64,000 nucleotides of DNA from Acidimicrobiales bacterium (GTDB lineage: Bacteria; Actinomycetota; Acidimicrobiia; Acidimicrobiales; MedAcidi-G1): positions 19,651-83,650 of the forward strand of contig JAKURV010000005.1 in the NCBI GenBank assembly GCA_022452035.1. Direction: 5' to 3'. Shown piece by piece: positions 1 to 64,000 of the stretch. The position numbers and the translations under genes were made by a program. Every line of letters begins with the position of its first letter. Positions within the stretch are counted from its first letter, which is position 1. The notes beneath the pieces were generated by a model. It made no database searches and had not been told where the DNA came from. It was given only the letters and a program-made list of their open reading frames with translations.

Positions 1-351
1 GGCCGCCACACCGAACACCTTGGCCACAACCGGATGCTGGCACTCATGGAGAGCCTGGGCCGATGCCTTGATCCTGCGCAGGTTGCGGAGGGGGTTGGTG
101 GCCACCGCACCACTGGCCCGCTCCGACTGGCCGCCCACATCAGCGCCCGAGCAGAAGTTGCCGCCGGCGCCAGTCAACACGATGGCCCGCACGGACCCGT
201 CTGAGTGAAGGTCCCGGAAGATCCTTCCGAACTCGTTGAACATCGACCCGGTCATGGCATTCATGACCTCGGGACGGTTCATCGTCACGGTGACAATGTC
301 GCCGTCTCGCGTCACGTCCAGCCCTTCGGCCCCTTCGATCACACCGCCCAC
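1..351 (-). CDS. enoyl-CoA hydratase/isomerase (crotonase) family protein; C-terminus lies beyond the window edge
   Basis: Reverse-strand reading from GTG at 351 (GGAGGAG 5 nt upstream) gives VGGVIEGAEGLDVTRDGDIVTVTMNRPEVMNAM...AIVLTGAGGNFCSGADV, the crotonase N-terminal region. The frame stays open to position 1. It is absent from the ORF track because it is open-ended. Confidence 0.8.
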   Translation of the reverse strand, partial: MGGVIEGAEGLDVTRDGDIVTVTMNRPEVMNAMTGSMFNEFGRIFRDLHSDGSVRAIVLTGAGGNFCSGADVGGQSERASGAVATNPLRNLRRIKASAQALHECQHPVVAKVFGVAA

Positions 352-447
352 GTCGCTCCTCCGGTCCTCTTCCTCTCTCGACGTTAGACCGACACAGGGA
401 GACCCAACCCACGGGGCGACCTGTCCGGTGGAGCGCCCACCAGCATT

Positions 448-475
448 CCACCGGTACCACCGGTACCACCGGTGG
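448..475. repeat. tandem 9-bp repeat carrying three ACCGGT palindromes (ccACCGGTaccACCGGTaccACCGGTgg); candidate operator
   Basis: Read directly in the divergent intergenic region, 20 nt upstream of the ATG at 495. Confidence 0.5.
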
Positions 476-494
476 CCGTCGCTAGGGTCGACAC

Positions 495-1541
495 ATGGAC
501 CTGGACCTGACAGAGGATCAGGAGGCGATCCGCGACGTCTTCGCCGACTTCTTCACCTCGGAGACCGGACCCGAACGGGCCCGGGCGGCCGAGCCGGTCG
601 GCTTCGACGCCGCAGCCTGGGAGCGACTGATGGAGACCGGCGCCCCTGGCATGGGCGTCGACGCCGATCTTGGAGGCGGCGGGGCCTCGTTGGCCGACCT
701 AGCCGTGGTGGCCGAGGAGGCCGGAGCCCGAATCGCCCCTCTGCCCCTGGTCGACCACCAGGTCACCGCCCGCCTGTTGGCCAGCGTGGGGGGCTGTGAC
801 GACGACGTCCTGTCCGGTGCAGCCATCGCCGGCCTGGCCGTCCGCCCGGTCGAGGATGGCACCGCCCGTACCGTTCCCACCGGAGCCGTGACCGGCCGTC
901 TAGTCGCCCTAGACGGTGACCGCCTGATAGCCGTCGACGGTCCTCCTGGGGATCCCCTGGCCAACCATGGTTGTCTGCCCCTTGCCCACCGGGAGGTGAG
1001 CGAGGCCACCGTGCTGGCCACGGGACCCGAGGCGATAGCGGCCTACGATCGTGCCCTCGACGAGTGGCGGACCCTCACCGCCTCGACCCTGGTCGGCATC
1101 ACCCGGACTGCCCTGGACCTCGGCGTCGCCTACGTCAAGGAACGGGAGCAGTTCGGTCGCCCGGTGGGCAGCTTCCAGGCCGTCCAGCACCTCTTGGCCG
1201 ACCTGCCCGGGCTCTTAGACGGAGCCCGCTTACTGACCGCTAAGGCGGCGTGGGCCGGTGACCGGGCATCGGCCGGCGAGTCGGGCGTCCTGGACGTGGG
1301 CGCCAACGACGTGACCGACTTTGGCGCCCTGGCCACCATGGCCCTCGTGGTCGCTGGTGAGGCTGCGGCCACTTCGACTGACCGCAGCCTCCACGTGCAC
1401 GGTGGCTACGGCTTCAGCGAGGAGTACGACATCCAGCTGTTCTTCCGCAGGGCCCGCGCCCTCGCCCTGCTGCTGGGAGACCCGGCCCGCGAGTGCCGGC
1501 GGCTGGCTGACCGGATGTTCACCGACCCGGCGGCCGCCTGA
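495..1541 (+). CDS. acyl-CoA dehydrogenase family protein (short, 348 aa; canonical catalytic Glu motif absent)
   Basis: ACAD C-terminal fold (FQAVQHLLAD, HVHGGYGFSEEYDIQLFFRRARA). The stop overlaps the next ACAD start (ATGA at 1538-1541). Confidence 0.8.
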   Translation: MDLDLTEDQEAIRDVFADFFTSETGPERARAAEPVGFDAAAWERLMETGAPGMGVDADLGGGGASLADLAVVAEEAGARIAPLPLVDHQVTARLLASVGGCDDDVLSGAAIAGLAVRPVEDGTARTVPTGAVTGRLVALDGDRLIAVDGPPGDPLANHGCLPLAHREVSEATVLATGPEAIAAYDRALDEWRTLTASTLVGITRTALDLGVAYVKEREQFGRPVGSFQAVQHLLADLPGLLDGARLLTAKAAWAGDRASAGESGVLDVGANDVTDFGALATMALVVAGEAAATSTDRSLHVHGGYGFSEEYDIQLFFRRARALALLLGDPARECRRLADRMFTDPAAA

Positions 1542-2701
1542 TGGACTTCTCCCTCGGCCCCCAAGCCGCCGAGTTTCGCGACCAGATCCGGGCATTCGTG
1601 GCCGAGCACCTGACGACCGAAGTGGTCGACCGAATGCACGCCACCGGCACATTCAACGACAGGGACCTCAATGGGGCACTGGCCGACGCTGGCCTGCTGG
1701 CCGGGGCGGTCCCCGGCTACGGCGACCGTGACCCCATCGAGCTCTACGTGCTGTTCAACGAGTTAGAGAAGGCTGGAGCCCCCTACGACGGACTGGCCGT
1801 CACCATGCTGGTGGCCGGCGTGGTTAACGCAGTGGGTACCGACTTCCACCGGGAAGCGGTGCTGGACCGCCTGTTGACCGGTCGTTTCAACTGTTGCCTG
1901 GGCTACAGCGAACCTGACCACGGTTCGGATTTGGCCGCCATCACCACGAGGGCCGTCCGGGAGGGTGACGGATGGGTGATAAACGGCCAGAAGATGTGGA
2001 CCACCATGGCCCACGAGGCCGACTGGGTGATCCTGCTCACCCGGACCAACCCCGACGTACCCAAGCACAAGGGCCTGACCATGTTCTTGGTCCCCATGGA
2101 CACCCCGGGTATTGAGGTCCAGCCCGTCCCCACCATGGCCACCGAGCGCACAAACGCCACCTTCTACGACGAGGTCCGGGTGGGCGACGAGTGGCGCCTC
2201 GGAGAGGTCGACGGTGGCTGGACCGTCATGGGAGTCGCCCTGGCTTTCGAACGGGGGGTGATGGGCGGCACCAACCCAGCCGTTCCCCTACTGCGCCACG
2301 TCCGGGACTGGGCAGCCACCGCTCCCGCCCCGGATGGCGGACGGATGCTGGACGACCCGGTCCTGCGGGAACGCATGGCACGTACGGCCATCGCCAACCA
2401 GGTGTCCCAGCTCCTGACGCTGCGGGCGGCGTGGATCGCCGCCACTGGCGGACTGCCCGGCCTGGAGGGATCTATGGCCAAGCTGTACGCCACCGAGCGG
2501 TACCAGCAGGCTGTGGGATGGTTCCAACAGATGGCGGGCGCCGAGGGGCTCCTAGGGTTCCACGCCGACGGGGCAGCGGCCGACGGCTGGATCGACTACG
2601 ACGCCCGCCACGCCCCGGTGACCACCATCTACGGCGGAACCACGGAGATCAACCGCAACAACGTGGCCGAGCGCCACCTGGGCCTCCCCCGGGCCCGCTG
2701 A
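1541..2701 (+). CDS. acyl-CoA dehydrogenase
   Basis: 386 aa with a typical ACAD layout (GYSEPDHGSDLAA, INGQKMWTT, IYGGTTEINRN). Translationally coupled to the preceding ACAD. Confidence 0.85.
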   Translation: MDFSLGPQAAEFRDQIRAFVAEHLTTEVVDRMHATGTFNDRDLNGALADAGLLAGAVPGYGDRDPIELYVLFNELEKAGAPYDGLAVTMLVAGVVNAVGTDFHREAVLDRLLTGRFNCCLGYSEPDHGSDLAAITTRAVREGDGWVINGQKMWTTMAHEADWVILLTRTNPDVPKHKGLTMFLVPMDTPGIEVQPVPTMATERTNATFYDEVRVGDEWRLGEVDGGWTVMGVALAFERGVMGGTNPAVPLLRHVRDWAATAPAPDGGRMLDDPVLRERMARTAIANQVSQLLTLRAAWIAATGGLPGLEGSMAKLYATERYQQAVGWFQQMAGAEGLLGFHADGAAADGWIDYDARHAPVTTIYGGTTEINRNNVAERHLGLPRAR

Positions 2702-2722
2702 ACCCGTTCCCCCCGGGTCGGG

Positions 2723-3514
2723 TCAGTCCAGGAGCCGGTCGCGCAAGTCGGCTATCCGGTCCTCGGTGAGGCCCAATCCGTCGCGCAACATGCACCCGGC
2801 GCCGCCCCATCGGTCATCCACGGCAGCTAGCTGCGCCTCGACGTAGGCCGGGGCCACCTCGATGAACGGCCGCAAGAGCTCCAGCCCCTCTTCGGTGAGC
2901 ATGCCCCCGTCCACCAGGGCTGCCGCCCGGCGTGTCCCCACCCGGTTGCTCTCCAGATAGTGCTCCACGATGGCGTCCCGCTCCACGCCAAGGGCCAACA
3001 GCAGGATGGTCCCCACCCACCCGGCCCGGTCCTTACCGGCCGAGCAGTGCCACACCAGCGGCCACCGGTCGGCATCGGTTACGAGATCCATGACCCGACA
3101 GAAGGCCTCGACCCTCCCCGGGTGCTCCACCATGTTACGAGCGCCCTTCGTGGCGATGGCCGCCGCCCGGCCGTCGGACCACACGGCACGCATGGCCTCC
3201 ACGTCGCCGGTGGTGATGAACTCCCGGATGTCGGCCCCAAAGCCTCCTTCGTCAGGGATGGGTGCCGGGATCCCGACCGCGCCCTCAGGTATCCGGTCAG
3301 CGCCCTCGTACCGGGAGTCCACCTCGTTGCGCAGGTCCACCACCGTCCGGATGCCCAGGGCATGCAGGCGAGCCAGGTCGGCGTCAGAAGCCCGACCCAG
3401 GTGTCCTGACCGCCACAGCAGGCCACCGACCGTGGTCCGACCGTCGGTGGTGGGCAGACCACCGATGCCTCGGAAGTTGGCGATCCTGTCCATCTCGGTC
3501 GCGGTGGGCTCCAT
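2723..3514 (-). CDS. protein-tyrosine phosphatase family protein (CX5R type)
   Basis: Active-site HCSAGKDRAGW. I trimmed the 340-aa ORF to the internal ATG at 3514 (MEPTATEMDRIANFRG...), because the upstream part is R/G/P-rich and overlaps the divergent gene. Confidence 0.7.
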   Translation of the reverse strand: MEPTATEMDRIANFRGIGGLPTTDGRTTVGGLLWRSGHLGRASDADLARLHALGIRTVVDLRNEVDSRYEGADRIPEGAVGIPAPIPDEGGFGADIREFITTGDVEAMRAVWSDGRAAAIATKGARNMVEHPGRVEAFCRVMDLVTDADRWPLVWHCSAGKDRAGWVGTILLLALGVERDAIVEHYLESNRVGTRRAAALVDGGMLTEEGLELLRPFIEVAPAYVEAQLAAVDDRWGGAGCMLRDGLGLTEDRIADLRDRLLD

Positions 3515-3520
3515 CACGGG

Positions 3521-4402
3521 ATGATGGCACGGCACGTTCCCGCACCCCACCTCCGATGGCCGTACCATCGGGTCGTGTCCGACGGTCCGGCCTCCCATCC
3601 CGACGTCCTGCTGGTCGACGACCCGCGCCCCGGTGTACGACGGCTGACCCTGAACCGGCCCGAGAAGCGCAACGCCCTGAACAACGCCCTTCGGGGAGCT
3701 CTGTTCGCCGCGCTCCAGGAGGCCGACCGCGACAACGCCGTCCACGTGACCATCCTCCGGGGAGCCGGACCGTGCTTCTCCTCTGGGTACGACCTGGGCT
3801 CAGACCTCAGCGCCGACCGACCCTCCTACACGCCGGGGGGTGACGGAGGCTGGGCCCGTCACGTCACCGACGGATGGCTGTCGCTGTGGGACTTGGCCAA
3901 GCCGGTAATTGCCCAGGTCCACGGCTACGCCATGGCCGGGGGCTCCGAGCTGGCCGCGGCCTGCGACCTCGTCTACTTGGCCAACGACGCCACCATCTCC
4001 CATCCCGTGCTCCGAGTAGCCGGAACACCTGACTTCGCCATCCACCCGTGGCTGGTCGGCCTACGCAACTCCCTGGAGATGGTCCTTACCGGCGATCCGG
4101 TAGACGCCGCCGAAGCGGTCCGCGTCGGTTACGCCAACCGTGCGTTTCCTGCTACCGAGCTGGATGAAGCGGTGCTGGCTGTAGCCGAGCGCATGGCCTC
4201 CATCCCCCACGAACTCCTACAGCTCAACAAGCGCTGGGTATACCGGGCGATGGACGCCATGGGTGCCCGAACGGCCATCCGGTCGGCCCCCGACCTGGGT
4301 GCCCTGGGCCCTCACGTCCCGTCGATCCAGGCGAACCTGGACGGGCTCCGGAGCCGGATACGCGACGCCGCCCGCTCACCGGACGACGACCCGGCAACCT
4401 GA
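3521..4402 (+). CDS. enoyl-CoA hydratase/isomerase family protein
   Basis: LTLNRPEKRNALN ... ILRGAGPCFSSGYDL ... VHGYAMAGGSELAAACD, the crotonase signature. Confidence 0.85.
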   Translation: MMARHVPAPHLRWPYHRVVSDGPASHPDVLLVDDPRPGVRRLTLNRPEKRNALNNALRGALFAALQEADRDNAVHVTILRGAGPCFSSGYDLGSDLSADRPSYTPGGDGGWARHVTDGWLSLWDLAKPVIAQVHGYAMAGGSELAAACDLVYLANDATISHPVLRVAGTPDFAIHPWLVGLRNSLEMVLTGDPVDAAEAVRVGYANRAFPATELDEAVLAVAERMASIPHELLQLNKRWVYRAMDAMGARTAIRSAPDLGALGPHVPSIQANLDGLRSRIRDAARSPDDDPAT

Positions 4403-4415
4403 CGGTCCGACCCAA

Positions 4416-5339
4416 TCAGGCGCCGCTTGGGACCCGCCTGGTCCGACTGGCCATCCGGTTCTCGAAGGTCTCGGCCTGGGCAATCAGGGCCCCCGGAATG
4501 GCCAGGATCTTCTCTTGCAGTTCCTCGCCCCGGGGGTCAAGGCCCTCGATGGACCCCACCTTCCAGTGGCGGAGCAGCGGTTGGACCACCTGTTCGGCAT
4601 GGATCCGTAGGTTGTAGATCCCGGCCCGGGCAATGGCCACGGCCCGTCGGCTGAAGTTCGGAATCACGGTCCCGGGCATGTTGAAGTCGGACAGGACCCG
4701 GTGGAGCGCCCCCAGCACGAAGGTGGGCGCCTGGCGCAGCATGGCCGTGGTCACTCCCCGGTAGAACATGAAGTGGTGGTTCTCGTCGGCGGCCACTCGG
4801 GTCATGACCTCGTGGGCCACCGGACAGTCGGCCTTCACCCCAGTGTTGCGGTGGCTGATACGGGTGGCCAGTTCCTGGGCCGACGTGTAGGCGAAGACCT
4901 CCACAGGGCACGGGGAGTCGTAACGCCAACCGCGGGTCACCGTGGCCAACCGCTCGTCCTCCAGTTGGGCAGGATCGCAGTTCCGGGTGGCCAGCAGGTA
5001 GTTACGGATGGCAATGGAGTGCTGGCCCTCCTCAGCCGTCCAGAGGCGGGACCATTCGGCCATCGGCGAGTCCTCGGGGAAGCTGCCAGCGATCTTGGCG
5101 TGGTAGTAGGGGAGGTTGTCCTCGGTCAGCAGGTTCAACTGCAGAGCGGTACGGACCTCCGGGGACAACGTGGCCTGGGACTCCTCCCACGGTTCGTCGC
5201 GGAAACTCCGGCCCAGTTCCCAAGGAACAACGTCGTGGGCATACCAATGCTGTCGGCGCTCCCGGTGCTCGGCCATGAGCCGGGAGATCTCCGGCTCGAC
5301 GGACGAGACCAACTCGAACGATTCGGTGGTGGCGGTCAC
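4416..5339 (-). CDS. desA: acyl-ACP desaturase (soluble di-iron, DesA-like)
   Basis: Di-iron ligand motifs TAEEGQH and ADENHH. Overall similarity to mycobacterial DesA1/DesA2-type proteins is from memory. Confidence 0.8.
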   Translation of the reverse strand: MTATTESFELVSSVEPEISRLMAEHRERRQHWYAHDVVPWELGRSFRDEPWEESQATLSPEVRTALQLNLLTEDNLPYYHAKIAGSFPEDSPMAEWSRLWTAEEGQHSIAIRNYLLATRNCDPAQLEDERLATVTRGWRYDSPCPVEVFAYTSAQELATRISHRNTGVKADCPVAHEVMTRVAADENHHFMFYRGVTTAMLRQAPTFVLGALHRVLSDFNMPGTVIPNFSRRAVAIARAGIYNLRIHAEQVVQPLLRHWKVGSIEGLDPRGEELQEKILAIPGALIAQAETFENRMASRTRRVPSGA

Positions 5340-5454
5340 GGCGCTCCGATCCCATTCCGGGCCGCCCCTCAGCCCGGTAAGGAACAGGCTAGGTCACCCC
5401 GGGGAAACCCGGTACCCGGCACCCTGTCACGCCCGAAGGGGCGCTCCCGTCCGA

Positions 5455-8259
5455 TCAGTCGGTGACAGCGGGCTCGAGGTCGTCGTAGGTCTTGTTTCGA
5501 CGGAACTCGGTGATGATCTTCTTCGACGTCGTGGCCAGCATCACTCCGGCGAACGCGGTGAGAAAAGAGCCGGCGCCACTGACGGTCTTGAGGTCCGACA
5601 CCCGGGCCAGGCTGGCGATCCACACGATGCCGATCAGCGCTAGGCCACCTCCCGCGCCGGCAACCATGACACTCCAGCGCCATCTTCGGTTCTCGTCCAG
5701 GCCCAGCAAACCCGATGCCGGCACGGTGAGCGCCGCGCCGATGATGGACATCGTGATGGCCAGGCGGCCAAGCCCGCCACCGTCCTCCGAAAGCCCGTCG
5801 GTGACCACCAGAGCATTCATTCGGTACTTGTTGCGCAGAGAGGCGGCCTTTCCACTGTTTGATGCTGCCATGGCCGGATTCTCGTTCGTCTCGTCCCGAA
5901 GTCGAATCAGTTCCGCTTTGACCTCTTCGGGAAGCTCGGTCGCTCGACGTTCGTCGAAGGTCCAACCGGAAATCGAACCGATCAGGACCAGGGCAACGGC
6001 GAGGGCGCCCGCACCCATCCGACCCCAGCTGATGATTCGGTCCAAAGGTCGGAAGGCTGAGTAGGGCGCCGTCTGCAGGGCCAGGACCGCGCCGGCCAGC
6101 ATCACGATGCTGGCCACGATGGCCAGCATCACGCCCGGGCCGTGGTTGTAGGTCTCAACGTCGACGAAGGGGGAGGCCACCTGGTAGGTGAGGGCGGCGA
6201 CCAGCATGCAGCTCGAGGTGATGACCATGGTGTCTGCTGCGAACCAGCGGGAGCCTGACCGTAGGACGACCACGACCATCACGCCGATGGTGACGGTGGT
6301 CAGCAACTGCATGTCCAGGAACACCGCCGAATCGCCGGAGCCGATACTCCCGATGACCAGCCATCGGAGGGCGACGCCACTTGCCAGCGCTCCCAGGACG
6401 GTGACCCGCTGCTCGGAACCGGTTCCGTCAAGTACCCGATAGACGGCTCCGGCCAACGCGAGGGCCACCAGGTCCTTGACGTCGAGCACGGTCGAGAGCG
6501 GTGCGACGGCCATGCCCACGATGGCAACCACCGCAGCAGCCACCAAGTTGTTCCAGGTCATCCGATCGGCATCGAACAGGCTCGTACTGTTCAGGACGGC
6601 CAGCACGATCGCTCCGAGGGCGAGGACGATCACGGCGAGGACCTCTCCGGCCATACCGGTCGGGCTTTCGAAGATGTGCCCGAGCAGGCCCGCCGTGACG
6701 GCCCAAGTCCCGACCATCTGCCAGGACACCGGAACCGCCACCTTCGCTAGGCCGAGAACGAGGCCGAGGATCGCCGGAATCGCGAAGGTCTCGACGACCA
6801 CCGACCAGAAGGCCTGGGCCTCATAGCCCTGGAGGTTGGAAAGCATCGTGTACCCGTCGAACTCGCCCAGGATCGGGTACATGAAGATGGCGGTGAACGC
6901 GCCGAGCGCCAGGGATACCAGGCCGGCAGGACCTCGGGCCCGTCCGATCCCGCCCGTCCAGAAGATGCAGGAGACGGCGGCGAAGACGGAGAAGAAGCCC
7001 AGAGCCAGAACAACAAGGCCAGCCCACGAGCCACCGGATGCCTGGTAGCCGTTGAACGACTCGCCGATGAGGTCTACGTCTGCTTTACGGGAATGGCTGC
7101 TAAGGAGGCCAGCATCGTTGCCCCATGTCATCTTGGTGGAGAGGACCGCGACGAACCCGGCGATGCCGACGACGGCCATGCCGAGGCGCTCACGTCCCGA
7201 GGCCACTACCTCGTGCTCGACGTGGACGGCCTTTGATGCCTTCTGGTCTTCGGTCTCGGCTGCCTCGACCTTCTTGAGGAGTTCTTCAGGGTCCCGGCGC
7301 TGGCTCATGGCCTCCCGGATCCGGGATAACAGGTTCTGTCCACCCTCCTCTTCGGGCTGGGAGAGGCGGTCTAGTACGACGGCCACTGCCCACAAGGCGA
7401 GACCGGATGAGATGCCGAGGCCGATGTCGAGGTTCTGGACGGCCCGGAAGACCAGGAGTCCGAGGCCCCCGGCGCCCATGATGGCGGCGATGCCGACCAT
7501 GGCGATGGCCAGCATGAGGGTCTGGTTGAGACCGGCCATGATCGAGGGCTTGGCCAGCGGCAACTGGACGTCGGTCAGGACACGTAACTCGGTGGATCCG
7601 TACGCCCTGCTGGCCTCCACGACGTCCTCGGGAACGTGTCTGATGCCCAGGTTGACCATACGCACCAGCGGTGGCAGGGCGTAGATCATGGTCACCATGG
7701 TCGCTGGGACGACTCCGATGCTGAAGAAGAACACGAACGGCACCATGTAGACGAACGTGTGGACAGTCTGCATGGCGTCCAGGATCGGTCTGGTCACGTT
7801 CCACGCCGAGTCCACCCGGGCGCAAAAAACCCCGAGTGGGAGGCCGACGAGCGCGCACAACCCGACGGCCACGAGAACCATCCCGATGGTCCGCATGGTC
7901 TCCACCCAGTACATCGATCCGAGCAGGCCGCACATCATCAGGCCGAGCCCGGCCATAATGCCGATCTTCGGCGTCCGCACCAGCGAGCCGAGGATTACCG
8001 TGAAGAGCACCACCTGGTACCAGGGAAGCTGTAGCAGGAAGTCGTTGACGACATTCGAGAGCAGGAAGTCGAACGGCCACTTGACGGTATCGAGGAACCA
8101 CTGGGCGTTGGCGTCCAACCAGTCGACCATCTGGTCGAACCAGTACCCCACCGGCAACTGGAACTGGTCAAGGACCTTGGTATCGGAGAGGCCCACGCCC
8201 TCGCTTCGTCCGGTCCATTCGCCGGTCTCGCCGCCAATGACCCAGGTGGTCCATCTCAC
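5455..8259 (-). CDS. proW: glycine betaine/proline betaine-type ABC transporter permease (ProW/OpuAB-like core) fused to a ~575-aa polytopic C-terminal extension
   Basis: Residues ~60-300 form a ProW-like TMD with an EAA loop (VEASRAYGSTELRVLTDVQLPLAKPSI). A charged linker follows (QPEEEGG...EDQKASKAVHVEHE), then a long run of hydrophobic segments to residue 934. The start overlaps the proV stop by 4 nt. Confidence 0.8.
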   Translation of the reverse strand: MRWTTWVIGGETGEWTGRSEGVGLSDTKVLDQFQLPVGYWFDQMVDWLDANAQWFLDTVKWPFDFLLSNVVNDFLLQLPWYQVVLFTVILGSLVRTPKIGIMAGLGLMMCGLLGSMYWVETMRTIGMVLVAVGLCALVGLPLGVFCARVDSAWNVTRPILDAMQTVHTFVYMVPFVFFFSIGVVPATMVTMIYALPPLVRMVNLGIRHVPEDVVEASRAYGSTELRVLTDVQLPLAKPSIMAGLNQTLMLAIAMVGIAAIMGAGGLGLLVFRAVQNLDIGLGISSGLALWAVAVVLDRLSQPEEEGGQNLLSRIREAMSQRRDPEELLKKVEAAETEDQKASKAVHVEHEVVASGRERLGMAVVGIAGFVAVLSTKMTWGNDAGLLSSHSRKADVDLIGESFNGYQASGGSWAGLVVLALGFFSVFAAVSCIFWTGGIGRARGPAGLVSLALGAFTAIFMYPILGEFDGYTMLSNLQGYEAQAFWSVVVETFAIPAILGLVLGLAKVAVPVSWQMVGTWAVTAGLLGHIFESPTGMAGEVLAVIVLALGAIVLAVLNSTSLFDADRMTWNNLVAAAVVAIVGMAVAPLSTVLDVKDLVALALAGAVYRVLDGTGSEQRVTVLGALASGVALRWLVIGSIGSGDSAVFLDMQLLTTVTIGVMVVVVLRSGSRWFAADTMVITSSCMLVAALTYQVASPFVDVETYNHGPGVMLAIVASIVMLAGAVLALQTAPYSAFRPLDRIISWGRMGAGALAVALVLIGSISGWTFDERRATELPEEVKAELIRLRDETNENPAMAASNSGKAASLRNKYRMNALVVTDGLSEDGGGLGRLAITMSIIGAALTVPASGLLGLDENRRWRWSVMVAGAGGGLALIGIVWIASLARVSDLKTVSGAGSFLTAFAGVMLATTSKKIITEFRRNKTYDDLEPAVTD

Positions 8260-9476
8260 AGGAAGACCTCCCGCTCGAACCCGTCCACCAACTGCTCTAC
8301 CCGGCCCATCTCCTCCATGATCTCCCGAGGTTCGAGCTCACCGATCAGGTGGCCTGTGTCGTCCACCACGGCAATCGGGAGCCCCCGACCGGCCGCCGCG
8401 TAGTTGTCACTGAACCGTGCCTCAATGGTGGTGGAGTCGAAGTCTGACCGCAGCACCAAGCCCAGGTCGGTCGTCCCGTGGGCGATGGCCGTGGCGGCGT
8501 CGGTCATAGCCAGCAGGCCGGTAGGCCGGCCGTCGGCGTCGACCACAAAGGCACCTTGCCGATCGCCCATGGCGTCGATGCTTTCTGTGAGGGTCCACGA
8601 CTCGTTGAGGATCACCGGGGTCTCCATGATCTTGCCCACGTCAATGACCCGGCCCTGGTCCACGTCCTGGACGAACTCAGCCACGTATCCGTCTGCCGGT
8701 TCGGTGAGGATCTCCTCAGGCGTCCCGATCTGGATCACCTTGCCGTCGCGGAGGATGCAGACCCGGTTGCCGACGCGCAGGGCTTCGTTCAGGTCGTGGG
8801 TGATGAACACGATCGTCTTGTGGAGCTTGTCCTGGATCGCCATCAGCTCATCCTGCATCTGGCGCCGGATCAGCGGATCCAGTGCGCTGAAGGCCTCATC
8901 CATGAGCAGGATCTCCGGGTTGGAGCACAGCGCCCTAGCAAGACCCACGCGCTGCTGCATGCCTCCGGACAGTTGGCGGGTGGCGTTGAAGGCATAGGCC
9001 TCGAGCCCGACCATGGCCAGCGCCTCGATGGCCGCCTCGTGGCGTTCTTTCTTATCCACACCCTGGACCTTCAGGCCGTAGGCGGTGTTGTCAATGACAT
9101 TACGGTGGGGGAAGAGGGCAAAGTGCTGGAAGACCATGGCTGTCTTCTCACGGCGGAAGGCCTGGAGGGCGGCGCCCCGGAGTTGTTGGACGTCTGTTCC
9201 CTCGACCAGGACACGACCATGGGTTACGTCGTGCAGTTTGTTCACCGTTCGAATGGCCGTCGACTTGCCCGATCCGGACAGTCCCATGACCACGAAGATC
9301 TCACCCTTCTGTACCTCGAAGGAGATGTCACGCATCCCGACGACGTGACCGGTCTGCCGTTGGACCTCGTCCTTGCCGACGTCCGCCGAGCAGAGGTCAA
9401 ACGCCCGCCCACGCGGGTTCGGGCCGAAGATCTTGTAAACGTTCTCCAGTGCAATGATCGGCTCGGAGTCCGACAT
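8256..9476 (-). CDS. proV: glycine betaine/L-proline ABC transporter ATP-binding protein with C-terminal CBS pair
   Basis: Walker A GLSGSGKST, signature LSGGMQQR, Walker B ILLMDEAFSALD, and a C-terminal CBS-like region. Start set at ATG 9476 (MSDSEPIIALENVYKIFG) with AAGGAGAGG upstream. Confidence 0.9.
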   Translation of the reverse strand: MSDSEPIIALENVYKIFGPNPRGRAFDLCSADVGKDEVQRQTGHVVGMRDISFEVQKGEIFVVMGLSGSGKSTAIRTVNKLHDVTHGRVLVEGTDVQQLRGAALQAFRREKTAMVFQHFALFPHRNVIDNTAYGLKVQGVDKKERHEAAIEALAMVGLEAYAFNATRQLSGGMQQRVGLARALCSNPEILLMDEAFSALDPLIRRQMQDELMAIQDKLHKTIVFITHDLNEALRVGNRVCILRDGKVIQIGTPEEILTEPADGYVAEFVQDVDQGRVIDVGKIMETPVILNESWTLTESIDAMGDRQGAFVVDADGRPTGLLAMTDAATAIAHGTTDLGLVLRSDFDSTTIEARFSDNYAAAGRGLPIAVVDDTGHLIGELEPREIMEEMGRVEQLVDGFEREVFL

Positions 9477-9696
9477 GCAACCTCTCCTTGTTGTGTAACA
9501 CACATAGAGACATAGTGGGACACCCCGACACATCCCCTACAACTGCGGCAGTGTATCAGGGTGACCTGTGTAACGAGACGGGCCACAAGGGATCCGGGAG
9601 ACCACTCTTTATCGGTCCCGGCCCGATATCCGGTTACCGTCGAAGGTCGGGCCGCAAGCCGTCGACCCGGTCACGTTGATCACGGGGAGAACCAGG

Positions 9697-10320
9697 GTGG
9701 AAGACCGGCGATTCCTCGACACCTCTTACGACCTGGAGACCGGCCGTCAGACGCTGGACCACTACGAGGAGTGGGCCGAAACCTACGACCAGGAGGTCGG
9801 CGTCGAGAACGCCTACGCCCAACCCACCCGGTGCGCAAAAGCCCTGACCTCCGTAGTGGAACCCGGCGGACGGATCCTGGACGTGGGCTGCGGCACCGGA
9901 CTCTCCGGGCGTGCCCTCGCCGAGGCCGGATTCACCAACCTCGACGGCTGCGACTTCTCACCCCCCATGCTGGAACGGGCCGCAGCGACCGGGGTCTACG
10001 GCCGGCTCTTCGAATCCGACCTGAACGAGGGGCTCGACGTCGCCGACGACACCTACGATCACGCAGCGGCCGTCGGCGTGTTCTCGTTCGGGCACATCCG
10101 ACCCTCCGCCCTCCGTGACGTCCTGCGCGTCGTCCGACCGGGCGGTGCCGTAGTCGTCGGCTTGAACGACCACTTCTGGGACGAGGGCCGTTTCCCCGCC
10201 GAACTGGACGCCATCGAGGCCGACGGTTCGGCCACCGTGGCCTTCCGGGAGCACGGCGACCACCTGCCAGGTGCCGGCATCGAGGGTTGGGTCGTGGTCC
10301 TGATCAAAGAGCAGGGCTGA
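9697..10320 (+). CDS. class I SAM-dependent methyltransferase
   Basis: Motif I ILDVGCGTGLSG. GTG at 9697 is preceded by GGGGAGA. The ORF could also start at TTG 9676. Confidence 0.7.
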   Translation: MEDRRFLDTSYDLETGRQTLDHYEEWAETYDQEVGVENAYAQPTRCAKALTSVVEPGGRILDVGCGTGLSGRALAEAGFTNLDGCDFSPPMLERAAATGVYGRLFESDLNEGLDVADDTYDHAAAVGVFSFGHIRPSALRDVLRVVRPGGAVVVGLNDHFWDEGRFPAELDAIEADGSATVAFREHGDHLPGAGIEGWVVVLIKEQG

Positions 10321-10321
10321 T

Positions 10322-10344
10322 CGCCCGGATACCGACGCCGGGCG
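10322..10344. terminator. GC-rich hairpin between convergent genes (CGCCCGG-N9-CCGGGCG)
   Basis: A 7-bp perfect stem read in the 39-nt gap between the methyltransferase stop and the FDH Fe-S subunit stop. No U-tract. Confidence 0.35.
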
Positions 10345-10359
10345 GATCCGTCCCGGAGG

Positions 10360-11220
10360 TTAGGACTGAGCGTGTTGCCAGCCGAACCGTCCCTTGATGC
10401 ACAGGTGGCCGTGAGTCACCGAGTGGTCGGCCGGTGACGTCACCTTCACAATCCGCTCATCCTGGACGTGCAGTTCCAGGTTGCAGCCCACCCCGCAGAA
10501 CGAACACACCGTGGTGGTGACCTCCTGGTCTTCCTCGTTCCACGTGCCGTCCAGGCGCATGTCGTGCTCGGTCTTGAAAGCCAGCGCCCCCGTTGGACAG
10601 ACCCCGATGCAGTTCCCGCAGTAGACGCAGGCCGAATCGGGAAGGGTCACGTCGTGCTCGGTGGAGATGTGGGCCCCGAAACCCCGACCGGCTGTGGCGA
10701 TGGCGTAGGTGTGCTGGGCGTCGTCGCCACAGGCCTCAACGCACTTGTAGCAGAGGATGCACCGTTCGTAGTCCCGAACGTAGAGGTCGTCTTGGACCTT
10801 CACCGGCTGGGCCACCGTCGCGATCTCGGACCGTTCTCCCATCCGCTCCGGCCGGGCCCCATAGTGCTCCATCCAGGCGTGGACCTCGGGGTCAGCCCGG
10901 TCCATCTCGACCGACGAGGCCAGCAGCTCGTAGACCATCCGCCGACTGGTGTGTACCCGCTCGGAGTCAGTGGACACCACCATCCCGTCTTCCACGGGCC
11001 GGGAACAGGACGGAACCAGAACCCGGGACCCCTCGACCTCGACTACGCAGACCCGGCAAACGTTGACCGGTGTCAAGTTCTCGGCCCAGCACAGCGTTGG
11101 TGTGTCGATGCCCTGGCGGCGACAGGCGTCCAGGATGGTGGACCCCTCCGGAACACGAACTGTCGCCCCGTCGATGGTGGCCTCGACCATGGTGGTCACA
11201 GAAACCGCCGTCTCGTTCAT
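10360..11220 (-). CDS. formate dehydrogenase alpha subunit, N-terminal Fe-S module only (2Fe-2S + two 4Fe-4S + MopB-type 4Fe-4S)
   Basis: NuoG-like CRRQGIDTPTLC...CRVC, then CILCYKCVEAC and CVYCGNCIGVCP, then CSFCGVGCNLE...HLCIKGRFGW. The protein ends where the molybdopterin domain normally continues. Confidence 0.85.
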   Translation of the reverse strand: MNETAVSVTTMVEATIDGATVRVPEGSTILDACRRQGIDTPTLCWAENLTPVNVCRVCVVEVEGSRVLVPSCSRPVEDGMVVSTDSERVHTSRRMVYELLASSVEMDRADPEVHAWMEHYGARPERMGERSEIATVAQPVKVQDDLYVRDYERCILCYKCVEACGDDAQHTYAIATAGRGFGAHISTEHDVTLPDSACVYCGNCIGVCPTGALAFKTEHDMRLDGTWNEEDQEVTTTVCSFCGVGCNLELHVQDERIVKVTSPADHSVTHGHLCIKGRFGWQHAQS

Positions 11221-13040
11221 CGAGATCCTCCGCCGCCGATGTCGACCAGCAGGCCGAGGTCCAGAGCGCTGAGCACAGCACCTGAGGCCGTCTGACCCAA
11301 ACCGCAGATCGAGGCGTCCTTCATGACGGCCGCTAGGTCGTCCAGCAGGTCCCGTTCGTCATCCACCGTGGACCCCCGTCCCAGCCGGACCAGCACCTCC
11401 TCCTGGCGCACCGTCCCCACCCGGCAGGGAACGCACTGGCCACACGACTCGTCACGGAAGAATTCGGCGATGCGCCGTACGGTGTCGACCAGGTCGTCAG
11501 TCTCATCGAACACCATGATCACGCCTGAGCCCAGCGACACGCCTGCGTCCCGGGTGGCCTCCAACGTCAGCGGCAGGTCCAGCGAGTCCGGTCCCACGAA
11601 GCTACCGGCGGCCCCACCCAGCATGACGGTCCGCAGGCTCCGCCCCTCTGGCAGGCCTCCGGCCAGGTCGATCAGGTCCCGCAGGGTGGCCCCAAACTCC
11701 ACCTCGTAGGTGCCGGGGCGGACTACCCGTCCGCTGAGGCAGAACAACTTTGTTCCTGGTGACCGCTCCGTACCCTCGGCGGCGTAGGCCGCTCCGCCGT
11801 CCAAAACAATGGGCAGCACGTTGACCAGTGTTTCCACGTTGTTGATGGCCGTGGGCTCACCGAACAGGCCGTGCGTGGTGGGAAACGGCGGCTTGTTCCG
11901 AGGCTCGCCCCGGAACCCCTCAAGCGAATTAAACAGCGCCGTCTCCTCGCCACAGATGTAGGCACCGGCCCCGCTGCGCAGCGAGATGTCGAAGCGACGT
12001 CCCGAGCCGGAGACGTCGTCGCCCAGGAGCCCTGCAGCCCGGGCCTCGGTGATGGCATGGCCCAGACGGTCGGTGGCCACCGGGTACTCACCCCGGATGT
12101 ACAACCAGCCCTGCTCGGCCCCGACGGCCAGGCCGGCCACCGTCATAGCCTCGATGAGGGAGAACGGGTCACCCTCCATGACAACCCGGTCCTTAAAGGT
12201 TCCGGGCTCAGACTCATCGGCATTGCACACCAGGTGGCGGGGACGCCCCTCCTGGTCGGCCACGCCGCGCCACTTGATGCCGGTCGGGAAGGCAGCACCA
12301 CCCCGACCGGACAACCCGGCCGTGGTCACCTCGGCAATCACCTGGTCCGATCCCATGGTCAACGAGGCCTCCAGGGCCCGGTAGCCGCCGTGGGCCCGGT
12401 AGTCCTCGAGGCTGGTCGGATCGACGACACCGACACGGGCCAGGAGGCGTAGGCCGGGATCCCCAGCCTGGGGGAGGGTGACCGACGGCGTGGAGGCGCC
12501 CGATCCGATGGCTGCCGCGACCTGTGCGACACCAACCGGTCCGCCATCCACCGAAGCGACGGTCACGTCTTCGTTCCCGGTCCGCTGGACCATCACCGCT
12601 GGTCCCCGCTCGCACTGACCTAGGCACGGGCTTGCCTTGACGTGGTGCCCGTCGGCGACCAGGTCGTCGATCAGCTCCAACGCTCCGACGATCCGGCAGG
12701 CCACGTCGTCGCACACGTGCACAGTGTCGACGGCAGCCGGCGGCTCGTGGGTGAACAGGTGGTAGAAGGTGGCCACGCCGTATCCCTCAGCAGGCGGCAC
12801 CTCCAGTTGCGCGCAGGCGTAGTCCAAACCCCCCGGGCTAATCCAACCGACCGACCGCTGGAGAGCGTGGAGGGCCGGAAGCAATAGGTGGCGACGCTCC
12901 CGAGTGCGTTCGTGGCCTCCATAAACCAACCGTTCGGACTCCCAGAGGACCACCGGACCAAGGCTGGCAATCGCCGCGTCGACCCCTGCCCTCTCGGCGT
13001 CAGTCGCCTCCTCTGTCGCCCCAAAGTGGAGGTCAGGCAC
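11217..13040 (-). CDS. NAD-reducing formate dehydrogenase diaphorase subunit (NuoE-like 2Fe-2S domain fused to NuoF-like FMN/NADH/4Fe-4S domain)
   Basis: N-terminal VCDDVACRIVG...SPCLGQCERGPAVMV (NuoE type). Then GAGAYICGEETALFNSLEG (FMN site) and ESCGQCVPCRVG (N3 cluster). Confidence 0.85.
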   Translation of the reverse strand: MPDLHFGATEEATDAERAGVDAAIASLGPVVLWESERLVYGGHERTRERRHLLLPALHALQRSVGWISPGGLDYACAQLEVPPAEGYGVATFYHLFTHEPPAAVDTVHVCDDVACRIVGALELIDDLVADGHHVKASPCLGQCERGPAVMVQRTGNEDVTVASVDGGPVGVAQVAAAIGSGASTPSVTLPQAGDPGLRLLARVGVVDPTSLEDYRAHGGYRALEASLTMGSDQVIAEVTTAGLSGRGGAAFPTGIKWRGVADQEGRPRHLVCNADESEPGTFKDRVVMEGDPFSLIEAMTVAGLAVGAEQGWLYIRGEYPVATDRLGHAITEARAAGLLGDDVSGSGRRFDISLRSGAGAYICGEETALFNSLEGFRGEPRNKPPFPTTHGLFGEPTAINNVETLVNVLPIVLDGGAAYAAEGTERSPGTKLFCLSGRVVRPGTYEVEFGATLRDLIDLAGGLPEGRSLRTVMLGGAAGSFVGPDSLDLPLTLEATRDAGVSLGSGVIMVFDETDDLVDTVRRIAEFFRDESCGQCVPCRVGTVRQEEVLVRLGRGSTVDDERDLLDDLAAVMKDASICGLGQTASGAVLSALDLGLLVDIGGGGSR

Positions 13041-14937
13041 CGGTGGCTACCCCGACGAGCTTGTCGACCCGCACGGCCGCCGCCTTGAACTCGGCCGTGC
13101 CCGACTTCGGGTCAACCGCGTCGCTGGTGATCTGGTTGATGTCGGTCGTCTCCGGGAAGTGGAAGGTGGTGTGGCACAGGCCTACGGCAAGGTCCCGGTC
13201 GATGCCGATGGTCATCTCGATGGCGCCCCGGCGGGACGACACGTTCACCCGCTCCCCCTCGACCACCCCCAGATCGGCGGCGTCGGCCGGCGAGATCTCG
13301 AGCGCCTCCCCCGTGCGAATGGGCGAGGAGTACTTGTCGGTCTGCACGCCCGTGTTGTACGAGTCCAGGGCGCGCACGGTGGTTAGACGCAACGGGAACT
13401 CATCGGAAAGCTCGTCCAGCGGACGGCGATCCTCGACACACGAAAACGGCGCCAGTCGTCCACCGGCCGGCCGCTCCCAGAGGCGGCCGTGTAGGAATGG
13501 ACTCCCGGGATGGCCTTCGGTCGGGCACGGCCACTGGATGCCACCCTCCGCCTCGAGGCGCTCCCAGGACATGCCGGCGTGCATGGGTGAAACGGTCCGG
13601 AGTTCCTCCCAAAGTTCCTCGGCCGTGGGGTTCCCCCAGCCTCCGTCACCCATCTGAGCCGCCAGGTCGTTGATGATCCCGATCTCCTGGCGAGCTTCAC
13701 CGGGTGGCGGTATGGCGGCCCGCATCCGCTGGACACGACGCTCGCTGTTGGTGACCGTACCGTCCGACTCCGCCCATCCCAGGGCCGCCGGCAGGACAAC
13801 GTCGGCCATCTGGGCCGTACGCGTCAGGAACACGTCCTGCACGACCAGCACATCGAGTCGCTCAAGCATGGCCCTGGCGTGCTTGACGTCGGCCTCCGAG
13901 TCGGCCGGGTTCTCGCCGATGCAGTAGACGGCCTTGAGCTCATCTCGCTCCATGGCCTCGAACATCTCGGTGAGGTTCCAGCCGTTGGTAGCGGGAATCT
14001 CACAGTCCCAGGCCCCTTCGAACTTGGCCCGCACCTCGTCATCTTCCACGTCCTGGAAGCCGGTGAGCTTGTTGGGCAGCGCACCCATGTCACCACCGCC
14101 CTGCACGTTGTTCTGCCCGCGAAGGGGCACCAGACCTGAACCCCTCCGGCCCACGTGCCCGGTGAGCAGGGCAAGGTTGCAGAGGGCCTGAACGTTGTCC
14201 ACCCCGGTGTGGTGCTCGGTGATTCCCAGGGTCCAACAGATCTGGGCCGTCGGGGCCGAGGCGTATCCGTGGGCCAGGTCCCGGATGGCCTCGGTAGGCA
14301 CGCCGGTAACCTCCGCAGTCCGCTTCAGGGTCCACGACTCCACGAAGGCCACGAACTCCTCGTAGCCGGTGGTGGCGTGCCGGATGAACTCGTCGTCGGT
14401 GAGGCCAGCGTGGATGATCTCGCGTGCCACCCCGTGGGCCAGGGCGATGTCGGTCCCGACGTCGAGGCCTAGCCAGGAGTCGGTGAACTTGGCCGTACCG
14501 GTCCGCCGGGGGTCGACGGTCCACGACCGGGCACCGTTGTCGATGCCCTTTAGGACGTGGTGGAAGAAAATGGGGTGCGCGTTGCGCGCGTTGGTCCCCC
14601 ACATGACGATGGCGTCGGTCGTCTCGATCTCCTCGTATGACGAGGTACCTCCGCCTGCTCCGAAGACCGTCGCCAGACCGACGACGCTAGGAGCGTGTCA
14701 AGTTCGATTGCAGCTGTCGATGTTGTTCGAGCCGATGACCCGTCGGGCGAACCGCTGGGCGGCGTAGTTCACCTCGTTGGTGGTCTTCGAGCAGCTGAAC
14801 ATGCCGAAGGCCGAGGGACCGTGGGTGTCGACCACGGAGCCGAACCCGGAGGCGGCCCGCTCGAGGGCCTCCTCCCAGGTCGCCTCGCGCAGCACCCCGT
14901 CCTCGCGGACCATCGGTGTAGTCAGACGCTGGCTCAT
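13033..14937 (-). CDS. fdhA: formate dehydrogenase alpha subunit, molybdopterin catalytic module; selenocysteine encoded by in-frame TGA at 14698-14700
   Basis: Two same-frame track ORFs (14698..14937 and 13033..14604) join through one TGA. The read-through is NNIDSCNRT-U-HAPSVVGLATVFGAGGGTSS, collinear with the FdhF Sec site (CARV-U-HGPSVAGL). ATG 14937 is preceded by GGGGGA. Confidence 0.8.
14657..14694 (-). promoter_or_regulatory. candidate bacterial SECIS element
   Basis: The mRNA just 3' of the UGA can form a lower helix GCUCC/GGAGC and an upper helix CGUCGUC/GGCGACG (one G.U), capped by a GGUCU loop. The upper helix starts 12 nt after the UGA. Confidence 0.6.
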
Positions 14938-14980
14938 GTGTCCCCCATCATTGGAGTCCGGCCGGAATCCCTCAGTCGGC

Positions 14981-15015
14981 CTCGACGACGGCCCTGGTCG
15001 GGAACCGTCGTCGAG
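14981..15015 (-). terminator. strong hairpin (11-bp perfect stem CTCGACGACGG-N13-CCGTCGTCGAG) between the enoyl-CoA hydratase stop and the FDH start
   Basis: Read directly in the 127-nt gap. No U-tract. It could be a terminator, attenuator or mRNA-processing site. Confidence 0.4.
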
Positions 15016-15064
15016 ATCGAAACCTAGCGCGGTTTACCGGGGCTCAGGCTTTCCCTCCAGTGGA

Positions 15065-15853
15065 TCAGGAGCCCTGCCAGTGGGGGTCCCGCTTCTCGAC
15101 GAAAGCTTGCAGTCCCTCCTCCGCATCCTCCGAAGCCAGCATGCGTTCGTAGGCCTCCAGATCGCCCGACCGGAGGTGGGCAAACGCCTCTTCCAGGGAG
15201 AGGTGGCGGGTGGCCCGGTCGATGGCCAACACCGCCTCCACGGCCAGCGGGGCGGAAGCAGAAATCCGACCGGCTAACTCGAGAGCCGCCGAGCGGAGGT
15301 CGGCCACCGGCACCACCCGATTGACGAGGCCCCACCGTTCGGCCTCCCGGGCATCCAGGCGTCGCCCGCCTATGAGCACCTCGGTGGCCACCGCTGGCGG
15401 CAAAATACGGGGCAGCCGGACCGCTCCCGTGTCGGGGATGATTCCCAAGCCGGCTTCGGGAAGAAAAAACTCGGCGTGCTCGGCGGCCACCACGAACTCG
15501 GCGGCCAGGGCGATCTCGAAGCCGCCACCTACGGCTAGGCCGTTCACTGCACACACCACCGGTTTGTTCCTTCGGGGTAACTCGCCAAAGCCGCCGAAGC
15601 CGCCTTCGCCGTAGTCGGCCTCGAACTCCTCGCCGTCCGCCGCCGCGCCGAGGTCCCAACCAGCCGAGAAGAACCGGTCACCGGCCCCCGTGAACACGGC
15701 GACCCTCAGCGACGGGTCATCCCTGAACCCGGCGAACACTTGTCCCAGCTCCCGGCTCGTGGCGGCGTCGATGGCGTTGGCCTTCGGACGGTCTAGGACC
15801 ACCTCCAGTACCCCGCCGTTTACCGTGGTCCGGACCGCCGCCCCGTCGCTCAT
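15065..15853 (-). CDS. enoyl-CoA hydratase (CaiD/BcoD-like; candidate crotonobetainyl-CoA hydratase)
   Basis: VVLDRPKANAID...VFTGAGDRFFSAGWDL...VNGLAVGGGFEIALA. The specific role is inferred from context with carnitine genes. Confidence 0.75.
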   Translation of the reverse strand: MSDGAAVRTTVNGGVLEVVLDRPKANAIDAATSRELGQVFAGFRDDPSLRVAVFTGAGDRFFSAGWDLGAAADGEEFEADYGEGGFGGFGELPRRNKPVVCAVNGLAVGGGFEIALAAEFVVAAEHAEFFLPEAGLGIIPDTGAVRLPRILPPAVATEVLIGGRRLDAREAERWGLVNRVVPVADLRSAALELAGRISASAPLAVEAVLAIDRATRHLSLEEAFAHLRSGDLEAYERMLASEDAEEGLQAFVEKRDPHWQGS

Positions 15854-17904
15854 CGTTGCCCCTCCGGGTCCTCGCGTTCGACCAGCACGTCAACCACCGT
15901 GGCACCCTCCGCTCCGGCAATCAACGGGTTGCACTCCACCTCAACCAGGCCGTCTGGCGCCACGGCCATCTGAGCTACTCCGAGGACGGCATCCACAACG
16001 GCCTCCACGTCGGCTCCGGGACGTCCCCGATAGCCGGCCAGCAGTGGCCAGACCGACAGGCCCTGAAGGGCGGAACGTACGTCCTCCGCGGTGACTGGAA
16101 GCAGCAGGCTGCGGGTGTCCTCCAGGATCTCCACCAGGGTTCCGCCTGCGCCGACGGTGAGCAGCCAGCCCACCGGATCCTCCCGGCGTACCGAGACCAG
16201 CAGTTCGACGACCGCGTCGCCGACCTGGCGCTCGACGATCACCGTCTCGGCGGCCGACGCCCCGGCGATCCGACGGGCCACCTCGTCGACCGCACCGGCG
16301 TCATTGAGGTCCAGCGCCACCGCGTCGGCTTCCGTCTTGTGAGCCAGTCCGGCGGCCTTGACCACCACTGGGTACCCCAGTCGGTCGGCCGCCTCGCCAG
16401 CCCCGTCGACCGACACCACCTCCCACCGGGGTACCGGAACCCCAGCATCCTCTAGCAGTCTCCTGGCCTCGTCTCCCATCATGCGACGCGTCGGTCCCGG
16501 CGGGCGCCCTGGTGGTAGGAGCGGCGGATGGTCAGGCCGGGCGCCCCACTGGGCGGCCGCCTCCAGGACCACGAGCGCCGCCTCAATACCCCGCACGGCT
16601 ACCAGCCCGGCGTCGGTCGCCGCTTCCTCGACGACCACCGGCAGGTTCTCGGCCAGGGAGGCAGCTACCACGCCTGGTGTCCTGGTCGATACGCAGGCCT
16701 CGGCGAACGCGTCCAGGGTCGGCCACCAGGTGGCGTCGTCCAGTCCGGCGCCGGGGAAGTCCAAGATGAGGAGGGCTGCGTCGACCGGCCCGTCCAGCGC
16801 TGAGGTAAAGGTGCCGGTCAGGCGGTCCCGGTCTCCCCAGATGAAGGTGTGGTAGTCGAAAGGATTGGACACCGACACCAGGTCCGTTGCCTCGCCTTCG
16901 CCCAGGGCGGCGCGGATCCTCTCGGCCTGGGCGTCGGTGAAGGGGGGAAGGTTCAGGTCGAGGCCGGCACAGCTATCGGCGACAATCGACGCCTCGCCGC
17001 CCGAACAGCTGAGGCTGACGATCCGGTTCCCCGGCAGTCCCCCGACGCGGTCCAGGACCAGGAGGGTGTCGAGTAGCTCTGCAAGGGACCGGACGCGGCG
17101 GACGCCCAGGCGGTCGAAGAGGGCCCCGTAAGCGGCGTCAGCTCCGACCAGCGACGAGGTGTGGGAGGCGGCGATCTCGGCGGCCCGGGGTGAGGAGCCG
17201 GTCTTGAGGGCGACGATTGGGACGCCCGCAGCCGACGCTCGGCGGCAGGCCTCCTCAAAGCGGGCCACGTCGTGCAAGGCCTCCACGTGGAGGCCCACGG
17301 CTGAAACCGCTGGGTCGCCCAGCAGGTCCTCCAGGCACTCTTCGATTCCCACGTCGGCCTGGTTTCCCAGGGTCAGGAGGTGGCTGATGGACAGGGGCCG
17401 AGTCTGCAATGTGAGGTTGAGGCCGATGTTCCCGCTCTGTGTGACTATGGCAACGCCCCGTTCCACTCGGGAGAGGCCCTGCTGGTCTGGCCACAGGGCG
17501 GCACCCACCGTGGCCGACACCGTGCCGTAGCAGTTAGGACCAACCACCGGCATACCGTCCGCTGCGGCCAGCAGATCCTGCTGTAACGCCCGGCCGTCGT
17601 CCCCTGCCTCGGCGAACCCCGACGCGTAGCAGACAGCGGCACCTGCTCCCATGGCTGCCAACCGTCCCACCACGTCGACGGTGGCATAGCGATTGACGGC
17701 CACCAGGGCGGCGTCGGGAACACCGGGAAGATCGTCCAAGGTCGGCAGGCACGGAATTCCGTCCAGCAAGGCCCGGGTCGGGTGCACCGGCCACAGGTCG
17801 CCGTCGAAGCCCAGACGACGGCACTGTTCGAGGGCCAGTTCGGCCGGTCGACCGCCCACCACGGCCAGAGACCGTGGGGACAGGAGGCGGCCCAGGCGTC
17901 CCAT
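15850..17904 (-). CDS. acyl-CoA synthetase (NDP/ADP-forming; CoA-binding + succinyl-CoA-synthetase-like + ATP-grasp domains)
   Basis: 684 aa. The N-terminal LLSPRSLAVVGG...VAVN CoA-binding fold and the C-terminal GYPVVVKAAGLAHKTEADAV ATP-grasp region match this family. Confidence 0.75.
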   Translation of the reverse strand: MGRLGRLLSPRSLAVVGGRPAELALEQCRRLGFDGDLWPVHPTRALLDGIPCLPTLDDLPGVPDAALVAVNRYATVDVVGRLAAMGAGAAVCYASGFAEAGDDGRALQQDLLAAADGMPVVGPNCYGTVSATVGAALWPDQQGLSRVERGVAIVTQSGNIGLNLTLQTRPLSISHLLTLGNQADVGIEECLEDLLGDPAVSAVGLHVEALHDVARFEEACRRASAAGVPIVALKTGSSPRAAEIAASHTSSLVGADAAYGALFDRLGVRRVRSLAELLDTLLVLDRVGGLPGNRIVSLSCSGGEASIVADSCAGLDLNLPPFTDAQAERIRAALGEGEATDLVSVSNPFDYHTFIWGDRDRLTGTFTSALDGPVDAALLILDFPGAGLDDATWWPTLDAFAEACVSTRTPGVVAASLAENLPVVVEEAATDAGLVAVRGIEAALVVLEAAAQWGARPDHPPLLPPGRPPGPTRRMMGDEARRLLEDAGVPVPRWEVVSVDGAGEAADRLGYPVVVKAAGLAHKTEADAVALDLNDAGAVDEVARRIAGASAAETVIVERQVGDAVVELLVSVRREDPVGWLLTVGAGGTLVEILEDTRSLLLPVTAEDVRSALQGLSVWPLLAGYRGRPGADVEAVVDAVLGVAQMAVAPDGLVEVECNPLIAGAEGATVVDVLVEREDPEGQR

Positions 17905-17924
17905 GGCTGGCCCTCCCCGTCCGG

Positions 17925-19085
17925 TCAGCCGCCCAGCGGGCGGAGCATCTCACGGCTCACGATGTGCCGCTGGATCTCACTGGTGCCGTCCCAGATCCGG
18001 TCCACCCGGGCATCGCGCCAGATCCGCTCCAGGGGAAGCTCGTCCATCAGGCCCATACCGCCCAGGATCTGGATGGCCTCGTCGGACACGAACTGGATCA
18101 TCTCGGTGGACGAGAGCTTGGCCATCGCTGCGTCGCCGTCCGACATGACACCGCGGTCCATGAGCCAGGCCGCCCGGTAGGTCATCAGCTCGGCCTCCAC
18201 CATGCGGGTCCGCATGTCGGCCAGCTTGAACGAGACCCCCTGAAACTTGCCGATCTTCTGGCCGAACTGTTCCCGTGAAGCCGCCCATTCCAGGGCCACG
18301 GACAGGGCCCGGTCGGCCCGACCCAGGCAGACGGCGGCCACCTGGAGCCGGGTGGCCCCCAGCCACTCGTTGGCCACCTCGAAGCCCCGGTGCTCCTCCC
18401 CGAGGACCTTGGAAGCCGGCACCCGACAGTCGTCAAAGTTCAGGATCAGGTTGTGGTAGCCGCGGTTGGAGACCGAGTTGTAGCCCGGCGCCACCTCCAG
18501 GCCCGGGGTGTCGTGGTCGACCAGGAACGAGGTGATGAGCTTTTTGGGGCCCCGAGGGGTGTCCTCTTCCCCGGTGGCCGCGAACAGGATCGTGTAGTCG
18601 GCTAGGTCGGCGTGGCTGATGAAGTGCTTGGTGCCGTTGACGACGTAGTCGTCGCCATCCCGGACGGCCCTGCAGGACATGCCCCGGACGTCCGAACCGG
18701 CTCCCGGCTCACTCATGGCCAGACAGTCCACCCGCTCGCCCCGGATGGTTGGTAGTAGGTATTCCTCGACTTGGTCCCCAGTGCAGGCCAGGAGGATGTT
18801 GGAAGGACGGGCCACCACGTAGTGCAGGGCGTACTGAGTCCAGCCGAACGCCCGGTCCACCAGAGCCATGGTCAGGTTGTCAAGCCCCCCGCCACCAAAC
18901 TCGGCCGGCATGTTGGCTGCGTAGATCCCCGCCTCCAGGGAGCGGTCTCGGATCCGGGCCACCAGGTCGGGCGACACGTCGCCTTGTCGCTCCACCTCCT
19001 CCTCATGGGGAACTAACTCGCGTTCGACGAAGGTCCGGACGGTGTCCACCACCATCTCCTGCTCGTTGGTCAGGGCGAAGTCCAT
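17925..19085 (-). CDS. acyl-CoA dehydrogenase (CaiA/BcoC-like by context)
   Basis: 386 aa ACAD (MSEPGAGSDVRG, VNGTKHFIS, RIWDGTSEIQRHIV). Confidence 0.8.
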   Translation of the reverse strand: MDFALTNEQEMVVDTVRTFVERELVPHEEEVERQGDVSPDLVARIRDRSLEAGIYAANMPAEFGGGGLDNLTMALVDRAFGWTQYALHYVVARPSNILLACTGDQVEEYLLPTIRGERVDCLAMSEPGAGSDVRGMSCRAVRDGDDYVVNGTKHFISHADLADYTILFAATGEEDTPRGPKKLITSFLVDHDTPGLEVAPGYNSVSNRGYHNLILNFDDCRVPASKVLGEEHRGFEVANEWLGATRLQVAAVCLGRADRALSVALEWAASREQFGQKIGKFQGVSFKLADMRTRMVEAELMTYRAAWLMDRGVMSDGDAAMAKLSSTEMIQFVSDEAIQILGGMGLMDELPLERIWRDARVDRIWDGTSEIQRHIVSREMLRPLGG

Positions 19086-19112
19086 GGTCAGCTCCGAGGA
19101 TCGTCGATCGGA

Positions 19113-20597
19113 TCAGGTCAGGCCCATGACCTGACCCACCTGGGGCGGGACGGGCAGATCGGCGTGGGCTTTGGCGATGGCGGCCAGCGCAGCCGCCGGA
19201 CCGGGAAGAAGGGGAGCCGTAGATCCGGCCCTGGTGTCCACGTGCAGCAGCATCTGCTCGGTGGTGCACAGCAGCTCACCGGTGGTGGCGTGCTCCATGG
19301 CATGGAAGAAGTGGAGCCGCTTGGCGTCCACGCCTAAAACCTGGGTGGTGAACCGGAGTGGATCGGCCAGTGAGGCCTCTCGCACGTAATTCAGGTGGGT
19401 CTCCACAGTGAAGAAAGTGTGGCCGGCCGACCGGTAGTCCTCGTCGACGCCCACATATCGGAAGAGCTTGTCGCTGGCCCACCCAAAAGCGGTCAGGAAC
19501 GCCCACTCAGACATGTGGCCGTTGTAGTCCACCCAGTCAGGCTCGACGGTCGTCTCGTACAGGGTCAGCGGGGCGGCCACCGGGTCACCCGCCGACCACT
19601 GGGCCGGGACGCCGGCCTCGTGGATTCGGGCCTCCCGTTCGGCCACCAGCCGTCCGGCCCCCAGGCCCAGCGGACGCAACGATCGCATGACGTTGACCAG
19701 GTAGTCGTCGCGGAGCCGCTCGAGCTCAGCCATGGTCCGGCCCTCGGCCTGCTCCTCGCAGCCGGCGGCCATCACCTCGATGAGGTCCTCGGTCAAGTCC
19801 GGGGCCTCCAGCTTCGTCCACGGCAACTTCAGGGCCGGGCCGAACTGGCCGAGCATGTGGCGCATGCCCTCTTCACCGCCCGCCAGGTGGAAGGTGAGGT
19901 TGGTCCCCATGCCGGCCCACCTCAGGCCCGGGCCGTAGTGCACCGCCTCGTCCAGCTCTCGCGTGGTGGCCACACCGTCGTTGACCAGGTGCAGGATCTC
20001 CCGCCACAGGGCCTCCTGGAGCCGGTCCGAGAGGTAGCCCTCGATCTCGGTTCGAACGAGCAGCGGATGCATGACCAGGTCGTCGTAGTGGGTCAGGGCC
20101 GCATCCACCGCTTCGGTCGATGTCTGGCGACCGGCTACCACCTCAACTAGCGGCAGCAGGTACACGGGGTTGAACGGGTGTCCGATGAGCACCCGCTCTG
20201 GGTGTCGGCAGCCCTCCTGGAGCCGGGTGGGTAGGAGCCCAGACGAACTGGAAGCGATGACCACCTCGGGGCCGGCTACCCCGGCCAGGGCCTGCAGCAG
20301 GGGACGCTTGACGTCCTCGTCTTCCGGGGCGCTCTCCTGGATCCAGTCGACCCGCCCCGCTAGGTCATCGGCCGTCGCCGCCCACGCGAGCTGGCTCCGG
20401 TCGGCCCCCGGGAACAACCCCAGCCTGGTGGCCGACGGCCAGGCCCGATCCACGGTGGCCCGTAGTCGTTCCTCAGCACCCGGTGCCGGGTCCCAGGCCA
20501 CCACGGCGTGGCCCCGGGCCAGCGCCCGGACAGCCCAGCCGGCCCCGATAACACCGGTGCCCACCACTCCGATGGTGCGCGGTGCGGTTCCTGCCAC
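19113..20597 (-). CDS. lcdH: L-carnitine 3-dehydrogenase fused to a C-terminal hotdog thioesterase domain
   Basis: IGVVGTGVIGAGWAVRALARGHAVVAWDPAPGAE matches the carnitine dehydrogenase N-terminus from memory. The C-terminal ~150 aa (VDYNGHMSEW...FFTVETHLNYVREA) form a 4HBT-type thioesterase. Confidence 0.8.
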   Translation of the reverse strand: MAGTAPRTIGVVGTGVIGAGWAVRALARGHAVVAWDPAPGAEERLRATVDRAWPSATRLGLFPGADRSQLAWAATADDLAGRVDWIQESAPEDEDVKRPLLQALAGVAGPEVVIASSSSGLLPTRLQEGCRHPERVLIGHPFNPVYLLPLVEVVAGRQTSTEAVDAALTHYDDLVMHPLLVRTEIEGYLSDRLQEALWREILHLVNDGVATTRELDEAVHYGPGLRWAGMGTNLTFHLAGGEEGMRHMLGQFGPALKLPWTKLEAPDLTEDLIEVMAAGCEEQAEGRTMAELERLRDDYLVNVMRSLRPLGLGAGRLVAEREARIHEAGVPAQWSAGDPVAAPLTLYETTVEPDWVDYNGHMSEWAFLTAFGWASDKLFRYVGVDEDYRSAGHTFFTVETHLNYVREASLADPLRFTTQVLGVDAKRLHFFHAMEHATTGELLCTTEQMLLHVDTRAGSTAPLLPGPAAALAAIAKAHADLPVPPQVGQVMGLT

Positions 20598-20626
20598 AAT
20601 CCCTCCCCGGGCGGTCGGTACCTGAC

Positions 20627-21520
20627 TCAGCCGAGCTTCAAGGTTTGGCGGGCGTCGGTCGTGGTCTGGATCCGGGCACCCATCAGTTCCACGATCCGGA
20701 CCGCCTTCTCGACCAACTGGGCGTTGGTGGCCAGCACCCCCCGCTCTAGGTAGAGGTTGTCCTCCAAGCCCACGCGCACGTGGCCGCCCAGCATCACCGA
20801 CTGGGCCGCCATCGGCATCTGCATGGCCCCGAGACCGAATGAGGTGAACTCGGCCTCGTCGGGAAGTCGGTTGACCATGGCCTGCAGGATCCCCACGTCC
20901 AGTGGCGTGCCGTAGGGGATGGACAGGCAGAGTTGGATCCAGTACGGGGCGTCGATGAGACCCTCAGCGATCATGGTCTCGGCGAACCACAGGTTGCCGG
21001 TGTCAAAGACCTCCAGCTCAGGTCGCACCCCGAGTTCGCGGACCCGCTGGGCCATGATGCGCAGCATCGATGGGGTCGAGACGTAGACCTCGTTGTCATC
21101 ACCGAAGTTCAGTGACCCGCAGTCCATGGAGCAGATGTCGGGCCGGATGGCCTCCACATGGGCCAGTCGCTCGGCGCCCCCGACCAGGTCGGTCCCTGGC
21201 TGCCAGGACATCGGGTCGTCATCGGGCCCGACGTTGAGGTCCCCCCCCATCCCAGCGGTCAGGTTGACCACGACGTCATCGTTCTTCTCCCGGATGCGCT
21301 CTACCACCTCCTGGTAGTAGGCCACGGTCCGGGTCCCCCGGCCGGTCTCCGGCTCACGGACGTGGCAGTGCACGATGGCTGCACCAGCCGAGGCGGCATC
21401 CAGGGCCGAGTTGGCAATCTGGGCCGGGGTCACTGGAACGTGCTCGCTGCGTCCGGCGGTGTCGCCGGCACCGGTTACGGCACACGAGATGATCACGTCG
21501 CGGTTCATGGATCGGGTCAT
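20627..21520 (-). CDS. beta-keto acid cleavage enzyme (BKACE/DUF849); candidate dehydrocarnitine cleavage enzyme
   Basis: VIISCAVTGAGDT...VPVTPAQIA...AAIVHCHVREPETG, typical of the 3-keto-5-aminohexanoate cleavage family. It lies adjacent to the carnitine dehydrogenase gene. Confidence 0.8.
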   Translation of the reverse strand: MTRSMNRDVIISCAVTGAGDTAGRSEHVPVTPAQIANSALDAASAGAAIVHCHVREPETGRGTRTVAYYQEVVERIREKNDDVVVNLTAGMGGDLNVGPDDDPMSWQPGTDLVGGAERLAHVEAIRPDICSMDCGSLNFGDDNEVYVSTPSMLRIMAQRVRELGVRPELEVFDTGNLWFAETMIAEGLIDAPYWIQLCLSIPYGTPLDVGILQAMVNRLPDEAEFTSFGLGAMQMPMAAQSVMLGGHVRVGLEDNLYLERGVLATNAQLVEKAVRIVELMGARIQTTTDARQTLKLG

Positions 21521-21705
21521 TAGCCACCTCCGAATTTCCCCGCCACGACGGGGCGACCGGGCCCGACGGCACTGCCGACCGGGCCGCCATTGTGTCCCTG
21601 AAGGCTCCTGCGTAGGCTTTCCTAAGGCTCAGGCCTCCAGATCCGCGCAGGCTACCCCGCCGTCCGCACCCACCGTGCCGGCGTCGGCGTGCCGAAGGAG
21701 CAACC

Positions 21706-22917
21706 ATGAAGATCCTGTTCGCCGACGCATTCCCCGAGTCGTTCATCGAGATTCTTCGAGAGCGGGGCGACGAGTGCGTCGTCTCTCCCGATCTCGGTGC
21801 CGAGGACCTCCCCGAGACCATCGGGGGCTTCGACGTGCTGGTCGTCCGTAGCACCAGAGTCACGGCCGAGGCCATCGACCGTTCCGACAACCTCGGTCTC
21901 ATCGTTCGATCGGGCGCCGGCACCAACACCATCGACTGCCAGGCGGCAGCTGACGCCGGTATCTACGTGTGCAACGTGCCCGGCACCAACTCGGTAGCCG
22001 TGGCCGAGTTGGCCCTCGGCCTCCTTTTGGCCGTAGACCGCCACATCCCGGCGGCTACCGCCGACCTCAGGGCCGGTGTCTGGAACAAGAAGGCGTACAG
22101 CAAATCCGATGGTCTCCTAGGCAAGACATTTGGTGTGGTCGGCGTGGGCGAGATTGGCCTGGCCACCGCCGAGCGGGCCCGAGCGTTCGGTATGACCGTG
22201 GTGGCCGAACGCAAGGCTGACCGTCAGCCAGACGTTGAGGCTCGCATCCGGGCTATCGGGATCCGCCTGGTGGAAGACCTGGACACCCTGATCGCCGAAT
22301 CGGACGTCATCTCGATCCACTTGCCAGGTGGCGGGGACACCGAGAACTTGGTGGACGCCGACTTCCTGGAGAAGATGAGGCCGGATGCCGTCCTGATCAA
22401 CACCAGCCGTGGCGAGGTGGTTGACGAGGTCGCCCTATTAGCGGCCATGGACACCAAAGGCATCCGGGCGGGTCTCGACGTGTTCCGCGACGAGCCGGGT
22501 AGCGGCACCGGGGAGTTCACGTCGGCCCTAGCCGGCCACCCCAACGTGGTGGGTACCCACCACATCGGCGCGTCCACCCAACAGGCCCAGGACGCCACAT
22601 CGGCAGGCACCGTCGAAGTCATCGAGGCTTACCGGATCGGCGAGCCCATGAACTGTGTCAACGTCGCCAGGACCCGAGTCGGGTCGACCACCATCACCAT
22701 CCGGCACTTCGACCGGGTAGGCGTGCTGGCCAGCGCCCTAGAGGTGCTGCGCCAGGCCCACATCAACGTCCAGACCATGGAGAACAAGGTCTTCCAGGGA
22801 TCGAACGCCGCCATGGCCGTCATCGACGTGACGGGCGAAGTCTCCGACGAGGTGAGCGACCAGTTGTCCAGTCTGGAGAACGTTCTCCAGGTCCAAACCA
22901 CGTCTCGCGAGCAGTGA
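21706..22917 (+). CDS. serA: D-3-phosphoglycerate dehydrogenase-type 2-hydroxyacid dehydrogenase with C-terminal ACT-like domain
   Basis: GVVGVGEIGLATAERARAFGM (NAD site), HLPGG...NLVD, GLDVFRDEP, THHIGAST. GAAGGAG lies upstream of the ATG. Confidence 0.75.
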   Translation: MKILFADAFPESFIEILRERGDECVVSPDLGAEDLPETIGGFDVLVVRSTRVTAEAIDRSDNLGLIVRSGAGTNTIDCQAAADAGIYVCNVPGTNSVAVAELALGLLLAVDRHIPAATADLRAGVWNKKAYSKSDGLLGKTFGVVGVGEIGLATAERARAFGMTVVAERKADRQPDVEARIRAIGIRLVEDLDTLIAESDVISIHLPGGGDTENLVDADFLEKMRPDAVLINTSRGEVVDEVALLAAMDTKGIRAGLDVFRDEPGSGTGEFTSALAGHPNVVGTHHIGASTQQAQDATSAGTVEVIEAYRIGEPMNCVNVARTRVGSTTITIRHFDRVGVLASALEVLRQAHINVQTMENKVFQGSNAAMAVIDVTGEVSDEVSDQLSSLENVLQVQTTSREQ

Positions 22918-24161
22918 ACGTGCTGCGGCCCTTCCCGGGCCTGGTCGTGGACCCGGCATGGGCCGACCGAGTCACTACCGGACCGTACGACGCCTACTCA
23001 CCGACCCAGCGGGCGGCCATCGCCGAGGCCAACCCTTACAGCTTCCTGAACGTGACCCGTTCCCAGGAGGATGTTCCGCCCGGCCGGCGGGACGACATCG
23101 ACGGCCTGATCGCCGAGTGTGCTGGGTCGATGCAACGCATATACGACGCTGGCGCCTATGTGCCCCACGACGCCCCGTCCCTGTTCCTGTACCGCCTGGC
23201 CACAGCCGACCACGTCCAGACCGGCATCATGGGGCTGGTTCCAGTGACCGAGCCCGGCGACCGGCGGGTTCTCCGCCACGAAGCGGTTCGTCCGGGCCGG
23301 GCCAACCTCCTGACCCGGCACCTGCTGGAGGTCGGGATGTCCTCCAGCCCCATCTCGCTCACCTACCGGACCGACGACGCCCTGGACGCCGTCGTCGCAG
23401 CGTGCTGCAACGACGACCCTGTGCTGGAGTCGACTAGCGACGGTGTACACCAGATGGTGTGGGCAGTCAGCGGGGCGGCCGCCGACACCCTGGCCAACGC
23501 CCTGGGTGAACGGCCCCTGTACGTAACCGACGGGCACCATCGCCTAGCGGCCGCGGTGGAAGCTCGGACCAGAAACCCCGGCCTCGCCGACGACCACCCT
23601 CTGCAATGGACCCAGGCCGTCCTGTTCCCGGACGCCGAGATGCTGGTCCTGCCCTTTCACCGGCGGGTCGGCGACCGGGCGAGACGGTCGGCCGACGAAC
23701 TGGTCGATTCCCTGTCCGGAGTCGGCGACCTGGTCCCGTGCCCCGGTATCGAGGAGGCCCGACCTTCCGGTCCGGGGTCGGTCGGCGTGTACCTGGCCGG
23801 TCGGTGGTTCTCTATGGACCTGCCCCCGGCCAGCGGTCGGCGGGCCGTCGACCTCCTGGACGTAGCTCGGCTCCAGGACGGGGTACTGGCCCCAGTCTTC
23901 GGGATCGAGGACCCGGGCAGCGACCCGATGATCGACTACGTCCCCGAACCGGTCGGTATCAACGCCCTGGTCGAGCGCTGCGACGCCGATTCCCGGGTCG
24001 GGTTCATCGTCCACGCCACGTCGGTGGCCGAGATGATGGCCGTAGCCGATGAGGACGGCCTGATGCCGCCCAAGTCGTCGTACTTTGAGCCCAAGCCCCG
24101 GTCCGGCGTGTTCGTCCGCCGCCTCGACCGAGAGCGCTCCTCGGGGTCAACAACCGCGTGA
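22914..24161 (+). CDS. DUF1015 domain-containing protein
   Basis: N-terminal LRPFPGL...P...PYD(A)YS pattern and length typical of DUF1015. GTGA overlap with the serA stop. Confidence 0.65.
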   Translation: MNVLRPFPGLVVDPAWADRVTTGPYDAYSPTQRAAIAEANPYSFLNVTRSQEDVPPGRRDDIDGLIAECAGSMQRIYDAGAYVPHDAPSLFLYRLATADHVQTGIMGLVPVTEPGDRRVLRHEAVRPGRANLLTRHLLEVGMSSSPISLTYRTDDALDAVVAACCNDDPVLESTSDGVHQMVWAVSGAAADTLANALGERPLYVTDGHHRLAAAVEARTRNPGLADDHPLQWTQAVLFPDAEMLVLPFHRRVGDRARRSADELVDSLSGVGDLVPCPGIEEARPSGPGSVGVYLAGRWFSMDLPPASGRRAVDLLDVARLQDGVLAPVFGIEDPGSDPMIDYVPEPVGINALVERCDADSRVGFIVHATSVAEMMAVADEDGLMPPKSSYFEPKPRSGVFVRRLDRERSSGSTTA

Positions 24162-25948
24162 CCAGTCCGGCAGTGCGCCGGGCACTCCTGCAGTTCCCGC
24201 AGGACGGCGAGCGGCGGTGGCTCTCGTTCGAGGCACCGTGGGACACCATCGTGGCCGAGGAACTCCATGACGTCCCTGCTGCCATGGCGGCCGCCCAGCA
24301 GGCGGCGGCCTCCGGACGGTGGGTGGTGGGCATGGTCTCCTACGATGCCGGACCGGCCTTCGATGACGCCATTCGCGCCGCTCGGATACGTCGGTGTCCG
24401 CTGGTCTCCTTCGGCGTGTTCGACGGGCCCCGCCCGTCGTCCAGTGCCCCCGACGGGCAGCCGTCGGCTAGCGGCGGCTATCACGTCGGGCCGTGGGTCC
24501 CAAACCGGTCCCAACCTGCCTACCTGACGTCGGTTCGGACAGTCCGGGAACTCATCGCCGCTGGCGAGACCTACCAGGTCAACTACACCATCCGGCTCCG
24601 GTCGCCGTTCAGCGGCGACCCGCTGGGCCTCTTCGGCGACCTGGTCCGGGCCCAGCGGGCCGACCACGCCGCCTACCTGGACCTGGGTGACCAGGCCGTC
24701 TGCTCGGCATCGCCCGAGATGTTCATCCGTCGCGAGGGCCGTCGCCTCACCTCGCGCCCCATGAAGGGCACTATCGGACGCCACCCGGACCCCGAGTTCG
24801 ACAGCCTGGCCGCCGCCCACTTGTCGCGCTCGGAGAAGGACCTGGCCGAAAACACGATGATCGTGGACATGGTGCGCAACGACCTGAGTCGGATTGCCGA
24901 CGGGGGCTCGGTGATGGTCCCGGCTCTGTACACCGTGGAGACCTACCCCACCCTGCACACCATGACGTCGACGGTGGTGGCCGACTCGGACGCTGACCTA
25001 AACACACTGTTCGAGGCGCTCTTCCCCGCGGCGTCGATCACCGGCGCCCCCAAGGTCCGCACCACCGAGATCATCGAGGCTCTGGAGGGCGACGGTCGGG
25101 GGATCTACACCGGAGCGATCGGGGCGCTGGCCCCGGACGGAACCCTGGAGTTCAACATCGCCATTCGAACCGTCTGGATCGATCGGGAACGGGGCACGGC
25201 TGAGTACGGCGTGGGCGGCGGCATCGTGTGGGACTCCGACCCGGACGAGGAGTGGCGGGAGGTTGAGCACAAGAGCCGGGTTCTGGGTCGGGCCCGGTCG
25301 GACTTCCGCCTCCTGGAGACCATGTCCTGGGATCCGGTCGGCGGCGTCGGCCTCCGCCATCGTCACGTCGACCGTATGGCGGCGTCGGCCGAGCACTTCG
25401 GCTTCGAGTTCGATGGTCGCCGCGTGGACGAGTTGCTGGACGGCGTGGAGGGAGTAGGCCCCCTCCGCCTCCGCCTGCTGAGCGCCCCTGACGGTTTGGC
25501 AGAACTGCAGGTGTCCGACGCACCGGAACTCACCACCGAGCCGTGGGACGTCCCAGTGGACGTGGAGCCGGTACCTGGCGGGCACGAATTCCTGTTCCAC
25601 AAGACCACGGTGCGCGAGGTCTACGACAATGCCCGGTCTCGCTTTCCCGGAGCGCCAGACGTGCTGTTGTGGAACGAGGTGGGCGAGCTGACCGAGACCA
25701 CCATCGGCAACTTAGTCCTGGACCTGGACGGCCGGCTGGTGACCCCGCCGGTGGCCTGTGGGCTCCTCCCCGGCACCTTCCGGGCCCAGCTGCTGGCAGA
25801 CGGCACCGTCGTCGAGCAGGTGGTGTCACGGTCTGACCTTGACCGGGCGGTCTCCGTGTGGCTGGTCAACTCGGTACGGGGCTGGGTGCCCATCATCCCG
25901 GTGACCGACACCAGTACCGTCCTCGGGGGGACCAGACGCCGCTACTGA
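24158..25948 (+). CDS. pabB: aminodeoxychorismate synthase component I fused to aminodeoxychorismate lyase-like (class IV aminotransferase fold) domain
   Basis: Chorismate-binding core (YQVNYT, SPEMF, MKGT, ENTMIVDMVRND, PAASITGAPK, GIYTGAIG). It is followed by ~200 aa with a class-IV fold pattern (LWNEVGELTETTIGNLV...GLLPGTFR). Confidence 0.75.
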   Translation: MTSPAVRRALLQFPQDGERRWLSFEAPWDTIVAEELHDVPAAMAAAQQAAASGRWVVGMVSYDAGPAFDDAIRAARIRRCPLVSFGVFDGPRPSSSAPDGQPSASGGYHVGPWVPNRSQPAYLTSVRTVRELIAAGETYQVNYTIRLRSPFSGDPLGLFGDLVRAQRADHAAYLDLGDQAVCSASPEMFIRREGRRLTSRPMKGTIGRHPDPEFDSLAAAHLSRSEKDLAENTMIVDMVRNDLSRIADGGSVMVPALYTVETYPTLHTMTSTVVADSDADLNTLFEALFPAASITGAPKVRTTEIIEALEGDGRGIYTGAIGALAPDGTLEFNIAIRTVWIDRERGTAEYGVGGGIVWDSDPDEEWREVEHKSRVLGRARSDFRLLETMSWDPVGGVGLRHRHVDRMAASAEHFGFEFDGRRVDELLDGVEGVGPLRLRLLSAPDGLAELQVSDAPELTTEPWDVPVDVEPVPGGHEFLFHKTTVREVYDNARSRFPGAPDVLLWNEVGELTETTIGNLVLDLDGRLVTPPVACGLLPGTFRAQLLADGTVVEQVVSRSDLDRAVSVWLVNSVRGWVPIIPVTDTSTVLGGTRRRY

Positions 25949-25989
25949 AGGGACTCGACCCCAGGACGGGACCCGGCCGGCGGAATAGC

Positions 25990-26964
25990 TCAGCCCCTGC
26001 GACGACGAATCTCGGCGGTGATGGCCGGGATGACCTGGTGCAGGTCGGCGATCACAGCGTGGCCGGCTCGGGTGACCATGTTGGCCTCCGGGTCGATATT
26101 GATGGCGAGGATGTTCTTGGCCGCCATAGCGCCAACCCAGTGCTGGATGGCGCCCGAGATGCCGCTGGCGATGTAGATCTCTGGGGCGATCCGCGTGCCG
26201 GTCTGTCCAACCTGGTCGCTGTGGGGACGCCAGCCGTTGTTGGTCACGGCCCGAGAACAGCCCACCACCCCACCCAGCTCGGAGGCCAGTTCCTCCAGCG
26301 GCGCGAACGCCTCAGCCGAACCGACGCCCCGACCGCCACCCACCACTACAGGAGAGGTGGCGAGGGTAATGCCCTGGGTCAGGACGACCCGGTCTGCCAC
26401 CACGGTGGCCGACAGCGACGGGTCCAAGTCGGGCAGGAAGGGTGCCACCACTCCGGCGGCTGGTGCATCGGCCGGAGCGGCCTCCACAGCGTGATGGGCC
26501 ACGGAGACCAGCTTCACGTCTGCAGACAGCGTGGTGTCCTCGAGCAGAGAACCACCCCACTGGACTCGGGTCATGGACCAGTCACCGTCGGCGGGCTGGA
26601 CCGTCCGGCAATTGGCCACAAATGGCACCTCCAGGCGGGCCGCCACCTGGGCCAGGACCTCGTTGCCACGGTCTGTACCACAGGCCAGCACAGCCGTCGC
26701 CCCGGTGGCCCTCACCAGTTGGACCACCGTCTCACCCCAGGCCTCGGGGCCGAAGTCAGTGAGGAGGTCGTGGGAGGCCAAGTGGACGGTGGCCGCCCCG
26801 TGGATCGCCAGGTCGGTAGAGGCCACCTCGGCGCCCTCGCCGATTACCACGGCGGCCAGATCCAGTCCGGCCGCCGCAGCCAGCGGGCGCCCAAAGGCAA
26901 GGGCCTCCAGCGAGGCCTCGGCCAGGTGGCCCCGGTCGTGGTCGCAGACAACGAGCAGGCTCAC
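25990..26964 (-). CDS. etfA: electron transfer flavoprotein alpha subunit
   Basis: C-terminal IYIASGISGAIQHWVGAMAAKNILAINIDPEA. Confidence 0.9.
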   Translation of the reverse strand: MSLLVVCDHDRGHLAEASLEALAFGRPLAAAAGLDLAAVVIGEGAEVASTDLAIHGAATVHLASHDLLTDFGPEAWGETVVQLVRATGATAVLACGTDRGNEVLAQVAARLEVPFVANCRTVQPADGDWSMTRVQWGGSLLEDTTLSADVKLVSVAHHAVEAAPADAPAAGVVAPFLPDLDPSLSATVVADRVVLTQGITLATSPVVVGGGRGVGSAEAFAPLEELASELGGVVGCSRAVTNNGWRPHSDQVGQTGTRIAPEIYIASGISGAIQHWVGAMAAKNILAINIDPEANMVTRAGHAVIADLHQVIPAITAEIRRRRG

Positions 26965-27728
26965 GACAGCACCCCCAGCTCCTCCAACAGGTCCACGATC
27001 GCCGGGGCGGCCTCAGGACCGGTGCCCAAGATCACTGTCTCGCTGACCGTCTCCACTGGTCGGTGCAGACGCACCCGTTCCTGTCCACCGGCGCCGGCCG
27101 AGCGCTCGTCCACCACCACCTCGGCCTTCTTGGAAGCCAGTCGGCCCTTCATGGTCGGATACCGCGGGAGGTTGATCCCTTCCTTCACCCCGAGGACGGC
27201 GGGCAGGGGCACGTTGTAGACCTCGAAGCCGCCATCGATCTGTCGACGGGCAGACGCCACGCCGTCGGCCACGTCGATGCCCTTGATCCCGTTGACTACC
27301 GGTCTACCCAGGGCATAGGCCACCCGGACCCCGACCTGGAACCCGCCGGCGTCAGCCGACTCATTGCCGAACAGGACGAGGTCAAACGGACCGACGACCG
27401 CCTCGACGTCGGCGACCGCTCCGGCCAGCGCCGCGGCAGTGCGCTGTGGGTCCCAATCCACCTCGGTGATCGGAACCAAGATCAAGTGGTGGGCCCCCAC
27501 GCTGGCCGCGTAGCGAAGCTGCTCCTCAGCCTCGACCGGGCCGAGGGTCAAGACGGTGACCTCGCCACCGTTGGCCTCGGTCAACCGGACGGCCTCTTCC
27601 ACCGCGCACTCCTCGTGGGGGCTGGTAGTGAAGCCCAGGTGGGACGAATCGACGGCCTGACCGTCGGCGGTGACATTGATGCGAGCACCGGGAGCCGGCA
27701 CGCGCTTCACGCAGACAAGGATCCTCAT
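26961..27728 (-). CDS. etfB: electron transfer flavoprotein beta subunit
   Basis: MRILVCVKRVP..., 255 aa, 4-nt overlap with etfA. Confidence 0.9.
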   Translation of the reverse strand: MRILVCVKRVPAPGARINVTADGQAVDSSHLGFTTSPHEECAVEEAVRLTEANGGEVTVLTLGPVEAEEQLRYAASVGAHHLILVPITEVDWDPQRTAAALAGAVADVEAVVGPFDLVLFGNESADAGGFQVGVRVAYALGRPVVNGIKGIDVADGVASARRQIDGGFEVYNVPLPAVLGVKEGINLPRYPTMKGRLASKKAEVVVDERSAGAGGQERVRLHRPVETVSETVILGTGPEAAPAIVDLLEELGVLS

Positions 27729-27770
27729 CGGTGAGCCTCTCTCTTCCTCGGGTAGGGGGCGACCCGGGGG

Positions 27771-30290
27771 TCAGCCCTTCATCCGGGAGTCGGTGGGATC
27801 AAACACGGCACCCGTGGTGGCGACCTCCACCGGATAAAGCTCGTTCATGTACATCACCTGCAAGTCGGTTCCGGAAACAGCCAGTTCCCGGGGCAGGTAG
27901 GCCATCAGGAGGTGTCGGCCCACCGACGGCCCGTAGCCGGCCGAGGTGACCCGGCTGACCCGACCGTGGCTGTCGGTGATGCGATCACCGTCCGGGGTCA
28001 GGATTGGCTCGTTCCCACCCATCATGTGGCGATTCCGACCCAGGCCATCGGTCTGGTCCTCGACGGTCAGGGTGCACATCAGGACCTCGGGATCCCCAGC
28101 CTCCCGAGCAGCCAGGTAGGCCTCCTTGCCGATGAAGTCGGCAGCCTTGACCCTCGGTCGGGCCAGACCGGCCTCCACCGGGTTGTACTCGCTCTCCAGC
28201 TCGGCTCCCATCAGTCGGTAACCCTTCTCGAGCCGACCCGACGACCCGTAGACGCCACCGCCGGTCGGGCGGATGCCCAGGTCGGCACCGGCCTCCATCA
28301 GGGCGTCCCATAGGGCCGGCCCGTCGTCCCAGGACGCGTAGATCTCCCAGCCGGTGTCGCCAACGTAGGAGATACGGAACAACTGGCACGGTAGACCAGC
28401 CACCTCAGCATCAACGATCGACCCGTAGGGCGAGTCGGTCTGGCTCAGGTTCTGGTCAGTGAGCTGAGACAGCACGGCCGGGGCGTTGGGGCCCCAAAGG
28501 CCGAGCGTGGTGACATCCTCAGTGATGTTGCGGAACGACACCGAGCCATCGGTCGGCATGTGGCGGCGGGTCCAGAACTCGTCCCGTCCACCATCGAACA
28601 CGCCGGTGACGATCCGCACCCGGTCCTCACCGAGTCGCATCATGGTCAGGTCGGAGTGGAATCCACCATCGGCGGTCAGCCACGGGGTGTAGATGGAGCG
28701 GCCGACCGGCACGTCCACCTTGTTGACGGCCAGGCGGTCGGCGTACTCGACGGCTCCCGGACCTTCCAACTCGTAGATCTGGAAGGCGCTGAGGTCCACC
28801 ACACCGCAGTTCTCGCGCAGGTTGAGGTGCTCACCGATGGTGATGGGGCTCCACCAGCGGTTATCCCATTCCACATCCCTCTCGGACAGGTCGTAGCGCT
28901 CTACCAGGTCGGCGTTGGCTCCGAACCACTGCGGGCGCTCCCAGGTCCGAGCCTGGAAGAACATGGCGTCCAAGTCCTCCTGACGGGAGAAGTAGGGGCC
29001 AACTCGCAGGTTCCGGCGGCCTTCCCACTGCTCGTCCGGGTGGACAATGCCGTACGTCTTGTTGAAGTGCTCCTCGGCCCGGGCCCAGATGTGCTCCTCG
29101 GTCCGCTCCTGGTCGTAGAAGCGCGCGATGTCGGCACCGTGGACGTCGATGACACGGGGATAGCCAAAGGTCATCCACTCGGCGACCACCTGAGCCATGC
29201 CTGGTCCCTCCTTGACCCACACCGCGGCGGCTGACCAAAGGTTGCGGACCTCGGGGGTCTCTCCGAGGCACGGCATGGTGTCCGGGGTCATGGCCAATAG
29301 GCCGTTGATGGCGTATTTGATTTCGGCGTCACCGAGCATTTCCATCAGCTCGATGGCCGTCTCCATCTGAGGGTCGAAGTCGTCCGGCGTGAAGGGCATC
29401 TCAGTGGGCGACAGCGCCGCCTCCTCGTTGGATGGGATCTCGTCCGGGTGGTGGAAGATGGGCCGGTGGCCGTACGACCCGATCTCCATGGAGCCGGCCG
29501 ATTGCCGCTCATAGCAAAGGGTGTCCATGTCTCGGACGATCGGGTAGCCGATCTCGTTATTGGTCTCGGCCAGGATGTCGACGGGGCCGACGTCGGCCAT
29601 CTGGTGCACGGTGGGCACCAACGGGATGGCGGCACCGGCCATGTTGGCGATGCGGTTGGACCAGACGCCGCAGGCGATGACCACGTGGTCGGCCTGGATG
29701 GTGCCCTTGTCGGTGACTACTGAACGGACGGTGGTCACGCCTCCCTCGCCCTCGCTAGTTTCGATGTCGAGCACCTCGGTGTTGGCGAACACCTGGCAGC
29801 CGACCGTTTCGACGGCCTCCCTGCGCATGGTGGTGCCAGCCTCCAGCGAGTCGACCACCGACACCGTGGGACTGTAGAAGCCACCGAGGATGACCTCCTC
29901 GTTGACGAATGGCACTAGCTCTACAACCTCGGCCGGGGTGAGCAGGTGGGCCTCAATACCCCACGCCCTGGCTGACGTCATGCGGCGGGCCAGCTCGTGC
30001 ATCCGGTCGGCGGTTCGGGCCACTTCGATACCTCCCGAATCGACCGAGAGTTGCATGTCCCGGTACTGGTTGGCGCTCTGCTCGCCAAGCAGTGCCATCT
30101 CCTTGTTGTGATCGACCGGGAAGATGAAGTTGGAGGCGTGGCCGGTCGAGCCGCCGGGATTGGGCAGCGGGCCCTTCTCCAGTAGGACGAGGTCGGTCCA
30201 GCCCAAGCGGGCCAGGTGGCCGACGAGACAACTGCCGACGATGCCGGCACCGATCACGACGACGTTGGCGCGAGTCGGGAGTTCGCTCAT
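27771..30290 (-). CDS. dimethylglycine/sarcosine dehydrogenase family protein (FAD DAO domain + GcvT folate-binding aminomethyltransferase domain)
   Basis: 839 aa. N-terminal VVVIGAGIVGSCLVGHLARLGW. The C-terminal half has the GcvT-type fold pattern. AGGAGA RBS. Immediately upstream of etfBA. Confidence 0.85.
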   Translation of the reverse strand: MSELPTRANVVVIGAGIVGSCLVGHLARLGWTDLVLLEKGPLPNPGGSTGHASNFIFPVDHNKEMALLGEQSANQYRDMQLSVDSGGIEVARTADRMHELARRMTSARAWGIEAHLLTPAEVVELVPFVNEEVILGGFYSPTVSVVDSLEAGTTMRREAVETVGCQVFANTEVLDIETSEGEGGVTTVRSVVTDKGTIQADHVVIACGVWSNRIANMAGAAIPLVPTVHQMADVGPVDILAETNNEIGYPIVRDMDTLCYERQSAGSMEIGSYGHRPIFHHPDEIPSNEEAALSPTEMPFTPDDFDPQMETAIELMEMLGDAEIKYAINGLLAMTPDTMPCLGETPEVRNLWSAAAVWVKEGPGMAQVVAEWMTFGYPRVIDVHGADIARFYDQERTEEHIWARAEEHFNKTYGIVHPDEQWEGRRNLRVGPYFSRQEDLDAMFFQARTWERPQWFGANADLVERYDLSERDVEWDNRWWSPITIGEHLNLRENCGVVDLSAFQIYELEGPGAVEYADRLAVNKVDVPVGRSIYTPWLTADGGFHSDLTMMRLGEDRVRIVTGVFDGGRDEFWTRRHMPTDGSVSFRNITEDVTTLGLWGPNAPAVLSQLTDQNLSQTDSPYGSIVDAEVAGLPCQLFRISYVGDTGWEIYASWDDGPALWDALMEAGADLGIRPTGGGVYGSSGRLEKGYRLMGAELESEYNPVEAGLARPRVKAADFIGKEAYLAAREAGDPEVLMCTLTVEDQTDGLGRNRHMMGGNEPILTPDGDRITDSHGRVSRVTSAGYGPSVGRHLLMAYLPRELAVSGTDLQVMYMNELYPVEVATTGAVFDPTDSRMKG

Positions 30291-30529
30291 TCAGTTTCTC
30301 CTGGAACACAGCCCGGCATGGCTCCACGAGGCGTCCGGGGTGGATCGGATGGGTCCCGACGGCGACCGCCGCAGGGCCGGGAAAGCGTACACACCCCTTC
30401 ATCCGGTTGCTGACGGCCTACCACGGCCGTCTTCGGGTCGCCTCCCGGTCCCGGAGCCCACGAGCCAGGGCTAGTTTTCGCGCCGCGGAGCAGTGAGGAC
30501 GGCTCCGGAGGATCGACTGGGGAGGGCTG

Positions 30530-31297
30530 ATGACCGGTCCACAGCGGGTGCTAATCACCGGTGGCGCATCAGGCATCGGGCGGGCCATGGCCGACGCATT
30601 CCGGAAGGACGGAGCCCTGGTGCACGTAGCCGACGTGGACGGAACGGCTGACCAGCCTCCCGGGGGCGGCTTCACGGCGGCCGACGTCTCCGACCCCAGC
30701 GACGTGGACCGCCTCTTCGACGATGTGATGGCTGGGCTCGGCGGCCTGGACGTCCTGTGCGCCAACGTCGGCATCGCCGGTCCGACCGGACCCGTCGAGG
30801 AACTGGAGGCTTCGGACTGGGACAGGACGATGGCCGTGAACGTGCGGAGCGCCTTCCTTTGCTGCCGCCGGGCCGTACCCCTGTTACGCGAGGCAGGAGG
30901 CGGTTCGATCCTGCTGACCGCTTCCACGGCGGGCATCACCGGATACCCGATGCGGTCGCCGTACGCAGCCTCCAAGTACGCCGTGGTGGGCCTGGGCCAG
31001 ACGCTGGCCATGGAAGTTGGCGAGCTAGGCATCCGGGTCAACGTGATCTGTCCAGGGTCGGTGGACGGCGAACGCATGGACGGGGTGATCGCCGCCGAAT
31101 CGGCTGCCACCGGGGTGCCCGAGGCCAACCTGCGAGCCGGCTATGAGAAGCAGGTCTCGATGCGGACCTTTGTGGAGGGGCGGGACATCGGTGCCATGGC
31201 CGTTTTTCTTGCCTCTCCGGCCGCCCGGTTCGTTAATGGCCAGACCATCTCGGTGGACGGTGGCCTGGAGACCCTCCGTAACTCCTGGCGGACCTAA
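30530..31297 (+). CDS. SDR family oxidoreductase
   Basis: TGGASGIGRA, NVGIAG, YAASKYAV catalytic YxxxK. Confidence 0.85.
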   Translation: MTGPQRVLITGGASGIGRAMADAFRKDGALVHVADVDGTADQPPGGGFTAADVSDPSDVDRLFDDVMAGLGGLDVLCANVGIAGPTGPVEELEASDWDRTMAVNVRSAFLCCRRAVPLLREAGGGSILLTASTAGITGYPMRSPYAASKYAVVGLGQTLAMEVGELGIRVNVICPGSVDGERMDGVIAAESAATGVPEANLRAGYEKQVSMRTFVEGRDIGAMAVFLASPAARFVNGQTISVDGGLETLRNSWRT

Positions 31298-31495
31298 AGG
31301 CGGCTGAACCCCTGGGACTCCCGGTCCTAACCGGTGACCACCAGGACCACAGCGGCCGAGTACCCGACCAGCCCGAAGGTCTGCCACCAGTCCTGGCGTT
31401 CGCCGTGGAAGAGGAAGGCGCAAGCCACGGTGACCAACGTGACTACGCCGTAGATGGCTGAAATCGGAGGTCCTCCGGTTGGTCGAACGGGAAGA

Positions 31496-32260
31496 TCAGC
31501 CGGTGTGGCCTAGGGCGACGGAGATCGTCGCCGCAGAGGACCGGACCTGCTCGCCAATAATGTCGCGCAGCGTGTCGTCCGGGAACCGGTAGCTGGGACC
31601 GTGGCTGTGCAGGGCACCGGCCACGACCCCGGCGGCGTTGAACAATGGGGCGGCCACCGAGTTGATGCCCTCGGAAAACTCCTCCTCCATCCAGACCACC
31701 CCGTCCTCCCTGACCTGCTGCAGGCGCTCGCGGATCAGAGCGGGCCGGATGACCGACCGGGCTGTGTAACGGTCCAGTTTGCGGTCCAGGTAGCGGTCGA
31801 CGGCGTCGTCGGGCCAGTGAGCGAGGACCACCATGCCCGACGGAACAACGTGCATCGGCAGGCTGACTCCGGTCCAGTCCCGGACCTGGACCGGGTTCGC
31901 GCAGTCCACTTGGCCGATGTAGTGGACGTCGTAGCCGGCGGGGATGGACACGCCGACCGCCTCGGCCACCATCTCGACCAGCTCCACCAGGTGTGGCTGA
32001 GCGACGGCCAGGAGGCTCTGGGTCGGGTCGATGCTGGCCGCCATGGTCACGACGGACGGACCGATCCGGTAGCCGGTCCCGGAGTCGAGACGCTCCACGG
32101 CACCCAGGCCCTCGAGCGTTGAGAGCAGACGGGCCACCGTGCTCGTCGGGAGGTCGAGGCGACGGGAGAGTTCGCTGATTCCCGCCGGATCGTCGGCTAC
32201 CTCGCCCAGCAGTTGGAAGGCCCGGTCGATGCTCTGCACGCTCTGCATGGGATCCCACAT
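31496..32260 (-). CDS. IclR family transcriptional regulator
   Basis: SIDRAFQLLGEVADDPAGISELSRRLDLPTSTVARLLSTLEGLGAVER (wHTH) plus an IclR effector domain. Start trimmed to ATG 32260 (or 32248). Confidence 0.85.
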   Translation of the reverse strand: MWDPMQSVQSIDRAFQLLGEVADDPAGISELSRRLDLPTSTVARLLSTLEGLGAVERLDSGTGYRIGPSVVTMAASIDPTQSLLAVAQPHLVELVEMVAEAVGVSIPAGYDVHYIGQVDCANPVQVRDWTGVSLPMHVVPSGMVVLAHWPDDAVDRYLDRKLDRYTARSVIRPALIRERLQQVREDGVVWMEEEFSEGINSVAAPLFNAAGVVAGALHSHGPSYRFPDDTLRDIIGEQVRSSAATISVALGHTG

Positions 32261-32299
32261 GTCCTTCCAGGCCGGTATCGCTCGAGCAGAACACACCTG

Positions 32300-32314
32300 T
32301 CCCACAGTGTGGGA
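32300..32314. promoter_or_regulatory. perfect palindrome TCCCACA-G-TGTGGGA; candidate operator
   Basis: Read directly in the IclR/corrinoid-protein divergent intergenic region. Confidence 0.55.
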
Positions 32315-32376
32315 AGGCCTTCCCAAACCGTGGAACAACTCTTTCGCCAGTGCTAGTCTTCCCATTATACAGGAAC

Positions 32377-32393
32377 TTCCCACATTGTGGGAA
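32377..32393. promoter_or_regulatory. perfect palindrome TTCCCACA-T-TGTGGGAA; candidate operator
   Basis: Read directly, 61 nt upstream of ATG 32454. Degenerate TTCCCA-containing copies occur at ~32320-32335 and ~32359-32375. Confidence 0.55.
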
Positions 32394-32453
32394 ACGGCAC
32401 CCAAGGCTGACCCGGGCCATGACCGTGGCCCCCGATCCGCAACGGAGCGCATC

Positions 32454-33158
32454 ATGGCCGAAGAGAACCCCGTCGACGAAGAGATCGATCTGGCGAGCCT
32501 CAGCGACGAGGACCTAACCGCCCAGATGCACGATGACCTCTATGACGGCCTGGCCGACGAGATCGTCGACGGCACCAACATCCTCCTCGACCGGGGTTGG
32601 GCCGCCGACCGTGTACTGAACGATGCCCTGGTTGCGGGCATGCGGATCGTAGGCATCGACTTTCGCGATGGCATCCTCTTCGTTCCTGAGGTGCTGCTGG
32701 CCGCCAACGCCATGAAGGCCGGCATGGCCATCCTCCGGCCACTGCTAGCCGAGACGGGGGCCGAGCCCATCGGGAAGGTGGTCATCGGCACCGTCAAGGG
32801 CGACATCCACGACATCGGCAAAAACCTGGTCGCCATGATGCTCGAGGGTGCGGGCTTCGAGGTCATCAACCTCGGCATCAACACCGACGTCGAGGAGTTC
32901 CTCGGGGCCCTGGACGAGCACAAGCCGGACATCCTCGGGATGTCGGCCCTGCTGACCACCACCATGCCCTACATGAAGGTCGTGATCGACACCCTCCAGG
33001 AGAAGAGCCTCCGGGAGGAGTACATCGTGATAGTGGGCGGGGCTCCCCTGAACGAAGAGTTCGGCGAGGCCATCGGAGCCGACGCGTACTGCCGCGATGC
33101 GGCAGTCGCCTCCGAGACAGCTTCGCGGCTGGTGGCCGAGCGGCGCAGCGCGGCCTGA
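32454..33158 (+). CDS. corrinoid (B12)-binding protein of a methyltransferase system
   Basis: Cap helix region followed by VVIGTVKGDIHDIGKNLV (DxHxxG) and GMSALLTTTM. Trimmed from the 339-aa track ORF to ATG 32454. Confidence 0.85.
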   Translation: MAEENPVDEEIDLASLSDEDLTAQMHDDLYDGLADEIVDGTNILLDRGWAADRVLNDALVAGMRIVGIDFRDGILFVPEVLLAANAMKAGMAILRPLLAETGAEPIGKVVIGTVKGDIHDIGKNLVAMMLEGAGFEVINLGINTDVEEFLGALDEHKPDILGMSALLTTTMPYMKVVIDTLQEKSLREEYIVIVGGAPLNEEFGEAIGADAYCRDAAVASETASRLVAERRSAA

Positions 33159-33164
33159 CCAACC

Positions 33165-33863
33165 ATGAACGAGCCTTCCGGCGCGCCGGAGGCGTCCAGC
33201 GGGCGGACCCTGGTTGTCGCCTGTGGGGCGCTTGCCCGTGAGTTGCTCCAGGTAGTGGAGGCGAACGGCCTCGACCACGTCGACGTCGAGTGCCTGCCCG
33301 CCTCCTACCACAACACCCCCGAGGTGATCCCCGACCGGGTGGCTGAACGCGTCCGGGGTGCCGCCGACCGCTACGACAGGGTCTTCGTTGGCTATGGGGA
33401 CTGCGGGACGGGCGGCCGCCTCGACGCCATGTGTGACGAGCTCGGGGTCGAGCGCCTGCCCGGTGACCACTGCTACGAGTTCCTCACCGGAAGCGCCGAG
33501 TTCGCCGACCTCCATGCCGAGGAGTTGGGGACCTTCTTCCTGACCGACTACCTGGTTAAGCACTTCGACCGTCTCGTCGTTCGGGCCTTCTGGCTGGACA
33601 CCCACCCCGAGATGCGAGATGCCGTGTTCGGCAACTACCGCCGGCTGGTCTACCTGTCACAAAGTGACGACCCCGATCTCGTGGAGCGCGCCCGGGACGC
33701 CGCTGACCGCTTGGGACTCACCTTCGAGCACCGGCGCACAGGCCTCGGGGAACTGGAGACCAGCATCGTTTCGTTGGGTCGAGGCATCGGTCAGGATCCC
33801 GGCCGATGTCTCGACGAAAGTGCCGTGGCCTCCACTGGACCCGCCCCAGCCGGAACCCGCTGA
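33165..33863 (+). CDS. DUF1638 domain-containing protein
   Basis: LVVACGALARELL...LPASYHNTPE...VFVGYGDCGTGG pattern recalled as DUF1638. Location inside a corrinoid methyltransferase operon is typical for that family. Confidence 0.6.
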   Translation: MNEPSGAPEASSGRTLVVACGALARELLQVVEANGLDHVDVECLPASYHNTPEVIPDRVAERVRGAADRYDRVFVGYGDCGTGGRLDAMCDELGVERLPGDHCYEFLTGSAEFADLHAEELGTFFLTDYLVKHFDRLVVRAFWLDTHPEMRDAVFGNYRRLVYLSQSDDPDLVERARDAADRLGLTFEHRRTGLGELETSIVSLGRGIGQDPGRCLDESAVASTGPAPAGTR

Positions 33864-33866
33864 GCT

Positions 33867-34175
33867 ATGGCCGCACAGCTCGTCACCATCTACTGGCGCG
33901 ACATCCCGGCCCAGGTCACAGCCCAACAGGGGAGGAACAGGGAGAAGGCGCTGCTGGGCGCCCGCTTTCAGCACGCCATCGACCGAGCGGCCATGGTGGC
34001 CGGAATGGACGACACCGACTCGTACGTGGCGCAGTGGCGTCGCGAGGCCGTCGAATGCCTCGCCGATCTGGCGCCTGCCGCGGCCGTCGAGGCGGCTCGC
34101 CTCGACGAGTCCTACCCCGACGACCGGCTGGAGCGACTCGTGCGATCCGGCGGTGTAGAGGAACAAGAGGAATAG
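33867..34175 (+). CDS. small conserved protein (resembles the family annotated 'virulence factor', function unknown)
   Basis: The N-terminal TIYWRDIPAQVTAQQGR motif is recalled from small ORFs in MttB/corrinoid clusters. Acidic C-terminus. Coding-like composition. Confidence 0.5.
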   Translation: MAAQLVTIYWRDIPAQVTAQQGRNREKALLGARFQHAIDRAAMVAGMDDTDSYVAQWRREAVECLADLAPAAAVEAARLDESYPDDRLERLVRSGGVEEQEE

Positions 34176-34242
34176 CCAGGAACATCCCGACCGTGGGACC
34201 GTCACCGCTGACGGTCCCCCGACCAGAGAGACCGATCCAGAG

Positions 34243-35142
34243 ATGACCGACACCATCCTCAGTTCTGCCACCAGGGAGGTGGCCATCGGCTTCGGCCGGC
34301 CCTTCGTCATGATCGGCGAGCGGATCAACCCCACGGGGCGCCAGAAGCTGGCCGACGAGATGAAGGCCGGGGACTTCAGCCGGGTTGAGGCTGACGCCAT
34401 CGCTCAGGTGGAGGCCGGTGCCCACATGCTGGACGTCAACGCGGGAATTCCGCTGGCCGACGAACCAGCCCTGCTGGCCCGGGCCATCCAGCTTGTGCAG
34501 TCGGTGACCGACGTGCCTTTGAGTATCGACTCGTCGATCATCGAGGCCCTGGAGGCCGGCATCGCCGTGTACCAGGGCAAGCCCCTGGTCAACTCGGTGA
34601 CCGGTGAGGACGAGGTGCTGGAGCGGGTCCTGCCGCTGGTGGCGAGGGCTGGTGCTGCCGTGGTGGCCATCTCCAACGACGACTCCGGGATCTCCGAGGA
34701 CCCCGATGTGCGCTTCGAGGTGGCCCGCAAGATCGTGCAGCGGGCCGCCGACTACGGAATCCCGGCCGCCGACGTGGTGGTGGACCCCCTGGTCATGCCG
34801 ATAGGCGCCATGGGATCGGCCGGCCAACAGGTCTTCACGCTGGTCCGACGCCTCCGCGAAGAGCTCAGGGTCAACACGACCTGCGGTGCGTCCAACGTGA
34901 GCTTCGGGCTCCCCAACCGGCACGCCGTAACCGGCACGTTCCTGGCCATGTCGATCAGCCACGGCATGACGTCGGCCATCATGAACCCCCTGCACGGTGA
35001 GGTGCGGGTGCGGGTTCAGGCCGCCGACATTCTCACCGGCGCCGACACCAACTGCGCCTCCTGGATTAGCCACCACCGGGACCCCGAAGCCGTCGGCACC
35101 CGCGAGCGCCGGAGCGGTCGCCGCGCCCGGGCGCAAGCCTGA
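34243..35142 (+). CDS. methylcorrinoid:tetrahydrofolate methyltransferase (pterin-binding, MtgA/MeTr-like)
   Basis: FVMIGERINPTGRQKLADEM...GAHMLDVNAG...PLSIDSS...LVNSV...TCGASNVSFGLPNR, the pterin-binding barrel signature. Confidence 0.8.
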   Translation: MTDTILSSATREVAIGFGRPFVMIGERINPTGRQKLADEMKAGDFSRVEADAIAQVEAGAHMLDVNAGIPLADEPALLARAIQLVQSVTDVPLSIDSSIIEALEAGIAVYQGKPLVNSVTGEDEVLERVLPLVARAGAAVVAISNDDSGISEDPDVRFEVARKIVQRAADYGIPAADVVVDPLVMPIGAMGSAGQQVFTLVRRLREELRVNTTCGASNVSFGLPNRHAVTGTFLAMSISHGMTSAIMNPLHGEVRVRVQAADILTGADTNCASWISHHRDPEAVGTRERRSGRRARAQA

Positions 35143-35163
35143 ACTACCGATCGGCATGATCCC

Positions 35164-37215
35164 ATGACCGGAGCCGACGACCACCTCGTCGTCTTCACGC
35201 CCTCGGGTCTAAGGGGATCGTTCGCCGCCGGTACCACCCTGCTGGACGCCGCCCGTCGGCTGGGGGTGGATCTCGACTCGGTCTGCGGAGGCCGCGGGAT
35301 CTGCGGGCGCTGCCAGGTGACGCCCACCTTCGGTGAGTTTGCTAAGCACGGCATCACCGTCGTGGAGGGCCACGTGTCGCCCCGCGGAGCTGTCGAGCAG
35401 GACTATCGGGGCCGTCGGCCCCTGACGGAATCCCGACGGTTGGGTTGTGCCGCCGCTGTATCCGGCGACTTGGTGGTCGACGTCCCTGCCGAGAGCCAGG
35501 TCCATCGGCAGGTCGTCCGCAAGGATGTGGACCTGGGCGACCTGGCACTGGACCCGGTTCTGGTCCTCCGCCTGGTCGAGGTCGCCCCGCCGGCCGGAGC
35601 CATCGGGGACCGTCCTGATCGCCGACTGCTCGACGCCCTAGCCGACCAGTGGGGCCTCGGAGGCCTCACTCTCGACGACAGGGTGGCCGACAGCCTGGCC
35701 GACGGGTCGACCGATGGACCTGGCACGGTGACAGTGGCTATCCGGGATGGCCACCGCGTGGTAGCCGTCTGGCCGGGCCTGCGGGACCGTGCCCTGGGCG
35801 TGGCCGTGGACGTGGGCTCCACGACGATCGCCGGCCACCTCTGCGACCTGGCAACCGGCGCCGTACTGGCTACAGCAGGAACCATGAACCCGCAGATCCG
35901 GTTCGGCGAGGACCTCATGAGCCGGGTCTCCTACGTGATGATGAACCCGGGTGGCGAGGCCGAGCTGACCGCCGCCGTCCGCGGCGCCCTGGACGACCTG
36001 CTGGCCGACCTCTGCCTCCAGGGGGAAGCCGAGCGAGATGAGGTGCTGGAGATGGTGCTGGTCGGCAACCCGATCATGCACCACCTGTTCTTGGGCCTGG
36101 ACCCGACGCCGCTGGGCCAGGCCCCGTTCACTCTCGCTGTGGAGAACGCCCTCGACGTCCCGGCGGCCGACCTCAATCTGGAGGCGCACGCCTGTACCCG
36201 GGTCCACGTCCTGCCGTGTATCGCCGGACACGTGGGGGCCGATACGGCCGCTGTAGTCCTGGCCTCACGCCCCCACACGGCCGACGACGTCCGCCTGGTC
36301 GTCGACGTCGGAACCAACGCTGAGATTGTCCTGGCCGGCAACGGGCGGATACTGGCTGCCTCTAGCCCCACCGGCCCGGCCTTCGAGGGGGCCCAGGTCA
36401 GCGCTGGTCAACGGGCTACCCCGGGAGCCATCGAGCGGGTCCGTATCGACCCGGATACCGGCGAACCCCGGTTCCGGGTAATCGGCGCTGAGCCGTGGTC
36501 CGACGAGCCGGGCTTTGACGAGGCGGTAGCCGACACCGGGGTGACTGGGATCTGCGGGTCCGGGATTATCGAGGTGGTGGCCGAGCTGTGGCTGGCCGGA
36601 CTCATGAATGCCGACGGTGTGATCGGCGGCCCGGGTACCAGGCCGTCTCGACGTCTGGTTGCCGACGGGCGGACGCTCTCCTATGTCCTGCACGACCCGG
36701 ACGGCGGCGGCGACGACAGCGGGATCCTTGTGACACAGAACGACGTCCGGGCCATCCAGTTGGCCAAAGCCGCCCTCTACGCCGGCATCCGGCTCCTGAT
36801 GGACCACCTTGAGGTGGACGAGGTAGACCAGATCAGCCTGGCCGGGGCTTTCGGCAGCCACATCGACACCGTCCGCGCCACCGTCCTCGGCCTCGTACCG
36901 GACTGCGAGCCCGACCGGGTAGCCAGCATCGGCAACGCGGCAGGCGCCGGGGCGGTCATCGCCCTGCTCTCGGCCGGAGCCCGGACCGAAATCCAGGAGG
37001 TGGTGGACCGTATCGAGAAGATCGAAACAGCCCTCGAGCCCTCCTTCCAGGCACACTTCGTGGATGCCATGGCCATCCCCCACCGCACCGCCGACTACCC
37101 CCGGCTGTCGACGTGCATCACGCTCCCGCAACGACCCGCCATATCCACAACCGGACCTGAACGGTCCGGACGACGCCGTCGCAGAGCCGCCACGGGAGAG
37201 GAATCCAGCGCATGA
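35164..37215 (+). CDS. reductive activator of corrinoid enzymes (RACo type: 2Fe-2S ferredoxin + ASKHA ATPase/DUF4445)
   Basis: N-terminal CGGRGICGRCQV plant-type ferredoxin. Central and C-terminal DVGSTTIAGH / DVGTNAEIV / GNAAGAGA ASKHA motifs. Confidence 0.8.
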   Translation: MTGADDHLVVFTPSGLRGSFAAGTTLLDAARRLGVDLDSVCGGRGICGRCQVTPTFGEFAKHGITVVEGHVSPRGAVEQDYRGRRPLTESRRLGCAAAVSGDLVVDVPAESQVHRQVVRKDVDLGDLALDPVLVLRLVEVAPPAGAIGDRPDRRLLDALADQWGLGGLTLDDRVADSLADGSTDGPGTVTVAIRDGHRVVAVWPGLRDRALGVAVDVGSTTIAGHLCDLATGAVLATAGTMNPQIRFGEDLMSRVSYVMMNPGGEAELTAAVRGALDDLLADLCLQGEAERDEVLEMVLVGNPIMHHLFLGLDPTPLGQAPFTLAVENALDVPAADLNLEAHACTRVHVLPCIAGHVGADTAAVVLASRPHTADDVRLVVDVGTNAEIVLAGNGRILAASSPTGPAFEGAQVSAGQRATPGAIERVRIDPDTGEPRFRVIGAEPWSDEPGFDEAVADTGVTGICGSGIIEVVAELWLAGLMNADGVIGGPGTRPSRRLVADGRTLSYVLHDPDGGGDDSGILVTQNDVRAIQLAKAALYAGIRLLMDHLEVDEVDQISLAGAFGSHIDTVRATVLGLVPDCEPDRVASIGNAAGAGAVIALLSAGARTEIQEVVDRIEKIETALEPSFQAHFVDAMAIPHRTADYPRLSTCITLPQRPAISTTGPERSGRRRRRAATGEESSA

Positions 37216-38753
37216 GCAATGCACCACGAGGCCGCCGTAGCGGCGGTAGCGCAGCCCGACAGGCACTCAGGGCGGAGGCCTCGACCGAGGTCCGTACGTT
37301 CCTGACCCGGACCATGGCCCCGTTCGAGGTGCTCTCCGTCGAGGGACTCGAGACCATCGAGCACAATGCCGACACGATCCTCGCCGAGATGGGCATCGAC
37401 TTCCGCGACTACCCGTCGGCCCTCACCCTGCTGGCCGACGCCGGGGCCGACGTGGACGGGGAACGGGTGCGGTTCCCCCGCGGCATGTGTCGACAGATCA
37501 TCCAGTCTTCGGCACCAGCGACCTACACCCAGCACGCCCGCAACCCGGTCCGTAACGTCCAGGTGGGGGGTGACGCCACCGTCCTCGTACCCGCCTACGG
37601 TTCACCGTTCGTCCACGACATCGACGAGGGTCGCCGGTACGCCACTCTGGAGGACTTCCGCAACTTCGTGAAACTGGCCTACCTAAGCCCGGGCCTCCAC
37701 CACTCGGGCGGCACGATCGTCGAGCCGGTGGACGTCCCGGTCTCCAAGCGGCACCTAGACATGGTGTACTCCCACCTCCGTTACAGCGATAAGCCGTTCA
37801 TGGGCTCGGTCACCGCGGCCGAGAGAGCCCAGGACTCCGTCGACCTGGCCGGGTTCGTGTTCGGCGAAGAGTTCGTCCGCCAGAACACCGTGATGACGAG
37901 CCTCATCAACGCCTCCTCGCCCATGTCCTGGGACGCCACCATGCTGGGAGCCGCTGAGACGTACGCCCGATCCAACCAGGCCACCATGATCAGCCCCTTC
38001 ATCCTGGCCGGAGCCATGGCACCCGTGACGGTGGCCGGCGTTGCGGCACAGACCCTGGCCGAGGCCCTGGCGGGCATGACGTTCGTCCAGTTGGTGAACC
38101 CCGGGGCGCCGATGGTGTTCGGTTCGTTCGCAAGCTCGATGTCGATGCAGACCGGTGCCCCTACGTTCGGAACGCCGGAACCGGCCCTGGTCCTGTACAC
38201 GGTCGCAGCCCTGGCCCGGCGCCTCGGTGTGCCGTTCCGTTCGGGGGGCAACCTCTGCGCCTCCAAGATCCCCGACGCCCAGGCCGCCGCGGAGTCCATG
38301 GCCACCTTCCTCCCCTCCCTGCTTGCCGGGGTGAACTTCATGCTCCACTCAGCGGGCTGGCTGGAGGGCGGCTTGGCCATGGGCTACGAGAAGTTCATCA
38401 TTGACGCAGACCAGTGCAACCTGGCCGCCACCTTCGTCAACGGTGTTGACCTCTCGGAGAACGGGCAGGCCATGAGTGCCATCGGCGAGGTGAGCCCCGG
38501 GGGGCACTTCCTGGGCACGGCCCACACGCTGGCCAACTTCGAGACGGCCTTCGCCCGATCCGAGGTGGCCAACAACGACTCCTTCGAACAGTGGGAGGAA
38601 GACGGGAGCCTCGACGCCGCCCAACGGGCCAACGGCATCTGGAAGAAGATGCTGGACGACTATGAGGCTCCGCCACTTGACGAGTCGGCCGACGAGGCGA
38701 TGCTGGACTTCATCGCCCGCCGCAAGGAGGTCATCCCCGACGAGTTCGGGTGA
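37212..38753 (+). CDS. MttB-family (trimethylamine methyltransferase superfamily) quaternary-amine:corrinoid methyltransferase, non-pyrrolysine
   Basis: 513 aa uninterrupted (no in-frame TAG). Length and layout match MttB/MtgB-type proteins. ATGA overlap with the activase gene. Confidence 0.8.
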   Translation: MSNAPRGRRSGGSAARQALRAEASTEVRTFLTRTMAPFEVLSVEGLETIEHNADTILAEMGIDFRDYPSALTLLADAGADVDGERVRFPRGMCRQIIQSSAPATYTQHARNPVRNVQVGGDATVLVPAYGSPFVHDIDEGRRYATLEDFRNFVKLAYLSPGLHHSGGTIVEPVDVPVSKRHLDMVYSHLRYSDKPFMGSVTAAERAQDSVDLAGFVFGEEFVRQNTVMTSLINASSPMSWDATMLGAAETYARSNQATMISPFILAGAMAPVTVAGVAAQTLAEALAGMTFVQLVNPGAPMVFGSFASSMSMQTGAPTFGTPEPALVLYTVAALARRLGVPFRSGGNLCASKIPDAQAAAESMATFLPSLLAGVNFMLHSAGWLEGGLAMGYEKFIIDADQCNLAATFVNGVDLSENGQAMSAIGEVSPGGHFLGTAHTLANFETAFARSEVANNDSFEQWEEDGSLDAAQRANGIWKKMLDDYEAPPLDESADEAMLDFIARRKEVIPDEFG

Positions 38754-38948
38754 GCCCGTAAGTCCCGATACCTCAGCGGATGAGGTTTCCTACCATTGGT
38801 GGTTCTTTCCACTCAGTAGAACCCGACGCCTCACCTGAGTACACTCACGCCGTCCCGGGCACATCAGCCTGCCCGCGTCGCGCTCTCCGGTCCGCACCCG
38901 CGGGTACCGGACCGGAACCCGGAAGATATAGAGACAGAGAAGAGAACA

Positions 38949-40646
38949 ATGTCGTTCCCCTCCGACCTAGAAATTGCCCGAGGCGCCGAACTGCGCCCCC
39001 TCACCGACATCGCGTCGGAAGCCGGAATCCCAACCGACTGCCTAGAGCCCTACGGCGAGGGCGCGGCCAAGATCAAGTTGGACGCCATCGGACGGATGGC
39101 CGACCGCCCGAAGGCCCGGTACGTGGTCGTCTCAGCCATCACCCCCACACCCCTGGGCGAGGGCAAGACCACGACGACCGTCGGCCTCGGCCAAGGCTTC
39201 AGTCACATCGGGAAAAAGGCCACCATCGCCATCCGCCAGCCCTCGATGGGCCCGACCTTTGGGATCAAGGGTGGGGCGGCCGGCGGCGGCTACAGCCAGG
39301 TCGTACCCATGGAGCTGTTCAACCTCCACCTAACCGGAGACATGCACGCCGTCACGGCGGCCCACAACATGTGCTCGGCCATGCTCGACGCCCACCTGTT
39401 CCACGGCAACGAGCTGGGACTGGACCTCCACAACATCACGTGGCGGCGGGTCATGGACATCAACGAGCGGGCGCTGCGCAACATCGTCGTCGGCCTGGGC
39501 GGCCGGCTAGATGGCGTGCCCCGCGAAACCGGCTTTGACATCACCGCCGCCTCCGAGGTCATGGCGGCCCTCGCCCTGTGCACCTCGCTGGCCGACCTGC
39601 GCCAACGAATGGGCCGAATCGTCGTCGGCTACGACAAGGCGGGCACTCCGGTCACCGCCGAGGACCTCGGCGTAGCCGGCTCGATGACGGTCATCCTCAA
39701 GGAAGCCATCAAGCCCAACCTGATGCAGACCCTGGAGGGCACTCCCGCCCTGGTCCACTGCGGCCCGTTCGGCAACATCGCCACCGGCAACTCGTCGATC
39801 GTGGCCGACCAGATCGGCATCCACACCGGTGACTTCCTGCTCACCGAGGCGGGTTTCGGCGCCGACATGGGCGCCGAGCGGTTCTTCAACATCAAGTGCC
39901 GCTATTCGGGCATCGCCCCCGACGCCGCTGTTCTGGTAGCCACCGTCCGCGGCCTGAAAGCCCACTCCGGCAACCACAAGATCGTGGCCGGTAAGCCGCT
40001 TCCCGAGGCCCTCCTGGCCGAAAATCCCGACGAGGTGCACCAGGGAGGCGACAACCTCCGCAAGCAGCTGGAGAACATGCAGGTCCATGGGGTGTCTCCG
40101 GTAGTGGCCATCAACGTGTTCCCTGGCGACCACGACGTCGACATCAACGCCATCAAGGAGATCGCCGACGAGTTCAACGCCCGGTCGGCGATCACCACCC
40201 ACTTCGCCGACGGCGGGTCGGGAGCCGCCGAGCTGGCCGAGGCGGTCGCCGAGGCGGCCGACGAGCCCAGCGACTTCCAGGTCCTGTATCCGGACGAGAT
40301 GTCGCTCCGGGACAAGATCCGCACCGTGGCCGAGAAGGTCTACGGTGCCGACGGCGTAGATTTCTCGCCGCAGGCCAACAAGCAGATCGACACGTACGAG
40401 GCCAACGGCTTCGGCAACCTACCGGTGTGCATCGCCAAGACGCACTTATCGATCAGTTCGAACGCCGCCCTCAAGGGCGCCCCAACTGGGTGGACGCTCC
40501 CCGTCCGCGAAGTCCGGGCCTCAGTGGGCGCCGGCTTCGTGTACCCGATCTGCGGTGACATGCGTACGATGCCCGGGCTGGGCGCCCGGCCGGGCGCCAT
40601 GGGTATTGACATCGACGAGAACGGTGAGATTGTCGGCCTGAGTTGA
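38949..40646 (+). CDS. fhs: formate--tetrahydrofolate ligase
   Basis: ITPTPLGEGKTTTTVGL, GGAAGGGYSQVVPME, PALVHCGPFGNIA. Confidence 0.95.
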   Translation: MSFPSDLEIARGAELRPLTDIASEAGIPTDCLEPYGEGAAKIKLDAIGRMADRPKARYVVVSAITPTPLGEGKTTTTVGLGQGFSHIGKKATIAIRQPSMGPTFGIKGGAAGGGYSQVVPMELFNLHLTGDMHAVTAAHNMCSAMLDAHLFHGNELGLDLHNITWRRVMDINERALRNIVVGLGGRLDGVPRETGFDITAASEVMAALALCTSLADLRQRMGRIVVGYDKAGTPVTAEDLGVAGSMTVILKEAIKPNLMQTLEGTPALVHCGPFGNIATGNSSIVADQIGIHTGDFLLTEAGFGADMGAERFFNIKCRYSGIAPDAAVLVATVRGLKAHSGNHKIVAGKPLPEALLAENPDEVHQGGDNLRKQLENMQVHGVSPVVAINVFPGDHDVDINAIKEIADEFNARSAITTHFADGGSGAAELAEAVAEAADEPSDFQVLYPDEMSLRDKIRTVAEKVYGADGVDFSPQANKQIDTYEANGFGNLPVCIAKTHLSISSNAALKGAPTGWTLPVREVRASVGAGFVYPICGDMRTMPGLGARPGAMGIDIDENGEIVGLS

Positions 40647-40750
40647 CCCTCCGCCGTCAACCGGGTCGCCGGTAACCGCCGGAGACCAACCCCACGGACC
40701 CACCGGTCGGCCCACGCCGAGCCGGCTCACATGCGAAAGGGGGGCTCTGC

Positions 40751-41611
40751 GTGGTCAACCGGAACCAGGCCGACAAGGCCGTCCAGAAGCGTCTGCTCGA
40801 GGGCATGACCTACGAGCTGATCCCACTCAAGAACCTGGCCGACCAGTCACAGCACTTGCCGGCAGGCGCCACCGTCTCGGTGACCTGCTCTCCGGCTAAA
40901 ACGGTCGACGACACCCTGGATCTGTGCGCCGGCTACGCCGAAAGGGGTTTCACGGTGATCCCCCACATCGCGGCCCGCATGGTGGAGGACGAGGGACACG
41001 TGGACCGAATCGTCCAACGGGTGAACGTCCTTGGTATCCGGACTGTGTTCTGCATCGGTGGCGACGCCGACCCCCTGGGCCCGTTCACTGACGCCGCTGG
41101 CTTCCTGCGTTCCTTCCTGGACCGCCGTCCCAACGTTGACGTAGTGGGTATCGGTTCCTATCCCGACGGCCACGCCACCATCCCCGACCGGGCTCTGGTG
41201 GACGCCCTGGTCGAGAAGCAGGAGCTGATCCGGGAGGCCGGTCTCGAGGGCTACATGGCCACCCAGATGTGCTTCGACGCCGACACCATCGGTGACTGGC
41301 TGGAAGGTCGTCGGGCCGCCGGTTTGGACCTGCCATGTCACCTCGGGGTGCCGGGGGCCGTCGACCGGGCGAGGTTGCTGGCCATCTCAATCCGGCTGGG
41401 CATAGGCCACTCGGTCCGCTACCTCAAAAAGAACAGGGCATCAGTGATCCGCCTACTGTCGCCCGGCGGCTATGACCCGAACAAGCTCATCGCCCCGCTC
41501 TCCTGTCGGGCTGACGAGTTGGGAATCTCCGGGATCCACTGCTTCACGTTCAACGCCGTGGACACCACCGAGAGCTGGCGCCAGAAGTCCCTGAGGAAGC
41601 TCGGGTCCTGA
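40751..41611 (+). CDS. metF: methylenetetrahydrofolate reductase
   Basis: YELIPLK...VSVTCSP...VIPHIAAR...FCIGGD...GSYPDGH MTHFR pattern. GTG start preceded by GAAAGGGGGG. Confidence 0.8.
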   Translation: MVNRNQADKAVQKRLLEGMTYELIPLKNLADQSQHLPAGATVSVTCSPAKTVDDTLDLCAGYAERGFTVIPHIAARMVEDEGHVDRIVQRVNVLGIRTVFCIGGDADPLGPFTDAAGFLRSFLDRRPNVDVVGIGSYPDGHATIPDRALVDALVEKQELIREAGLEGYMATQMCFDADTIGDWLEGRRAAGLDLPCHLGVPGAVDRARLLAISIRLGIGHSVRYLKKNRASVIRLLSPGGYDPNKLIAPLSCRADELGISGIHCFTFNAVDTTESWRQKSLRKLGS

Positions 41612-41664
41612 CCCTCACGGGGCCACGTAGCCCCGGTGGCCCGTCGTCAGGCAGGATTCCCGAC

Positions 41665-43818
41665 ATGCCATCTGGCTCCTCTCATCCGCTCCTGCTCTCC
41701 CCCGTCCGGGTGGGCCCCCTGGAGTTACGGAACCGGATCGTCCTACCGGCCATGGACCAGAACGTCTGTAACGACGGGCTGGTCACTGATCGCCTGGTGG
41801 TCCACTACGAGGAACGGTCCCGGGGAGGAGCCGGCCTGCTTGTGCTGGAGACCTCAGCCGTTTCCTACCCCCACGGAGCCACAGCCCGTCACCAGCCCGC
41901 CCTGTCTCATGACGGTGTGATCCCCGGGCTGCGGCGCCTAGGCGAGGCCGTCCACGCCCACGGTTCGAAGCTCGTCGTCCAGGCCAACCACCACGGCCGC
42001 ATCTCTGGGGTGGACACGGCCGAGGACCGGCCCTGCCTGGTGCCCAGCCTCCCGCTTCCTGACACCGACCCGATGTCGATCATGGCCGATACGACCATGG
42101 ACGAGCTGGTGGCCATGTCAACCCTCACCGGCGGCAAGATGCCCACCTACGCCGAGGCCACGGTTGAGGACCTGTCTGACGTGGTGGAAAAGTTCGCCGA
42201 CGCTGCGGTCCGCGTCCAAGCTGCTGGCCTCGACGGCCTGGAAATCCACGCCGGCCACGGCTACCTCCTGGACACCTTCCTCTCACCGGCCTGGAATAAA
42301 CGGACCGACCGGTACGGCGGCTCCGAGGAGAACCGGGCCCGCCTACTGGTCGAGGTCGTGGAGGCCGTCCGCGCGCGTTGTGGTCCCGGCTTCGCCATCC
42401 TGGTCCGCCTCAACGGTCGGGATGACGCCCTCGAGGGCGGGATCACGCCCGACCTCGCTGCCCGGTACGCCGCTGTGGCCGCCAACGCCGGTGCCGACGC
42501 CATCCACGTCACCGCCTACTCGTCGGTCACTGGCGGCCCCGGATTTACCGAAGGGCCACTGCCGTGGCGTCCGTGCCAGTACGAGGAGTTGGCCCGGACG
42601 GTGAAAGCCGCCGTGGACGTCCCGGTCATCGCCGTCGGGCGCATCCGGCCCGACGACGGCGAGCGGATCCTGGCCGACGGGGGCGCCGATCTGATCGCCA
42701 TGGGCCGCCAGTTGTTGGCCGACCCGCACCTACCGAACCGGCTGGCCGAGGGTCGCCCCGACCTGGTCCGCCCGTGCATCAACTGCTTTGTTTGCGTAGC
42801 CCAGAACTTCTGGTCGGCGGCTCCGGTGTGCGCGGTGAACGCCCAGTTGGGCCACCAGGATTGGCCCAAGCCGACGCCCGCTGCCCCACCCCGCCACGTA
42901 GTGGTAGTGGGGGGCGGACCAGGGGGCATGGAGGCGGCCCGGGTGGCCGCCGAACGGGGCCACAGAGTGACCCTGCTGGAGAGGGCCAACCACCTCGGCG
43001 GCACGGCCCGCTTCTCGTCACTGACCACACCACTGAACGGCGACCTGGTCCGGTGGATGGCAGCCGCCCTGGCCGAGGCCGACGTAGAGGTACGCACCGC
43101 CACAACGGCCACGCCGACAATGGTCGCCGCGTTGCGCCCGGATGCCGTGGTGGTGGCCACCGGTGCCGTCCGGGACCGCCCAAACGTGCCCGGAGTTGAC
43201 CTGCCGCATGTGCTTTCCGGCGACGACCTGCGCAGCCTTCTGACCGGTGAGGGAGGGGCCACCGACCAGCGGTCAGGGCCGCTTGTGCGCCTCGCGCTGA
43301 CCGTCGCGCGGGCCCTGGGCATGACCACCGACATGGACCGGGTCCGCGCCCTGTCCCGCCGGTGGATGCCCATCGGGCGACGCGTCGTAGTAGTGGGTGG
43401 CGGGCTTGTGGGTACCGAGCTGGCCGAGTTCCTAGTCGAGCGAGGACGATCGGTGACCGTCCTAGAGGAGGGCGACGACCTGGCCACCGAGATGGCACAC
43501 CCCCGACGCTGGCGGGCCCTCCACGAAGCCCGAGCCCACGGCGTGGACTTCCGCACTGGGACCCGCCTGGTGGCCGTCACCGCCGATGAGGTAATCGCCC
43601 ACACCGCGGCAACCGACGAAAAGGATGGCGACGAGGTGCGCTTCGGCGCCGACAGCGTGCTGCTGGCCGGCAGCGTTCAGCCGGACTCTTCGCTGGCTGG
43701 GGCCATCCGGACCGGCATCGGCGGCGACGTCGAGGTCCACGTGGTGGGTGATGCCGGAACGGTCGGCTACATCGAGGGGGCCATCCGCTCCGGATACGAG
43801 GTGGGTGTCGGCCTGTAG
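41665..43818 (+). CDS. FadH/OYE-like flavoprotein (FMN TIM barrel + 4Fe-4S + FAD/NAD(P)-binding domains)
   Basis: LRNRIVLPAMD...HHGR (OYE), CINCFVC...C cluster motif, VVVVGGGPGGMEAA and VVVVGGGLVGTELAEF dinucleotide folds. There is no Cys at the TMADH covalent-FMN position. Confidence 0.75.
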   Translation: MPSGSSHPLLLSPVRVGPLELRNRIVLPAMDQNVCNDGLVTDRLVVHYEERSRGGAGLLVLETSAVSYPHGATARHQPALSHDGVIPGLRRLGEAVHAHGSKLVVQANHHGRISGVDTAEDRPCLVPSLPLPDTDPMSIMADTTMDELVAMSTLTGGKMPTYAEATVEDLSDVVEKFADAAVRVQAAGLDGLEIHAGHGYLLDTFLSPAWNKRTDRYGGSEENRARLLVEVVEAVRARCGPGFAILVRLNGRDDALEGGITPDLAARYAAVAANAGADAIHVTAYSSVTGGPGFTEGPLPWRPCQYEELARTVKAAVDVPVIAVGRIRPDDGERILADGGADLIAMGRQLLADPHLPNRLAEGRPDLVRPCINCFVCVAQNFWSAAPVCAVNAQLGHQDWPKPTPAAPPRHVVVVGGGPGGMEAARVAAERGHRVTLLERANHLGGTARFSSLTTPLNGDLVRWMAAALAEADVEVRTATTATPTMVAALRPDAVVVATGAVRDRPNVPGVDLPHVLSGDDLRSLLTGEGGATDQRSGPLVRLALTVARALGMTTDMDRVRALSRRWMPIGRRVVVVGGGLVGTELAEFLVERGRSVTVLEEGDDLATEMAHPRRWRALHEARAHGVDFRTGTRLVAVTADEVIAHTAATDEKDGDEVRFGADSVLLAGSVQPDSSLAGAIRTGIGGDVEVHVVGDAGTVGYIEGAIRSGYEVGVGL

Positions 43819-43880
43819 ACCGGAGACGGGACCGACGCCCGCTTAGAGCCGGCCAGACGGCCATCGGTAGCGTCCGTCAT

Positions 43881-45104
<1,224 letters not shown>

Positions 45105-46781
45105 CCCGTAGTGCCGGTGGTGCCCCGGCCGGCTTGCCCGGACAGGCCACGGCGCAAAAAACAGCGCCAACCATGAAGGTGCACGTCAACATCGCCCAGA
45201 CGCGGCCGAATGCCGCTAGGCGCCCGAGGTGGAGCGAGGCGGTGAGCACTGCCACGGCAACCGCAACACCGACAGCGAATCCCAACGTGCTGAGGGTCCG
45301 CAGCATGGCGCTGGCCACCCCAAAGCGGGCCGGCGGCACATCCCGGAGGCCGAGGGAGGCGAAGGTGGCAAAGGAACACGACACCCCGATCCCTAGGCAG
45401 AGTTGGGCCGGCAGCATCGTGGTCGTCCACGACGACTCCACGGTGACACCCCACCACAGCCACGCGGGACAACAGGCAGCGGCTACCGAACCGATGACCA
45501 GGAGGGTCCGGTGCCCAACCCGGTCGGCAACCGAACCCACCGGCCCTCCCAGCAGGGCGGCGAAGGCCGGGCCGGGAACAACACCGAAGCCGGCGGCCAG
45601 CACCGACCATCCCCAGAGTTCCTGGAGCAACAACGTGTTGAACAAGATGGTGGCGATGAATGCGCTAGTGAAGAACACCTGGCCCAGGCCGGCCGACCAA
45701 AACGACCGAATCCGGACCAGGGAGAGGTCGATCAGCGGACTGGGATGGCGGGACGAGCGGACGAATAGAACCACGACCAGCATCAGGCCGACCCCCACCG
45801 TCGCCAGGGTTCGACCCGAGCCGTAGCCCCACCGTTCACCTTCCACCACACCGAGAAGCAGCAGGGCTATGCCGAGGGTCCCTGCTGGCACTCCCATCAG
45901 GTCGTAGCCACCCCGGGCATCGGGATCCCTGGTCTCTCGTACGAACCTCGGGGTGATGGCCAACAGCACCAGCCCAATGGGCACGTTGACCAGAAATATC
46001 CACCGCCAGGACGCCAGGTCGATGAGGATCGCCCCGAGCGATGGACCCACCGCCGCCCCAAGGGCCGCCGAGGCTCCCCAGATGCCGATCACCATGGAGC
46101 GTCGCTCCGGGGGGAACTCGGGCAGCACCATTGACATGGACGAGGGCCCCAGGATGGAACCCCCCACCCCCTGTAGAACCCGGGCCGAGACCAGCCACGT
46201 CACGCTCTCGGCCATCCCCGACAGGAAGGACCCGACAACGAACACCCCCACACCAATCATGAATAGGAGGCGACGGCCCTTCTGGTCGGCCAGGCGTCCA
46301 GCCAGCAGAAGGAAAGCCCCCACCGAGATGGAGTAGCCGGATAGCACCCAGGAAAGGCCGGCCTCCGAGGCCCCGAGGTCCCGCCGGATCGACGGGAAGG
46401 CCACGTTGACGATCGAGACGTCGATGACGGTCAGCAGAGCGGCCAGGGTGGAGACCCCTAGGGCAATCCACGCCCGCCGCTCCACCGGCGGCAACCCCTG
46501 GCTGGACGGCACCCGGACCTCCCATCGGGACCCGCCCCAGTGGCCGGCCCGGTGACCCCGCCGGACGCTAGGTCGTGTCACTATCCCCCAACGATGCGGG
46601 ACCACAACCCCGGACCTGATCCAGACGCACCTCAATGAGTGCGTTGGTCACCTCCCGTAGGCGGTCGTCGACCGTCTCAAGGTGACCAACAACGTCAGCC
46701 AGCGAAATCCGGGTGACTACCCCGACCCTGACCATGGCATCACGTTGGCCTCGCGGACGGAACTGACGACCCGGAGACCCA

Positions 46782-47402
46782 TCATCTTCGGCGGCGACGG
46801 TAGACCCAACCTGCTGGCTCGGGGTACCCGGCCCAGACACGGTGCCGGAATACCTGGAGCAGGGGACCGACCAGCAGGGCGAAGGCCAGCGTGCCGACCC
46901 CGTAGGACCCTCCGAGCGCTCCACCGACCACCAGGACAGTGATCTCGAGGGAAGTACGGGCGGCCCGGATGCTGAGGCCGGTGTCGACAAGTGCCGTCAT
47001 CAGGCCGTCTCGTACACCAGTTCCCAGGCCTGCCCCCAGGTAGAGCATGGAACCAAACGCAACGGCCAGCGGGGCCAAGACGACCAAAGCCCCCCTGACC
47101 GGCCACGCGCTCGGCGGTTCGACGACAGCCAACACAATGTTGACAGTGACCCCGATGATCACCACATTGGCCACCGTTGCCGGCCCGATGGGTTGGCGGA
47201 GCATGGCCACCAGACCCAGCAGAACAATCCCAAGGGTGATGATCACCGTCCCCGGCTGCCGACTAGCCAGGCCGGCCAGGGCGTCGTGTAGGACGTCCCA
47301 TGGACCGACACCTAGGTCGGCCAGGAACAGGGCGCCAATCCCAGCGCCAAACAGGACCAGGCCCACGAGGATTACCGCAGCCCGGATGGCCATCTCTCTC
47401 AT
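46782..47402 (-). CDS. YczE/YitT-like integral membrane protein
   Basis: 206 aa with 5-6 hydrophobic helices. LGVGPWDVLHDAL motif recalled from the YczE family. Confidence 0.55.
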   Translation of the reverse strand: MREMAIRAAVILVGLVLFGAGIGALFLADLGVGPWDVLHDALAGLASRQPGTVIITLGIVLLGLVAMLRQPIGPATVANVVIIGVTVNIVLAVVEPPSAWPVRGALVVLAPLAVAFGSMLYLGAGLGTGVRDGLMTALVDTGLSIRAARTSLEITVLVVGGALGGSYGVGTLAFALLVGPLLQVFRHRVWAGYPEPAGWVYRRRRR

Positions 47403-47558
47403 CAGGTCATTCTGATGTCCGCGTCACGAGACGAGCCTGATGGGGTGGGGTATGACGTCCGGAGCCGGGCGACCAGACCGAATGATGTCGGTCCGGCCGC
47501 CCAGAGCACCCGGAAGTTGGGGCAAGCGGAACAGAGGCACCGCCGCCCCTCTGAACAG

Positions 47559-48683
47559 TTACTCGCCGCCCGCGTTGAGGGTCACTTCCACTCGACGCCA
47601 GTTCTTACCGGTGGTGTCCACGCCGCGGTTCTTCAACATCTCCACGGCCGCCTCGGCGTACTCCGTTGTGTACGCACCGGAGTCGGGCGCTGCGGCGAGG
47701 ATGCCCTGGCTAGTCGCCACGTTGATGGTCTGGGCCCACAGGTCCTCGTCCATCACGCCGGCCCCGTCGGGCGACGGCCAGATCAGGCCGTTGATTTCGT
47801 TCATCTGCCACGCCTGATGTGATGCACCAAGCGACGAGCCGTTGTTGAGCACGATTTCAACACACTCCGCTGAGTTGTCGCGGCAGTGCATCCAACCCTC
47901 AAGAGAGGCAGCCACAAAGCGAGTGGTGATGTCGGCGTAGTCCGCGTTACCGAGTCGGGCGCCGTCGGCCCAGAGGGCGTCCTGGAGCATGGCCGTCCCT
48001 TCGTCGTTCCAGTCGATGACCGACAGGTCGTCCGCGGTGACACGCAGACCGGTGGCCGGGTTGGTTGACTCAAGCATCTGGGCGTACTCGTTGTAGATCA
48101 TTGCCTGGGCGGCGTCGATCTCCCCGTTGAGCAGGGCCAGCATGTCAAAGCTCTGCTGGACCAGTTCGTAGTCGCTGGACGGATCCAGACCCGCTTTGCG
48201 CGAGCCGGCTAGGAGCTCGAACTCGTTGCCCCAGCCCCAGTTGCCTACGACCTTGCCAGCCAGGTCCGCGGGACTGTTGATGCCGGCGTCGGCCCACGAG
48301 ACCTGCAGGGTTCCCGAGCGCTGGAATACCTGGGCCACGTTTACGATGTCCATGCCCTCCTCGCGCGGCACTAGAGCCTTGGGCACCCACGACACGGCGA
48401 AATCCACAGCTCCTGAAGCCAACTGCTGATGGGGAGCGATGTCGACACCGCCTTCGCGGATCTCCACGTCGAGGCAGTACTTCTCGTATATCCCCTCGTC
48501 GGCCGCGGCGTAATAACCAGCGAACTGGGCCTGGGTAAGCCACTGCAGCTGCAGCGAAACAGAGTCAACTGAGTCGCAGTCGCCAACGCCGACCGCAGCT
48601 TCGTCATCGCCACAAGCAGTAGCAAACAACGTAAGGACTGCTAGCACCGCCAGCAGTCTCGTCGTCAATCGCTTCTTCATCAT
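47559..48683 (-). CDS. ABC transporter substrate-binding lipoprotein, NMT1/THI5 (NitT/TauT) family
   Basis: Signal peptide MMKKRLTTRLLAVLAVLTLFATAC, then LQLQWLTQAQFAGYYAA typical of NMT1-like binding proteins. Confidence 0.8.
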   Translation of the reverse strand: MMKKRLTTRLLAVLAVLTLFATACGDDEAAVGVGDCDSVDSVSLQLQWLTQAQFAGYYAAADEGIYEKYCLDVEIREGGVDIAPHQQLASGAVDFAVSWVPKALVPREEGMDIVNVAQVFQRSGTLQVSWADAGINSPADLAGKVVGNWGWGNEFELLAGSRKAGLDPSSDYELVQQSFDMLALLNGEIDAAQAMIYNEYAQMLESTNPATGLRVTADDLSVIDWNDEGTAMLQDALWADGARLGNADYADITTRFVAASLEGWMHCRDNSAECVEIVLNNGSSLGASHQAWQMNEINGLIWPSPDGAGVMDEDLWAQTINVATSQGILAAAPDSGAYTTEYAEAAVEMLKNRGVDTTGKNWRRVEVTLNAGGE

Positions 48684-49492
48684 TCCCTCCCGGGTGTAGT
48701 TGTGTACTCGCCGTCCCCCATCGCCGCTCGCCAAGGCATGCTTGCGCGCTCAACTAGTAGGGCTATAGCGAACAAAGTTAGGCCAAGAGCCGACGCGACT
48801 GCGATGGCGGCCCAAGCGACGTCGTATCTCACGAATGCGACGTTGGACGTGATCACGTTGCCGATGCGGTCCTGGGGGCCGCCGAAGTACTCGGCCACGA
48901 TCGCGGCGATTACCGACAGGGGCGCCACTAACCGGAGGGAGTTGGCGAAAAACGGAAGAGCGTTGGGAATTCGAACCTCCCGAAGGATCGTCCACTCGCT
49001 AGCCGCGTAGGAATGCATGAGCTCAATCTCATCGGGATGTACTTCGGTGAGGCCTCGAGACGTGTTGATGAAAACCGGAAAGAAGACCACGGCAATTACT
49101 ACGGCCTGGTTACTGAGCGTTCCGGTGATCCCGAACCAGGCATTGAAGATGGGAGCAAGGGCCACTATGGGCGTGGCGTTGACGACCACGGCAAGTGGTG
49201 TAAGCCCCTCTTCGAGGGTACGAAAGCGTGTGGTCACGAAAGCCAGCGCTACGCCGGTCATGATGCCGATCAGCAGGCCACTTACCGCGATCCATCCTGT
49301 CTCCCATATGGCATGTCGCAGAACGGGCCAATTGTCGACAAGCTCTTCCATGATCGACGTGGGCCTTGGCAGCAGGAACTCCCGAATTCCGAATCCCCTT
49401 ACGAACGCTTCCCAGAGCAGGAGACCGACAACACCCACCGTGATCGGCGGCCCTAGGACAGAAATCCGGCCGCGAAGTTGCCGAACCATCAT
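48680..49492 (-). CDS. ABC transporter permease (NitT/TauT family)
   Basis: Six hydrophobic segments and an EAA-like loop SYAASEWTILREVRIPNALP. Confidence 0.85.
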   Translation of the reverse strand: MMVRQLRGRISVLGPPITVGVVGLLLWEAFVRGFGIREFLLPRPTSIMEELVDNWPVLRHAIWETGWIAVSGLLIGIMTGVALAFVTTRFRTLEEGLTPLAVVVNATPIVALAPIFNAWFGITGTLSNQAVVIAVVFFPVFINTSRGLTEVHPDEIELMHSYAASEWTILREVRIPNALPFFANSLRLVAPLSVIAAIVAEYFGGPQDRIGNVITSNVAFVRYDVAWAAIAVASALGLTLFAIALLVERASMPWRAAMGDGEYTTTPGRE

Positions 49493-50283
49493 CCACCGCC
49501 CTCCACAGCCCGGAGCGCTTCGCGGATTTCAGTGGCCTTCGCGAAGAAGGCTGGATCTTGCCGCGTATCGTCGCTGCGCTCACCTAGGTCAACGTCAACT
49601 ACAGAGTGGATACGGCCGGGCCGTGGTGACAAGACCACTACTCGGTTGGAGAGAAAAGCCGATTCGGGTACCGAGTGGGTGACGAATACCACGGTGGTGT
49701 GGGTTTCTCGCCATATCCGAAGTAGTTCAAGTTGCATGTGCTCACGGGTCATCTCATCGAGCGCCCCGAAAGGCTCGTCCATCAGTAACAACTTCGGCTG
49801 GAACGAGAGAGCCCTGGCGATAGACACCCGTTGTTGCATGCCGCCGCTGAGTTGGCGGGGGTAGTGCCCACCGAAGTCTTCAAGCCTGACCAACTCGAGC
49901 ATTTCTGCCGATCGGGCTGACCTGTCAGCCTTCGACCAGCCACGAAGTTCGAGTGGCAGCTCGATGTTGGCCAGCACCCGACGCCAATCGAATAGACCGG
50001 AATGCTGGAACACCATGCCGTAGTCCTGATCCAGGCGAGCCTCGTGGGCTGATTTGCCGAATACCGTCAACGCTCCCGTGGTTGGGGCGAGCAAGTCGCC
50101 AATCAGGCGCAAGAGAGTCGACTTGCCGCAACCCGAGGGGCCAATCAGCGATATGAACTCTCCGGCCTCAACGGTCAGGTTGATGTCAGACAACGCTGCT
50201 ACCTCGGAATCGCTCCCGACGTTAAAGACCTTGTCGACCCCATCTACGACAACCGCTTTTTCTGCCAGAACTGGATTACTCAT
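49489..50283 (-). CDS. ABC transporter ATP-binding protein
   Basis: GPSGCGKST, LSGGMQQR, LLLMDEPFGALD. Confidence 0.9.
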   Translation of the reverse strand: MSNPVLAEKAVVVDGVDKVFNVGSDSEVAALSDINLTVEAGEFISLIGPSGCGKSTLLRLIGDLLAPTTGALTVFGKSAHEARLDQDYGMVFQHSGLFDWRRVLANIELPLELRGWSKADRSARSAEMLELVRLEDFGGHYPRQLSGGMQQRVSIARALSFQPKLLLMDEPFGALDEMTREHMQLELLRIWRETHTTVVFVTHSVPESAFLSNRVVVLSPRPGRIHSVVDVDLGERSDDTRQDPAFFAKATEIREALRAVEGGG

Positions 50284-51149
50284 GACGTGACCTCACCTGT
50301 GCGCCGAACCACGATCCATTCGGCCAGGGAGATCAGTCCAAAAACCAAGAGGCCAAGCACCGCTGCACCAATCACGGACGCGTAGAGCCGCTCAGGCGAG
50401 ACGGCGTAGCGCTGCGCGTATTCAAGGATCGCCCGTCCCAGGCCGGTCTTTGTGCCGATGGAGATCTCACCAACGATTGCCCCAACAACGCTGAGTGTTG
50501 CTGCAATTTTCAATGCAGGGAATAGGTAGGCACGTGCGGCAGGAAGCCTCAGCTTGACCAGGGTGGTCCGCCAGGGAGCTGCGTAGGAACGCATGAGCTC
50601 CACGTGGGCAGAATCGGGGGACTGCAAGCCCCGAAGCGCGCTGACGGCGACTGGGAAGAAAGTTAGGTAGGCAGCGATCAGTGAGATTGAAAGCATGTCG
50701 GGTAGGTCCTGCTGGCGCCCCCAGGTCACGATGATCGGTGCTAGAGCGATCAGTGGAATCGTCTGGGACACGTTGATCCACGGCAGCAGCCCGCGTTCGG
50801 CAACCCGCCAACGGAGCATAAGGATGGCCAGACTGAGGCCGACTGTGAGACCGAGGGTGAACCCGATGGCCGCCTCCTGAAGGGTGAACCAACCCTTCTT
50901 CAGCAGGAATAGGAACAGCGGTAAACGGGCCCGGCCATCTCGGACCTCTTCGAACAGTTCGTCGGCGATGTCCATTGCGTGGGGCATGGTGAGGTCATCG
51001 GTTGACGCTGGGAGCTCGATTGAAGTTCCGGGCCAGTAGTCACCGGTCTGTTGACCAATCCACTTGTAGCCCTCCCACATGCCGAAGAGGAGGACGACCG
51101 CGGCAAGCACGGTCATGGCTACACGAAGCCACTTTCCGCCGTGCGCCAT
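50280..51149 (-). CDS. ABC transporter permease (second TMD)
   Basis: EAA-like loop RSYAAPWRTTLVKLRLPAA. 4-nt overlap with the ATPase gene. Confidence 0.85.
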   Translation of the reverse strand: MAHGGKWLRVAMTVLAAVVLLFGMWEGYKWIGQQTGDYWPGTSIELPASTDDLTMPHAMDIADELFEEVRDGRARLPLFLFLLKKGWFTLQEAAIGFTLGLTVGLSLAILMLRWRVAERGLLPWINVSQTIPLIALAPIIVTWGRQQDLPDMLSISLIAAYLTFFPVAVSALRGLQSPDSAHVELMRSYAAPWRTTLVKLRLPAARAYLFPALKIAATLSVVGAIVGEISIGTKTGLGRAILEYAQRYAVSPERLYASVIGAAVLGLLVFGLISLAEWIVVRRTGEVTS

Positions 51150-51241
51150 TAGGCACCGGGGCCAGGGCTCAGGGGACTCTCATTTCGAAAGGCCCTGTAG
51201 TCACTGCGCCCACGATGTTCTTGGACGTCTTGACGCATCGT

Positions 51242-52144
51242 TCAACGGCCATCTGCGTTGTTCGGTGGCAGATTCGCGGGGGCGAATCGCCGTTGTCTCT
51301 CCATCAAACTGCACCAGTCCCAAGTGGTTCCCCCCATGGCGTCGACATCTGCCAGGAACTGGCCCACCAATGCCGTGACCGGAAGTGAAACACCCATGGA
51401 AGAGGCCTCCTCGAGAACAAGCCCTATGTCCTTTCGCATCAGCGCGGTGGAGAAGCCGAAGTCGTATTCACCGGCCAGCATCTTGTCGGCCCGATTTTCC
51501 ATCTGCCAGGAAGTTGAGGAACCTTGCAACATCGCATCGACCACATTCTCGACCTCAAGTCCAGCCCGAGAGGCAAAGTCCAGACCTTCGGCAAGTGCCT
51601 GACATAGCCCGACCACACAGATCTGATTGGTCATCTTGGTCAGTTGGCCTGCGCCCACCGGACCCATGTGTCGCACTCGTGAGGCGTAGATCTCTACTAA
51701 GGGCGTAACTCTGGCAAATGCGCTTTCATCACCGCCAACCATTACCGAGAGCTCACCCCGGCGCGCTCCATCGACACCGCCGGAGACAGGCCCGTCAAGA
51801 AAGTGGCCACCAACCGCGGATATGCCGCTTCCTAACTCGCAAGCGATCCGCGCAGAGGTTGTGGAGTGGTCAATCCAGATTGCCTCTTCAGCGATGGCGG
51901 GCAGAACGTGTTTCGCGACTTCTGCCAACTCCTGATCTGAGGGCAGCGAGGTGATGATGAACTGCGCGTCAGTGACCGCCGACTCCACTGAGGCGGCCTC
52001 CGTGCCGTTGTGCTCTTCGACCCACCGACCTGTGAGGCCATCGACGACATCGAAAACCGCTAAATCATGGGCATCACTGTGGTCGGCCAAATGTCCAGCG
52101 ATGTGCCAGCCCATGCGCCCAAGGCCAAGGCACGCGACCCTCAT
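51242..52144 (-). CDS. NAD(P)-dependent beta-hydroxyacid dehydrogenase (3-hydroxyisobutyrate/6-phosphogluconate dehydrogenase family)
   Basis: MRVACLGLGRMG Rossmann start, DGPVSGG, and a conserved C-terminal helical domain. Confidence 0.8.
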   Translation of the reverse strand: MRVACLGLGRMGWHIAGHLADHSDAHDLAVFDVVDGLTGRWVEEHNGTEAASVESAVTDAQFIITSLPSDQELAEVAKHVLPAIAEEAIWIDHSTTSARIACELGSGISAVGGHFLDGPVSGGVDGARRGELSVMVGGDESAFARVTPLVEIYASRVRHMGPVGAGQLTKMTNQICVVGLCQALAEGLDFASRAGLEVENVVDAMLQGSSTSWQMENRADKMLAGEYDFGFSTALMRKDIGLVLEEASSMGVSLPVTALVGQFLADVDAMGGTTWDWCSLMERQRRFAPANLPPNNADGR

Positions 52145-52734
52145 GCCGGCACGCCGGGTTGACCCCGATCATCCAGGGTGAAACCTCCGGCAAGGCGCGC
52201 ATTTATCCGTCCGCCAATTGCCATGGCAAGGATCAGTACCAACTCATCCGGTCGTGGTGCGTCTGGAACTCCTACCTCGATTGCGTCGTAATGGCTTCCG
52301 ACGTAAGACCACTCGAGGTGGGTAAGGGGGATGTCTAGCCTTGCTCCGAGCGGTCCTACTTTCTTGGTGGACGGGACGATGGCCTCTCCCTTTCCGAGGG
52401 CAGCCCTCATCCCGCCGCCACCAGGGATGTGCCACATGGCGCCGTGTTCGATCTCTCCCTCTGCCCCGACGATCGCTCCTTTGCCATAGCTGTCAATAGC
52501 GTGAGGATCGCCACCTAGGTGCCCAACAAGCAACTCACCCAGTTGATGGCCCAGGTCGCGTAGTTCCTCCGCAGCAGGGCTCAGATCGGCCACGTAGTCA
52601 CCAACGAATGGATTGCTCACAACAGCCGCGACGGCCCCTTTCAATGGGGGCCGACTTGGCAACGGGCCGAAGTCGTGGTGGGTTTCTTCGACCACGACGT
52701 AGGTCTTTCTTTGCCTAAATAACAAGGTGGTCAC
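52141..52734 (-). CDS. amino acid synthesis family protein (DUF1185), function unknown
   Basis: PPLKGAVAAVVSNPFVGDYVADLSP...IDSYGKGAIVGAEGEIEHGAMWH matches my memory of DUF1185. ATGA overlap with the downstream dehydrogenase. Confidence 0.6.
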   Translation of the reverse strand: MTTLLFRQRKTYVVVEETHHDFGPLPSRPPLKGAVAAVVSNPFVGDYVADLSPAAEELRDLGHQLGELLVGHLGGDPHAIDSYGKGAIVGAEGEIEHGAMWHIPGGGGMRAALGKGEAIVPSTKKVGPLGARLDIPLTHLEWSYVGSHYDAIEVGVPDAPRPDELVLILAMAIGGRINARLAGGFTLDDRGQPGVPA

Positions 52735-52800
52735 GCTCTCTCAGTTGTTGCGTCCAGGTCAGGTCGGAAGTGATTCGACCTAGAGGTGGTGCTGAATCTG

Positions 52801-53802
52801 TTAACGGGCTAGAGCCGGGATAATTTTCCGGCCGTATGCGTCAAGGGTCTCGTCCTTCTGGTCGTGCATTAGGTAGATGGCGAACTGGTCCACACCGAGG
52901 CTCTCGAGTTCGCGGAGCCGAGCGATGTGGGCATCCTCTTCGCCGAGGATGCAGAACCGGTCGATGACCTCGTCGGGTACGAAGTCGGTGTGCTCGTTGC
53001 CGGCCCGACCGTGTTCCGTGTAGTCGTAGCCCTTCCGACCCTCGATGTATTCGGTTAGGGCTTGGGGCACCGCCGACCCGTCGGCGCCATACCGGCCGAC
53101 GAGGTCGGCCACGTGGTTGCCGACCATCCCGCCGAACCAACGCACCTGGTCGCGCTGGTGGGCGAGGTCATCGCCGACGTAGGCCGGAGCCACCACGGTG
53201 ATAGTCAGAGACTCGGGGTCTCGCCCGGCGTCAGCCGCAGCCCGCTTCACCGCGGCAATGGTCCACTCGGCGATCTGCGGGTCGGCCAACTGGAGTACAA
53301 ACCCGTCGGCCTTGCGCCCGCACAGGTCCAGGGCCTTCGGCCCGTAGGCGGCCATCCACACGGGCAATGACCCATCGTGGCGCCATGGAAGGGTCTGGGT
53401 GGTGCCGTTGTACTCGACGACGTCACCCTCAGCTAGGCCCTTGATGACCCCCATCGACTCCTCGAGGGTGGCCAGGTTGCATGGCTTGTGGCCGATGACG
53501 CGCATGGCCGAGTCGCCGCGGCCAATGGCACATACCGTGCGCTCGCCGTACATGTCGTTGAGGGTGGCGAACAGCGATCCGATGACCGTCCAGTCCCGAG
53601 TTCCGGGGTTGGTCACCATCGGACCGACAACCATCTCCGAGGTCGCGGCCAGCATGGCGCTGTAGATCACGAAGGGTTCCTGCCAAAGCACATGGCTGTC
53701 GAACGTGTAGCCGTGAGTAAACCCGAGGGCCTCGGCCTGACGGGCCAGGTCAACCACGCGCCAAGCTGGGGGGTCGGTCTGTAGCACCACCCCAAAGTCC
53801 AT
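52801..53802 (-). CDS. LLM-class (luciferase-like) flavin/F420-dependent oxidoreductase
   Basis: MDFGVVLQTDPP...LGFTHGYTFDSHVLWQEPF...GPMVTNPGTRDW...AIGRGDSA, typical of the F420-dependent LLM subclass. Confidence 0.75.
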   Translation of the reverse strand: MDFGVVLQTDPPAWRVVDLARQAEALGFTHGYTFDSHVLWQEPFVIYSAMLAATSEMVVGPMVTNPGTRDWTVIGSLFATLNDMYGERTVCAIGRGDSAMRVIGHKPCNLATLEESMGVIKGLAEGDVVEYNGTTQTLPWRHDGSLPVWMAAYGPKALDLCGRKADGFVLQLADPQIAEWTIAAVKRAAADAGRDPESLTITVVAPAYVGDDLAHQRDQVRWFGGMVGNHVADLVGRYGADGSAVPQALTEYIEGRKGYDYTEHGRAGNEHTDFVPDEVIDRFCILGEEDAHIARLRELESLGVDQFAIYLMHDQKDETLDAYGRKIIPALAR

Positions 53803-53856
53803 CCGACTTTCCCCTTTCGTGTCTTTCCTCGCCGAACAGGCCGCCCAGCTCTCCGG

Positions 53857-55344
53857 TCAGTCGTTGCGTGGGAACCCCAAATCGACGCTGCTGGTCGACG
53901 GATCGGGCCACCGGCTGGTCAGCACCTTGGGCCGTGTGTAGAACCTGAGGCCCTCCGGTCCGTACATGGTCGTGTCGCCGAATGCCGAGTCGTTCCACCC
54001 ACCGAACGAGTGGTAGCCGACCGGTACCGGAATGGGCACGTTGATGCCGACCATGCCGGCGTCGGCGTCCCGCTGGAACTGCCGGGCCGCTCCGCCGTCA
54101 CGGGTAAATATGGCCGCCCCGTTTCCGAACGGGTTGTCGCGGATCATCTGCACGCCATCGGCGTAGCTGTCGGCGCGAACCACGGAGAGGACCGGTCCGA
54201 AGATCTCGTCGGTGTAGACGCTCATGTCGGTAGTCACGTGGTCAAGCAATGTCACGCCGAGGAAGAAGCCGTCGCTGTCGAAGGCCTGGTCTCGACCGTC
54301 GACGACCACCTCGCATCCGGCATCGGCACCGGCCTGAACATAGCCAGCAACCCGGTCTCGGGCCTCCCTGGTGATCAGCGGCCCCATCTCGGACCCAGGG
54401 TCGGTGCCCGGACCGACGACCAGTTTCTCCATACGGACCTTGATGGCGTTCACCAGTTGGTCGCCAACGTCGCCGACGGCCACGACGACCGAGATGGCCA
54501 TGCACCGTTCTCCCGCTGATCCGTAGGCGGCCGAGACGGCAGCGTCGGCCGCCATCTCCACGTCGGCATCGGGCAGGACAACCATGTGGTTCTTGGCTCC
54601 GCCGAGGGCCTGGGCCCGCTTGCCATGGGCTGTGGCCGAGGCGTACACGTACTTCGCGATCGGCGTGGAGCCGACGAAGCTCAGTGCCTTCACGTCAGGA
54701 TGCTCGAGGAGGCGATCGACGGCCACCTTGTCGCCGTTGACCACGTTTAGGACACCGGGAGGGAAACCGGCCTCCTGGAATAGTTCGGCGACGAACATCG
54801 GCGCTGACGGATCGCGTTCCGACGGCTTCAGCACGAATGTGTTTCCGCAAGCCACCGCGTTGGGGAACATCCACATCGGCACCATGGCCGGGAAGTTGAA
54901 CGGGGTGATGCCAGCCACCACGCCGAGGGGCTGACGGACCGTGTAGACGTCGACTCCGCTGCTGGCTTGTTCACTGTGGGTGCCCTTCAGGGCATCGGCC
55001 ACGCCGCAGGAGAACTCGATGTTCTCGATTCCCCGGGCTACCTCGCCCCGTGCGTCGTCCAGGACCTTGCCGTGCTCGGCGGTGAGCCTCTGCGCGATCT
55101 CGTCGGAGTTGTCGACAACCAGGTTGCGGAAGGCCAGCAGCAGCTTGGTCCGCCGAGCCAGGGAGACGCCTCCCCACTCGTCGAACGCCGCCTTCGCCGA
55201 GGCCACCGCGGCATCTACCTCGGCTGCCGAAGCCAGGGCCACCTTTGCGGTCTGCTCGCCGGTGGCCGGGTCGAACACCGGCCCGGTGTCCCCCGACGAC
55301 CCGGTCACGGTATGACCGTCAATCAGGTGCTGGATCTCGTACAT
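53857..55344 (-). CDS. mmsA: CoA-acylating methylmalonate/malonate-semialdehyde dehydrogenase
   Basis: ITPFNFPAMVPMWMFPNAVACGNTFVLKPSERDP and GERCMA catalytic Cys. Confidence 0.85.
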   Translation of the reverse strand: MYEIQHLIDGHTVTGSSGDTGPVFDPATGEQTAKVALASAAEVDAAVASAKAAFDEWGGVSLARRTKLLLAFRNLVVDNSDEIAQRLTAEHGKVLDDARGEVARGIENIEFSCGVADALKGTHSEQASSGVDVYTVRQPLGVVAGITPFNFPAMVPMWMFPNAVACGNTFVLKPSERDPSAPMFVAELFQEAGFPPGVLNVVNGDKVAVDRLLEHPDVKALSFVGSTPIAKYVYASATAHGKRAQALGGAKNHMVVLPDADVEMAADAAVSAAYGSAGERCMAISVVVAVGDVGDQLVNAIKVRMEKLVVGPGTDPGSEMGPLITREARDRVAGYVQAGADAGCEVVVDGRDQAFDSDGFFLGVTLLDHVTTDMSVYTDEIFGPVLSVVRADSYADGVQMIRDNPFGNGAAIFTRDGGAARQFQRDADAGMVGINVPIPVPVGYHSFGGWNDSAFGDTTMYGPEGLRFYTRPKVLTSRWPDPSTSSVDLGFPRND

Positions 55345-55436
55345 GGTCTGGTGTCCGTTCGTGGTCGCCGTCCGACCGGTCAGACGGGCGTGGTGGGTCC
55401 TACAAGACGGGGTGGATGCCCGTCCGGGATTGTGTC

Positions 55437-56849
55437 CTACTGCAAGTACGTCGATAGACCCCGGCGGAGGTAGGCCCCGTGGCCCTTCTGGCCGTGATAG
55501 GCGCCGTCCTCGATGAGGATCCGCCCCTTGGACATCACGGTGTCGACCTTGCCGTCGATCGTGGTGCCCTCGTAGGCGGAGTAGTCCATGCTCATGTGGT
55601 GAGTGTCGACCGAGATTTCTGTCCTCGCTGACGGGTCGTAGAGCACGATGTCAGCGTCCGAGCCCGGTGCGATCACGCCCTTCTGCGGGTACATGCCGAA
55701 CATCCGGGCCGGCGTGGTGGAACACGTCTCCACCCACCGCTCCAGGCTCAGCTCACCCATGACCACGCCCTGGTAGATGAGGTCCATGCGGTGCTCGACG
55801 CCGCCGATCCCGTTGGGGATGGCCCGGAAGTCGTCCTTTCCGAGCTCTTTCTGGTCCTTCATGCAGAAGGGGCAGTGGTCGGTGGCCACGATGGCCAGGT
55901 CGTTGGTGCGCAGGCCCCGCCACAGGTCCTTGTGGTGGGTGTGTTCCTTCGTCCGAAGGGGTGGTGAGCAGACGTAGCCCGCGCCGGCGAACCCGGGCAG
56001 CCCGAGGTGGTCTTCGAGGTTCAGGTACAGGTACTGGGGACAGGTCTCCGCGAACACGTTGTACCCGGCGTCGCGGGCCTCGGCCACCCGCTCAAGGGCC
56101 TCGCTGGCCGACAGGTGCACAAAGTAGACCGGCGCCCCGGCCACCAGGGCCAGTTGGATGGCCCGGTTGGTGGCCTCACCCTCCATCCGGGAGGGGCGGG
56201 TAATCCCGTGGTAGACGGGATCGGTCTGGCCGCGGGCTGCGGCCTGTTCGGACAGCACGTCGATAGCGATGCCGTTTTCGGCGTGCATGGTGATCAGGGC
56301 GCCGTTGTCGGCCGCCTTCTGCATAGCCCGGAGGATCTGGCCGTCGTCGCTGTAGAAGACGCCCGGGTAGGCCATGAAGAGCTTGAAGCTTGTGATGCCC
56401 TCGCCTACCAGGGCGTCCATCTCCTTAAGCGCCGCTTCGTCGACGCCGCCCAGGATCATGTGAAAGGCGTAGTCGACGGCACACTGGCCCTCGGCCTTCG
56501 CCTGCCATGTCTCGAGGCTGTCCCGGACGTTCTCTCCGGTTTTCTGCACGGCGAAGTCGACAATGGTGGTCGTACCCCCCCAGGCGGCGGCCCGGGTGCC
56601 GATCTCAAAGGTGTCTGAGGCAAAGGTTCCGCCGAACGGCAACTCCATGTGGGTATGGCAGTCGATCCCACCGGGTACCACGTACCTGCCGGTTGCGTCG
56701 ATGACCCGCTCAGCGCCCGACTCGGCCGATGTGGCCGCCGCCGAGCCCGGCTGGAGCACCGCAGAGATGGTCGTCCCGTCGACCAGAACCTCGGCGGTGT
56801 GGCGTCCGGTGGCGCTAACCACCGTCCCGTTCTTAATCAGCGTCGTCAT
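55437..56849 (-). CDS. dihydropyrimidinase / D-hydantoinase
   Basis: MTTLIKNGTVV...GGIDCHTHMELPFGG...FKLFMAY (carboxylated Lys region)...HAENG. ATG 56849 behind AAGGGGGAA. Confidence 0.85.
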   Translation of the reverse strand: MTTLIKNGTVVSATGRHTAEVLVDGTTISAVLQPGSAAATSAESGAERVIDATGRYVVPGGIDCHTHMELPFGGTFASDTFEIGTRAAAWGGTTTIVDFAVQKTGENVRDSLETWQAKAEGQCAVDYAFHMILGGVDEAALKEMDALVGEGITSFKLFMAYPGVFYSDDGQILRAMQKAADNGALITMHAENGIAIDVLSEQAAARGQTDPVYHGITRPSRMEGEATNRAIQLALVAGAPVYFVHLSASEALERVAEARDAGYNVFAETCPQYLYLNLEDHLGLPGFAGAGYVCSPPLRTKEHTHHKDLWRGLRTNDLAIVATDHCPFCMKDQKELGKDDFRAIPNGIGGVEHRMDLIYQGVVMGELSLERWVETCSTTPARMFGMYPQKGVIAPGSDADIVLYDPSARTEISVDTHHMSMDYSAYEGTTIDGKVDTVMSKGRILIEDGAYHGQKGHGAYLRRGLSTYLQ

Positions 56850-56898
56850 GTGTTCCCCCTTAGGAGCCACGCCCCGCGGCCCTCTCTCGATCCAGGCA

Positions 56899-58188
56899 CT
56901 ATCCCAGCCCCTCGATGATTCTGACCAGCACGGTCCCCGCCTCGTCGATTTCCTCCTCGGTGACTGTCATCGGCGGGGCGATGCGCAACACGTTGCCGTA
57001 AAGCCCTCCCTTGCCGATCAGCAGTCCTGCCGCCCGGGCCTCCTCCATGATTCGGCCAGCGGCGTCAGCGTTCGGATCGATGGTCCCTGGCTGGACGGCC
57101 TCGATAGCCAGCATCAGGCCCCGACCCCGCAGCTCGGCAACCGCCGTGGAGGCATCCACGGCAGGTCGTAGGTGGCCGGCCAGGCGTTCGCCCATGCGCA
57201 GCGCGTGGCCCTGGATGTCGTGCTCCAGCATGTACCGGATCGTCGCCAGAGCCCCGATGCTGCTCATGGGGTTCCCACCGAACGTTGAGAGGGAGTTTCC
57301 GGGCAGCGAGTCCATGAGCTCGGCACTGGCCACCACCCCGCCAAGGGAGAGGCCGTTGCCAACTCCCTTGGCGAAGGTCAGGACGTCGGGCGTGATCCCG
57401 TGGGCCTGGTAGCCCCAGAAGTGTTCACCGGTCCGGCCCCAGCCTGTCTGGACCTCGTCGGAGATGAACAGGACGCCCCGATTGTCGAGTTCCTTTTTCA
57501 TGGCGCCGAAGAACCCGTCGGGGGGCGTGGCGAAACCGCCCACACCCTGGATGGGCTCGGCAATCATGGCGGCCACGTCGCCCGACGTCATCATGTCGAA
57601 TACCTGGGTGAGGTCGTCTACGCAGGCTGCCGTATAGGCATCGTCGTCGAGGTCACGGAAGGGGCTGCGTAGCCGGTAGCCGCCGTGTACGTAGTTGACC
57701 GACAGGCCACTGACGCTGGTCGGCGACCACGACCGTTGGGCGGTGATGGCGATGGTGGTGAAAGACCGCCCGTGGTAGCTGTTCCTCAAGGCCAGGATCT
57801 GGTTGGACTTCCGGGCCGTGGTAGCCAGCATCAGGGCGGCGTCGTTGGCTTCGGTACCGGAGGTGGTGAAGAACACCTTGGCGTCGGGGATGCCGGATAG
57901 TCCGGCGATCAGCTCGGCCAGCTCGATCATGCATTCGGACAGGTAGAGGGTGGACGTGTGGAACATCCTGGAGGCCTGATCCTGGACGGCCTTGGTGATC
58001 TCCGGGATGTCGTAGCCGAGGCTCGTGGTGAGGATCCCACCGAAGAAGTCGAGGTAGCGGTTGCCCTCGACGTCGTAGACGTGGCGCCCCTGGCCCCGGT
58101 CGAACGAGATCGGGGGGTCGTAGTAGAGGGCCAGCCAGTTCGGGAGGACGGCGCGGTGTCGTTCCAACAGCTCGGCGTTGGTGGTCAT
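56899..58188 (-). CDS. class III (omega) aminotransferase, candidate beta-alanine/3-aminoisobutyrate aminotransferase
   Basis: FFTTSGTEAND, DEVQTGWGRTG, TFAKGVGNG (PLP Lys). Trimmed from the 685-aa track ORF to ATG 58188 (MTTNAELLERH). Confidence 0.8.
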   Translation of the reverse strand: MTTNAELLERHRAVLPNWLALYYDPPISFDRGQGRHVYDVEGNRYLDFFGGILTTSLGYDIPEITKAVQDQASRMFHTSTLYLSECMIELAELIAGLSGIPDAKVFFTTSGTEANDAALMLATTARKSNQILALRNSYHGRSFTTIAITAQRSWSPTSVSGLSVNYVHGGYRLRSPFRDLDDDAYTAACVDDLTQVFDMMTSGDVAAMIAEPIQGVGGFATPPDGFFGAMKKELDNRGVLFISDEVQTGWGRTGEHFWGYQAHGITPDVLTFAKGVGNGLSLGGVVASAELMDSLPGNSLSTFGGNPMSSIGALATIRYMLEHDIQGHALRMGERLAGHLRPAVDASTAVAELRGRGLMLAIEAVQPGTIDPNADAAGRIMEEARAAGLLIGKGGLYGNVLRIAPPMTVTEEEIDEAGTVLVRIIEGLG

Positions 58189-58232
58189 CGTCGACTCCCG
58201 TGTGGGATTGGTCTCTGGAGGGCGGTCGGCAC

Positions 58233-59072
58233 TCAGGCCTGGGTCAGTGGGTCGTACATGTCGGGACGACGGTCCCGGTAGAAGGCCCACTGGTTGCGGA
58301 CCTCGTCGATTAGGTCCAGGTCGAGGTCGCGCACGATGAGCTCCTCGTCCTGGTCTGAGCAGACGTCGCCTACGAACTGACCGCGGGGGTCCACGAAGTA
58401 CGTCATTCCGTAGAAGTCGTTGTCGCCCAGGTCCTCGGTCCCAACGCGGTTGATAGCACCCACGTAGTACATGTTGGCCGCTGCTGAGGCTGGCTGCTCG
58501 AGTTGCCAGAGGTAGGAAGAAAGGCCCCGGCTGGTGGCCGAAGGGTTGAACACCATCTGGGCACCGTTTAGACCGAGGGCCCGCCAGCCTTCGGGAAAGT
58601 GGCGGTCGTAGCAGATGTAGACACCGACCCGGCCGACCGCGGTGTCGAATACCGGGTACCCGAGGTTGCCGGGCCGGAAGTAGAACTTCTCCCAGAAGCC
58701 CTTGACCTGGGGGATGTGGGTCTTGCGGTACTTGCCGAGGTAGGTGCCGTCCGCGTCGATCACCGCTGCGGTGTTGTAAAGCAGGCCCTCCTGCTCCTTC
58801 TCGTACATCGGCAGAACGAGCACCATGCCGTGCTTCGCCGCCAACTCCTGAAAGCGCCGGGTGGTGGGACCGTCCGGGATGGCCTCGGCATAGTCGTAGA
58901 ACGCGGTGTCCTGGACCTGACAGAAGTAGGGGCCGTAGAAGAGTTCCTGGAAGCACATGACGCGGGCCCCTGCAGCGGCCGCCTCAGCCAGGTACTTCTC
59001 ATGGAGCTCGATCATCGACTCCTTGTCGCCGGTCCAGCTCGTCTGGACCATGGCTGCCCGCACCTCGCTCAT
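58233..59072 (-). CDS. beta-ureidopropionase (CN-hydrolase/nitrilase superfamily, eukaryote-like type)
   Basis: Catalytic triad contexts CFQELF (E), YRKTHIP (K), VYICYDRHFPE (C). Long collinearity with animal UPB1 from memory. ATG 59072 behind GGGAGG. Confidence 0.8.
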   Translation of the reverse strand: MSEVRAAMVQTSWTGDKESMIELHEKYLAEAAAAGARVMCFQELFYGPYFCQVQDTAFYDYAEAIPDGPTTRRFQELAAKHGMVLVLPMYEKEQEGLLYNTAAVIDADGTYLGKYRKTHIPQVKGFWEKFYFRPGNLGYPVFDTAVGRVGVYICYDRHFPEGWRALGLNGAQMVFNPSATSRGLSSYLWQLEQPASAAANMYYVGAINRVGTEDLGDNDFYGMTYFVDPRGQFVGDVCSDQDEELIVRDLDLDLIDEVRNQWAFYRDRRPDMYDPLTQA

Positions 59073-59306
59073 GACCGGCACCTCCCGAGTTCCTGTATTC
59101 CCGATTCGTCGCCCGACCAGGCCTCTGTGGGGCCCCATACTTGGTGATTGCGACGGACAGATGGACAGTAGGTGTTGCCGGATGGCGACACATAATTGCG
59201 TCACCGTCGTCACGGGCCGAGAACGAGAGAGGTGGTGTCGGGGTAGCGGGCAACCCGCCAACGGCCGCCTCGGTCTTCCTACCGGAACGCGTGGGATCCT
59301 GACCGG

Positions 59307-60368
59307 GTGGATACGACCCCGGTGGACGAGACCCTGGACGATGGCGACGGCCTGCTGTTCTGGCCGGCCCTCCAGGCCTGGATCGCCGACCGGGATGTTC
59401 CCGGCGAGGGTCCGGTGGTGTCCAGCCGACAGATGGCCGGTGGCACCCAGAACAACCTGTTCCTGCTGACCCGTGCCGACGGGACCACGATGGTGTTGCG
59501 ACGACCGCCCCGCTACCCGCGACCTAATAGCGACGAGACGATGCTGCGCGAGGCGAGAGTGCTGACCGCCATCGCCGGACGCGGTGTCCCGCAGCCCGTC
59601 TGCCACGCGGCCTGCGACGACCCGTCGGTCATCGGCACCTGCTTCTTCCTGATGTCAGCCGTAGACGGCTTCGCCCCGGTGGGCCCGCTGCCGGGCCGGT
59701 ACGCCACAGACCCCGACTGGCGGCACTGCCTTGGCCTGTCGATGGTCGACGCCATCTCCGCCCTGGCCTTGATTCCTCCGGAGGAAGTGGGGCTGGCCGA
59801 CTTCGGACACCCGGACGGCTGGCTGGAGCGGCAGGTCGGACGGTGGCGGAGCCAGTTGAAGTCCTACGCGGCGTTTGACGGCTATCGCGGCCCGGACCTT
59901 CCCGGGGTGGACCGGGTGGGTACTTGGCTGGACGACCACCGGCCCACCGACTTCCACTGCGGGATCATCCACGGTGACTACCACCTGGCCAACGTGCTCG
60001 CTGCCCACGACCGTCCCGAGCTGGCCGCTGTCCTGGACTGGGAGCTGACGACCCTCGGCGACCCCCGTCTGGACCTGGCGTGGCTCCTGATCACGTCGGG
60101 GGGCGTGGGATCGTTCGAGACAGCAACCGACGGGTTCCCGACCACCGACGAGCTGGTGGTTCGGTACGGCGAGAAGACCGGCCTCCCCCTAGATGACCTG
60201 ACCTGGTGGCAGACCCTGGCGTGCTACAAGCTGGGCATCATCCTGGAGGGTACAAACGCCCGGGCGGCCGCCGGCCGAGCCCCCGTCGAGACGGGACAAG
60301 ACCTCCACCAGAGGGCCGTCCTGCTGTTCGAGCAGGCGGGGTATCTCATAGAGGGTGTGGACCGTTGA
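59307..60368 (+). CDS. phosphotransferase (APH/ACAD10-like kinase fold) family protein
   Basis: GGTQNNLFLL, IIHGDYHLANVL, LDWELTTLGDP. Confidence 0.75.
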   Translation: MDTTPVDETLDDGDGLLFWPALQAWIADRDVPGEGPVVSSRQMAGGTQNNLFLLTRADGTTMVLRRPPRYPRPNSDETMLREARVLTAIAGRGVPQPVCHAACDDPSVIGTCFFLMSAVDGFAPVGPLPGRYATDPDWRHCLGLSMVDAISALALIPPEEVGLADFGHPDGWLERQVGRWRSQLKSYAAFDGYRGPDLPGVDRVGTWLDDHRPTDFHCGIIHGDYHLANVLAAHDRPELAAVLDWELTTLGDPRLDLAWLLITSGGVGSFETATDGFPTTDELVVRYGEKTGLPLDDLTWWQTLACYKLGIILEGTNARAAAGRAPVETGQDLHQRAVLLFEQAGYLIEGVDR

Positions 60369-60466
60369 CTTCACGACCGGCCGGCTTTTTCCGCGGATGT
60401 TCCTGATTCCTTGGGTGAAGAGCGGATCTTGACCACCCCGCTGGACGCCCTTGGTCGGCTCGGCTG

Positions 60467-61327
60467 GTGAGCGGGCATGCTGGGGGGATGAACACCCAGT
60501 CGACCGACCGACCGCTGGAGGGCTGGAGGATCGGGGTGACAGCCGACCGGCGGGTCGACCAGCAAGTCGAGGCGCTGTGGCGCCGGGGAGCCGACGTGGT
60601 GCGCGGTTGCACCATGCGCACGGTTGACCTCTCCGATGATCCGCGGCTGCGGGAGGTGTCGCGGTCACTGGTCAACGAGCCCCCAGACGCCGTGGTGCTC
60701 CAGACCGGGATGGGGCTGAACATGTGGCTGGAGGCCATGGACGGGACCGACGTGGGCGCTGACCTCCGTTCCACGCTCCAGACCACCGAGGTCCTGGCCC
60801 GGGGGCCCAAGGCGGTGAGCGCTGCCCGACGAGCCGACCTCGAAGTCTCCTGGTCGGCCCCCGACGAGCTGTTCTCCCAGATCGTGGACCACGTGGCAAC
60901 CACCGGGGGTCGGCGACGGATAGCCCTTCAGGTAGACGGCACCGACGAGGAGTCGCTCGCCGCTCCCCTGGCCGCCTCGTGTGGCGAGGTTGTGGTCGTG
61001 CCGGTCTACCGCTGGGCCCTGCCCCACGACACGAGACCGGCCGAGGCGTTGGTAGACCTGGTTTGCGACGGTGGGGTCGACGCCGTGACGTTCACCACCC
61101 GGCAGGCCGCCGTGCACCTCGTGGACGTAGCCGAGGCCCAGGGCCGTCGCCGGGACCTGGTCGACGCCCTGGACGGGACACGGGTGGTCCCGGTGTCAGT
61201 GGGGCCAGTTTGCTCGGAGGCCATGCGCACGTTGGGAATGACCGGCGTGGTCGAGCCGGACCGTGCACGGCTAGTAGCCATGTTGGACGCCCTGGCCGAA
61301 GTGGCAACGACCCGGTCGGGATCCTGA
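60467..61327 (+). CDS. uroporphyrinogen-III synthase (HEM4) domain protein
   Basis: Two-lobed pattern (DAVVLQTGMG...RGPKAVSAARR...VPVYRW...VDAVTFTTRQA) recalled from the HemD family. An alternative ATG start is at 60488. Confidence 0.5.
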   Translation: MSGHAGGMNTQSTDRPLEGWRIGVTADRRVDQQVEALWRRGADVVRGCTMRTVDLSDDPRLREVSRSLVNEPPDAVVLQTGMGLNMWLEAMDGTDVGADLRSTLQTTEVLARGPKAVSAARRADLEVSWSAPDELFSQIVDHVATTGGRRRIALQVDGTDEESLAAPLAASCGEVVVVPVYRWALPHDTRPAEALVDLVCDGGVDAVTFTTRQAAVHLVDVAEAQGRRRDLVDALDGTRVVPVSVGPVCSEAMRTLGMTGVVEPDRARLVAMLDALAEVATTRSGS

Positions 61328-61362
61328 GAACCACCAGTCTCGCGGTCAGGTACCGGCTTGGC

Positions 61363-62784
61363 TCAGGTGGCCCAGTGGGCCGGGTCCACGGCGCAAGCGA
61401 ACCCCTCCAATGACCCACCGGCACGACGCCGAGCCGCGTTGGCCCGAGCTACCTCAATAAGTCGCCCGACCGCCTCACCGCCACCGAGGTTCGAGGAGTC
61501 AAACCCAGCCTGCTCGTCAATCTGTCGGACTCGAAACGTTCGGGCCACACCGGGGTCCCAGAACGAGACGTTCATCTCGGTATCGCCCTGGAACGAAGAA
61601 AAGATCAGGTTGGTGGATCCGATTGTCCCCCAGGCGTCGTCCACCACGGCCGTCTTAGCGTGGACGTATATCTCCTCGTATCCCCAGTCCCGCCGGACGC
61701 ATGGCGCCGACAGGCAGAACCCTTCGTAACCACCGAGGGTTGCGAGGACTTCATACCCGGCGTTGATTCCCGGGTGGGACCGGGCGGCCGCCAGCTCGGA
61801 CATCGGGTTCCCCGGCACCGACGCCACCACCAGCACGCCTCGTTCCAGGGCGACCCGAAGTTCCTGCAGCACGACCCGGCTCAGAAAGATCTGGTTCTCG
61901 ATGTACACGTAGTCACGGGCCCCGGCGACAGCCGACAGGTACTGCTCCCGTACCGAGTTCTCGCCGTCAGGTAGGTCGTCGTAGAGGCCGGGCAGAACGC
62001 TGCGCTGGATCTGGGCGGTGGTCGGACCTGCTACGGCTGGCACTGTGTCCGGATCCCGCTCCGTGATGTCTCCGGTTCTGCCATCCGGCCACGATCCATA
62101 GGGCCGTTGGCACTCTGACGCCCCGTTCCACCGCATGGTGAAGTTGTCGTGCACGTCTGCCACGCACGGTCCCCGCAGTCGGCTGTAAACATCGTGGACT
62201 ACGGCGTACCGGTCGCCCCGCCGGTAGCCCAGTGACGGGTCGGCCTCATTGTGGCGACGGTCGGCCATAGAGCCCTTGGTGATGTTGATGCCGCCGACAA
62301 AAGCCACCTCGTCGGGGGTCCCGGCGTCCACCAACCATGCTTTCTGGTGCTGACACTGTCGGCCTGCGGCGTCCCAGCGGGCCTGCCAACGGGTGGACCG
62401 GGTGGCTAGCACCCGGGCCGAGGCCTCATCCCCGGGGAACGTGTCGTCGGCTCCAGTTCGACCACGCCGGTCGTTCCCAACCCAATCACCCTCCGGGTGC
62501 CAGAACAACACTCGCACGTCGACCTCTCGGTCGGCCGCCGTGTCCAGGAGGTCCAGGAACGTGCCCCGACCGCCGGGAAACCTGGCATCCAGTTCCAGGA
62601 AGGCCACGCAGACCCAGACCGAGGTCGTGGCTGCCTCGACGGCTCCGGCGATCTGATCGAAGGCCACCGCTCCGTCGACCAGCGACTCGATCAGGTTTCC
62701 CGACCGCGCCGGGAAGGCCGCCGAGGTGGGCGGCGGGAAGCGGTCCAGTAGGTCTGCTGCAATCAATTCGGGGGAGTCCGGCAC
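61363..62784 (-). CDS. phospholipase D superfamily protein with two HKD motifs
   Basis: HQKAWLVD...GGINI and HAKTAVVDDAWGTIGSTN. No obvious TM segment. Confidence 0.75.
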   Translation of the reverse strand: MPDSPELIAADLLDRFPPPTSAAFPARSGNLIESLVDGAVAFDQIAGAVEAATTSVWVCVAFLELDARFPGGRGTFLDLLDTAADREVDVRVLFWHPEGDWVGNDRRGRTGADDTFPGDEASARVLATRSTRWQARWDAAGRQCQHQKAWLVDAGTPDEVAFVGGINITKGSMADRRHNEADPSLGYRRGDRYAVVHDVYSRLRGPCVADVHDNFTMRWNGASECQRPYGSWPDGRTGDITERDPDTVPAVAGPTTAQIQRSVLPGLYDDLPDGENSVREQYLSAVAGARDYVYIENQIFLSRVVLQELRVALERGVLVVASVPGNPMSELAAARSHPGINAGYEVLATLGGYEGFCLSAPCVRRDWGYEEIYVHAKTAVVDDAWGTIGSTNLIFSSFQGDTEMNVSFWDPGVARTFRVRQIDEQAGFDSSNLGGGEAVGRLIEVARANAARRRAGGSLEGFACAVDPAHWAT

Positions 62785-62843
62785 GGGAGCAACCTAGGAC
62801 AGTGTTAAACGGCGGCCCCCGCTGGGACCCTAGGGTGCGGCCC

Positions 62844-63533
62844 GTGAAGAGTGCCCTGGTCATCGAACACGACGAGTACGGCCCTGCCGGGCAGGTAGGC
62901 GAACGTCTCGTCGAGCGGGGCTACCGACTTGACGTTTTCCGGGTATTGGACGACCCATCCGACCCGGTGTGCACGAAAAGGTACCCGGACGCCACCTCCT
63001 ACGACGCCCTGTTGGTGACCGGTTCACCGTGGTCGGTCACCGACACCGACACCATCGGTTCCTGGATAGGCCAGGAGATCGAGATGGTCCGTACAGCCCA
63101 CGAGGCAGGAGTCGGCGTGCTCGGCATGTGCTTTGGAGGCCAGGTGCTTTCGGCCGCCCTCGGGGGGGAGGTGTCGCGCAGTAACCAGCCGGAGTTCGGA
63201 TGGACCGAGGTCGAAACCGACCTGCCGGATGCCGTAGCCAGCGGACCCTGGTTCCAATGGCACTACGACCGGTTCACAGTCCCTCACGGAGCTACCGAGG
63301 TGGCCCGCAACGCCGTCGGTCCACAGGTCTTCCGGATCGGTCGGAGCGTCGGCACCCAATTCCACCCCGAGATCACGCCCCGGCTGGCCCGGCTGTGGAT
63401 TGGGATGGACCGGGCCGAACTGGAGGCCCACGATGTCGACCCCGACCGTATGGCTGCTGAATCCGAAGGGCGGGCAGCCGACAACCGGGGCGACTCCTAC
63501 GCGTTGGTCGACTGGTTCCTGGACGGCTCCTGA
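62844..63533 (+). CDS. class I glutamine amidotransferase-like protein
   Basis: VLGMCFGGQ (nucleophile elbow) and QFHPE. GTG 62844 chosen; the upstream part of the 398-aa track ORF is R/P-rich and antisense to the PLD gene. Confidence 0.7.
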   Translation: MKSALVIEHDEYGPAGQVGERLVERGYRLDVFRVLDDPSDPVCTKRYPDATSYDALLVTGSPWSVTDTDTIGSWIGQEIEMVRTAHEAGVGVLGMCFGGQVLSAALGGEVSRSNQPEFGWTEVETDLPDAVASGPWFQWHYDRFTVPHGATEVARNAVGPQVFRIGRSVGTQFHPEITPRLARLWIGMDRAELEAHDVDPDRMAAESEGRAADNRGDSYALVDWFLDGS

Positions 63534-63651
63534 CCGACGATCCGACCATCGGGGGGAAGATCCTCCCACCCTCCGGATGCACCGGAGTAAACCGGTCAGC
63601 CGACCCGTCGATAGATTCCCCCTGAGAGACGCCCTCTCCCGGAGGTACTCC

Positions 63652-64000
63652 GTGAGCGAACACCACCTGATGATCATCGGCGCCGACCGGGTCGACGCCC
63701 CCGAGGCCACCGAGGTCCGATCGCCCTACGACGGCCGGGTACTCGGCACGGTACCCACCGGGACCACCAAGCACCTGGACGCCGCTGTCGCTGTTGCCGT
63801 CACCACGCTGGACGCCGGAACACTCCCCACTCACGAGCGGGCGGCCATCCTGGACCGCCTGGCCGAGGCGCTGACCGCCCGTCAGGAGGAGTTCGCCCAG
63901 AGCATCTCTGCTGAGGCTGCCAAGCCCATCAGCACCGCCCGCGTCGAGGCCTCCCGAGCCGTCGACACCGCCCGCTTTTCGGCCGCCGTGTCCCGCACCA
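63652..64000 (+). CDS. aldehyde dehydrogenase family protein, N-terminal fragment (continues beyond window)
   Basis: GTG 63652 behind GGAGG. VSEHHLMIIGADRVDAPEATEVRSPYDGRVLGTVPTG...ERAAILDRLAEAL...EAAKPI is typical of an ALDH N-terminus. Confidence 0.7.
   Translation, partial: MSEHHLMIIGADRVDAPEATEVRSPYDGRVLGTVPTGTTKHLDAAVAVAVTTLDAGTLPTHERAAILDRLAEALTARQEEFAQSISAEAAKPISTARVEASRAVDTARFSAAVSRT

Follow-up and report, generated by a model that had tools for sequence, protein, structure and literature searches.

Fdh1AB (MeFDH1/FoDH1) of Methylorubrum extorquens AM1 (PDB 7e5z, 7vw6, 8j83) is a soluble NAD-linked formate dehydrogenase (FDH) in which NuoE and NuoF are fused in the beta subunit. Its tungsten-containing alpha subunit is one chain of ~990 aa, in which the Fe-S domains are fused and the catalytic residue is Cys, not Sec. 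In FdsABG(D) of Rhodobacter capsulatus and Cupriavidus necator (PDB 6tg9/6tga), FdsG (NuoE) and FdsB (NuoF) are separate chains encoded in the order G-B-A, whereas FdsA is likewise fused and uses Cys386 instead of Sec; this enzyme further has an FdsD subunit and an extra His-ligated cluster, A4, at a dimer interface.

A three-subunit layout in which the alpha subunit is divided is also already known, although it was only briefly noted in one 2020 paper. FDH3 of Actinomycetospora chiangmaiensis DSM 45062, reported by Rohwerder et al. (2020, PMC7176365, Table 1 and Suppl. Fig. S4), is composed of FdhA3, FdhB3 and FdhC3 (640, 614 and 316 aa; U80) and was predicted to be cytoplasmic and NAD+-reducing. 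Their accessions (WP_084681743, WP_018332443 and WP_018332444) are consecutive, which fits an alpha-beta-gamma order. The alpha subunit was homologous only to the metallopterin part, and gamma was described as a 'separate but homologous' Fe-S subunit. All three of FdhA3, FdhB3 and FdhC3 were seen at the protein level, with a co-induction of 2-3 fold, and this bacterium depended on selenium for removing formate in vivo. The paper does not remark on the presence of the MopB Fe4S4 cluster (FS0) on gamma, on the permutation, on the distribution or on the missing A4.

The locus considered here lies in a window of 64,000 nucleotides from an Acidimicrobiales bacterium (GCA_022452035.1, JAKURV010000005.1:19651-83650), a marine actinobacterium; all positions are counted from the first letter of the window. 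It comprises three genes, here called CAT, EF and FES, with the following features:

14941..14946, minus strand: Shine-Dalgarno-like GGGGGA of CAT, 3 nt (cac) before the ATG, recognised from sequence only
14937..13033, minus strand: CAT, fdhA-type catalytic subunit of 634 aa, with TGA read as Sec
14698..14700, minus strand: in-frame TGA, codon 80 of CAT, assigned as the selenocysteine codon
14657..14694, minus strand: SECIS hairpin in CAT, conserved across related loci
13040..11217, minus strand: EF, NuoE-NuoF fusion of 607 aa, GTG start
11226..11231, minus strand: Shine-Dalgarno GGAGGA of FES, 5 nt 5' of the ATG, likewise called from the bare sequence
11220..10360, minus strand: FES, Fe-S protein of 286 aa, ATG start

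CAT starts at 14937 with MSQRLTTPMVRE, and the translation of FES ends in HLCIKGRFGWQHAQS, directly followed by the stop. The end of CAT shares 8 nt (13033-13040) with the start of EF, and that of EF 4 nt (ATGA, 11217-11220) with FES, the FES ATG lying over the EF stop. Both termini, the GGGGGA (14946..14941) attributed to the catalytic module as its own, and the order catalytic module, NuoEF fusion and Fe-S module with these two overlaps are as an earlier note on this DNA had given them. The same note had taken 13033..14937 as the catalytic gene, which holds for its domain content; however, the frame is not open under table 11, the in-frame TGA having been missed. The three-subunit layout, too, had been noted before, for FDH3. 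Judged by published sizes, U80 and domain description, the three products match those of FDH3 and are putative orthologues: CAT and the alpha subunit (634 vs 640 aa) both have U80 and metallopterin domains only, EF and beta (607 vs 614 aa) are both NuoE and NuoF fusions, and FES and gamma (286 vs 316 aa) both correspond to the Fe-S domains at the N-terminus of a fused alpha and are encoded last. The FDH3 host belongs to the Actinomycetes, whereas the present operon is found in Acidimicrobiia.

Pfam identified only the Molybdopterin and Molydop_binding domains in CAT, with no Fe4S4 domain. By phmmer, residues 3-625 aligned with R. capsulatus FdsA 307-932, and CAT was also aligned to FdhH 59-688. 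The catalytic Sec-His pair and the conserved Arg expected of a Mo/W-bisPGD FDH were present as Sec80, His81 and Arg273, which are invariant in 36 family sequences and align to the active-site region of FdhH. The AF2 model of CAT (pLDDT 83) gave TMq values of 0.90 with FdhH, 0.91 with the Rhodobacter FDH alpha and 0.89 with MeFDH1, the alpha subunit of which matched CAT with 397 bits and FES with 127 bits. Against TIGR01591 (Fdh-alpha), CAT scored 641 bits, just below the whole-protein cut-off of 666.25, as expected with the first 50 profile positions absent: CAT covered positions 51-672, while positions 1-49 were covered by FES 237-285, and the FS0 domain, carried on the same chain in TIGR01591, is missing from CAT.

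The TGA of CAT falls on the catalytic Sec/Cys position and recurs at the same codon in 73/73 testable related loci, in every one of them together with the SECIS. The upper stem of this hairpin (GUCGUC/GGCGAC) begins 12 nt past the UGA. Its pairing is preserved in 69-70 of the 70 unique sequences, the GGUCU loop is invariant, and covariation is seen as a C-G to G-C swap in 7 sequences and as U-A/U-G and U-G/C-G changes elsewhere. The host genome encodes selA, selB, selD and tRNA-Sec, and also FdhD, MoaA and a MobA-like gene. An in-frame UGA, a downstream SECIS and the Sec machinery, by which bacterial selenoproteins are recognised, are thus all present, and on these signals CAT is a selenoprotein.

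EF contains 2Fe-2S_thioredx, Complex1_51K, SLBB and NADH_4Fe-4S domains (Pfam, in agreement with NCBIfam), corresponding to a thioredoxin-like [2Fe-2S] domain, an FMN/NADH site, SLBB and an N3-type [4Fe-4S]. It therefore has the NuoF-type FMN/NADH site, N3 cluster and NuoE-type [2Fe-2S] of FdsABG and Fdh1AB, and resembles the beta subunit of the latter in being a fusion. The motifs GRGGAAFPTGIKW, CGEETALFNSLEG and ESCGQCVPCR occur in its translation, and residues 1-598 align among close relatives. FES comprises a [2Fe-2S] cluster (Cys44/55/58/72), a ferredoxin-type pair of [4Fe-4S] clusters (Cys154-164 and Cys198-208) and, at the C-terminal end, a MopB Fe4S4 domain (Molybdop_Fe4S4, 233-285, by Pfam) with the FS0 ligands Cys239/242/246/274, plus Lys276; across 44 sequences, neither K276 nor any of the 16 Cys varies. 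Pfam found no His-ligated [4Fe-4S] domain (A4, PF10588) in FES, no Cys occurs between residues 73 and 153, and FES shows a gap opposite the HPLDCLTCAANGDC motif of R. capsulatus FdsA. The single-chain model of FES was poor (pLDDT 61.6) and is therefore silent on docking. FES 12-284 aligned with FdsA 25-303, and the split of alpha is clean, since FES and CAT align to the adjoining FdsA segments 25-303 and 307-932, tiling FdsA 25-932 with a 3-residue gap between them.

Domain mapping, FdsA/FdhH structure alignments and conserved synteny bear out the proposals that alpha is cut immediately C-terminal to the MopB Fe4S4 domain and that its halves are permuted around a NuoE-NuoF fusion. The pterin-proximal cluster is indeed placed on a separate polypeptide, as MopB Fe4S4 maps to FES and is absent from CAT. 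The NuoG-like Fe-S domains and MopB, fused in one alpha in FdsABG and Fdh1AB, are here encoded by separate genes with EF between them.

The three genes very probably encode one soluble, Sec-dependent, NAD+-linked FDH of three polypeptides, for which assembly into a complex, the use of NAD+, the identity of the metal (Mo or W) and the catalytic direction are suggested by homology. To our knowledge, no split-type FDH has been purified, and no enzymology or structure is on record. CAT would bind a Mo or W bis-pyranopterin cofactor, with formate being oxidised at Sec80, His81 and Arg273. Because CAT is devoid of an Fe4S4 domain, the first electron acceptor would be the FS0 [4Fe-4S] in the C-terminal domain of FES, with Lys276 beside it, and this domain would have to dock on CAT in trans. 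Electrons would then leave FS0 for the pair of ferredoxin-type [4Fe-4S] clusters and the [2Fe-2S] near the N-terminus, all within FES, and from there to the N3-type [4Fe-4S] and the FMN of EF, where NAD+ would be reduced. The same on-path chain, from bis-MGD through A1, A2, A3, A5 and B6 to FMN, operates in Rhodobacter FdsABG (on-path assignment from PMC7171172), so that the split enzyme would retain these five clusters and miss the off-path, dimer-interface A4.

A synteny comparison, as the earlier note had called for, found the CAT-EF-FES order in 84/84 related loci with enough flank, which include complete long-read chromosomes (OZ/OY records) and a 3.17-Mb hifiasm contig (L004); this arrangement is far beyond chance. 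Carriers were found in Actinomycetota, Acidobacteriota, Chloroflexota, Dormibacterota, Eremiobacterota and others, and among the genomes sampled the split was carried by about 23% of Acidimicrobiia and 11% of Actinomycetota. The tight gene overlaps vary across the family, with gaps of 250-1500 nt in L011, L059 and L082. In the tree, the split FES proteins group as a single clade (support 100/99), and the cut falls after a W/F-Q-F/Y-V-Q motif common to all split members, with the stop there conserved; this clade and the identical cut site point to a single origin. The split layout is real, old and widespread: it is no rearrangement confined to one genome, but an ancient, monophyletic, multi-phylum enzyme type.

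In the window, the operon is surrounded by genes for betaine uptake, a carnitine-type module, ETF and FTHFS, as well as a dimethylglycine-dehydrogenase-like DAO+GCV_T enzyme and an Oxidored_FMN+Pyr_redox_2 dehydrogenase, and fhs adjoins the split operon in L001 and L088. The operon thus appears to sit in a methyl-group-oxidation island, where its role would be the oxidation of formate released from formyl-THF, completing in this genome a route from osmolyte methyl groups to CO2 and NADH.

The window comes from a 65-contig MAG, and the true gene could in principle be an ordinary fused fdsA obscured by mis-joined contigs or by binning. This has next to no probability, since 84 independent loci, the long-read records among them, share one gene order, the FES tail motif is followed by a conserved stop, and the genes overlap one another, leaving no junction free for a mis-join; at the family level, long-read chromosomes with the same order refute assembly error as the cause of the split. 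A very improbable reading is that two systems merely lie side by side, EF and FES forming a diaphorase/ferredoxin module that serves elsewhere and CAT being an FdhF-like enzyme with another acceptor. The best PDB sequence matches of CAT are indeed FdhF/FdhA-type (7bkb_D, 7qv7_S) and not FdsA, and FES also resembles HoxU and HydA N-terminal domains; yet CAT has no Fe-S cluster of its own for passing electrons on, the MopB Fe4S4 domain ending FES would be left idle unless it had a MopB partner, the three genes are linked across phyla, and their A. chiangmaiensis counterparts are co-induced (PMC7176365). In the host genome (96% complete), no full-length FdsA was found, nor any other MopB or hydrogenase-like partner save complex I and one distant MopB. 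The candidate role of FES in a hydrogenase or Nuo module elsewhere, alongside a full-length FdsA, was thus rejected, neither FdsA nor a partner other than complex I having been found. The same complex might also work in vivo as a CO2 reductase, its formate feeding a reductive route of the folate or Wood-Ljungdahl type, as Mo/W FDHs are reversible (PMC7171172) and the related unsplit operon L093 adjoins CdhD, a pterin-binding protein and FTHFS, a Wood-Ljungdahl context. However, this is improbable for an operon flanked by methyl-group-oxidising genes and betaine uptake, with no CODH/ACS seen among the window ORFs scanned, and A. chiangmaiensis accumulates formate without selenium (PMC7176365), which indicates net oxidation.

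Regarding the origin of the permutation, the unsplit proteins that lie closest in the FES tree are FDH alphas of uncultured Nitrospinota and relatives (P0215, P0274 and P0338; loci L092-L095). These alphas are likewise without PF10588, and each is a single chain of 900-904 aa with no in-frame stop, therefore presumably of the Cys type. Their operons are arranged as nuoE-nuoF-alpha or fhs-nuoEF(fusion)-alpha, with EF before alpha, and in one of them the NuoEF fusion is already present with fhs adjacent. FES and CAT align end to end with one unsplit alpha, L092_A, at 7-269 and 273-890. One ancient fission of an EF-then-alpha operon would account for the split, and the permuted order plausibly arose when the operon was duplicated in tandem and then lost its outer pieces, giving alphaC-EF-alphaN. 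Translocation or inversion of one half without duplication, or descent of FES and CAT from different parent enzymes, is a serious contender at somewhat less than an even chance: no duplication intermediate was found, and the best PDB matches of CAT and FES differ, but both halves match the same nearest unsplit alpha. L092_A follows EF, as the duplication model needs, although the data fit duplication and translocation alike.

It is also conceivable, but on the whole rather unlikely, that the split is functional and not a neutral accident, and that FS0 in trans marks a distinct, obligately Sec-dependent FDH class of largely usually-aerobic taxa. Under this joint proposal, CAT would be translated first and matured alone, with bis-PGD insertion and FdhD sulfuration, the latter via the CAT face normally covered by FS0, and only mature CAT would bind to an FES-EF diaphorase that had already been assembled. 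Where cistrons overlap and the ribosome-binding site of EF is weak, as in this lineage, diaphorase synthesis would also depend on successful Sec decoding at codon 80.

Gene callers stop CAT at the UGA, and FES is misnamed 'YjgC', 'HndD' or '2Fe-2S binding protein'; as a result, both formate oxidation and dependence on selenium are probably underestimated when the metabolism of these taxa, abundant and for the most part uncultured, is reconstructed.

Wherever a MopB enzyme with a proximal [4Fe-4S] has been studied structurally, this cluster and the pterin share one chain in all cases known to us. In the split FDH they are on different chains, and this layout has persisted in a large proportion of lineages from soil and sea, providing a natural system for studying catalytic subunit maturation and a first electron-transfer step across a protein-protein interface. 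A MopB fold divided over two polypeptides has a precedent in formylmethanofuran dehydrogenase FwdB/FwdD (PDB 5t5i), a weak match of CAT in the PDB sequence search. In that enzyme, domain IV at the C-terminus is the part cut off (FwdD) and the catalytic chain keeps FS0, whereas in the split FDH it is the N-terminal FS0 domain that is removed.

The predicted formate dehydrogenase (FDH) of the window is encoded by three head-to-tail genes:

14937..13033, minus strand, first gene, molybdopterin catalytic subunit (CAT, 634 aa)
13040..11217, minus strand, second gene, NuoE-NuoF fusion (EF, 607 aa)
11220..10360, minus strand, last gene, Fe-S subunit (FES, 286 aa)

The earlier note had proposed that the FDH alpha subunit was split and its halves placed on both sides of a NuoE-NuoF fusion gene, and both the fusion and the split were borne out. 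EF presented the Pfam domains 2Fe-2S_thioredx, Complex1_51K, SLBB and NADH_4Fe-4S; CAT comprised only Molybdopterin and Molydop_binding, and FES harbored Fer2_4, a two-cluster ferredoxin domain (Fer4_Nqo3) and Molybdop_Fe4S4 at residues 233-285. In a search against solved structures, FES 12-284 matched residues 25-303 of FdsA, the unsplit alpha subunit of Rhodobacter capsulatus FDH (RcFDH), with E 3e-41, and CAT 3-625 matched FdsA 307-932, as CAT 2-627 did Escherichia coli FdhH 59-688. Thus, FES and CAT together cover one canonical alpha subunit, leaving a gap of three residues, and the cut lies directly after FS0, the MopB Fe4S4 domain next to the metallopterin. The junctions were also as described, with overlaps of 8 nt between CAT and EF and of 4 nt (ATGA) between EF and FES, and all the strings reported were found, namely the FES end (HLCIKGRFGWQHAQS before the stop), the CAT start (MSQRLTTPMVRE) and GGGGGA ahead of it. 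A promoter and terminator scan of 10100-15200 gave no calls. Between CAT and the crotonase gene upstream of it, a gap of 127 nt contained a GC-rich inverted repeat (cgacgacggt...gccgtcgtcg; 14981-15015, minus strand), which lacked a U-tract and was not called by the consensus terminator scan.

An in-frame TGA was overlooked in the earlier note. Under table 11, the CAT frame (13033..14937) is interrupted at codon 80, a TGA (14700..14698) that occupies the catalytic Sec/Cys position in the context CNRT-U-HAPS. This TGA was present in all 73 loci covering the site, and a hairpin (GUCGUC-GGUCU-GGCGAC) begins twelve nt downstream of it, whose six upper pairs were kept in 69-70 of 70 unique homologous sequences, with a C-G to G-C swap in 7 of the 70 and an invariant loop. 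Moreover, the 96%-complete metagenome-assembled genome (MAG) holding the window carries tRNA-Sec, adjacent selA and selB, and selD (C8:39537-40460, minus strand). Taken together, the codon-80 TGA, the conserved hairpin and the Sec genes indicate that CAT is a selenoprotein. The selD gene also contains a TGA in frame (motif GAG-U-GCK); SelD is thus itself a selenoprotein, and this genome encodes at least two. FdhD, MoaA and a MobA-like gene were found as well, and therefore the cofactor-maturation genes required by CAT are present. A Sec-containing FdhD, suggested by a flag for one internal TGA, was ruled out, since that TGA is the stop codon.

It was considered in the earlier note that the gene order could be an assembly error, or that FES could serve another partner beside a full-length FdsA. 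When FES was used as the query, thousands of stand-alone proteins of ~287 aa were recovered, and in 84 loci examined, drawn from metagenomes and species-representative genomes, the order CAT, EF, FES on one strand was found in every locus with enough flank. Long reads confirmed this order, many complete chromosomes and a hifiasm contig of 3.17 Mb being among the loci. No full-length FdsA was found in the window's own genome, in which the only other NuoE/F/G homologues were those of complex I on contig 1. The layout is neither an artefact nor local to this genome. Among evenly drawn genomes (E <= 1e-70), an FES orthologue occurred in 70 of 301 from the window's class (44 of 136 genera) and in 44 of 401 from its phylum. 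By record title, the loci came from Acidimicrobiia, Actinomycetes, Acidobacteriota, Chloroflexota, Dormibacterota, Eremiobacterota, Spirochaetia and Verrucomicrobiia, these taxon labels being those of the deposited MAGs. Five loci (L013, L016, L018, L019 and L024) had near-alike FES, forming one well-supported clade with tip branches of ~0.06-0.19, under labels as distant as Verrucomicrobiia, Dormiibacterota, Acidoferrum, Chloroflexi and even a Micrarchaeaceae archaeon. Such discordance suggests mis-binning or very recent transfer, and the number of phyla carrying the operon should therefore be read with caution.

Some variation was observed among the loci. CAT and EF were separated by 250-1500 nt, with no overlap, in L082 (3531-5065, ~1.5 kb), L011, L059, L048 and L062, and thus tight translational coupling is not family-wide. 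In L090 (G271:C1), two additional partial FES copies (10026-10115 and 11408-12016) lay downstream of an intact CAT-EF-FES operon; one of them, 65% identical over residues 85-285, carried an in-frame TAG, and these copies represent a pseudogene or a partial duplication of the Fe-S gene at this locus. An FES variant devoid of the [2Fe-2S] domain had been suggested by short matches (residues 118-285) in ~20 class-level and ~25 phylum-level genomes. It was ruled out, as the two that were fetched, L088 (337 aa) and L089, were full-length FES in which a linker insertion splits the alignment. The split enzyme is systematically mis-annotated in public gene calls. In L001-L004, CAT was broken at the UGA into a piece of 82-93 aa and another of 542-548 aa, and among the matches of the FES search, FES went under the names 'YjgC', 'HndD' or '2Fe-2S binding protein'.

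For the origin of the split, the FES region was analysed in a maximum-likelihood tree comprising 46 split sequences, 24 unsplit alpha N-termini and NuoG; several 45-49% 'split' representatives (P0174, P0179), being frameshifted fragments, were excluded. Split FES grouped in a single clade with 100/99 support and a long stem, and all of them stop at the same place, with a conserved W/F-Q-F/Y-V-Q motif followed by a variable tail. Many mid-length relatives (344-378 aa) proved to be ordinary fused Sec-FDHs cut by gene callers at the UGA, with a continuous junction (KGRF.[WFY].FV.H.DRLT.P). The nearest unsplit relatives were a 904-aa Nitrospinota alpha and its kin, encoded in nuoE-nuoF-alpha operons or, in L093, as fhs-nuoEF (fusion, 583 aa)-alpha (900 aa). 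One such alpha matched both halves, FES 16-285 aligning to residues 7-269 and CAT 4-624 to 273-890. Tandem duplication with loss of the outer parts is a classic route to permutation, and we hypothesize that an ancestral EF-alpha operon was duplicated in this way, which would directly yield alphaC-EF-alphaN, the C- and N-terminal halves of alpha enclosing EF. No duplication intermediate was found in the loci examined, and translocation of one half would account equally well for the permuted order.

Regarding the catalytic machinery, the AlphaFold model of CAT (pLDDT 83) superposed on FdhH, the Methylorubrum extorquens FDH1 alpha and the Rhodobacter FDH alpha with TMq 0.89-0.91; the single-chain FES model was poor (pLDDT 61.6). 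CAT U80, H81 and R273, equivalent to FdhH Sec140, His141 and Arg333, were invariant in 36 family members, as were all 16 cluster cysteines of FES and Lys276, next after the last FS0 cysteine, in 44 sequences. A His-ligated cluster was not found in FES: PF10588 was not detected, the stretch between residues 73 and 153 is free of Cys, and the alignment is gapped where FdsA has the motif HPLDCLTCAANGDC; PF10588 is absent from the Nitrospinota-type unsplit alphas too. In RcFDH, the direct path runs through bis-MGD, A1, A2, A3, A5 ([2Fe-2S]), B6 and FMN, and A4, which is His-ligated, sits outside this path where the dimer forms (PMC7171172). Compared with that enzyme, FES and EF retain exactly the on-path centres, plus an N1a-type cluster, and A4 was dropped, which makes a Rhodobacter-type dimer contact unlikely here. 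EF carries the FMN, NADH and N3 motifs of NuoF but, unlike bifurcating HydB-type subunits, none of their extra ferredoxin domains (Pfam). The three proteins would form a simple formate:NAD+ oxidoreductase whose first electron transfer, from the pterin to FS0, would take place across a protein-protein interface.

Genes flanking the operon encode a ProV/ProW-type betaine uptake system and a carnitine-type module (BKACE, 3-hydroxyacyl-CoA dehydrogenase plus thioesterase, ACAD, ADP-forming acyl-CoA synthetase and crotonase). A 934-aa ORF (5455-8259, minus strand) matched BPD_transp_1 (ProW-like) only at residues 139-299, with no Pfam hit in its remainder. Farther off in the window, besides an MTHFR-like gene, the following were found:

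25990-27728, minus strand, ETF alpha and beta
27771-30290, minus strand, DAO+GCV_T (dimethylglycine/sarcosine dehydrogenase-type)
38949-40646, plus strand, FTHFS
41665-43818, plus strand, Oxidored_FMN+Pyr_redox_2 (trimethylamine/dimethylamine dehydrogenase-type)

These four entries would constitute a methyl-group oxidation island supplying formate to the FDH, and in other genomes (L001 and L088) fhs directly adjoins the operon. Formyl-THF would be converted to formate by FTHFS, yielding ATP, and formate then oxidized to CO2 with NADH production. Judging from gene context, the FDH likely performs the final step of methyl-group oxidation.

Literature searches by subject turned up no account of the split type. 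One paper does describe it, that of Rohwerder et al. (2020) on FDH3 of Actinomycetospora chiangmaiensis DSM 45062 (PMC7176365); the type is absent from a 2026 Chem Rev review of metal FDHs, the ForCE paper and a peatland Acidobacteria preprint, and no purification or structure of it was found in the literature. In A. chiangmaiensis, FdhA3 (640 aa) has Sec at residue 80, FdhB3 (614 aa) is NuoE/NuoF-like and FdhC3 (316 aa) is 'separate but homologous' to the N-terminal Fe-S domain. Proteomics detected each of the three proteins, up 2-3 fold on 2-hydroxyisobutyrate, and selenium was needed for formate removal (PMC7176365). That paper made no remark on the permutation, on how the type is distributed, on the absence of A4 or on FS0 being supplied in trans. 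For the window enzyme, complex formation, acceptor and metal are predicted, with experimental support coming solely from A. chiangmaiensis. As published, FDH3 agrees with the window operon in sizes, Sec position and description. Given this match, the window operon belongs to an already known, essentially unstudied kind of FDH.

Follow-up and report, generated by a model that had tools for sequence, protein, structure and literature searches.

An in-frame UGA and a conserved downstream hairpin in a probable selenocysteine-containing formate dehydrogenase gene of Acidimicrobiia

The alpha subunit of formate dehydrogenase (FDH) is the most widespread bacterial selenoprotein and has been recorded in 822 organisms (PMC5029168). 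A mycobacterial FDH that contains selenocysteine (Sec) and is accompanied by a selABCD cluster has its SECIS stem-loop right after the UGA; gene callers overlook the gene because UGA is the main stop codon (PMC13449736). Sec use has been documented in Ilumatobacter coccineus, I. nonamiensis and Ca. Microthrix parvicella, which possess SelD, SelA and SelB (PMC5029168 Table S1) and have 15, 10 and 7 selenoproteins, respectively (PMC5029168 Tables S1/S2). Ilumatobacter and Microthrix are cultured members of the order to which most of the related loci studied here belong. In addition, selC, selA, selD and a divergent selB occur in all 84 Actinomarina genomes (bioRxiv 10.64898/2026.04.03.716425). 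The characterised Fds enzymes, which share their domain set with the locus described here, are Cys-Mo enzymes (PMC13397495).

We analysed a 64-kb stretch of Acidimicrobiales DNA, hereafter the window, in which a single in-frame TGA at 14700..14698 interrupts a minus-strand gene at 14937..13033. The ORF listing and the translation confirm what the preliminary description had stated, namely two same-frame pieces separated by one TGA: a 79-aa ORF (14937..14698) is followed by a continuation in the same frame to 13033. Read through in full, the coding sequence of the putative FDH catalytic subunit (13033..14937, minus strand, 1905 nt) comprises 634 aa, that is 79 aa, Sec80 and 554 aa. The translation around the TGA reads ...IGSNNIDSCNRT-*-HAPSVVGLATVFGAGGGTSSYEE..., and the tryptic peptide predicted with Sec at residue 80 is T-U-HAPSVVGLATVFGAGGGTSSYEEIETTDAIVMWGTNAR. 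As read from the sequence, the ATG at 14937..14935 is preceded, at a distance of 3 nt, by a Shine-Dalgarno-like GGGGGA (14941..14946, minus strand), and in most related loci an ATG occurs 76-91 codons before the TGA. Pfam assigned Molybdopterin (PF00384) and Molydop_binding (PF01568) domains to the catalytic subunit. PF00384 spans the TGA break: the 79-aa piece covers profile positions 1-80, and the piece that follows covers positions 99-352. The Fe4S4 domain (PF04879) is absent from the catalytic polypeptide according to Pfam, and the chain begins at approximately residue 58 of FdhF or residue 307 of FdsA. The closest solved structures, 7bkb_D, 7qv7_S, 1aa6 and 6tg9_A, are all formate dehydrogenases.

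Sec was replaced by Cys in all protein searches. A BLASTP comparison with E. coli FdhF, as translated from NC_000913, gave 36% identity over 636 aa (E = 9e-139) and placed the TGA (14698..14700, minus strand) on U140, identifying it as the candidate Sec codon for residue 80. The collinearity with the FdhF active site noted earlier was thus borne out, and the same alignment paired His81 (14695..14697, minus strand) with H141 and Arg273 (14119..14121, minus strand; PLRGQNNVQG) with R333. The TGA was found at the equivalent of codon 80 in 79/79 scorable species-level Acidimicrobiia genomes, at protein identities of 62-98%, and also in 10/10 independent assemblies of the same population. Relatives also conserve the N-terminal 79-aa piece (57-97% identity), which keeps the frame and runs right up to the TGA, and wherever a related locus extends far enough, no stop interrupts the frame for at least 70 codons ahead of the TGA. 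The two flanks of the TGA share one frame and are under purifying selection. Cys occupies the position equivalent to Sec80 in 36 full-length actinomycete homologues, encoded by TGC/TGT in the Streptomyces and Nonomuraea orthologues, and one soil contig (L087) has CGA there. Reassignment of the genetic code was considered and rejected because TGA is the usual stop in the window, terminating 39 of its 47 long ORFs. A screen of the window for other in-frame TGAs with coding signal on both sides yielded three further candidates (33156, 27771 and 19113), all rejected as borders of adjacent genes that share a frame. Long frames upstream of the gene in two related loci, L062 (758 codons) and L051 (277 codons), were rejected as fusions, as they carry no extra domains.

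Downstream of the UGA, folding, an RNAalifold consensus, pair counts and synonymous constraint delimit a putative bacterial SECIS element at nt 1-44, with the U of UGA as nt 1 (14657..14700, minus strand). Its upper stem-loop (14669..14685, minus strand) has a 6-bp helix of conserved pairs between nt 16-21 and nt 27-32, closed by an invariant apical loop, GGUCU, at nt 22-26 (14679..14675, minus strand). A more tentative lower helix pairs a 5' arm, GCUCC at nt 7-11 (14690..14694, minus strand), with GGAGC at nt 40-44 (14661..14657). RNAfold recovered the structure proposed in the preliminary description, with helices GCUCC/GGAGC and CGUCGUC/GGCGACG and the GGUCU loop, but only six of the seven proposed upper pairs are conserved; of 77 distinct sequences, 48 do not form the outer pair, C15-G33. 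The proposed closeness of the loop to the GGUC of fdhF held, as GGUCU occupies the same nucleotides in the E. coli fdhF SECIS, where GGUCUG is found at nt 22-27. The loop bases G23 and U24 are present and invariant, and the helix predicted by RNAfold and RNAalifold has no bulged U. In E. coli, the bulged U17 matters for SelB binding. The fold energy was not above chance (z = 0.35, with 118/200 shuffles folding at least as well), and a second z-score for hairpin stability was 0.24, so that stability is uninformative in this GC-rich sequence (66.5% GC). No Rfam SECIS family matched at the gathering threshold, and a relaxed cutoff of E up to 10 in the local region gave chance matches only, as expected from the poor representation of bacterial SECIS elements in Rfam (bioRxiv 10.64898/2026.04.03.716425).

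Selection nonetheless acts on the hairpin RNA beyond the needs of the protein sequence. Only 3 of 462 pair-by-sequence cells of the 6-bp upper helix are unpaired. Pair 30/42 occurs as CG in 59 sequences, GC in 17 and UA in one, is never unpaired, and changes on both sides at least three times on a neighbor-joining tree. Hairpin cells were paired in 91% of cases, compared with 28-68% when the 3' partners were slid by 1-3 columns, and the observed covariation score was reached by 0/500 shuffles. Synonymous sites are constrained as well: Gly+7 is GGT in 75/75 sequences, compared with a GGT share of 22% among Gly codons gene-wide, Leu+8 is CTG in 75/75, and of 237 windows along the gene, the one at codons +4 to +10 is the least diverse synonymously. 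Three Cys-type orthologues do not keep the fixed GGT CTG and instead use GGG/GGC/GGC at Gly+7 and CTC/CTC/CTT at Leu+8. In the lower helix, the sole pair free to vary, U9-A42, is U-A in 46/77 and unpaired in 28/77, and its two sites show an excess of the rare codons GCT (58/75) and GGA (62/75); the other four of the five pairs carry no independent information because they are fixed by the Ala-Pro...Gly-Ala codons. Overall, positions in 4/6 upper-helix and 4/5 lower-helix pairs are partly fixed by the conserved peptide (VVGLAT and AP..GA, respectively), so that the independent RNA-level signal comes from a few synonymous sites, and compensatory events in the hairpin are few, about 3-4. These data yield a lineage-specific SECIS consensus (UGA, N12, and a 6-bp helix with a GGUCU loop) that could be used in searching for other selenoproteins in Acidimicrobiia.

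We then weighed other ways of explaining the TGA. Automated callers had been expected to report two fragments or a pseudogene. Indeed, nine ENA assemblies call the gene as 79 + 523 residues (79 + 491 in one of them), but the NCBI record GCA_029577125.1 calls the same 1905-nt gene as one 634-residue product. The split calls, together with the CGA of the L087 soil contig, which shows that the codon can mutate, would fit a pseudogene, or a sequencing or assembly error at a real TGC/TGT. We give this possibility practically no credence: it is effectively refuted by the presence of the TGA in all 79 related genomes across the class and in all ten independent assemblies, and it is at odds with flanks selected in one frame and with RNA-level constraint immediately downstream of the TGA. 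Alternatively, the UGA could terminate translation, and the enzyme would then consist of a 79-aa peptide and a separately initiated C-terminal polypeptide. Such an arrangement might be tolerated in a family in which the Fe-S half is already a separate gene, and gene callers do find an ATG-initiated ORF of 523 aa. However, this ORF begins 32 codons past the TGA, within the conserved Molybdopterin domain, and the starts called among homologues vary, giving lengths of 503-547 aa and therefore no conserved restart. Its product would also be missing the catalytic ligand residue, and the conserved hairpin would be left without explanation, all of which makes termination at the UGA very unlikely.

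A further question is which amino acid is inserted if the UGA is read through. ARAGORN detected no tRNA-Sec in the 64-kb window or in 60 related loci, tblastn with E. coli queries gave no SelA, SelB or SelD match in the window or in any related locus (~1.3 Mb), and no sel gene lies within 10 kb of fdh in any of 80 related loci; the Sec machinery is thus not linked to the fdh locus. This lack of sel genes in the window and the related loci would fit a UGA read mainly as Cys or Trp by a near-cognate or mischarged tRNA, with a hairpin that only stimulates read-through. The existence of Cys-type orthologues, which are presumably functional, and the C that follows the UGA, a weak termination context, also count in favor of such decoding. 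Against it, the E. coli fdhF SECIS has the same loop sequence at the same spacing, and cultured relatives have SelA, SelB and SelD along with multiple selenoproteins (PMC5029168). Moreover, if Cys were adequate, one TGA to TGC/TGT change would remove the cost of decoding UGA, yet such a change was seen in 0/79 genomes. We therefore consider insertion of another amino acid improbable and retain Sec as the preferred reading.

The catalytic gene is followed on the minus strand by a gene for a 607-aa NuoE-NuoF fusion subunit (11217..13040), identified from Pfam and PDB matches, whose start overlaps the fdhA stop by 8 nt. According to Pfam it contains thioredoxin-like 2Fe-2S, FMN/NADH-binding 51K, SLBB and NuoF 4Fe-4S domains. 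It matches the FDH beta subunits 6vw7_B, 6tg9_B and 7e5z_B in the PDB, and most of the 80 related loci preserve the synteny of its gene. The next minus-strand gene (10360..11220) overlaps the nuoEF stop by 4 nt and encodes a 286-aa Fe-S subunit, the N-terminal FdsA equivalent, with Fer2_4, NuoG-type ferredoxin and C-terminal Molybdop_Fe4S4 (CSFCGVGC...CIKG) domains in Pfam. Its residues 12-284 align with residues 25-303 of FdsA (6tg9_A), and the position of its gene is syntenic in related loci, including the Cys-type loci. The Fe4S4 domain with CxxCxxxC...C-I-K-G is found at the C-terminus of this protein, two genes downstream of the catalytic subunit. The FdsA-like subunit is thereby split in two genes, and the Fe-S half is encoded last in the operon. 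No FdhD homologue and no fdsC or fdsD was present in the 64-kb window; some Sec-type loci, like the Cys-type ones, have fdhD beside the operon.

Taken together, the gene very probably encodes the Mo- or W-bis-pyranopterin catalytic subunit, with selenocysteine at residue 80, of a formate dehydrogenase that is cytoplasmic and probably linked to NAD+. The selenoprotein reading of the TGA and hairpin, first put forward in the preliminary description, is supported at the sequence level by the U140 alignment, the TGA in 79/79 genomes, the compensatory pairs and the synonymous constraint. The position and conservation of the UGA, the selection on the hairpin RNA, the domains and the syntenic operon are demonstrated here; that selenium is incorporated and SelB binds, how the subunits assemble, which metal is used and what accepts the electrons are inferred. 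The hairpin, 12-33 nt after the UGA (14700..14698), would present its GGUCU loop to SelB-GTP-Sec-tRNASec, and this complex would outcompete release factor 2 and insert Sec. Sec80 would then ligate the metal, and His81 and Arg273 would complete the formate site. Electrons would exit via the [4Fe-4S] cluster of the separate Fe-S protein (10360..11220), which carries the Fe4S4 domain located N-terminally within FdhF and FdsA themselves, and by way of the other clusters would reach FMN in the NuoE/NuoF fusion (11217..13040) and finally NAD+. The domain content is consistent with such a formate:NAD+ oxidoreductase activity.

It is conceivable, but rather doubtful, that the operon represents an uncharacterised FDH architecture common across Actinomycetota. 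The FdsA-like subunit would be split exactly at the boundary of the Fe4S4 and Mo domains, with the halves swapped around the NuoE-NuoF fusion, and the enzyme would be uniformly selenium-dependent in Acidimicrobiia, whereas the characterised Fds-type NAD+-linked FDHs are all Cys-Mo. A literature search returned no described split FdsA and nothing on the Streptomyces locus tags. If this is true, abundant marine Acidimicrobiia, which are probably aerobic, would depend on selenium supply for oxidising formate, and the enzyme would offer a natural test of a proximal [4Fe-4S] domain supplied in trans.

A Sec-FDH gene with an insertion hairpin is itself an ordinary, already annotated feature of the commonest bacterial selenoprotein. 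There is little new in it, because FDH alpha is so widespread and the NCBI record already holds the 634-residue product. Its discovery value is small also in that Sec use is already on record for cultured members of the order that holds most related loci (PMC5029168). The practical value lies in the annotation of UGA-recoded FDH. Among the best 120 database homologues, 83 are shortened gene calls that start after the UGA, and metagenome surveys of marine Acidimicrobiia would therefore undercount or mis-size the enzyme unless UGA recoding is handled.

Compared with known systems, the catalytic subunit resembles E. coli FdhF (1aa6) along 636 aa, with the UGA at U140 and with His141 and Arg333 conserved, but it is missing the N-terminal ~58 residues of FdhF that form the Fe4S4 domain. 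The redox partner also differs, being hydrogenase 3 for FdhF and a NuoEF-type module here. Both candidate and E. coli fdhF SECIS elements start with UGACACG, have GGUCUG at nt 22-27 and begin their upper helix 11-12 nt after the UGA. The predicted upper helix here lacks the bulged U, and its loop is the 5-nt GGUCU, whereas that of fdhF is GGUC closed by an A-U pair.

The same domain set is found in FdsABG(D) of Rhodobacter capsulatus (6tg9) and Cupriavidus necator (6vw7). Residues 25-303 of FdsA correspond to the 286-aa Fe-S protein, residues 307-932 to the Mo subunit, and the NuoF-like FdsB to the C-terminal part of the 607-aa protein. The place of FdsG would be taken, judging from Pfam, by the N-terminal NuoE-type 2Fe-2S domain, FdsG itself not being among the matches listed. 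Unlike the single FdsA of these enzymes, its counterpart here is divided between a leading gene for the C-terminal half and a final gene for the N-terminal half. One polypeptide here combines the NuoE-like and NuoF-like parts, unlike in Fds, fdsC/fdhD and fdsD are absent from the window, and the catalytic subunit appears to be Sec-type where Fds enzymes are Cys-Mo. Tungsten FDH1 of Methylorubrum extorquens (Fdh1AB; 7e5z/7vw6) likewise pairs a bis-PGD alpha subunit with a beta subunit in which NuoE-like and NuoF-like parts are fused, but its alpha subunit is a single chain of 989-995 aa, and the enzyme is Cys-type.

Within the phylum Actinomycetota, the mycobacterial Sec-FDH shares with this locus a stem-loop SECIS just 3' of the UGA (PMC13449736). 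It differs in that the enzyme is of the fdhA/fdoG type and sel genes are near the FDH genes (PMC13449736), whereas the 80 loci here have none within 10 kb. The Cys-type orthologues of Streptomyces, Nonomuraea and other Actinomycetes (P0082-P0120; loci L083-L085) differ in having TGC/TGT, no fixed GGT CTG codons and fdhD directly downstream. They are 62-64% identical to the protein described here and have the same motif, CNRT-x-HAPSV, and the same gene order, in which the Mo subunit is followed by the NuoEF fusion and then by the Fe-S subunit.

A single TGA (14700..14698, minus strand) divides fdhA, the formate dehydrogenase (FDH) catalytic-subunit gene, into a 79-aa ORF (14937..14698) and a second part that stays in frame as far as 13033. 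Translation through this codon reproduced exactly the peptide given in the preliminary description, SNNIDSCNRT-*-HAPSVVGLATVFGAGGGTSSYEE. GGGGGA stands ahead of the start codon (ATG at 14937), and the Pfam Molybdopterin domain spans the break (profile 1-80 before, 99-352 after), followed by Molydop_binding. Compared with E. coli FDH-H (FdhF, translated from NC_000913), the product is 36% identical over 636 aa (E = 9e-139), and the proposed active-site alignment held, with the TGA on Sec140, His81 on His141 and Arg273 on Arg333. Among solved structures, the best matches (7bkb_D, 7qv7_S, 1aa6, 6tg9_A) are formate dehydrogenases without exception.

We asked how widely the TGA is conserved. The 81 closest database homologues in a protein search (74-98% identity) are all gene calls of 503-547 aa, which cover only 79-85% of the query and begin after the stop codon; homologues of full length (633-679 aa) come from Streptomyces, Nonomuraea and related genera and are 61-64% identical. 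A species-representative genome scan yielded 80 loci, nearly all labelled Acidimicrobiia, the top match (98%) being a Microtrichales MAG from Station ALOHA. The homologous codon was TGA in all 79 loci having upstream sequence. Related loci carry at least 70 codons of open frame upstream of the TGA, and their N-terminal 79-aa piece, directly abutting it, is 57-97% identical. Support for the TGA also extends beyond one assembly: ten independent assemblies of the same population as the window, each from a different sample, keep it, which rules out a pseudogene or sequencing error. In a 2183-bp farmland contig (L087, ENA ERZ1761205; gene 170-2107), codon 82 of the fdhA orthologue is CGA (Arg) and its SECIS hairpin is undamaged; the CGA stems either from an error in sequencing or from a recent mutation that inactivates the gene. 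Two MAGs assigned to other phyla, labelled Verrucomicrobiales (L024, 68% identity) and Planctomycetaceae (L073, 63%), hold typical Acidimicrobiia-type Sec fdhA operons, for which mis-binning is a likelier explanation than horizontal transfer.

RNAfold reproduced the helices and GGUCU loop that had been proposed downstream of the UGA. The fold energy is ordinary (z = 0.35; 118 of 200 shuffles of this 66.5% GC sequence folded at least equally well), also within a 161-nt context, and thus folding alone proves nothing. The region matched no Rfam family, and the predicted helix has no bulged U. Counted from the U of UGA, GGUCUG occupies nt 22-27 in both fdhA and E. coli fdhF.

Evidence for selection on the RNA came from aligning the UGA and next 57 nt in 80 sequences. 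The upper 6-bp helix (nt 16-21 with 27-32) was unpaired in 3 of 462 pair-by-sequence cells and was independently predicted by RNAalifold. Across the entire proposed structure, 91% of cells were paired, compared with 28-68% when the 3' partners were shifted by 1-3 columns, and none of 500 column shuffles reached the observed covariation score. The C18-G30 pair joins two synonymous third positions; it is C-G in 59 sequences, G-C in 17, U-A in one and never unpaired. On a neighbour-joining tree, both of its bases must have changed together three or more times. An additional G-C to A-U change occurs in one locus (L074) at the neighbouring pair. Six pairs of the upper helix, described earlier as 7 bp, are conserved and the seventh is not. 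The lower helix is also reproduced by RNAfold, but four of its five pairs follow directly from the Ala-Pro...Gly-Ala codons. The one remaining pair, U9-A42, can vary freely; 28 of 77 sequences leave it unpaired, and rare codons (GCT and GGA) are over-represented at its two sites.

The codon alignment of 75 full genes showed the same constraint at synonymous sites. Gly+7 is GGT in 75/75 (GGT makes up 22% of Gly codons gene-wide) and Leu+8 is CTG in 75/75; these are the gene's only fully fixed codons among amino acids with at least four synonymous codons. Synonymous diversity is lowest at codons +4 to +10 among 237 windows. In the DNA of three Cys-type orthologues (Nonomuraea, Streptomyces and an Actinomycetes MAG), the TGA site is TGC or TGT, and the loop codons are GGG/GGC/GGC and CTC/CTC/CTT. 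In the two codons before the UGA (14701-14706), Thr-1 is ACT in 56/75 genes, against 11% of Thr codons gene-wide, and Arg-2 is the rare synonymous CGA in 44/75; selection on the sequence preceding the recoded UGA may account for these choices.

A two-piece enzyme, in which the 79-aa piece is accompanied by a separately initiated C-terminal piece, is improbable: past the UGA, an ATG first occurs 32 codons on, within the conserved domain, and the gene-called starts vary among homologues. Reading of the UGA as Cys or Trp is hard to reconcile with the finding that no genome of 79 changed TGA to TGC/TGT, a single-base step. Reassignment of the code was rejected, since TGA ends 39 of the 47 long ORFs in the window. 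Judged by sequence comparison, the earlier identification of the fdhA UGA as a selenocysteine codon is correct.

The 64-kb window contains no tRNA genes of any kind, tRNA-Sec was absent from 60 related loci, and tblastn with E. coli SelA, SelB and SelD gave no match in the window or related loci. There is good published evidence for the Sec machinery in relatives of this genome. Ilumatobacter coccineus, I. nonamiensis and Ca. Microthrix parvicella are SelD+, SelA+ and SelB+, with 15, 10 and 7 selenoproteins, respectively (PMC5029168 Tables S1 and S2). Both genera belong to Acidimicrobiia/Acidimicrobiales (NCBI taxonomy), and the label Ilumatobacteraceae or Microthrix is attached to several of the related loci. 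Actinomarina carries selC, selA, selD and a divergent selB in 84/84 complete genomes (2026 preprint, bioRxiv 10.64898/2026.04.03.716425).

The expectation that automated callers split the gene was borne out in nine ENA metagenome assemblies (L091-L097, L099, L100; 784-1023 and 1117-2688), which give 79 + 523 residues (79 + 491 in one), but NCBI GCA_029577125.1 reports a single 634-residue product (L098 784-2688). Calls begin after the UGA in 83 of the best 120 database homologues. A selenoprotein FDH is an ordinary and already known finding: no bacterial selenoprotein is more widespread than FDH alpha (822 organisms; PMC5029168), and Sec-FDH is documented in Actinomycetota, e.g. in ~40% of mycobacterial genomes (PMC13449736). 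Only the split, reordered subunit layout and the uniform Sec use across Acidimicrobiia are mildly unusual.

Upstream of fdhA (15065-21520, minus) lie acyl-CoA metabolism genes, encoding an enoyl-CoA hydratase, an ATP-grasp/CoA-ligase protein, an acyl-CoA dehydrogenase, a 3-hydroxyacyl-CoA dehydrogenase-thioesterase fusion and a BKACE enzyme. Around the Nonomuraea Cys-type operon (L083 1-3569) are genes for a TPP enzyme, a type III CoA-transferase and a comparable CoA ligase, and this Nonomuraea neighbourhood hints at formate from formyl-CoA or oxalyl-CoA. An acyl-ACP desaturase family gene (PF03405; 4416-5339, minus) belongs to a family of O2-dependent enzymes and suggests an aerobic host. Near the fdh operon of two Acidimicrobiia MAGs we noted a candidate second selenoprotein (L043 8570-9439, TGA 9158; L052 838-1704, TGA 1426), a membrane protein of ~289 aa. 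Its DsbD_TM/CcdA-like Pfam match is weak (sub-threshold), its motif is FFSPCSFPLL ... GFS-[TGA]-TGPLLAGL, and it carries a hairpin whose GGUCU loop and UGA are spaced as in fdhA. No homologue of this protein is encoded in the window.

The fdhA product begins at FdhF residue ~58, or residue ~307 of FdsA (alpha subunit of soluble NAD+-linked FDH, 6tg9_A), and therefore lacks its own Fe4S4 domain. The second gene of the operon encodes a NuoE-NuoF fusion (13040..11217, minus) and the third a 286-aa Fe-S protein (11220..10360, minus). Residues 12-284 of the latter align with FdsA 25-303, and its C-terminal end is the missing Molybdop_Fe4S4 domain, including CxxCxxxC...C-I-K-G. The FdsA-type subunit is thus split at a domain boundary (10360-14937, minus), with the Mo half first, the fusion between and the Fe-S half last. 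We found no paper describing this layout. The order is kept in nearly all 80 Sec-type loci and in the Nonomuraea, Streptomyces and Actinomycetes MAG Cys-type operons, all of which add fdhD downstream. In the window, an oppositely oriented methyltransferase gene takes that position; fdhD, which encodes a sulfurtransferase/chaperone, is found neither in the window's 64 kb nor in its closest relatives (L001-L007) and is linked to the operon in the other Sec-type loci L008-L013, L040, L041, L052, L060, L064, L066 and L072. Eight loci (L037, L042, L046, L056, L059, L061, L063, L075), many labelled Ilumatobacteraceae or Ferrithrix, have 2-3 kb with other ORFs between fdhA and nuoEF (opposite strand in L037 and L042), and their NuoEF match begins only at residue ~61-64. 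By domain content, the predicted enzyme is a soluble NAD+-linked FDH. Characterised members of this type are Cys-Mo enzymes (PMC13397495), whereas the catalytic site of the window enzyme is predicted to be Sec.

Follow-up and report, generated by a model that had tools for sequence, protein, structure and literature searches.

The window, that is, the whole stretch of 64,000 nucleotides that was analysed, was found to contain six packed genes on the plus strand (32454..38753) with a divergent IclR gene upstream, as called from open reading frames, Pfam and NCBIfam (Table 1). The intergenic gaps across the six genes were found to be 6, 3, 67, 21 and -4 nt, respectively. A preliminary description of this DNA had proposed these seven genes, and all of them were found in place with their domains confirmed by Pfam and NCBIfam. 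The gene order was compared across 21 Acidimicrobiia loci, each flanked by 6 kb or more of sequence on either side, and a comparison set of 18 other loci. The order was found to be conserved in 20 of the 21 Acidimicrobiia loci, and about 20 marine Acidimicrobiales species share the operon in synteny. The six-gene arrangement is a genuine conserved operon and not a product of chance.

Table 1. Features of the operon and of its surroundings, with coordinates in the window
Feature	Position	Strand	Evidence or remark
Acyl-ACP-type di-iron desaturase	4416..5339	.	gene list
OpuA/ProV-type ABC importer, 934-aa permease fusion	5455-8259	-	gene list
OpuA/ProV-type ABC importer, ATPase with CBS domains	8256-9533	-	51% identical to S. 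meliloti 'glycine betaine/L-proline' ABC ATPase
NAD-linked formate dehydrogenase (Fe-S, NuoF-like and molybdopterin subunits)	10360..14937	-	gene list
Carnitine-to-glycine betaine operon (BKACE, carnitine 3-dehydrogenase-thioesterase fusion, ACAD, ADP-forming acyl-CoA synthetase, ECH)	15065..21520	-	gene lists and NCBIfam
ETF alpha	25990-26964	-	beside ETF beta
ETF beta	26961-27728	-	adjoins the dimethylglycine oxidase/dehydrogenase homologue
Dimethylglycine (DMG) oxidase/dehydrogenase homologue, 839 aa	27771-30290	-	DAO, FAO_M and GCV_T domains
IclR-family regulator	31496..32260	-	HTH_IclR and IclR_C domains; ORF extends to 32455; divergent from operon
Two 17-bp palindromes TTCCCACAnTGTGGGAA, candidate IclR operators	32299-32315 and 32377-32393	.	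2 matches in 64 kb vs 0.23 expected
mtgC, corrinoid (cobalamin-binding) protein, GDIHDIG (DxHxxG)	32454..33158	+	B12-binding_2 PF02607 and B12-binding PF02310
DUF1638 protein	33165..33863	+	PF07796
PF13769 'Virulence_fact' protein, 102 aa	33867..34175	+	Pfam, E 9e-22
mtgD, pterin-binding methylcorrinoid:tetrahydrofolate methyltransferase	34243..35142	+	PF00809; NF005719, 351 bits (cut-off 259)
RACo/RamA-like ATP-dependent reductive activase (2Fe-2S and ASKHA)	35164..37215	+	Fer2, RACo_linker, Raco_middle, RACo_C_ter
mtgB-like non-pyrrolysine MttB-superfamily substrate:corrinoid methyltransferase, 513 aa	37212..38753	+	PF06253, 721 bits
Formate-tetrahydrofolate ligase (FTHFS; C1 exit step)	38949..40646	+	NF010030, 797 bits (cut-off 652)
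Non-canonical mycobacterial-type methylene-THF reductase (MTHFR)	40751..41611	+	weak PF02219; PDB 7XG9, E 9.5e-35
OYE/FMN and Pyr_redox flavoprotein, 717 aa	41665..43818	+	best PDB matches 2-naphthoyl-CoA reductase and FadH
Cytochrome P450, CYP107-like	43881..45104	+	PF00067

The HTH of the regulator was found to begin only at residue 75 of the open reading frame, so that M66 at position 32260 is probably the true start, giving a protein of 254 aa; on near-identical contigs, gene callers gave lengths of 250-290 aa. The IclR gene was found beside the operon in 20 of the 21 Acidimicrobiia loci. Within the 64-kb window, the TTCCCACAnTGTGGGAA palindromes were confined to the intergenic region between the IclR gene and mtgC, accompanied by two degenerate copies (32299..32393), and they overlapped a promoter-like site on the minus strand (32393..32364). 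They were kept at the same position in ten related loci (L002-L006, L009, L011, L014, L016 and L020). IclR may bind these candidate operators, and the IclR control that had been claimed earlier is rendered plausible by the excess of copies over expectation and by their conservation in place.

Every one of the six proteins was found to have an orthologue in the Sinorhizobium meliloti cluster (48-73% identity) that was named MtgBCDE by Mausz et al. (PMC12478193), and the same module was present in Paracoccus methylovorus and in a SAR92 MAG. MtgC shared 73% identity with its S. meliloti counterpart and 72-77% with those of gammaproteobacteria; its best NCBIfam model was MtgC_2, at 202 bits under a cut-off of 370. 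The DUF1638 protein shared 48% identity with its S. meliloti counterpart and showed invariant Cys/His residues, and genetics in Phaeobacter identified DUF1638 as an accessory protein on which the activity of corrinoid enzymes depends (Price 2018). A Foldseek search of its AlphaFold model (mean pLDDT 72) against the PDB gave no structural relatives, the best TM being 0.28 (E 2e-3), and yielded no lead on its function. The PF13769 protein was found in 20 of the 21 Acidimicrobiia loci and in 9 of the 18 others, with 51% identity to the S. meliloti copy; it is a conserved member of the module and perhaps a helper. The S. meliloti cluster copy is annotated as 'virulence factor'. MtgD shared 63% identity with its S. 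meliloti counterpart, with the MetH folate domain and MeTr/AcsE as PDB relatives. The activase contained the complete RACo arrangement of an N-terminal 2Fe-2S ferredoxin, a linker, a middle domain and a C-terminal ASKHA ATPase, and was 54% identical to the S. meliloti copy. With its four Pfam domains and a full-length match to Carboxydothermus hydrogenoformans RACo (3ZYY, residues 7-641, E 3e-84), the earlier RACo-type assignment was upheld.

The MttB reading frame was found to be open throughout its 513 codons with no in-frame TAG, in agreement with the non-pyrrolysine type proposed before. Its best PDB match was the MttB of the S. meliloti cluster (4YYC; 3.5e-203, 679 bits), and the 61% identity between the two serves as a proxy for orthology to the validated SPO2108, SPO2134 and PGA1_RS07270; no published assay of 4YYC was found in the literature. 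The Desulfitobacterium hafniense MtgB was matched in the PDB search at about 1e-118 and 399 bits, with 41-45% identity. The MttB protein is common, an identical sequence being indexed in 640 blocks of a metagenome collection. With the Paracoccus orthologue as query, only relatives from Paracoccus and Rhizobiales were recovered, and in a plasmid collection only unvalidated paralogues were found.

Pocket residues were compared, as the preliminary description had suggested. The glycine betaine (GB) contacts Y97, R312 and H348 of D. hafniense MtgB were kept as Y129, R343 and H379, whereas the fourth, F356, was replaced by G387, so that three of the four residues of the D. hafniense-type motif were retained. 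Glycine was found at this position in 83 of 83 operon-type sequences. The pocket stretch reads AGWLEGGL in the window MttB against AGILQYF in D. hafniense MtgB, and W383 may be a candidate stand-in for F356. The W-x-x-G-G pattern replacing Y355/F356 was considered as a substrate marker and was set aside; it cannot discriminate substrates, since it is also carried by paralogues down to 36% identity. The Y97 position was found to be changed (S, T or A) in three of the distant MttB paralogues examined. In a neighbour-joining tree, the operon-linked MttBs formed one clade. This clade, taken with its 50-56% sister paralogues, was joined by the validated D. hafniense MtgB ahead of the two paralogue groups that are most distant. 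Another MttB, of 39% identity, was found some 5 kb beyond the left edge of the window, with enolase-superfamily, DMGDH-like and DddP-like genes beside it, and this different gene context suggests that the two MttBs divide substrates between them.

Among the Acidimicrobiia loci, FTHFS adjoined the operon in 17 of 21, the MTHFR was kept in 19 of 21 and the 717-aa flavoprotein was present in 12 of 21. The P450 was a neighbour in 17 of 21 and in none of the 18 other loci. Among the PDB matches of the flavoprotein, TMADH and histamine dehydrogenase ranked below 2-naphthoyl-CoA reductase and FadH. On the other side of the operon, the DMG oxidase/dehydrogenase homologue, kept in 17 of the 21 loci, was matched best by the Arthrobacter DMG oxidase 1PJ5 (E 4.8e-133). 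The carnitine-to-GB operon lay about 10 kb from the mtg operon and contained an NF005716 match of 521 bits, under the cut-off of 592; its CoA enzymes possibly indicate a gamma-butyrobetaine branch. The molybdopterin subunit of the formate dehydrogenase was found to contain an in-frame TGA in the motif CNRT-TGA-HAPS, and the 934-aa permease protein gave no match to an OpuAC domain. Two further observations of the preliminary description were thereby borne out, namely an aerobic-type context (P450, di-iron desaturase, and DMG oxidase/dehydrogenase homologue with ETF) and proximity to carnitine genes (carnitine dehydrogenase and BKACE, 19113..21520) and to a betaine importer (OpuA/ProV-type ABC system, 5455..9533). 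No cobalamin synthesis or uptake (cob, btu) genes were found in the 64-kb window or its 8.5-kb left extension, Rfam matched neither a B12 riboswitch nor any other family in the window, and the literature searched for cobalamin in Acidimicrobiia yielded nothing informative.

B12-dependent GB demethylation in aerobic marine bacteria was already described in 2025. In Ruegeria pomeroyi, aerobic MtgBCD with RamA-like, DUF1638 and MetF2 partners was established by genetics and proteomics (Mausz et al. PNAS 2025, PMC12478193), and a Phaeobacter inhibens mtgB1 and gbcAB double mutant did not grow on GB (bioRxiv 10.64898/2025.12.19.695462). Such demethylases occur in Ruegeria, Phaeobacter, Sinorhizobium and many marine clades (PMC12478193; bioRxiv 10.64898/2025.12.19.695462), they have been reported to lie in operons together with DMG/sarcosine and C1 genes, and Actinomycetota account for 5% of marine mtgC reads (PMC12478193). 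The earlier premise that characterised non-pyrrolysine MttB members come only from anaerobes is therefore out of date. The window was found to have in common with these aerobic systems a non-pyrrolysine MtgB of PF06253, an MtgC of proteobacterial type, MtgD, and a RamA-like activase with DUF1638, together with genes for DMG and tetrahydrofolate-linked C1 oxidation (DMGDH with ETF, FTHFS, MTHFR and formate dehydrogenase). No MtgE gene (PF02574 homocysteine S-methyltransferase) was found among the called genes of about 72 kb.

The operon is likely to encode an oxygen-era, cobalamin-dependent MtgBCD-type GB:tetrahydrofolate methyltransferase system of a marine Microtrichales (Acidimicrobiia) bacterium. 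The osmolyte GB would be taken up from outside or produced from carnitine with the help of the carnitine dehydrogenase-thioesterase and BKACE. It would be bound by MtgB (the 513-aa MttB), which would move one N-methyl group, the first of GB, to the Co(I) of MtgC, followed by its transfer to tetrahydrofolate by MtgD. The RACo/RamA-like activase would re-reduce oxidised Co(II) cofactor with ATP, and the DUF1638 protein, perhaps together with the PF13769 protein, may help in this reactivation. Methyl-THF is proposed to be oxidised by the adjacent non-canonical MTHFR, in the role that MetF2 has in Ruegeria, and the carbon would be released by FTHFS as formate and by formate dehydrogenase as CO2. 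The ETF-linked DMG dehydrogenase encoded next to the operon would remove a methyl group from the product DMG, and the divergent IclR would control the operon through the two palindromes. The replacement of F356 and the lack of cobalamin synthesis or uptake genes and of a B12 riboswitch in the window weigh against this scheme.

The preliminary description had held GB, proline betaine, carnitine and gamma-butyrobetaine to be all plausible. They are not equally so, since the neighbours process DMG, the product of GB demethylation, and the carnitine genes close by lead to GB, which would make it redundant to demethylate carnitine directly. GB is favoured, and that no substrate is proven by sequence alone still holds. 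Identities of 41-45% to D. hafniense MtgB and 61% to the S. meliloti protein do not fix the substrate, because MtcB and MtyB are 53% identical and prefer different substrates (PMC8604678). It is conceivable, though unlikely, that the same relay serves another quaternary amine (proline betaine, hydroxyproline betaine, carnitine, gamma-butyrobetaine, choline/phosphocholine or an uncharacterised compound), with the DMG dehydrogenase in a separate pathway. The substitution of F356 and an importer type annotated for proline betaine in other organisms are consistent with this, but three of four GB contacts are kept, Y97 is lost in three of the distant paralogues examined, D. hafniense MtgB barely uses proline betaine, and the genes handling the GB product are conserved neighbours. 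The 717-aa FMN/FAD flavoprotein, whose broad family also holds amine dehydrogenases, had been considered as a StcD-like N-methylproline demethylase that would point to proline betaine; this idea was downgraded, as the best relatives of the protein are enoyl/dienoyl-CoA reductases rather than TMADH, and 9 of the 21 clusters lack it.

That the MtgC-MtgD-RACo-DUF1638 core acts mainly as a split cobalamin-dependent methionine synthase, with the MttB as an accessory methyl-donor module, is improbable. Methionine synthesis in Phaeobacter inhibens does need the corrinoid protein, the pterin-binding protein, the RamA-like protein and DUF1638 (Price et al. 2018), and a dual function of MtgC and MtgD was shown by Mausz et al. 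(PMC12478193). However, no MtgE gene was found in the roughly 72 kb covered, the operon is joined to catabolic C1-oxidation genes and has its own regulator, and in Ruegeria on GB the levels of MtgB, MtgC and MtgD rise and that of MtgE falls (PMC12478193); a dual methionine and GB role may still exist and is compatible with the GB demethylase explanation. A true trimethylamine methyltransferase system is hardly credible. The source annotation names the MttB 'trimethylamine--corrinoid protein Co-methyltransferase' and TIGR02369 is its sole NCBIfam match, but this annotation was rejected because there is no pyrrolysine codon (in-frame UAG) and the TIGR02369 score of 263 bits is under the cut-off of 525. 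The pyrrolysine MttB 7XCL was matched at 108 bits, far below the 399 and 679 bits of MtgB and 4YYC, and the R and H that bind the carboxylate are still in place, as would be the case with an acidic quaternary amine as substrate. A broader proposal is only tentative and is doubtful as a whole: in the abundant marine Acidimicrobiia, one MtgC/MtgD/RACo/DUF1638/PF13769 core might be an oxygen-tolerant hub for several MttBs, including the paralogue outside the window, with the lineage-specific conserved P450 and the PF13769 protein perhaps adding chemistry or cofactor protection absent from proteobacterial systems, and with the operon MttB or the paralogue acting on a substrate new to the superfamily.

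If GB demethylation is the function, marine Microtrichales/Acidimicrobiales, including MedAcidi groups and deep-water Station ALOHA populations, would join the B12-dependent GB demethylators, the known taxonomic range of this reaction would widen, and a Gram-positive cobalamin sink would be added to the ocean. The current picture of how such corrinoid systems work would be unchanged. The compact operon, with all accessory genes, a regulator and a candidate operator, is a handy set for heterologous reconstitution, for example to probe the roles of DUF1638 and PF13769.

Among the known systems, the methanogen MttB/MttC/RamA shares the superfamily, a corrinoid protein and ATP-dependent reductive activation, but contains pyrrolysine, a coenzyme M acceptor and a RamA with 4Fe-4S. 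In Eubacterium limosum, compared by description only, the corrinoid protein MtqC and the THF methyltransferase MtqA serve MtpB, MtcB, MtyB and MthB; this logic of one core with many MttBs probably applies to the window system, given that another MttB paralogue is encoded 5 kb beyond the window edge, whereas E. limosum is an anaerobic acetogen with proline betaine, carnitine, gamma-butyrobetaine and phosphocholine as substrates. The MtgB-MtgC-MtgA system of D. hafniense (anaerobic GB:THF methyl transfer; 2QNE, 9YCE) was found to share the MttB-family TIM-barrel, the relay logic and the contacts Y97, R312 and H348, whereas in the window the cation-pi partner F356 is glycine, MtgC is of a different type (NCBIfam MtgC models under cut-offs), the THF methyltransferase is MeTr/MetH-like and the physiology is aerobic. 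The aerobic MtgBCD(E) systems of Ruegeria, Phaeobacter and S. meliloti contain the same six protein types with MTHFR and DMG-demethylation genes nearby in an aerobic host. The window system differs from them in its actinobacterial host (Acidimicrobiia), in that no MtgE was found nearby, in a mycobacterial non-canonical MTHFR instead of a MetF2 paralogue, in the P450 as a conserved neighbour, in the arrangement of its six genes in one tight operon with FTHFS, and in its divergent IclR regulator with palindromes of its own.

The cluster at 31496-38753 was found to contain an IclR gene on the minus strand followed by six plus-strand genes, which were separated by gaps of 6, 3, 67, 21 and -4 nt. 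The preliminary description had read the parts of this cluster correctly, and its assignment of every gene was borne out by Pfam and NCBIfam. The G+C content of the window was about 0.60-0.70, mostly 0.65-0.70, and no compositional break was found at the cluster in 2-kb bins across the window. In NCBIfam, the operon MttB was matched by the pyrrolysine-type TMA methyltransferase model alone, at 263 bits against a cut-off of 525 (about half). The DUF1638 protein contained invariant D79-C80-G-T-G-G, C90 and H102-C103-Y104 residues and nearly invariant C20 and C43 residues, a Cys/His pattern which would be compatible with a site for a metal or a cofactor; its AlphaFold model (mean pLDDT 72) gave no significant structural match in the PDB. 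The PF13769 protein was found alongside the module in hosts of different phyla (S. meliloti, SAR92, Nitriliruptoraceae and Acidimicrobiia) and has no mention in the 2025 description of MtgBCD (PMC12478193).

Features of the window and of related loci (locus handle before the colon), with identity to the S. meliloti MtgBCDE cluster
Feature	Position	Strand	Matches and remarks	Identity (%)
ABC permease protein, 934 aa	5455-8259	-		
Formate dehydrogenase, three subunits	10360-14937			
Molybdopterin subunit	13033-14937	-	in-frame TGA at 14698-14700	
2-Hydroxyacid dehydrogenase, DUF1015 protein and PabB-PabC-like fusion	21706-25948	+		
DMGDH (dimethylglycine oxidase/dehydrogenase homologue)	27771-30290	-	839 aa	
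17-bp palindromes	32299-32315; 32377-32393		IclR-mtgC intergenic region	
Corrinoid protein MtgC		+	PF02607 + PF02310; motif GDIHDIG	73
DUF1638 protein	33165-33863	+	Pfam	48
102-aa protein	33867-34175	+	PF13769 'Virulence_fact'	51
Pterin-binding methyltransferase MtgD		+	NF005719, 351 bits (cut-off 259 exceeded); PDB relatives MetH folate domain, MeTr	63
RACo protein		+	four domains; end-to-end alignment with C. hydrogenoformans RACo 3ZYY, E 3e-84	54
MttB	37212-38753	+	513 aa; PF06253, 721 bits; no internal stop codon	61
FTHFS	38949-40646	+	over NCBIfam cut-off	
MTHFR	40751-41611	+	286 aa; mycobacterial non-canonical MTHFR, PDB 7XG9, E 9.5e-35	
P450	43881-45104	+	CYP107-like	
Cluster resembling reductive pyrimidine or beta-amino-acid catabolism	51242-59000	-		
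15-bp palindrome core	L023:11545-11559; L024:11458-11472; L030:11553-11567; L031:4609-4623		four more distant Acidimicrobiales	
Second MttB	L093:1996-3528	+	510 aa	

The operon MttB was 100% identical to the protein of MAGs labelled 'Acidimicrobiales bin26s' and 'ALOHA_A2.5_66 ... Microtrichales-14', the index of the assembly collection listed the identical protein in 640 blocks, and positions 1-64000 were covered by contigs of 96-99.7% identity. The window proteins were searched by tblastn against 80 related genomic loci, and only loci flanked on both sides by 6 kb or more were counted (21 Acidimicrobiia loci and 18 loci from other taxa, mostly Gammaproteobacteria and Nitriliruptoraceae). The conserved order was found to be DMGDH-(SDR)-IclR-MtgC-DUF1638-PF13769-MtgD-RACo-MttB-FTHFS-MTHFR-(OYE)-P450. 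Among the 21 Acidimicrobiia loci, the core genes were present in 20, followed by MTHFR in 19 and DMGDH and FTHFS in 17 each; in the 18 loci from other taxa the core, counted there as MtgC-DUF1638-MtgD-RACo adjoining MttB, was present in 12-13. Conservation of the P450 beside the operon was seen in 17/21 Acidimicrobiia loci and in 0/18 other-taxon loci. No ferredoxin partner was found adjoining this P450, and to our knowledge a CYP107-like P450 has no known role in betaine catabolism.

Glycine betaine (GB) was considered, with reasonable confidence, the most likely substrate of the operon MttB. The preliminary description had held all four known substrates plausible in this context and was in this respect too agnostic, as the gene context favours GB; the residue evidence is mixed. 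The best solved relative of the DMGDH was Arthrobacter dimethylglycine oxidase (4.8e-133), with the mammalian DMG dehydrogenases behind it, and ETF alpha and beta genes were found to adjoin the DMGDH gene. The FTHFS and MTHFR genes were present downstream of the operon, and the formate dehydrogenase genes were found in the same window; together, the gene context points to GB. An operon 10 kb off contained genes for BKACE, a fusion of carnitine 3-dehydrogenase and thioesterase (521 bits to NF005716, for which the cut-off is 592), acyl-CoA synthetase, ACAD and ECH, which make up the known route from carnitine to GB and plausibly also from gamma-butyrobetaine to GB. Direct demethylation of carnitine or gamma-butyrobetaine by MttB would be redundant, since this operon is a route to GB.

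In D. hafniense MtgB, GB is contacted by Y97 and F356 (cation-pi) and by R312 and H348 (carboxylate), and the aromatic pair Y97/F356 is not conserved in MtcB, MtpB, MthB or MtyB (Picking et al., JBC 2026, PMC13080624). In the alignment, Y97, R312 and H348 were found to be kept in the window MttB as Y129, R343 and H379, whereas F356 was aligned with G387 (motif AGW383LEGGL against AGILQYF), so that the aligned residues would speak both for and against GB. 4YYC and 83/83 operon-type sequences showed the same residue pattern. The W-x-x-G-G motif gives no specificity information because it is also carried by paralogues down to 36% identity; the Y97 equivalent was replaced by S, T or A in three of the distant paralogues examined. 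In an NJ tree, rooted at the midpoint and not bootstrapped, the operon-linked MttBs grouped together as a single clade (identity at least 59%). D. hafniense MtgB joined this clade and its sister paralogues (50-56%) earlier than did the two remotest groups of paralogues; validated Ruegeria/Phaeobacter MtgB and the Eubacterium enzymes were absent from both the tree and the pocket comparison. Identity alone is not decisive for the substrate, because MtcB and MtyB are 53% identical and differ in preferred substrates (PMC8604678).

A contig 99.0% identical to window positions 1-9563 was found to run 8.46 kb further left and to contain, some 4.9-6.5 kb to the left of window position 1, a second MttB. 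This protein was 39% identical to the operon MttB and contained A in place of Y129 (the Y97 equivalent). Around it were a gene of the enolase superfamily (MR_MLE), a gene for a 723-aa DAO-FAO_M-GCV_T protein and an M24 gene, for which the best NCBIfam model, DddP, gave 449 bits (cut-off 600). The second paralogue suggests a single MtgC/MtgD/RACo core for more than one MttB; by analogy with Eubacterium limosum and Ruegeria, one core may serve several MttBs, with the substrates likely split between the paralogues and GB going to the operon copy. No cob or btu genes and no MtgE were found in the ~72 kb seen, and no riboswitch was found in the window. The core may also have a second role, in methionine synthesis.

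The IclR-mtgC intergenic region was found to contain two 17-bp palindromes, TTCCCACAnTGTGGGAA, together with degenerate copies. These two were the only matches with up to 3 mismatches in 64 kb, against 0.23 expected, and related loci carried the motif at the corresponding place. One palindrome overlapped the -35 of a promoter-like site directed at the IclR gene. In four more distant Acidimicrobiales, the 15-bp palindrome core TCCCACAnTGTGGGA lay between MttB and FTHFS, just 3' of the former, which suggests that the regulator also controls C1 genes there. The palindromes are candidate IclR operators, for which we infer both binding and an effector molecule.

In the formate dehydrogenase, the molybdopterin subunit was split by gene callers into 79-aa and 523-aa ORFs. 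Its in-frame TGA (motif SCNRT-TGA-HAPSVVGL) falls where FdhA-type enzymes have their catalytic Sec/Cys and is thus probably a selenocysteine codon. The ABC permease protein contained a recognisable permease domain at residues 139-299 only, and its C-terminal ~630 residues had no Pfam match, the OpuAC substrate-binding domain included, so the label 'betaine importer' rests on the adjoining CBS-domain ATPase. Between the carnitine and ETF/DMGDH genes, a 2-hydroxyacid dehydrogenase, a DUF1015 protein and a PabB-PabC-like fusion (chorismate-binding and aminotransferase class IV) were found; these may feed the C1 pathway with folate or serine. Further right, genes for a dihydropyrimidinase-like amidohydrolase, CN_hydrolase, class III aminotransferase, aldehyde dehydrogenase and luciferase-like oxidoreductase adjoined an NMT1-type ABC transporter, a cluster which resembles reductive pyrimidine or beta-amino-acid catabolism.

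In aerobic Ruegeria pomeroyi, two PF06253 proteins, a RamA-like protein, a DUF1638 protein and a MetF paralogue were up on GB; in many marine bacteria those genes were co-located with DMG/sarcosine and C1-oxidation genes, and among marine mtgC reads ~5% came from Actinomycetota (Mausz et al., PNAS 2025, PMC12478193). A Phaeobacter inhibens mtgB1 and gbcAB double mutant showed no growth on GB (2025 preprint, bioRxiv 10.64898/2025.12.19.695462), and an earlier genetic link among corrinoid, pterin-binding, RamA-like and DUF1638 proteins was given by Price et al. 2018. The S. meliloti region described as MtgBCDE by Mausz et al. (L089) contained orthologues of all six window proteins, its MttB being the PDB 4YYC protein, and the same module was present on a Paracoccus methylovorus replicon. 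The aerobic-type context, which had been the source of surprise in the preliminary description, is therefore already explained by the known aerobic MtgBCD systems and by this shared module, and the novelty claimed there was out of date (Mausz et al. 2025; 2025 preprint). The MTHFR of the window was of the short mycobacterial non-canonical type (7XG9-like), whereas the S. meliloti and Paracoccus clusters contained MetF/MetF2 and gave no tblastn match to it. The window system adds a new example, actinobacterial and fully operonic, to the aerobic MtgBCD systems.
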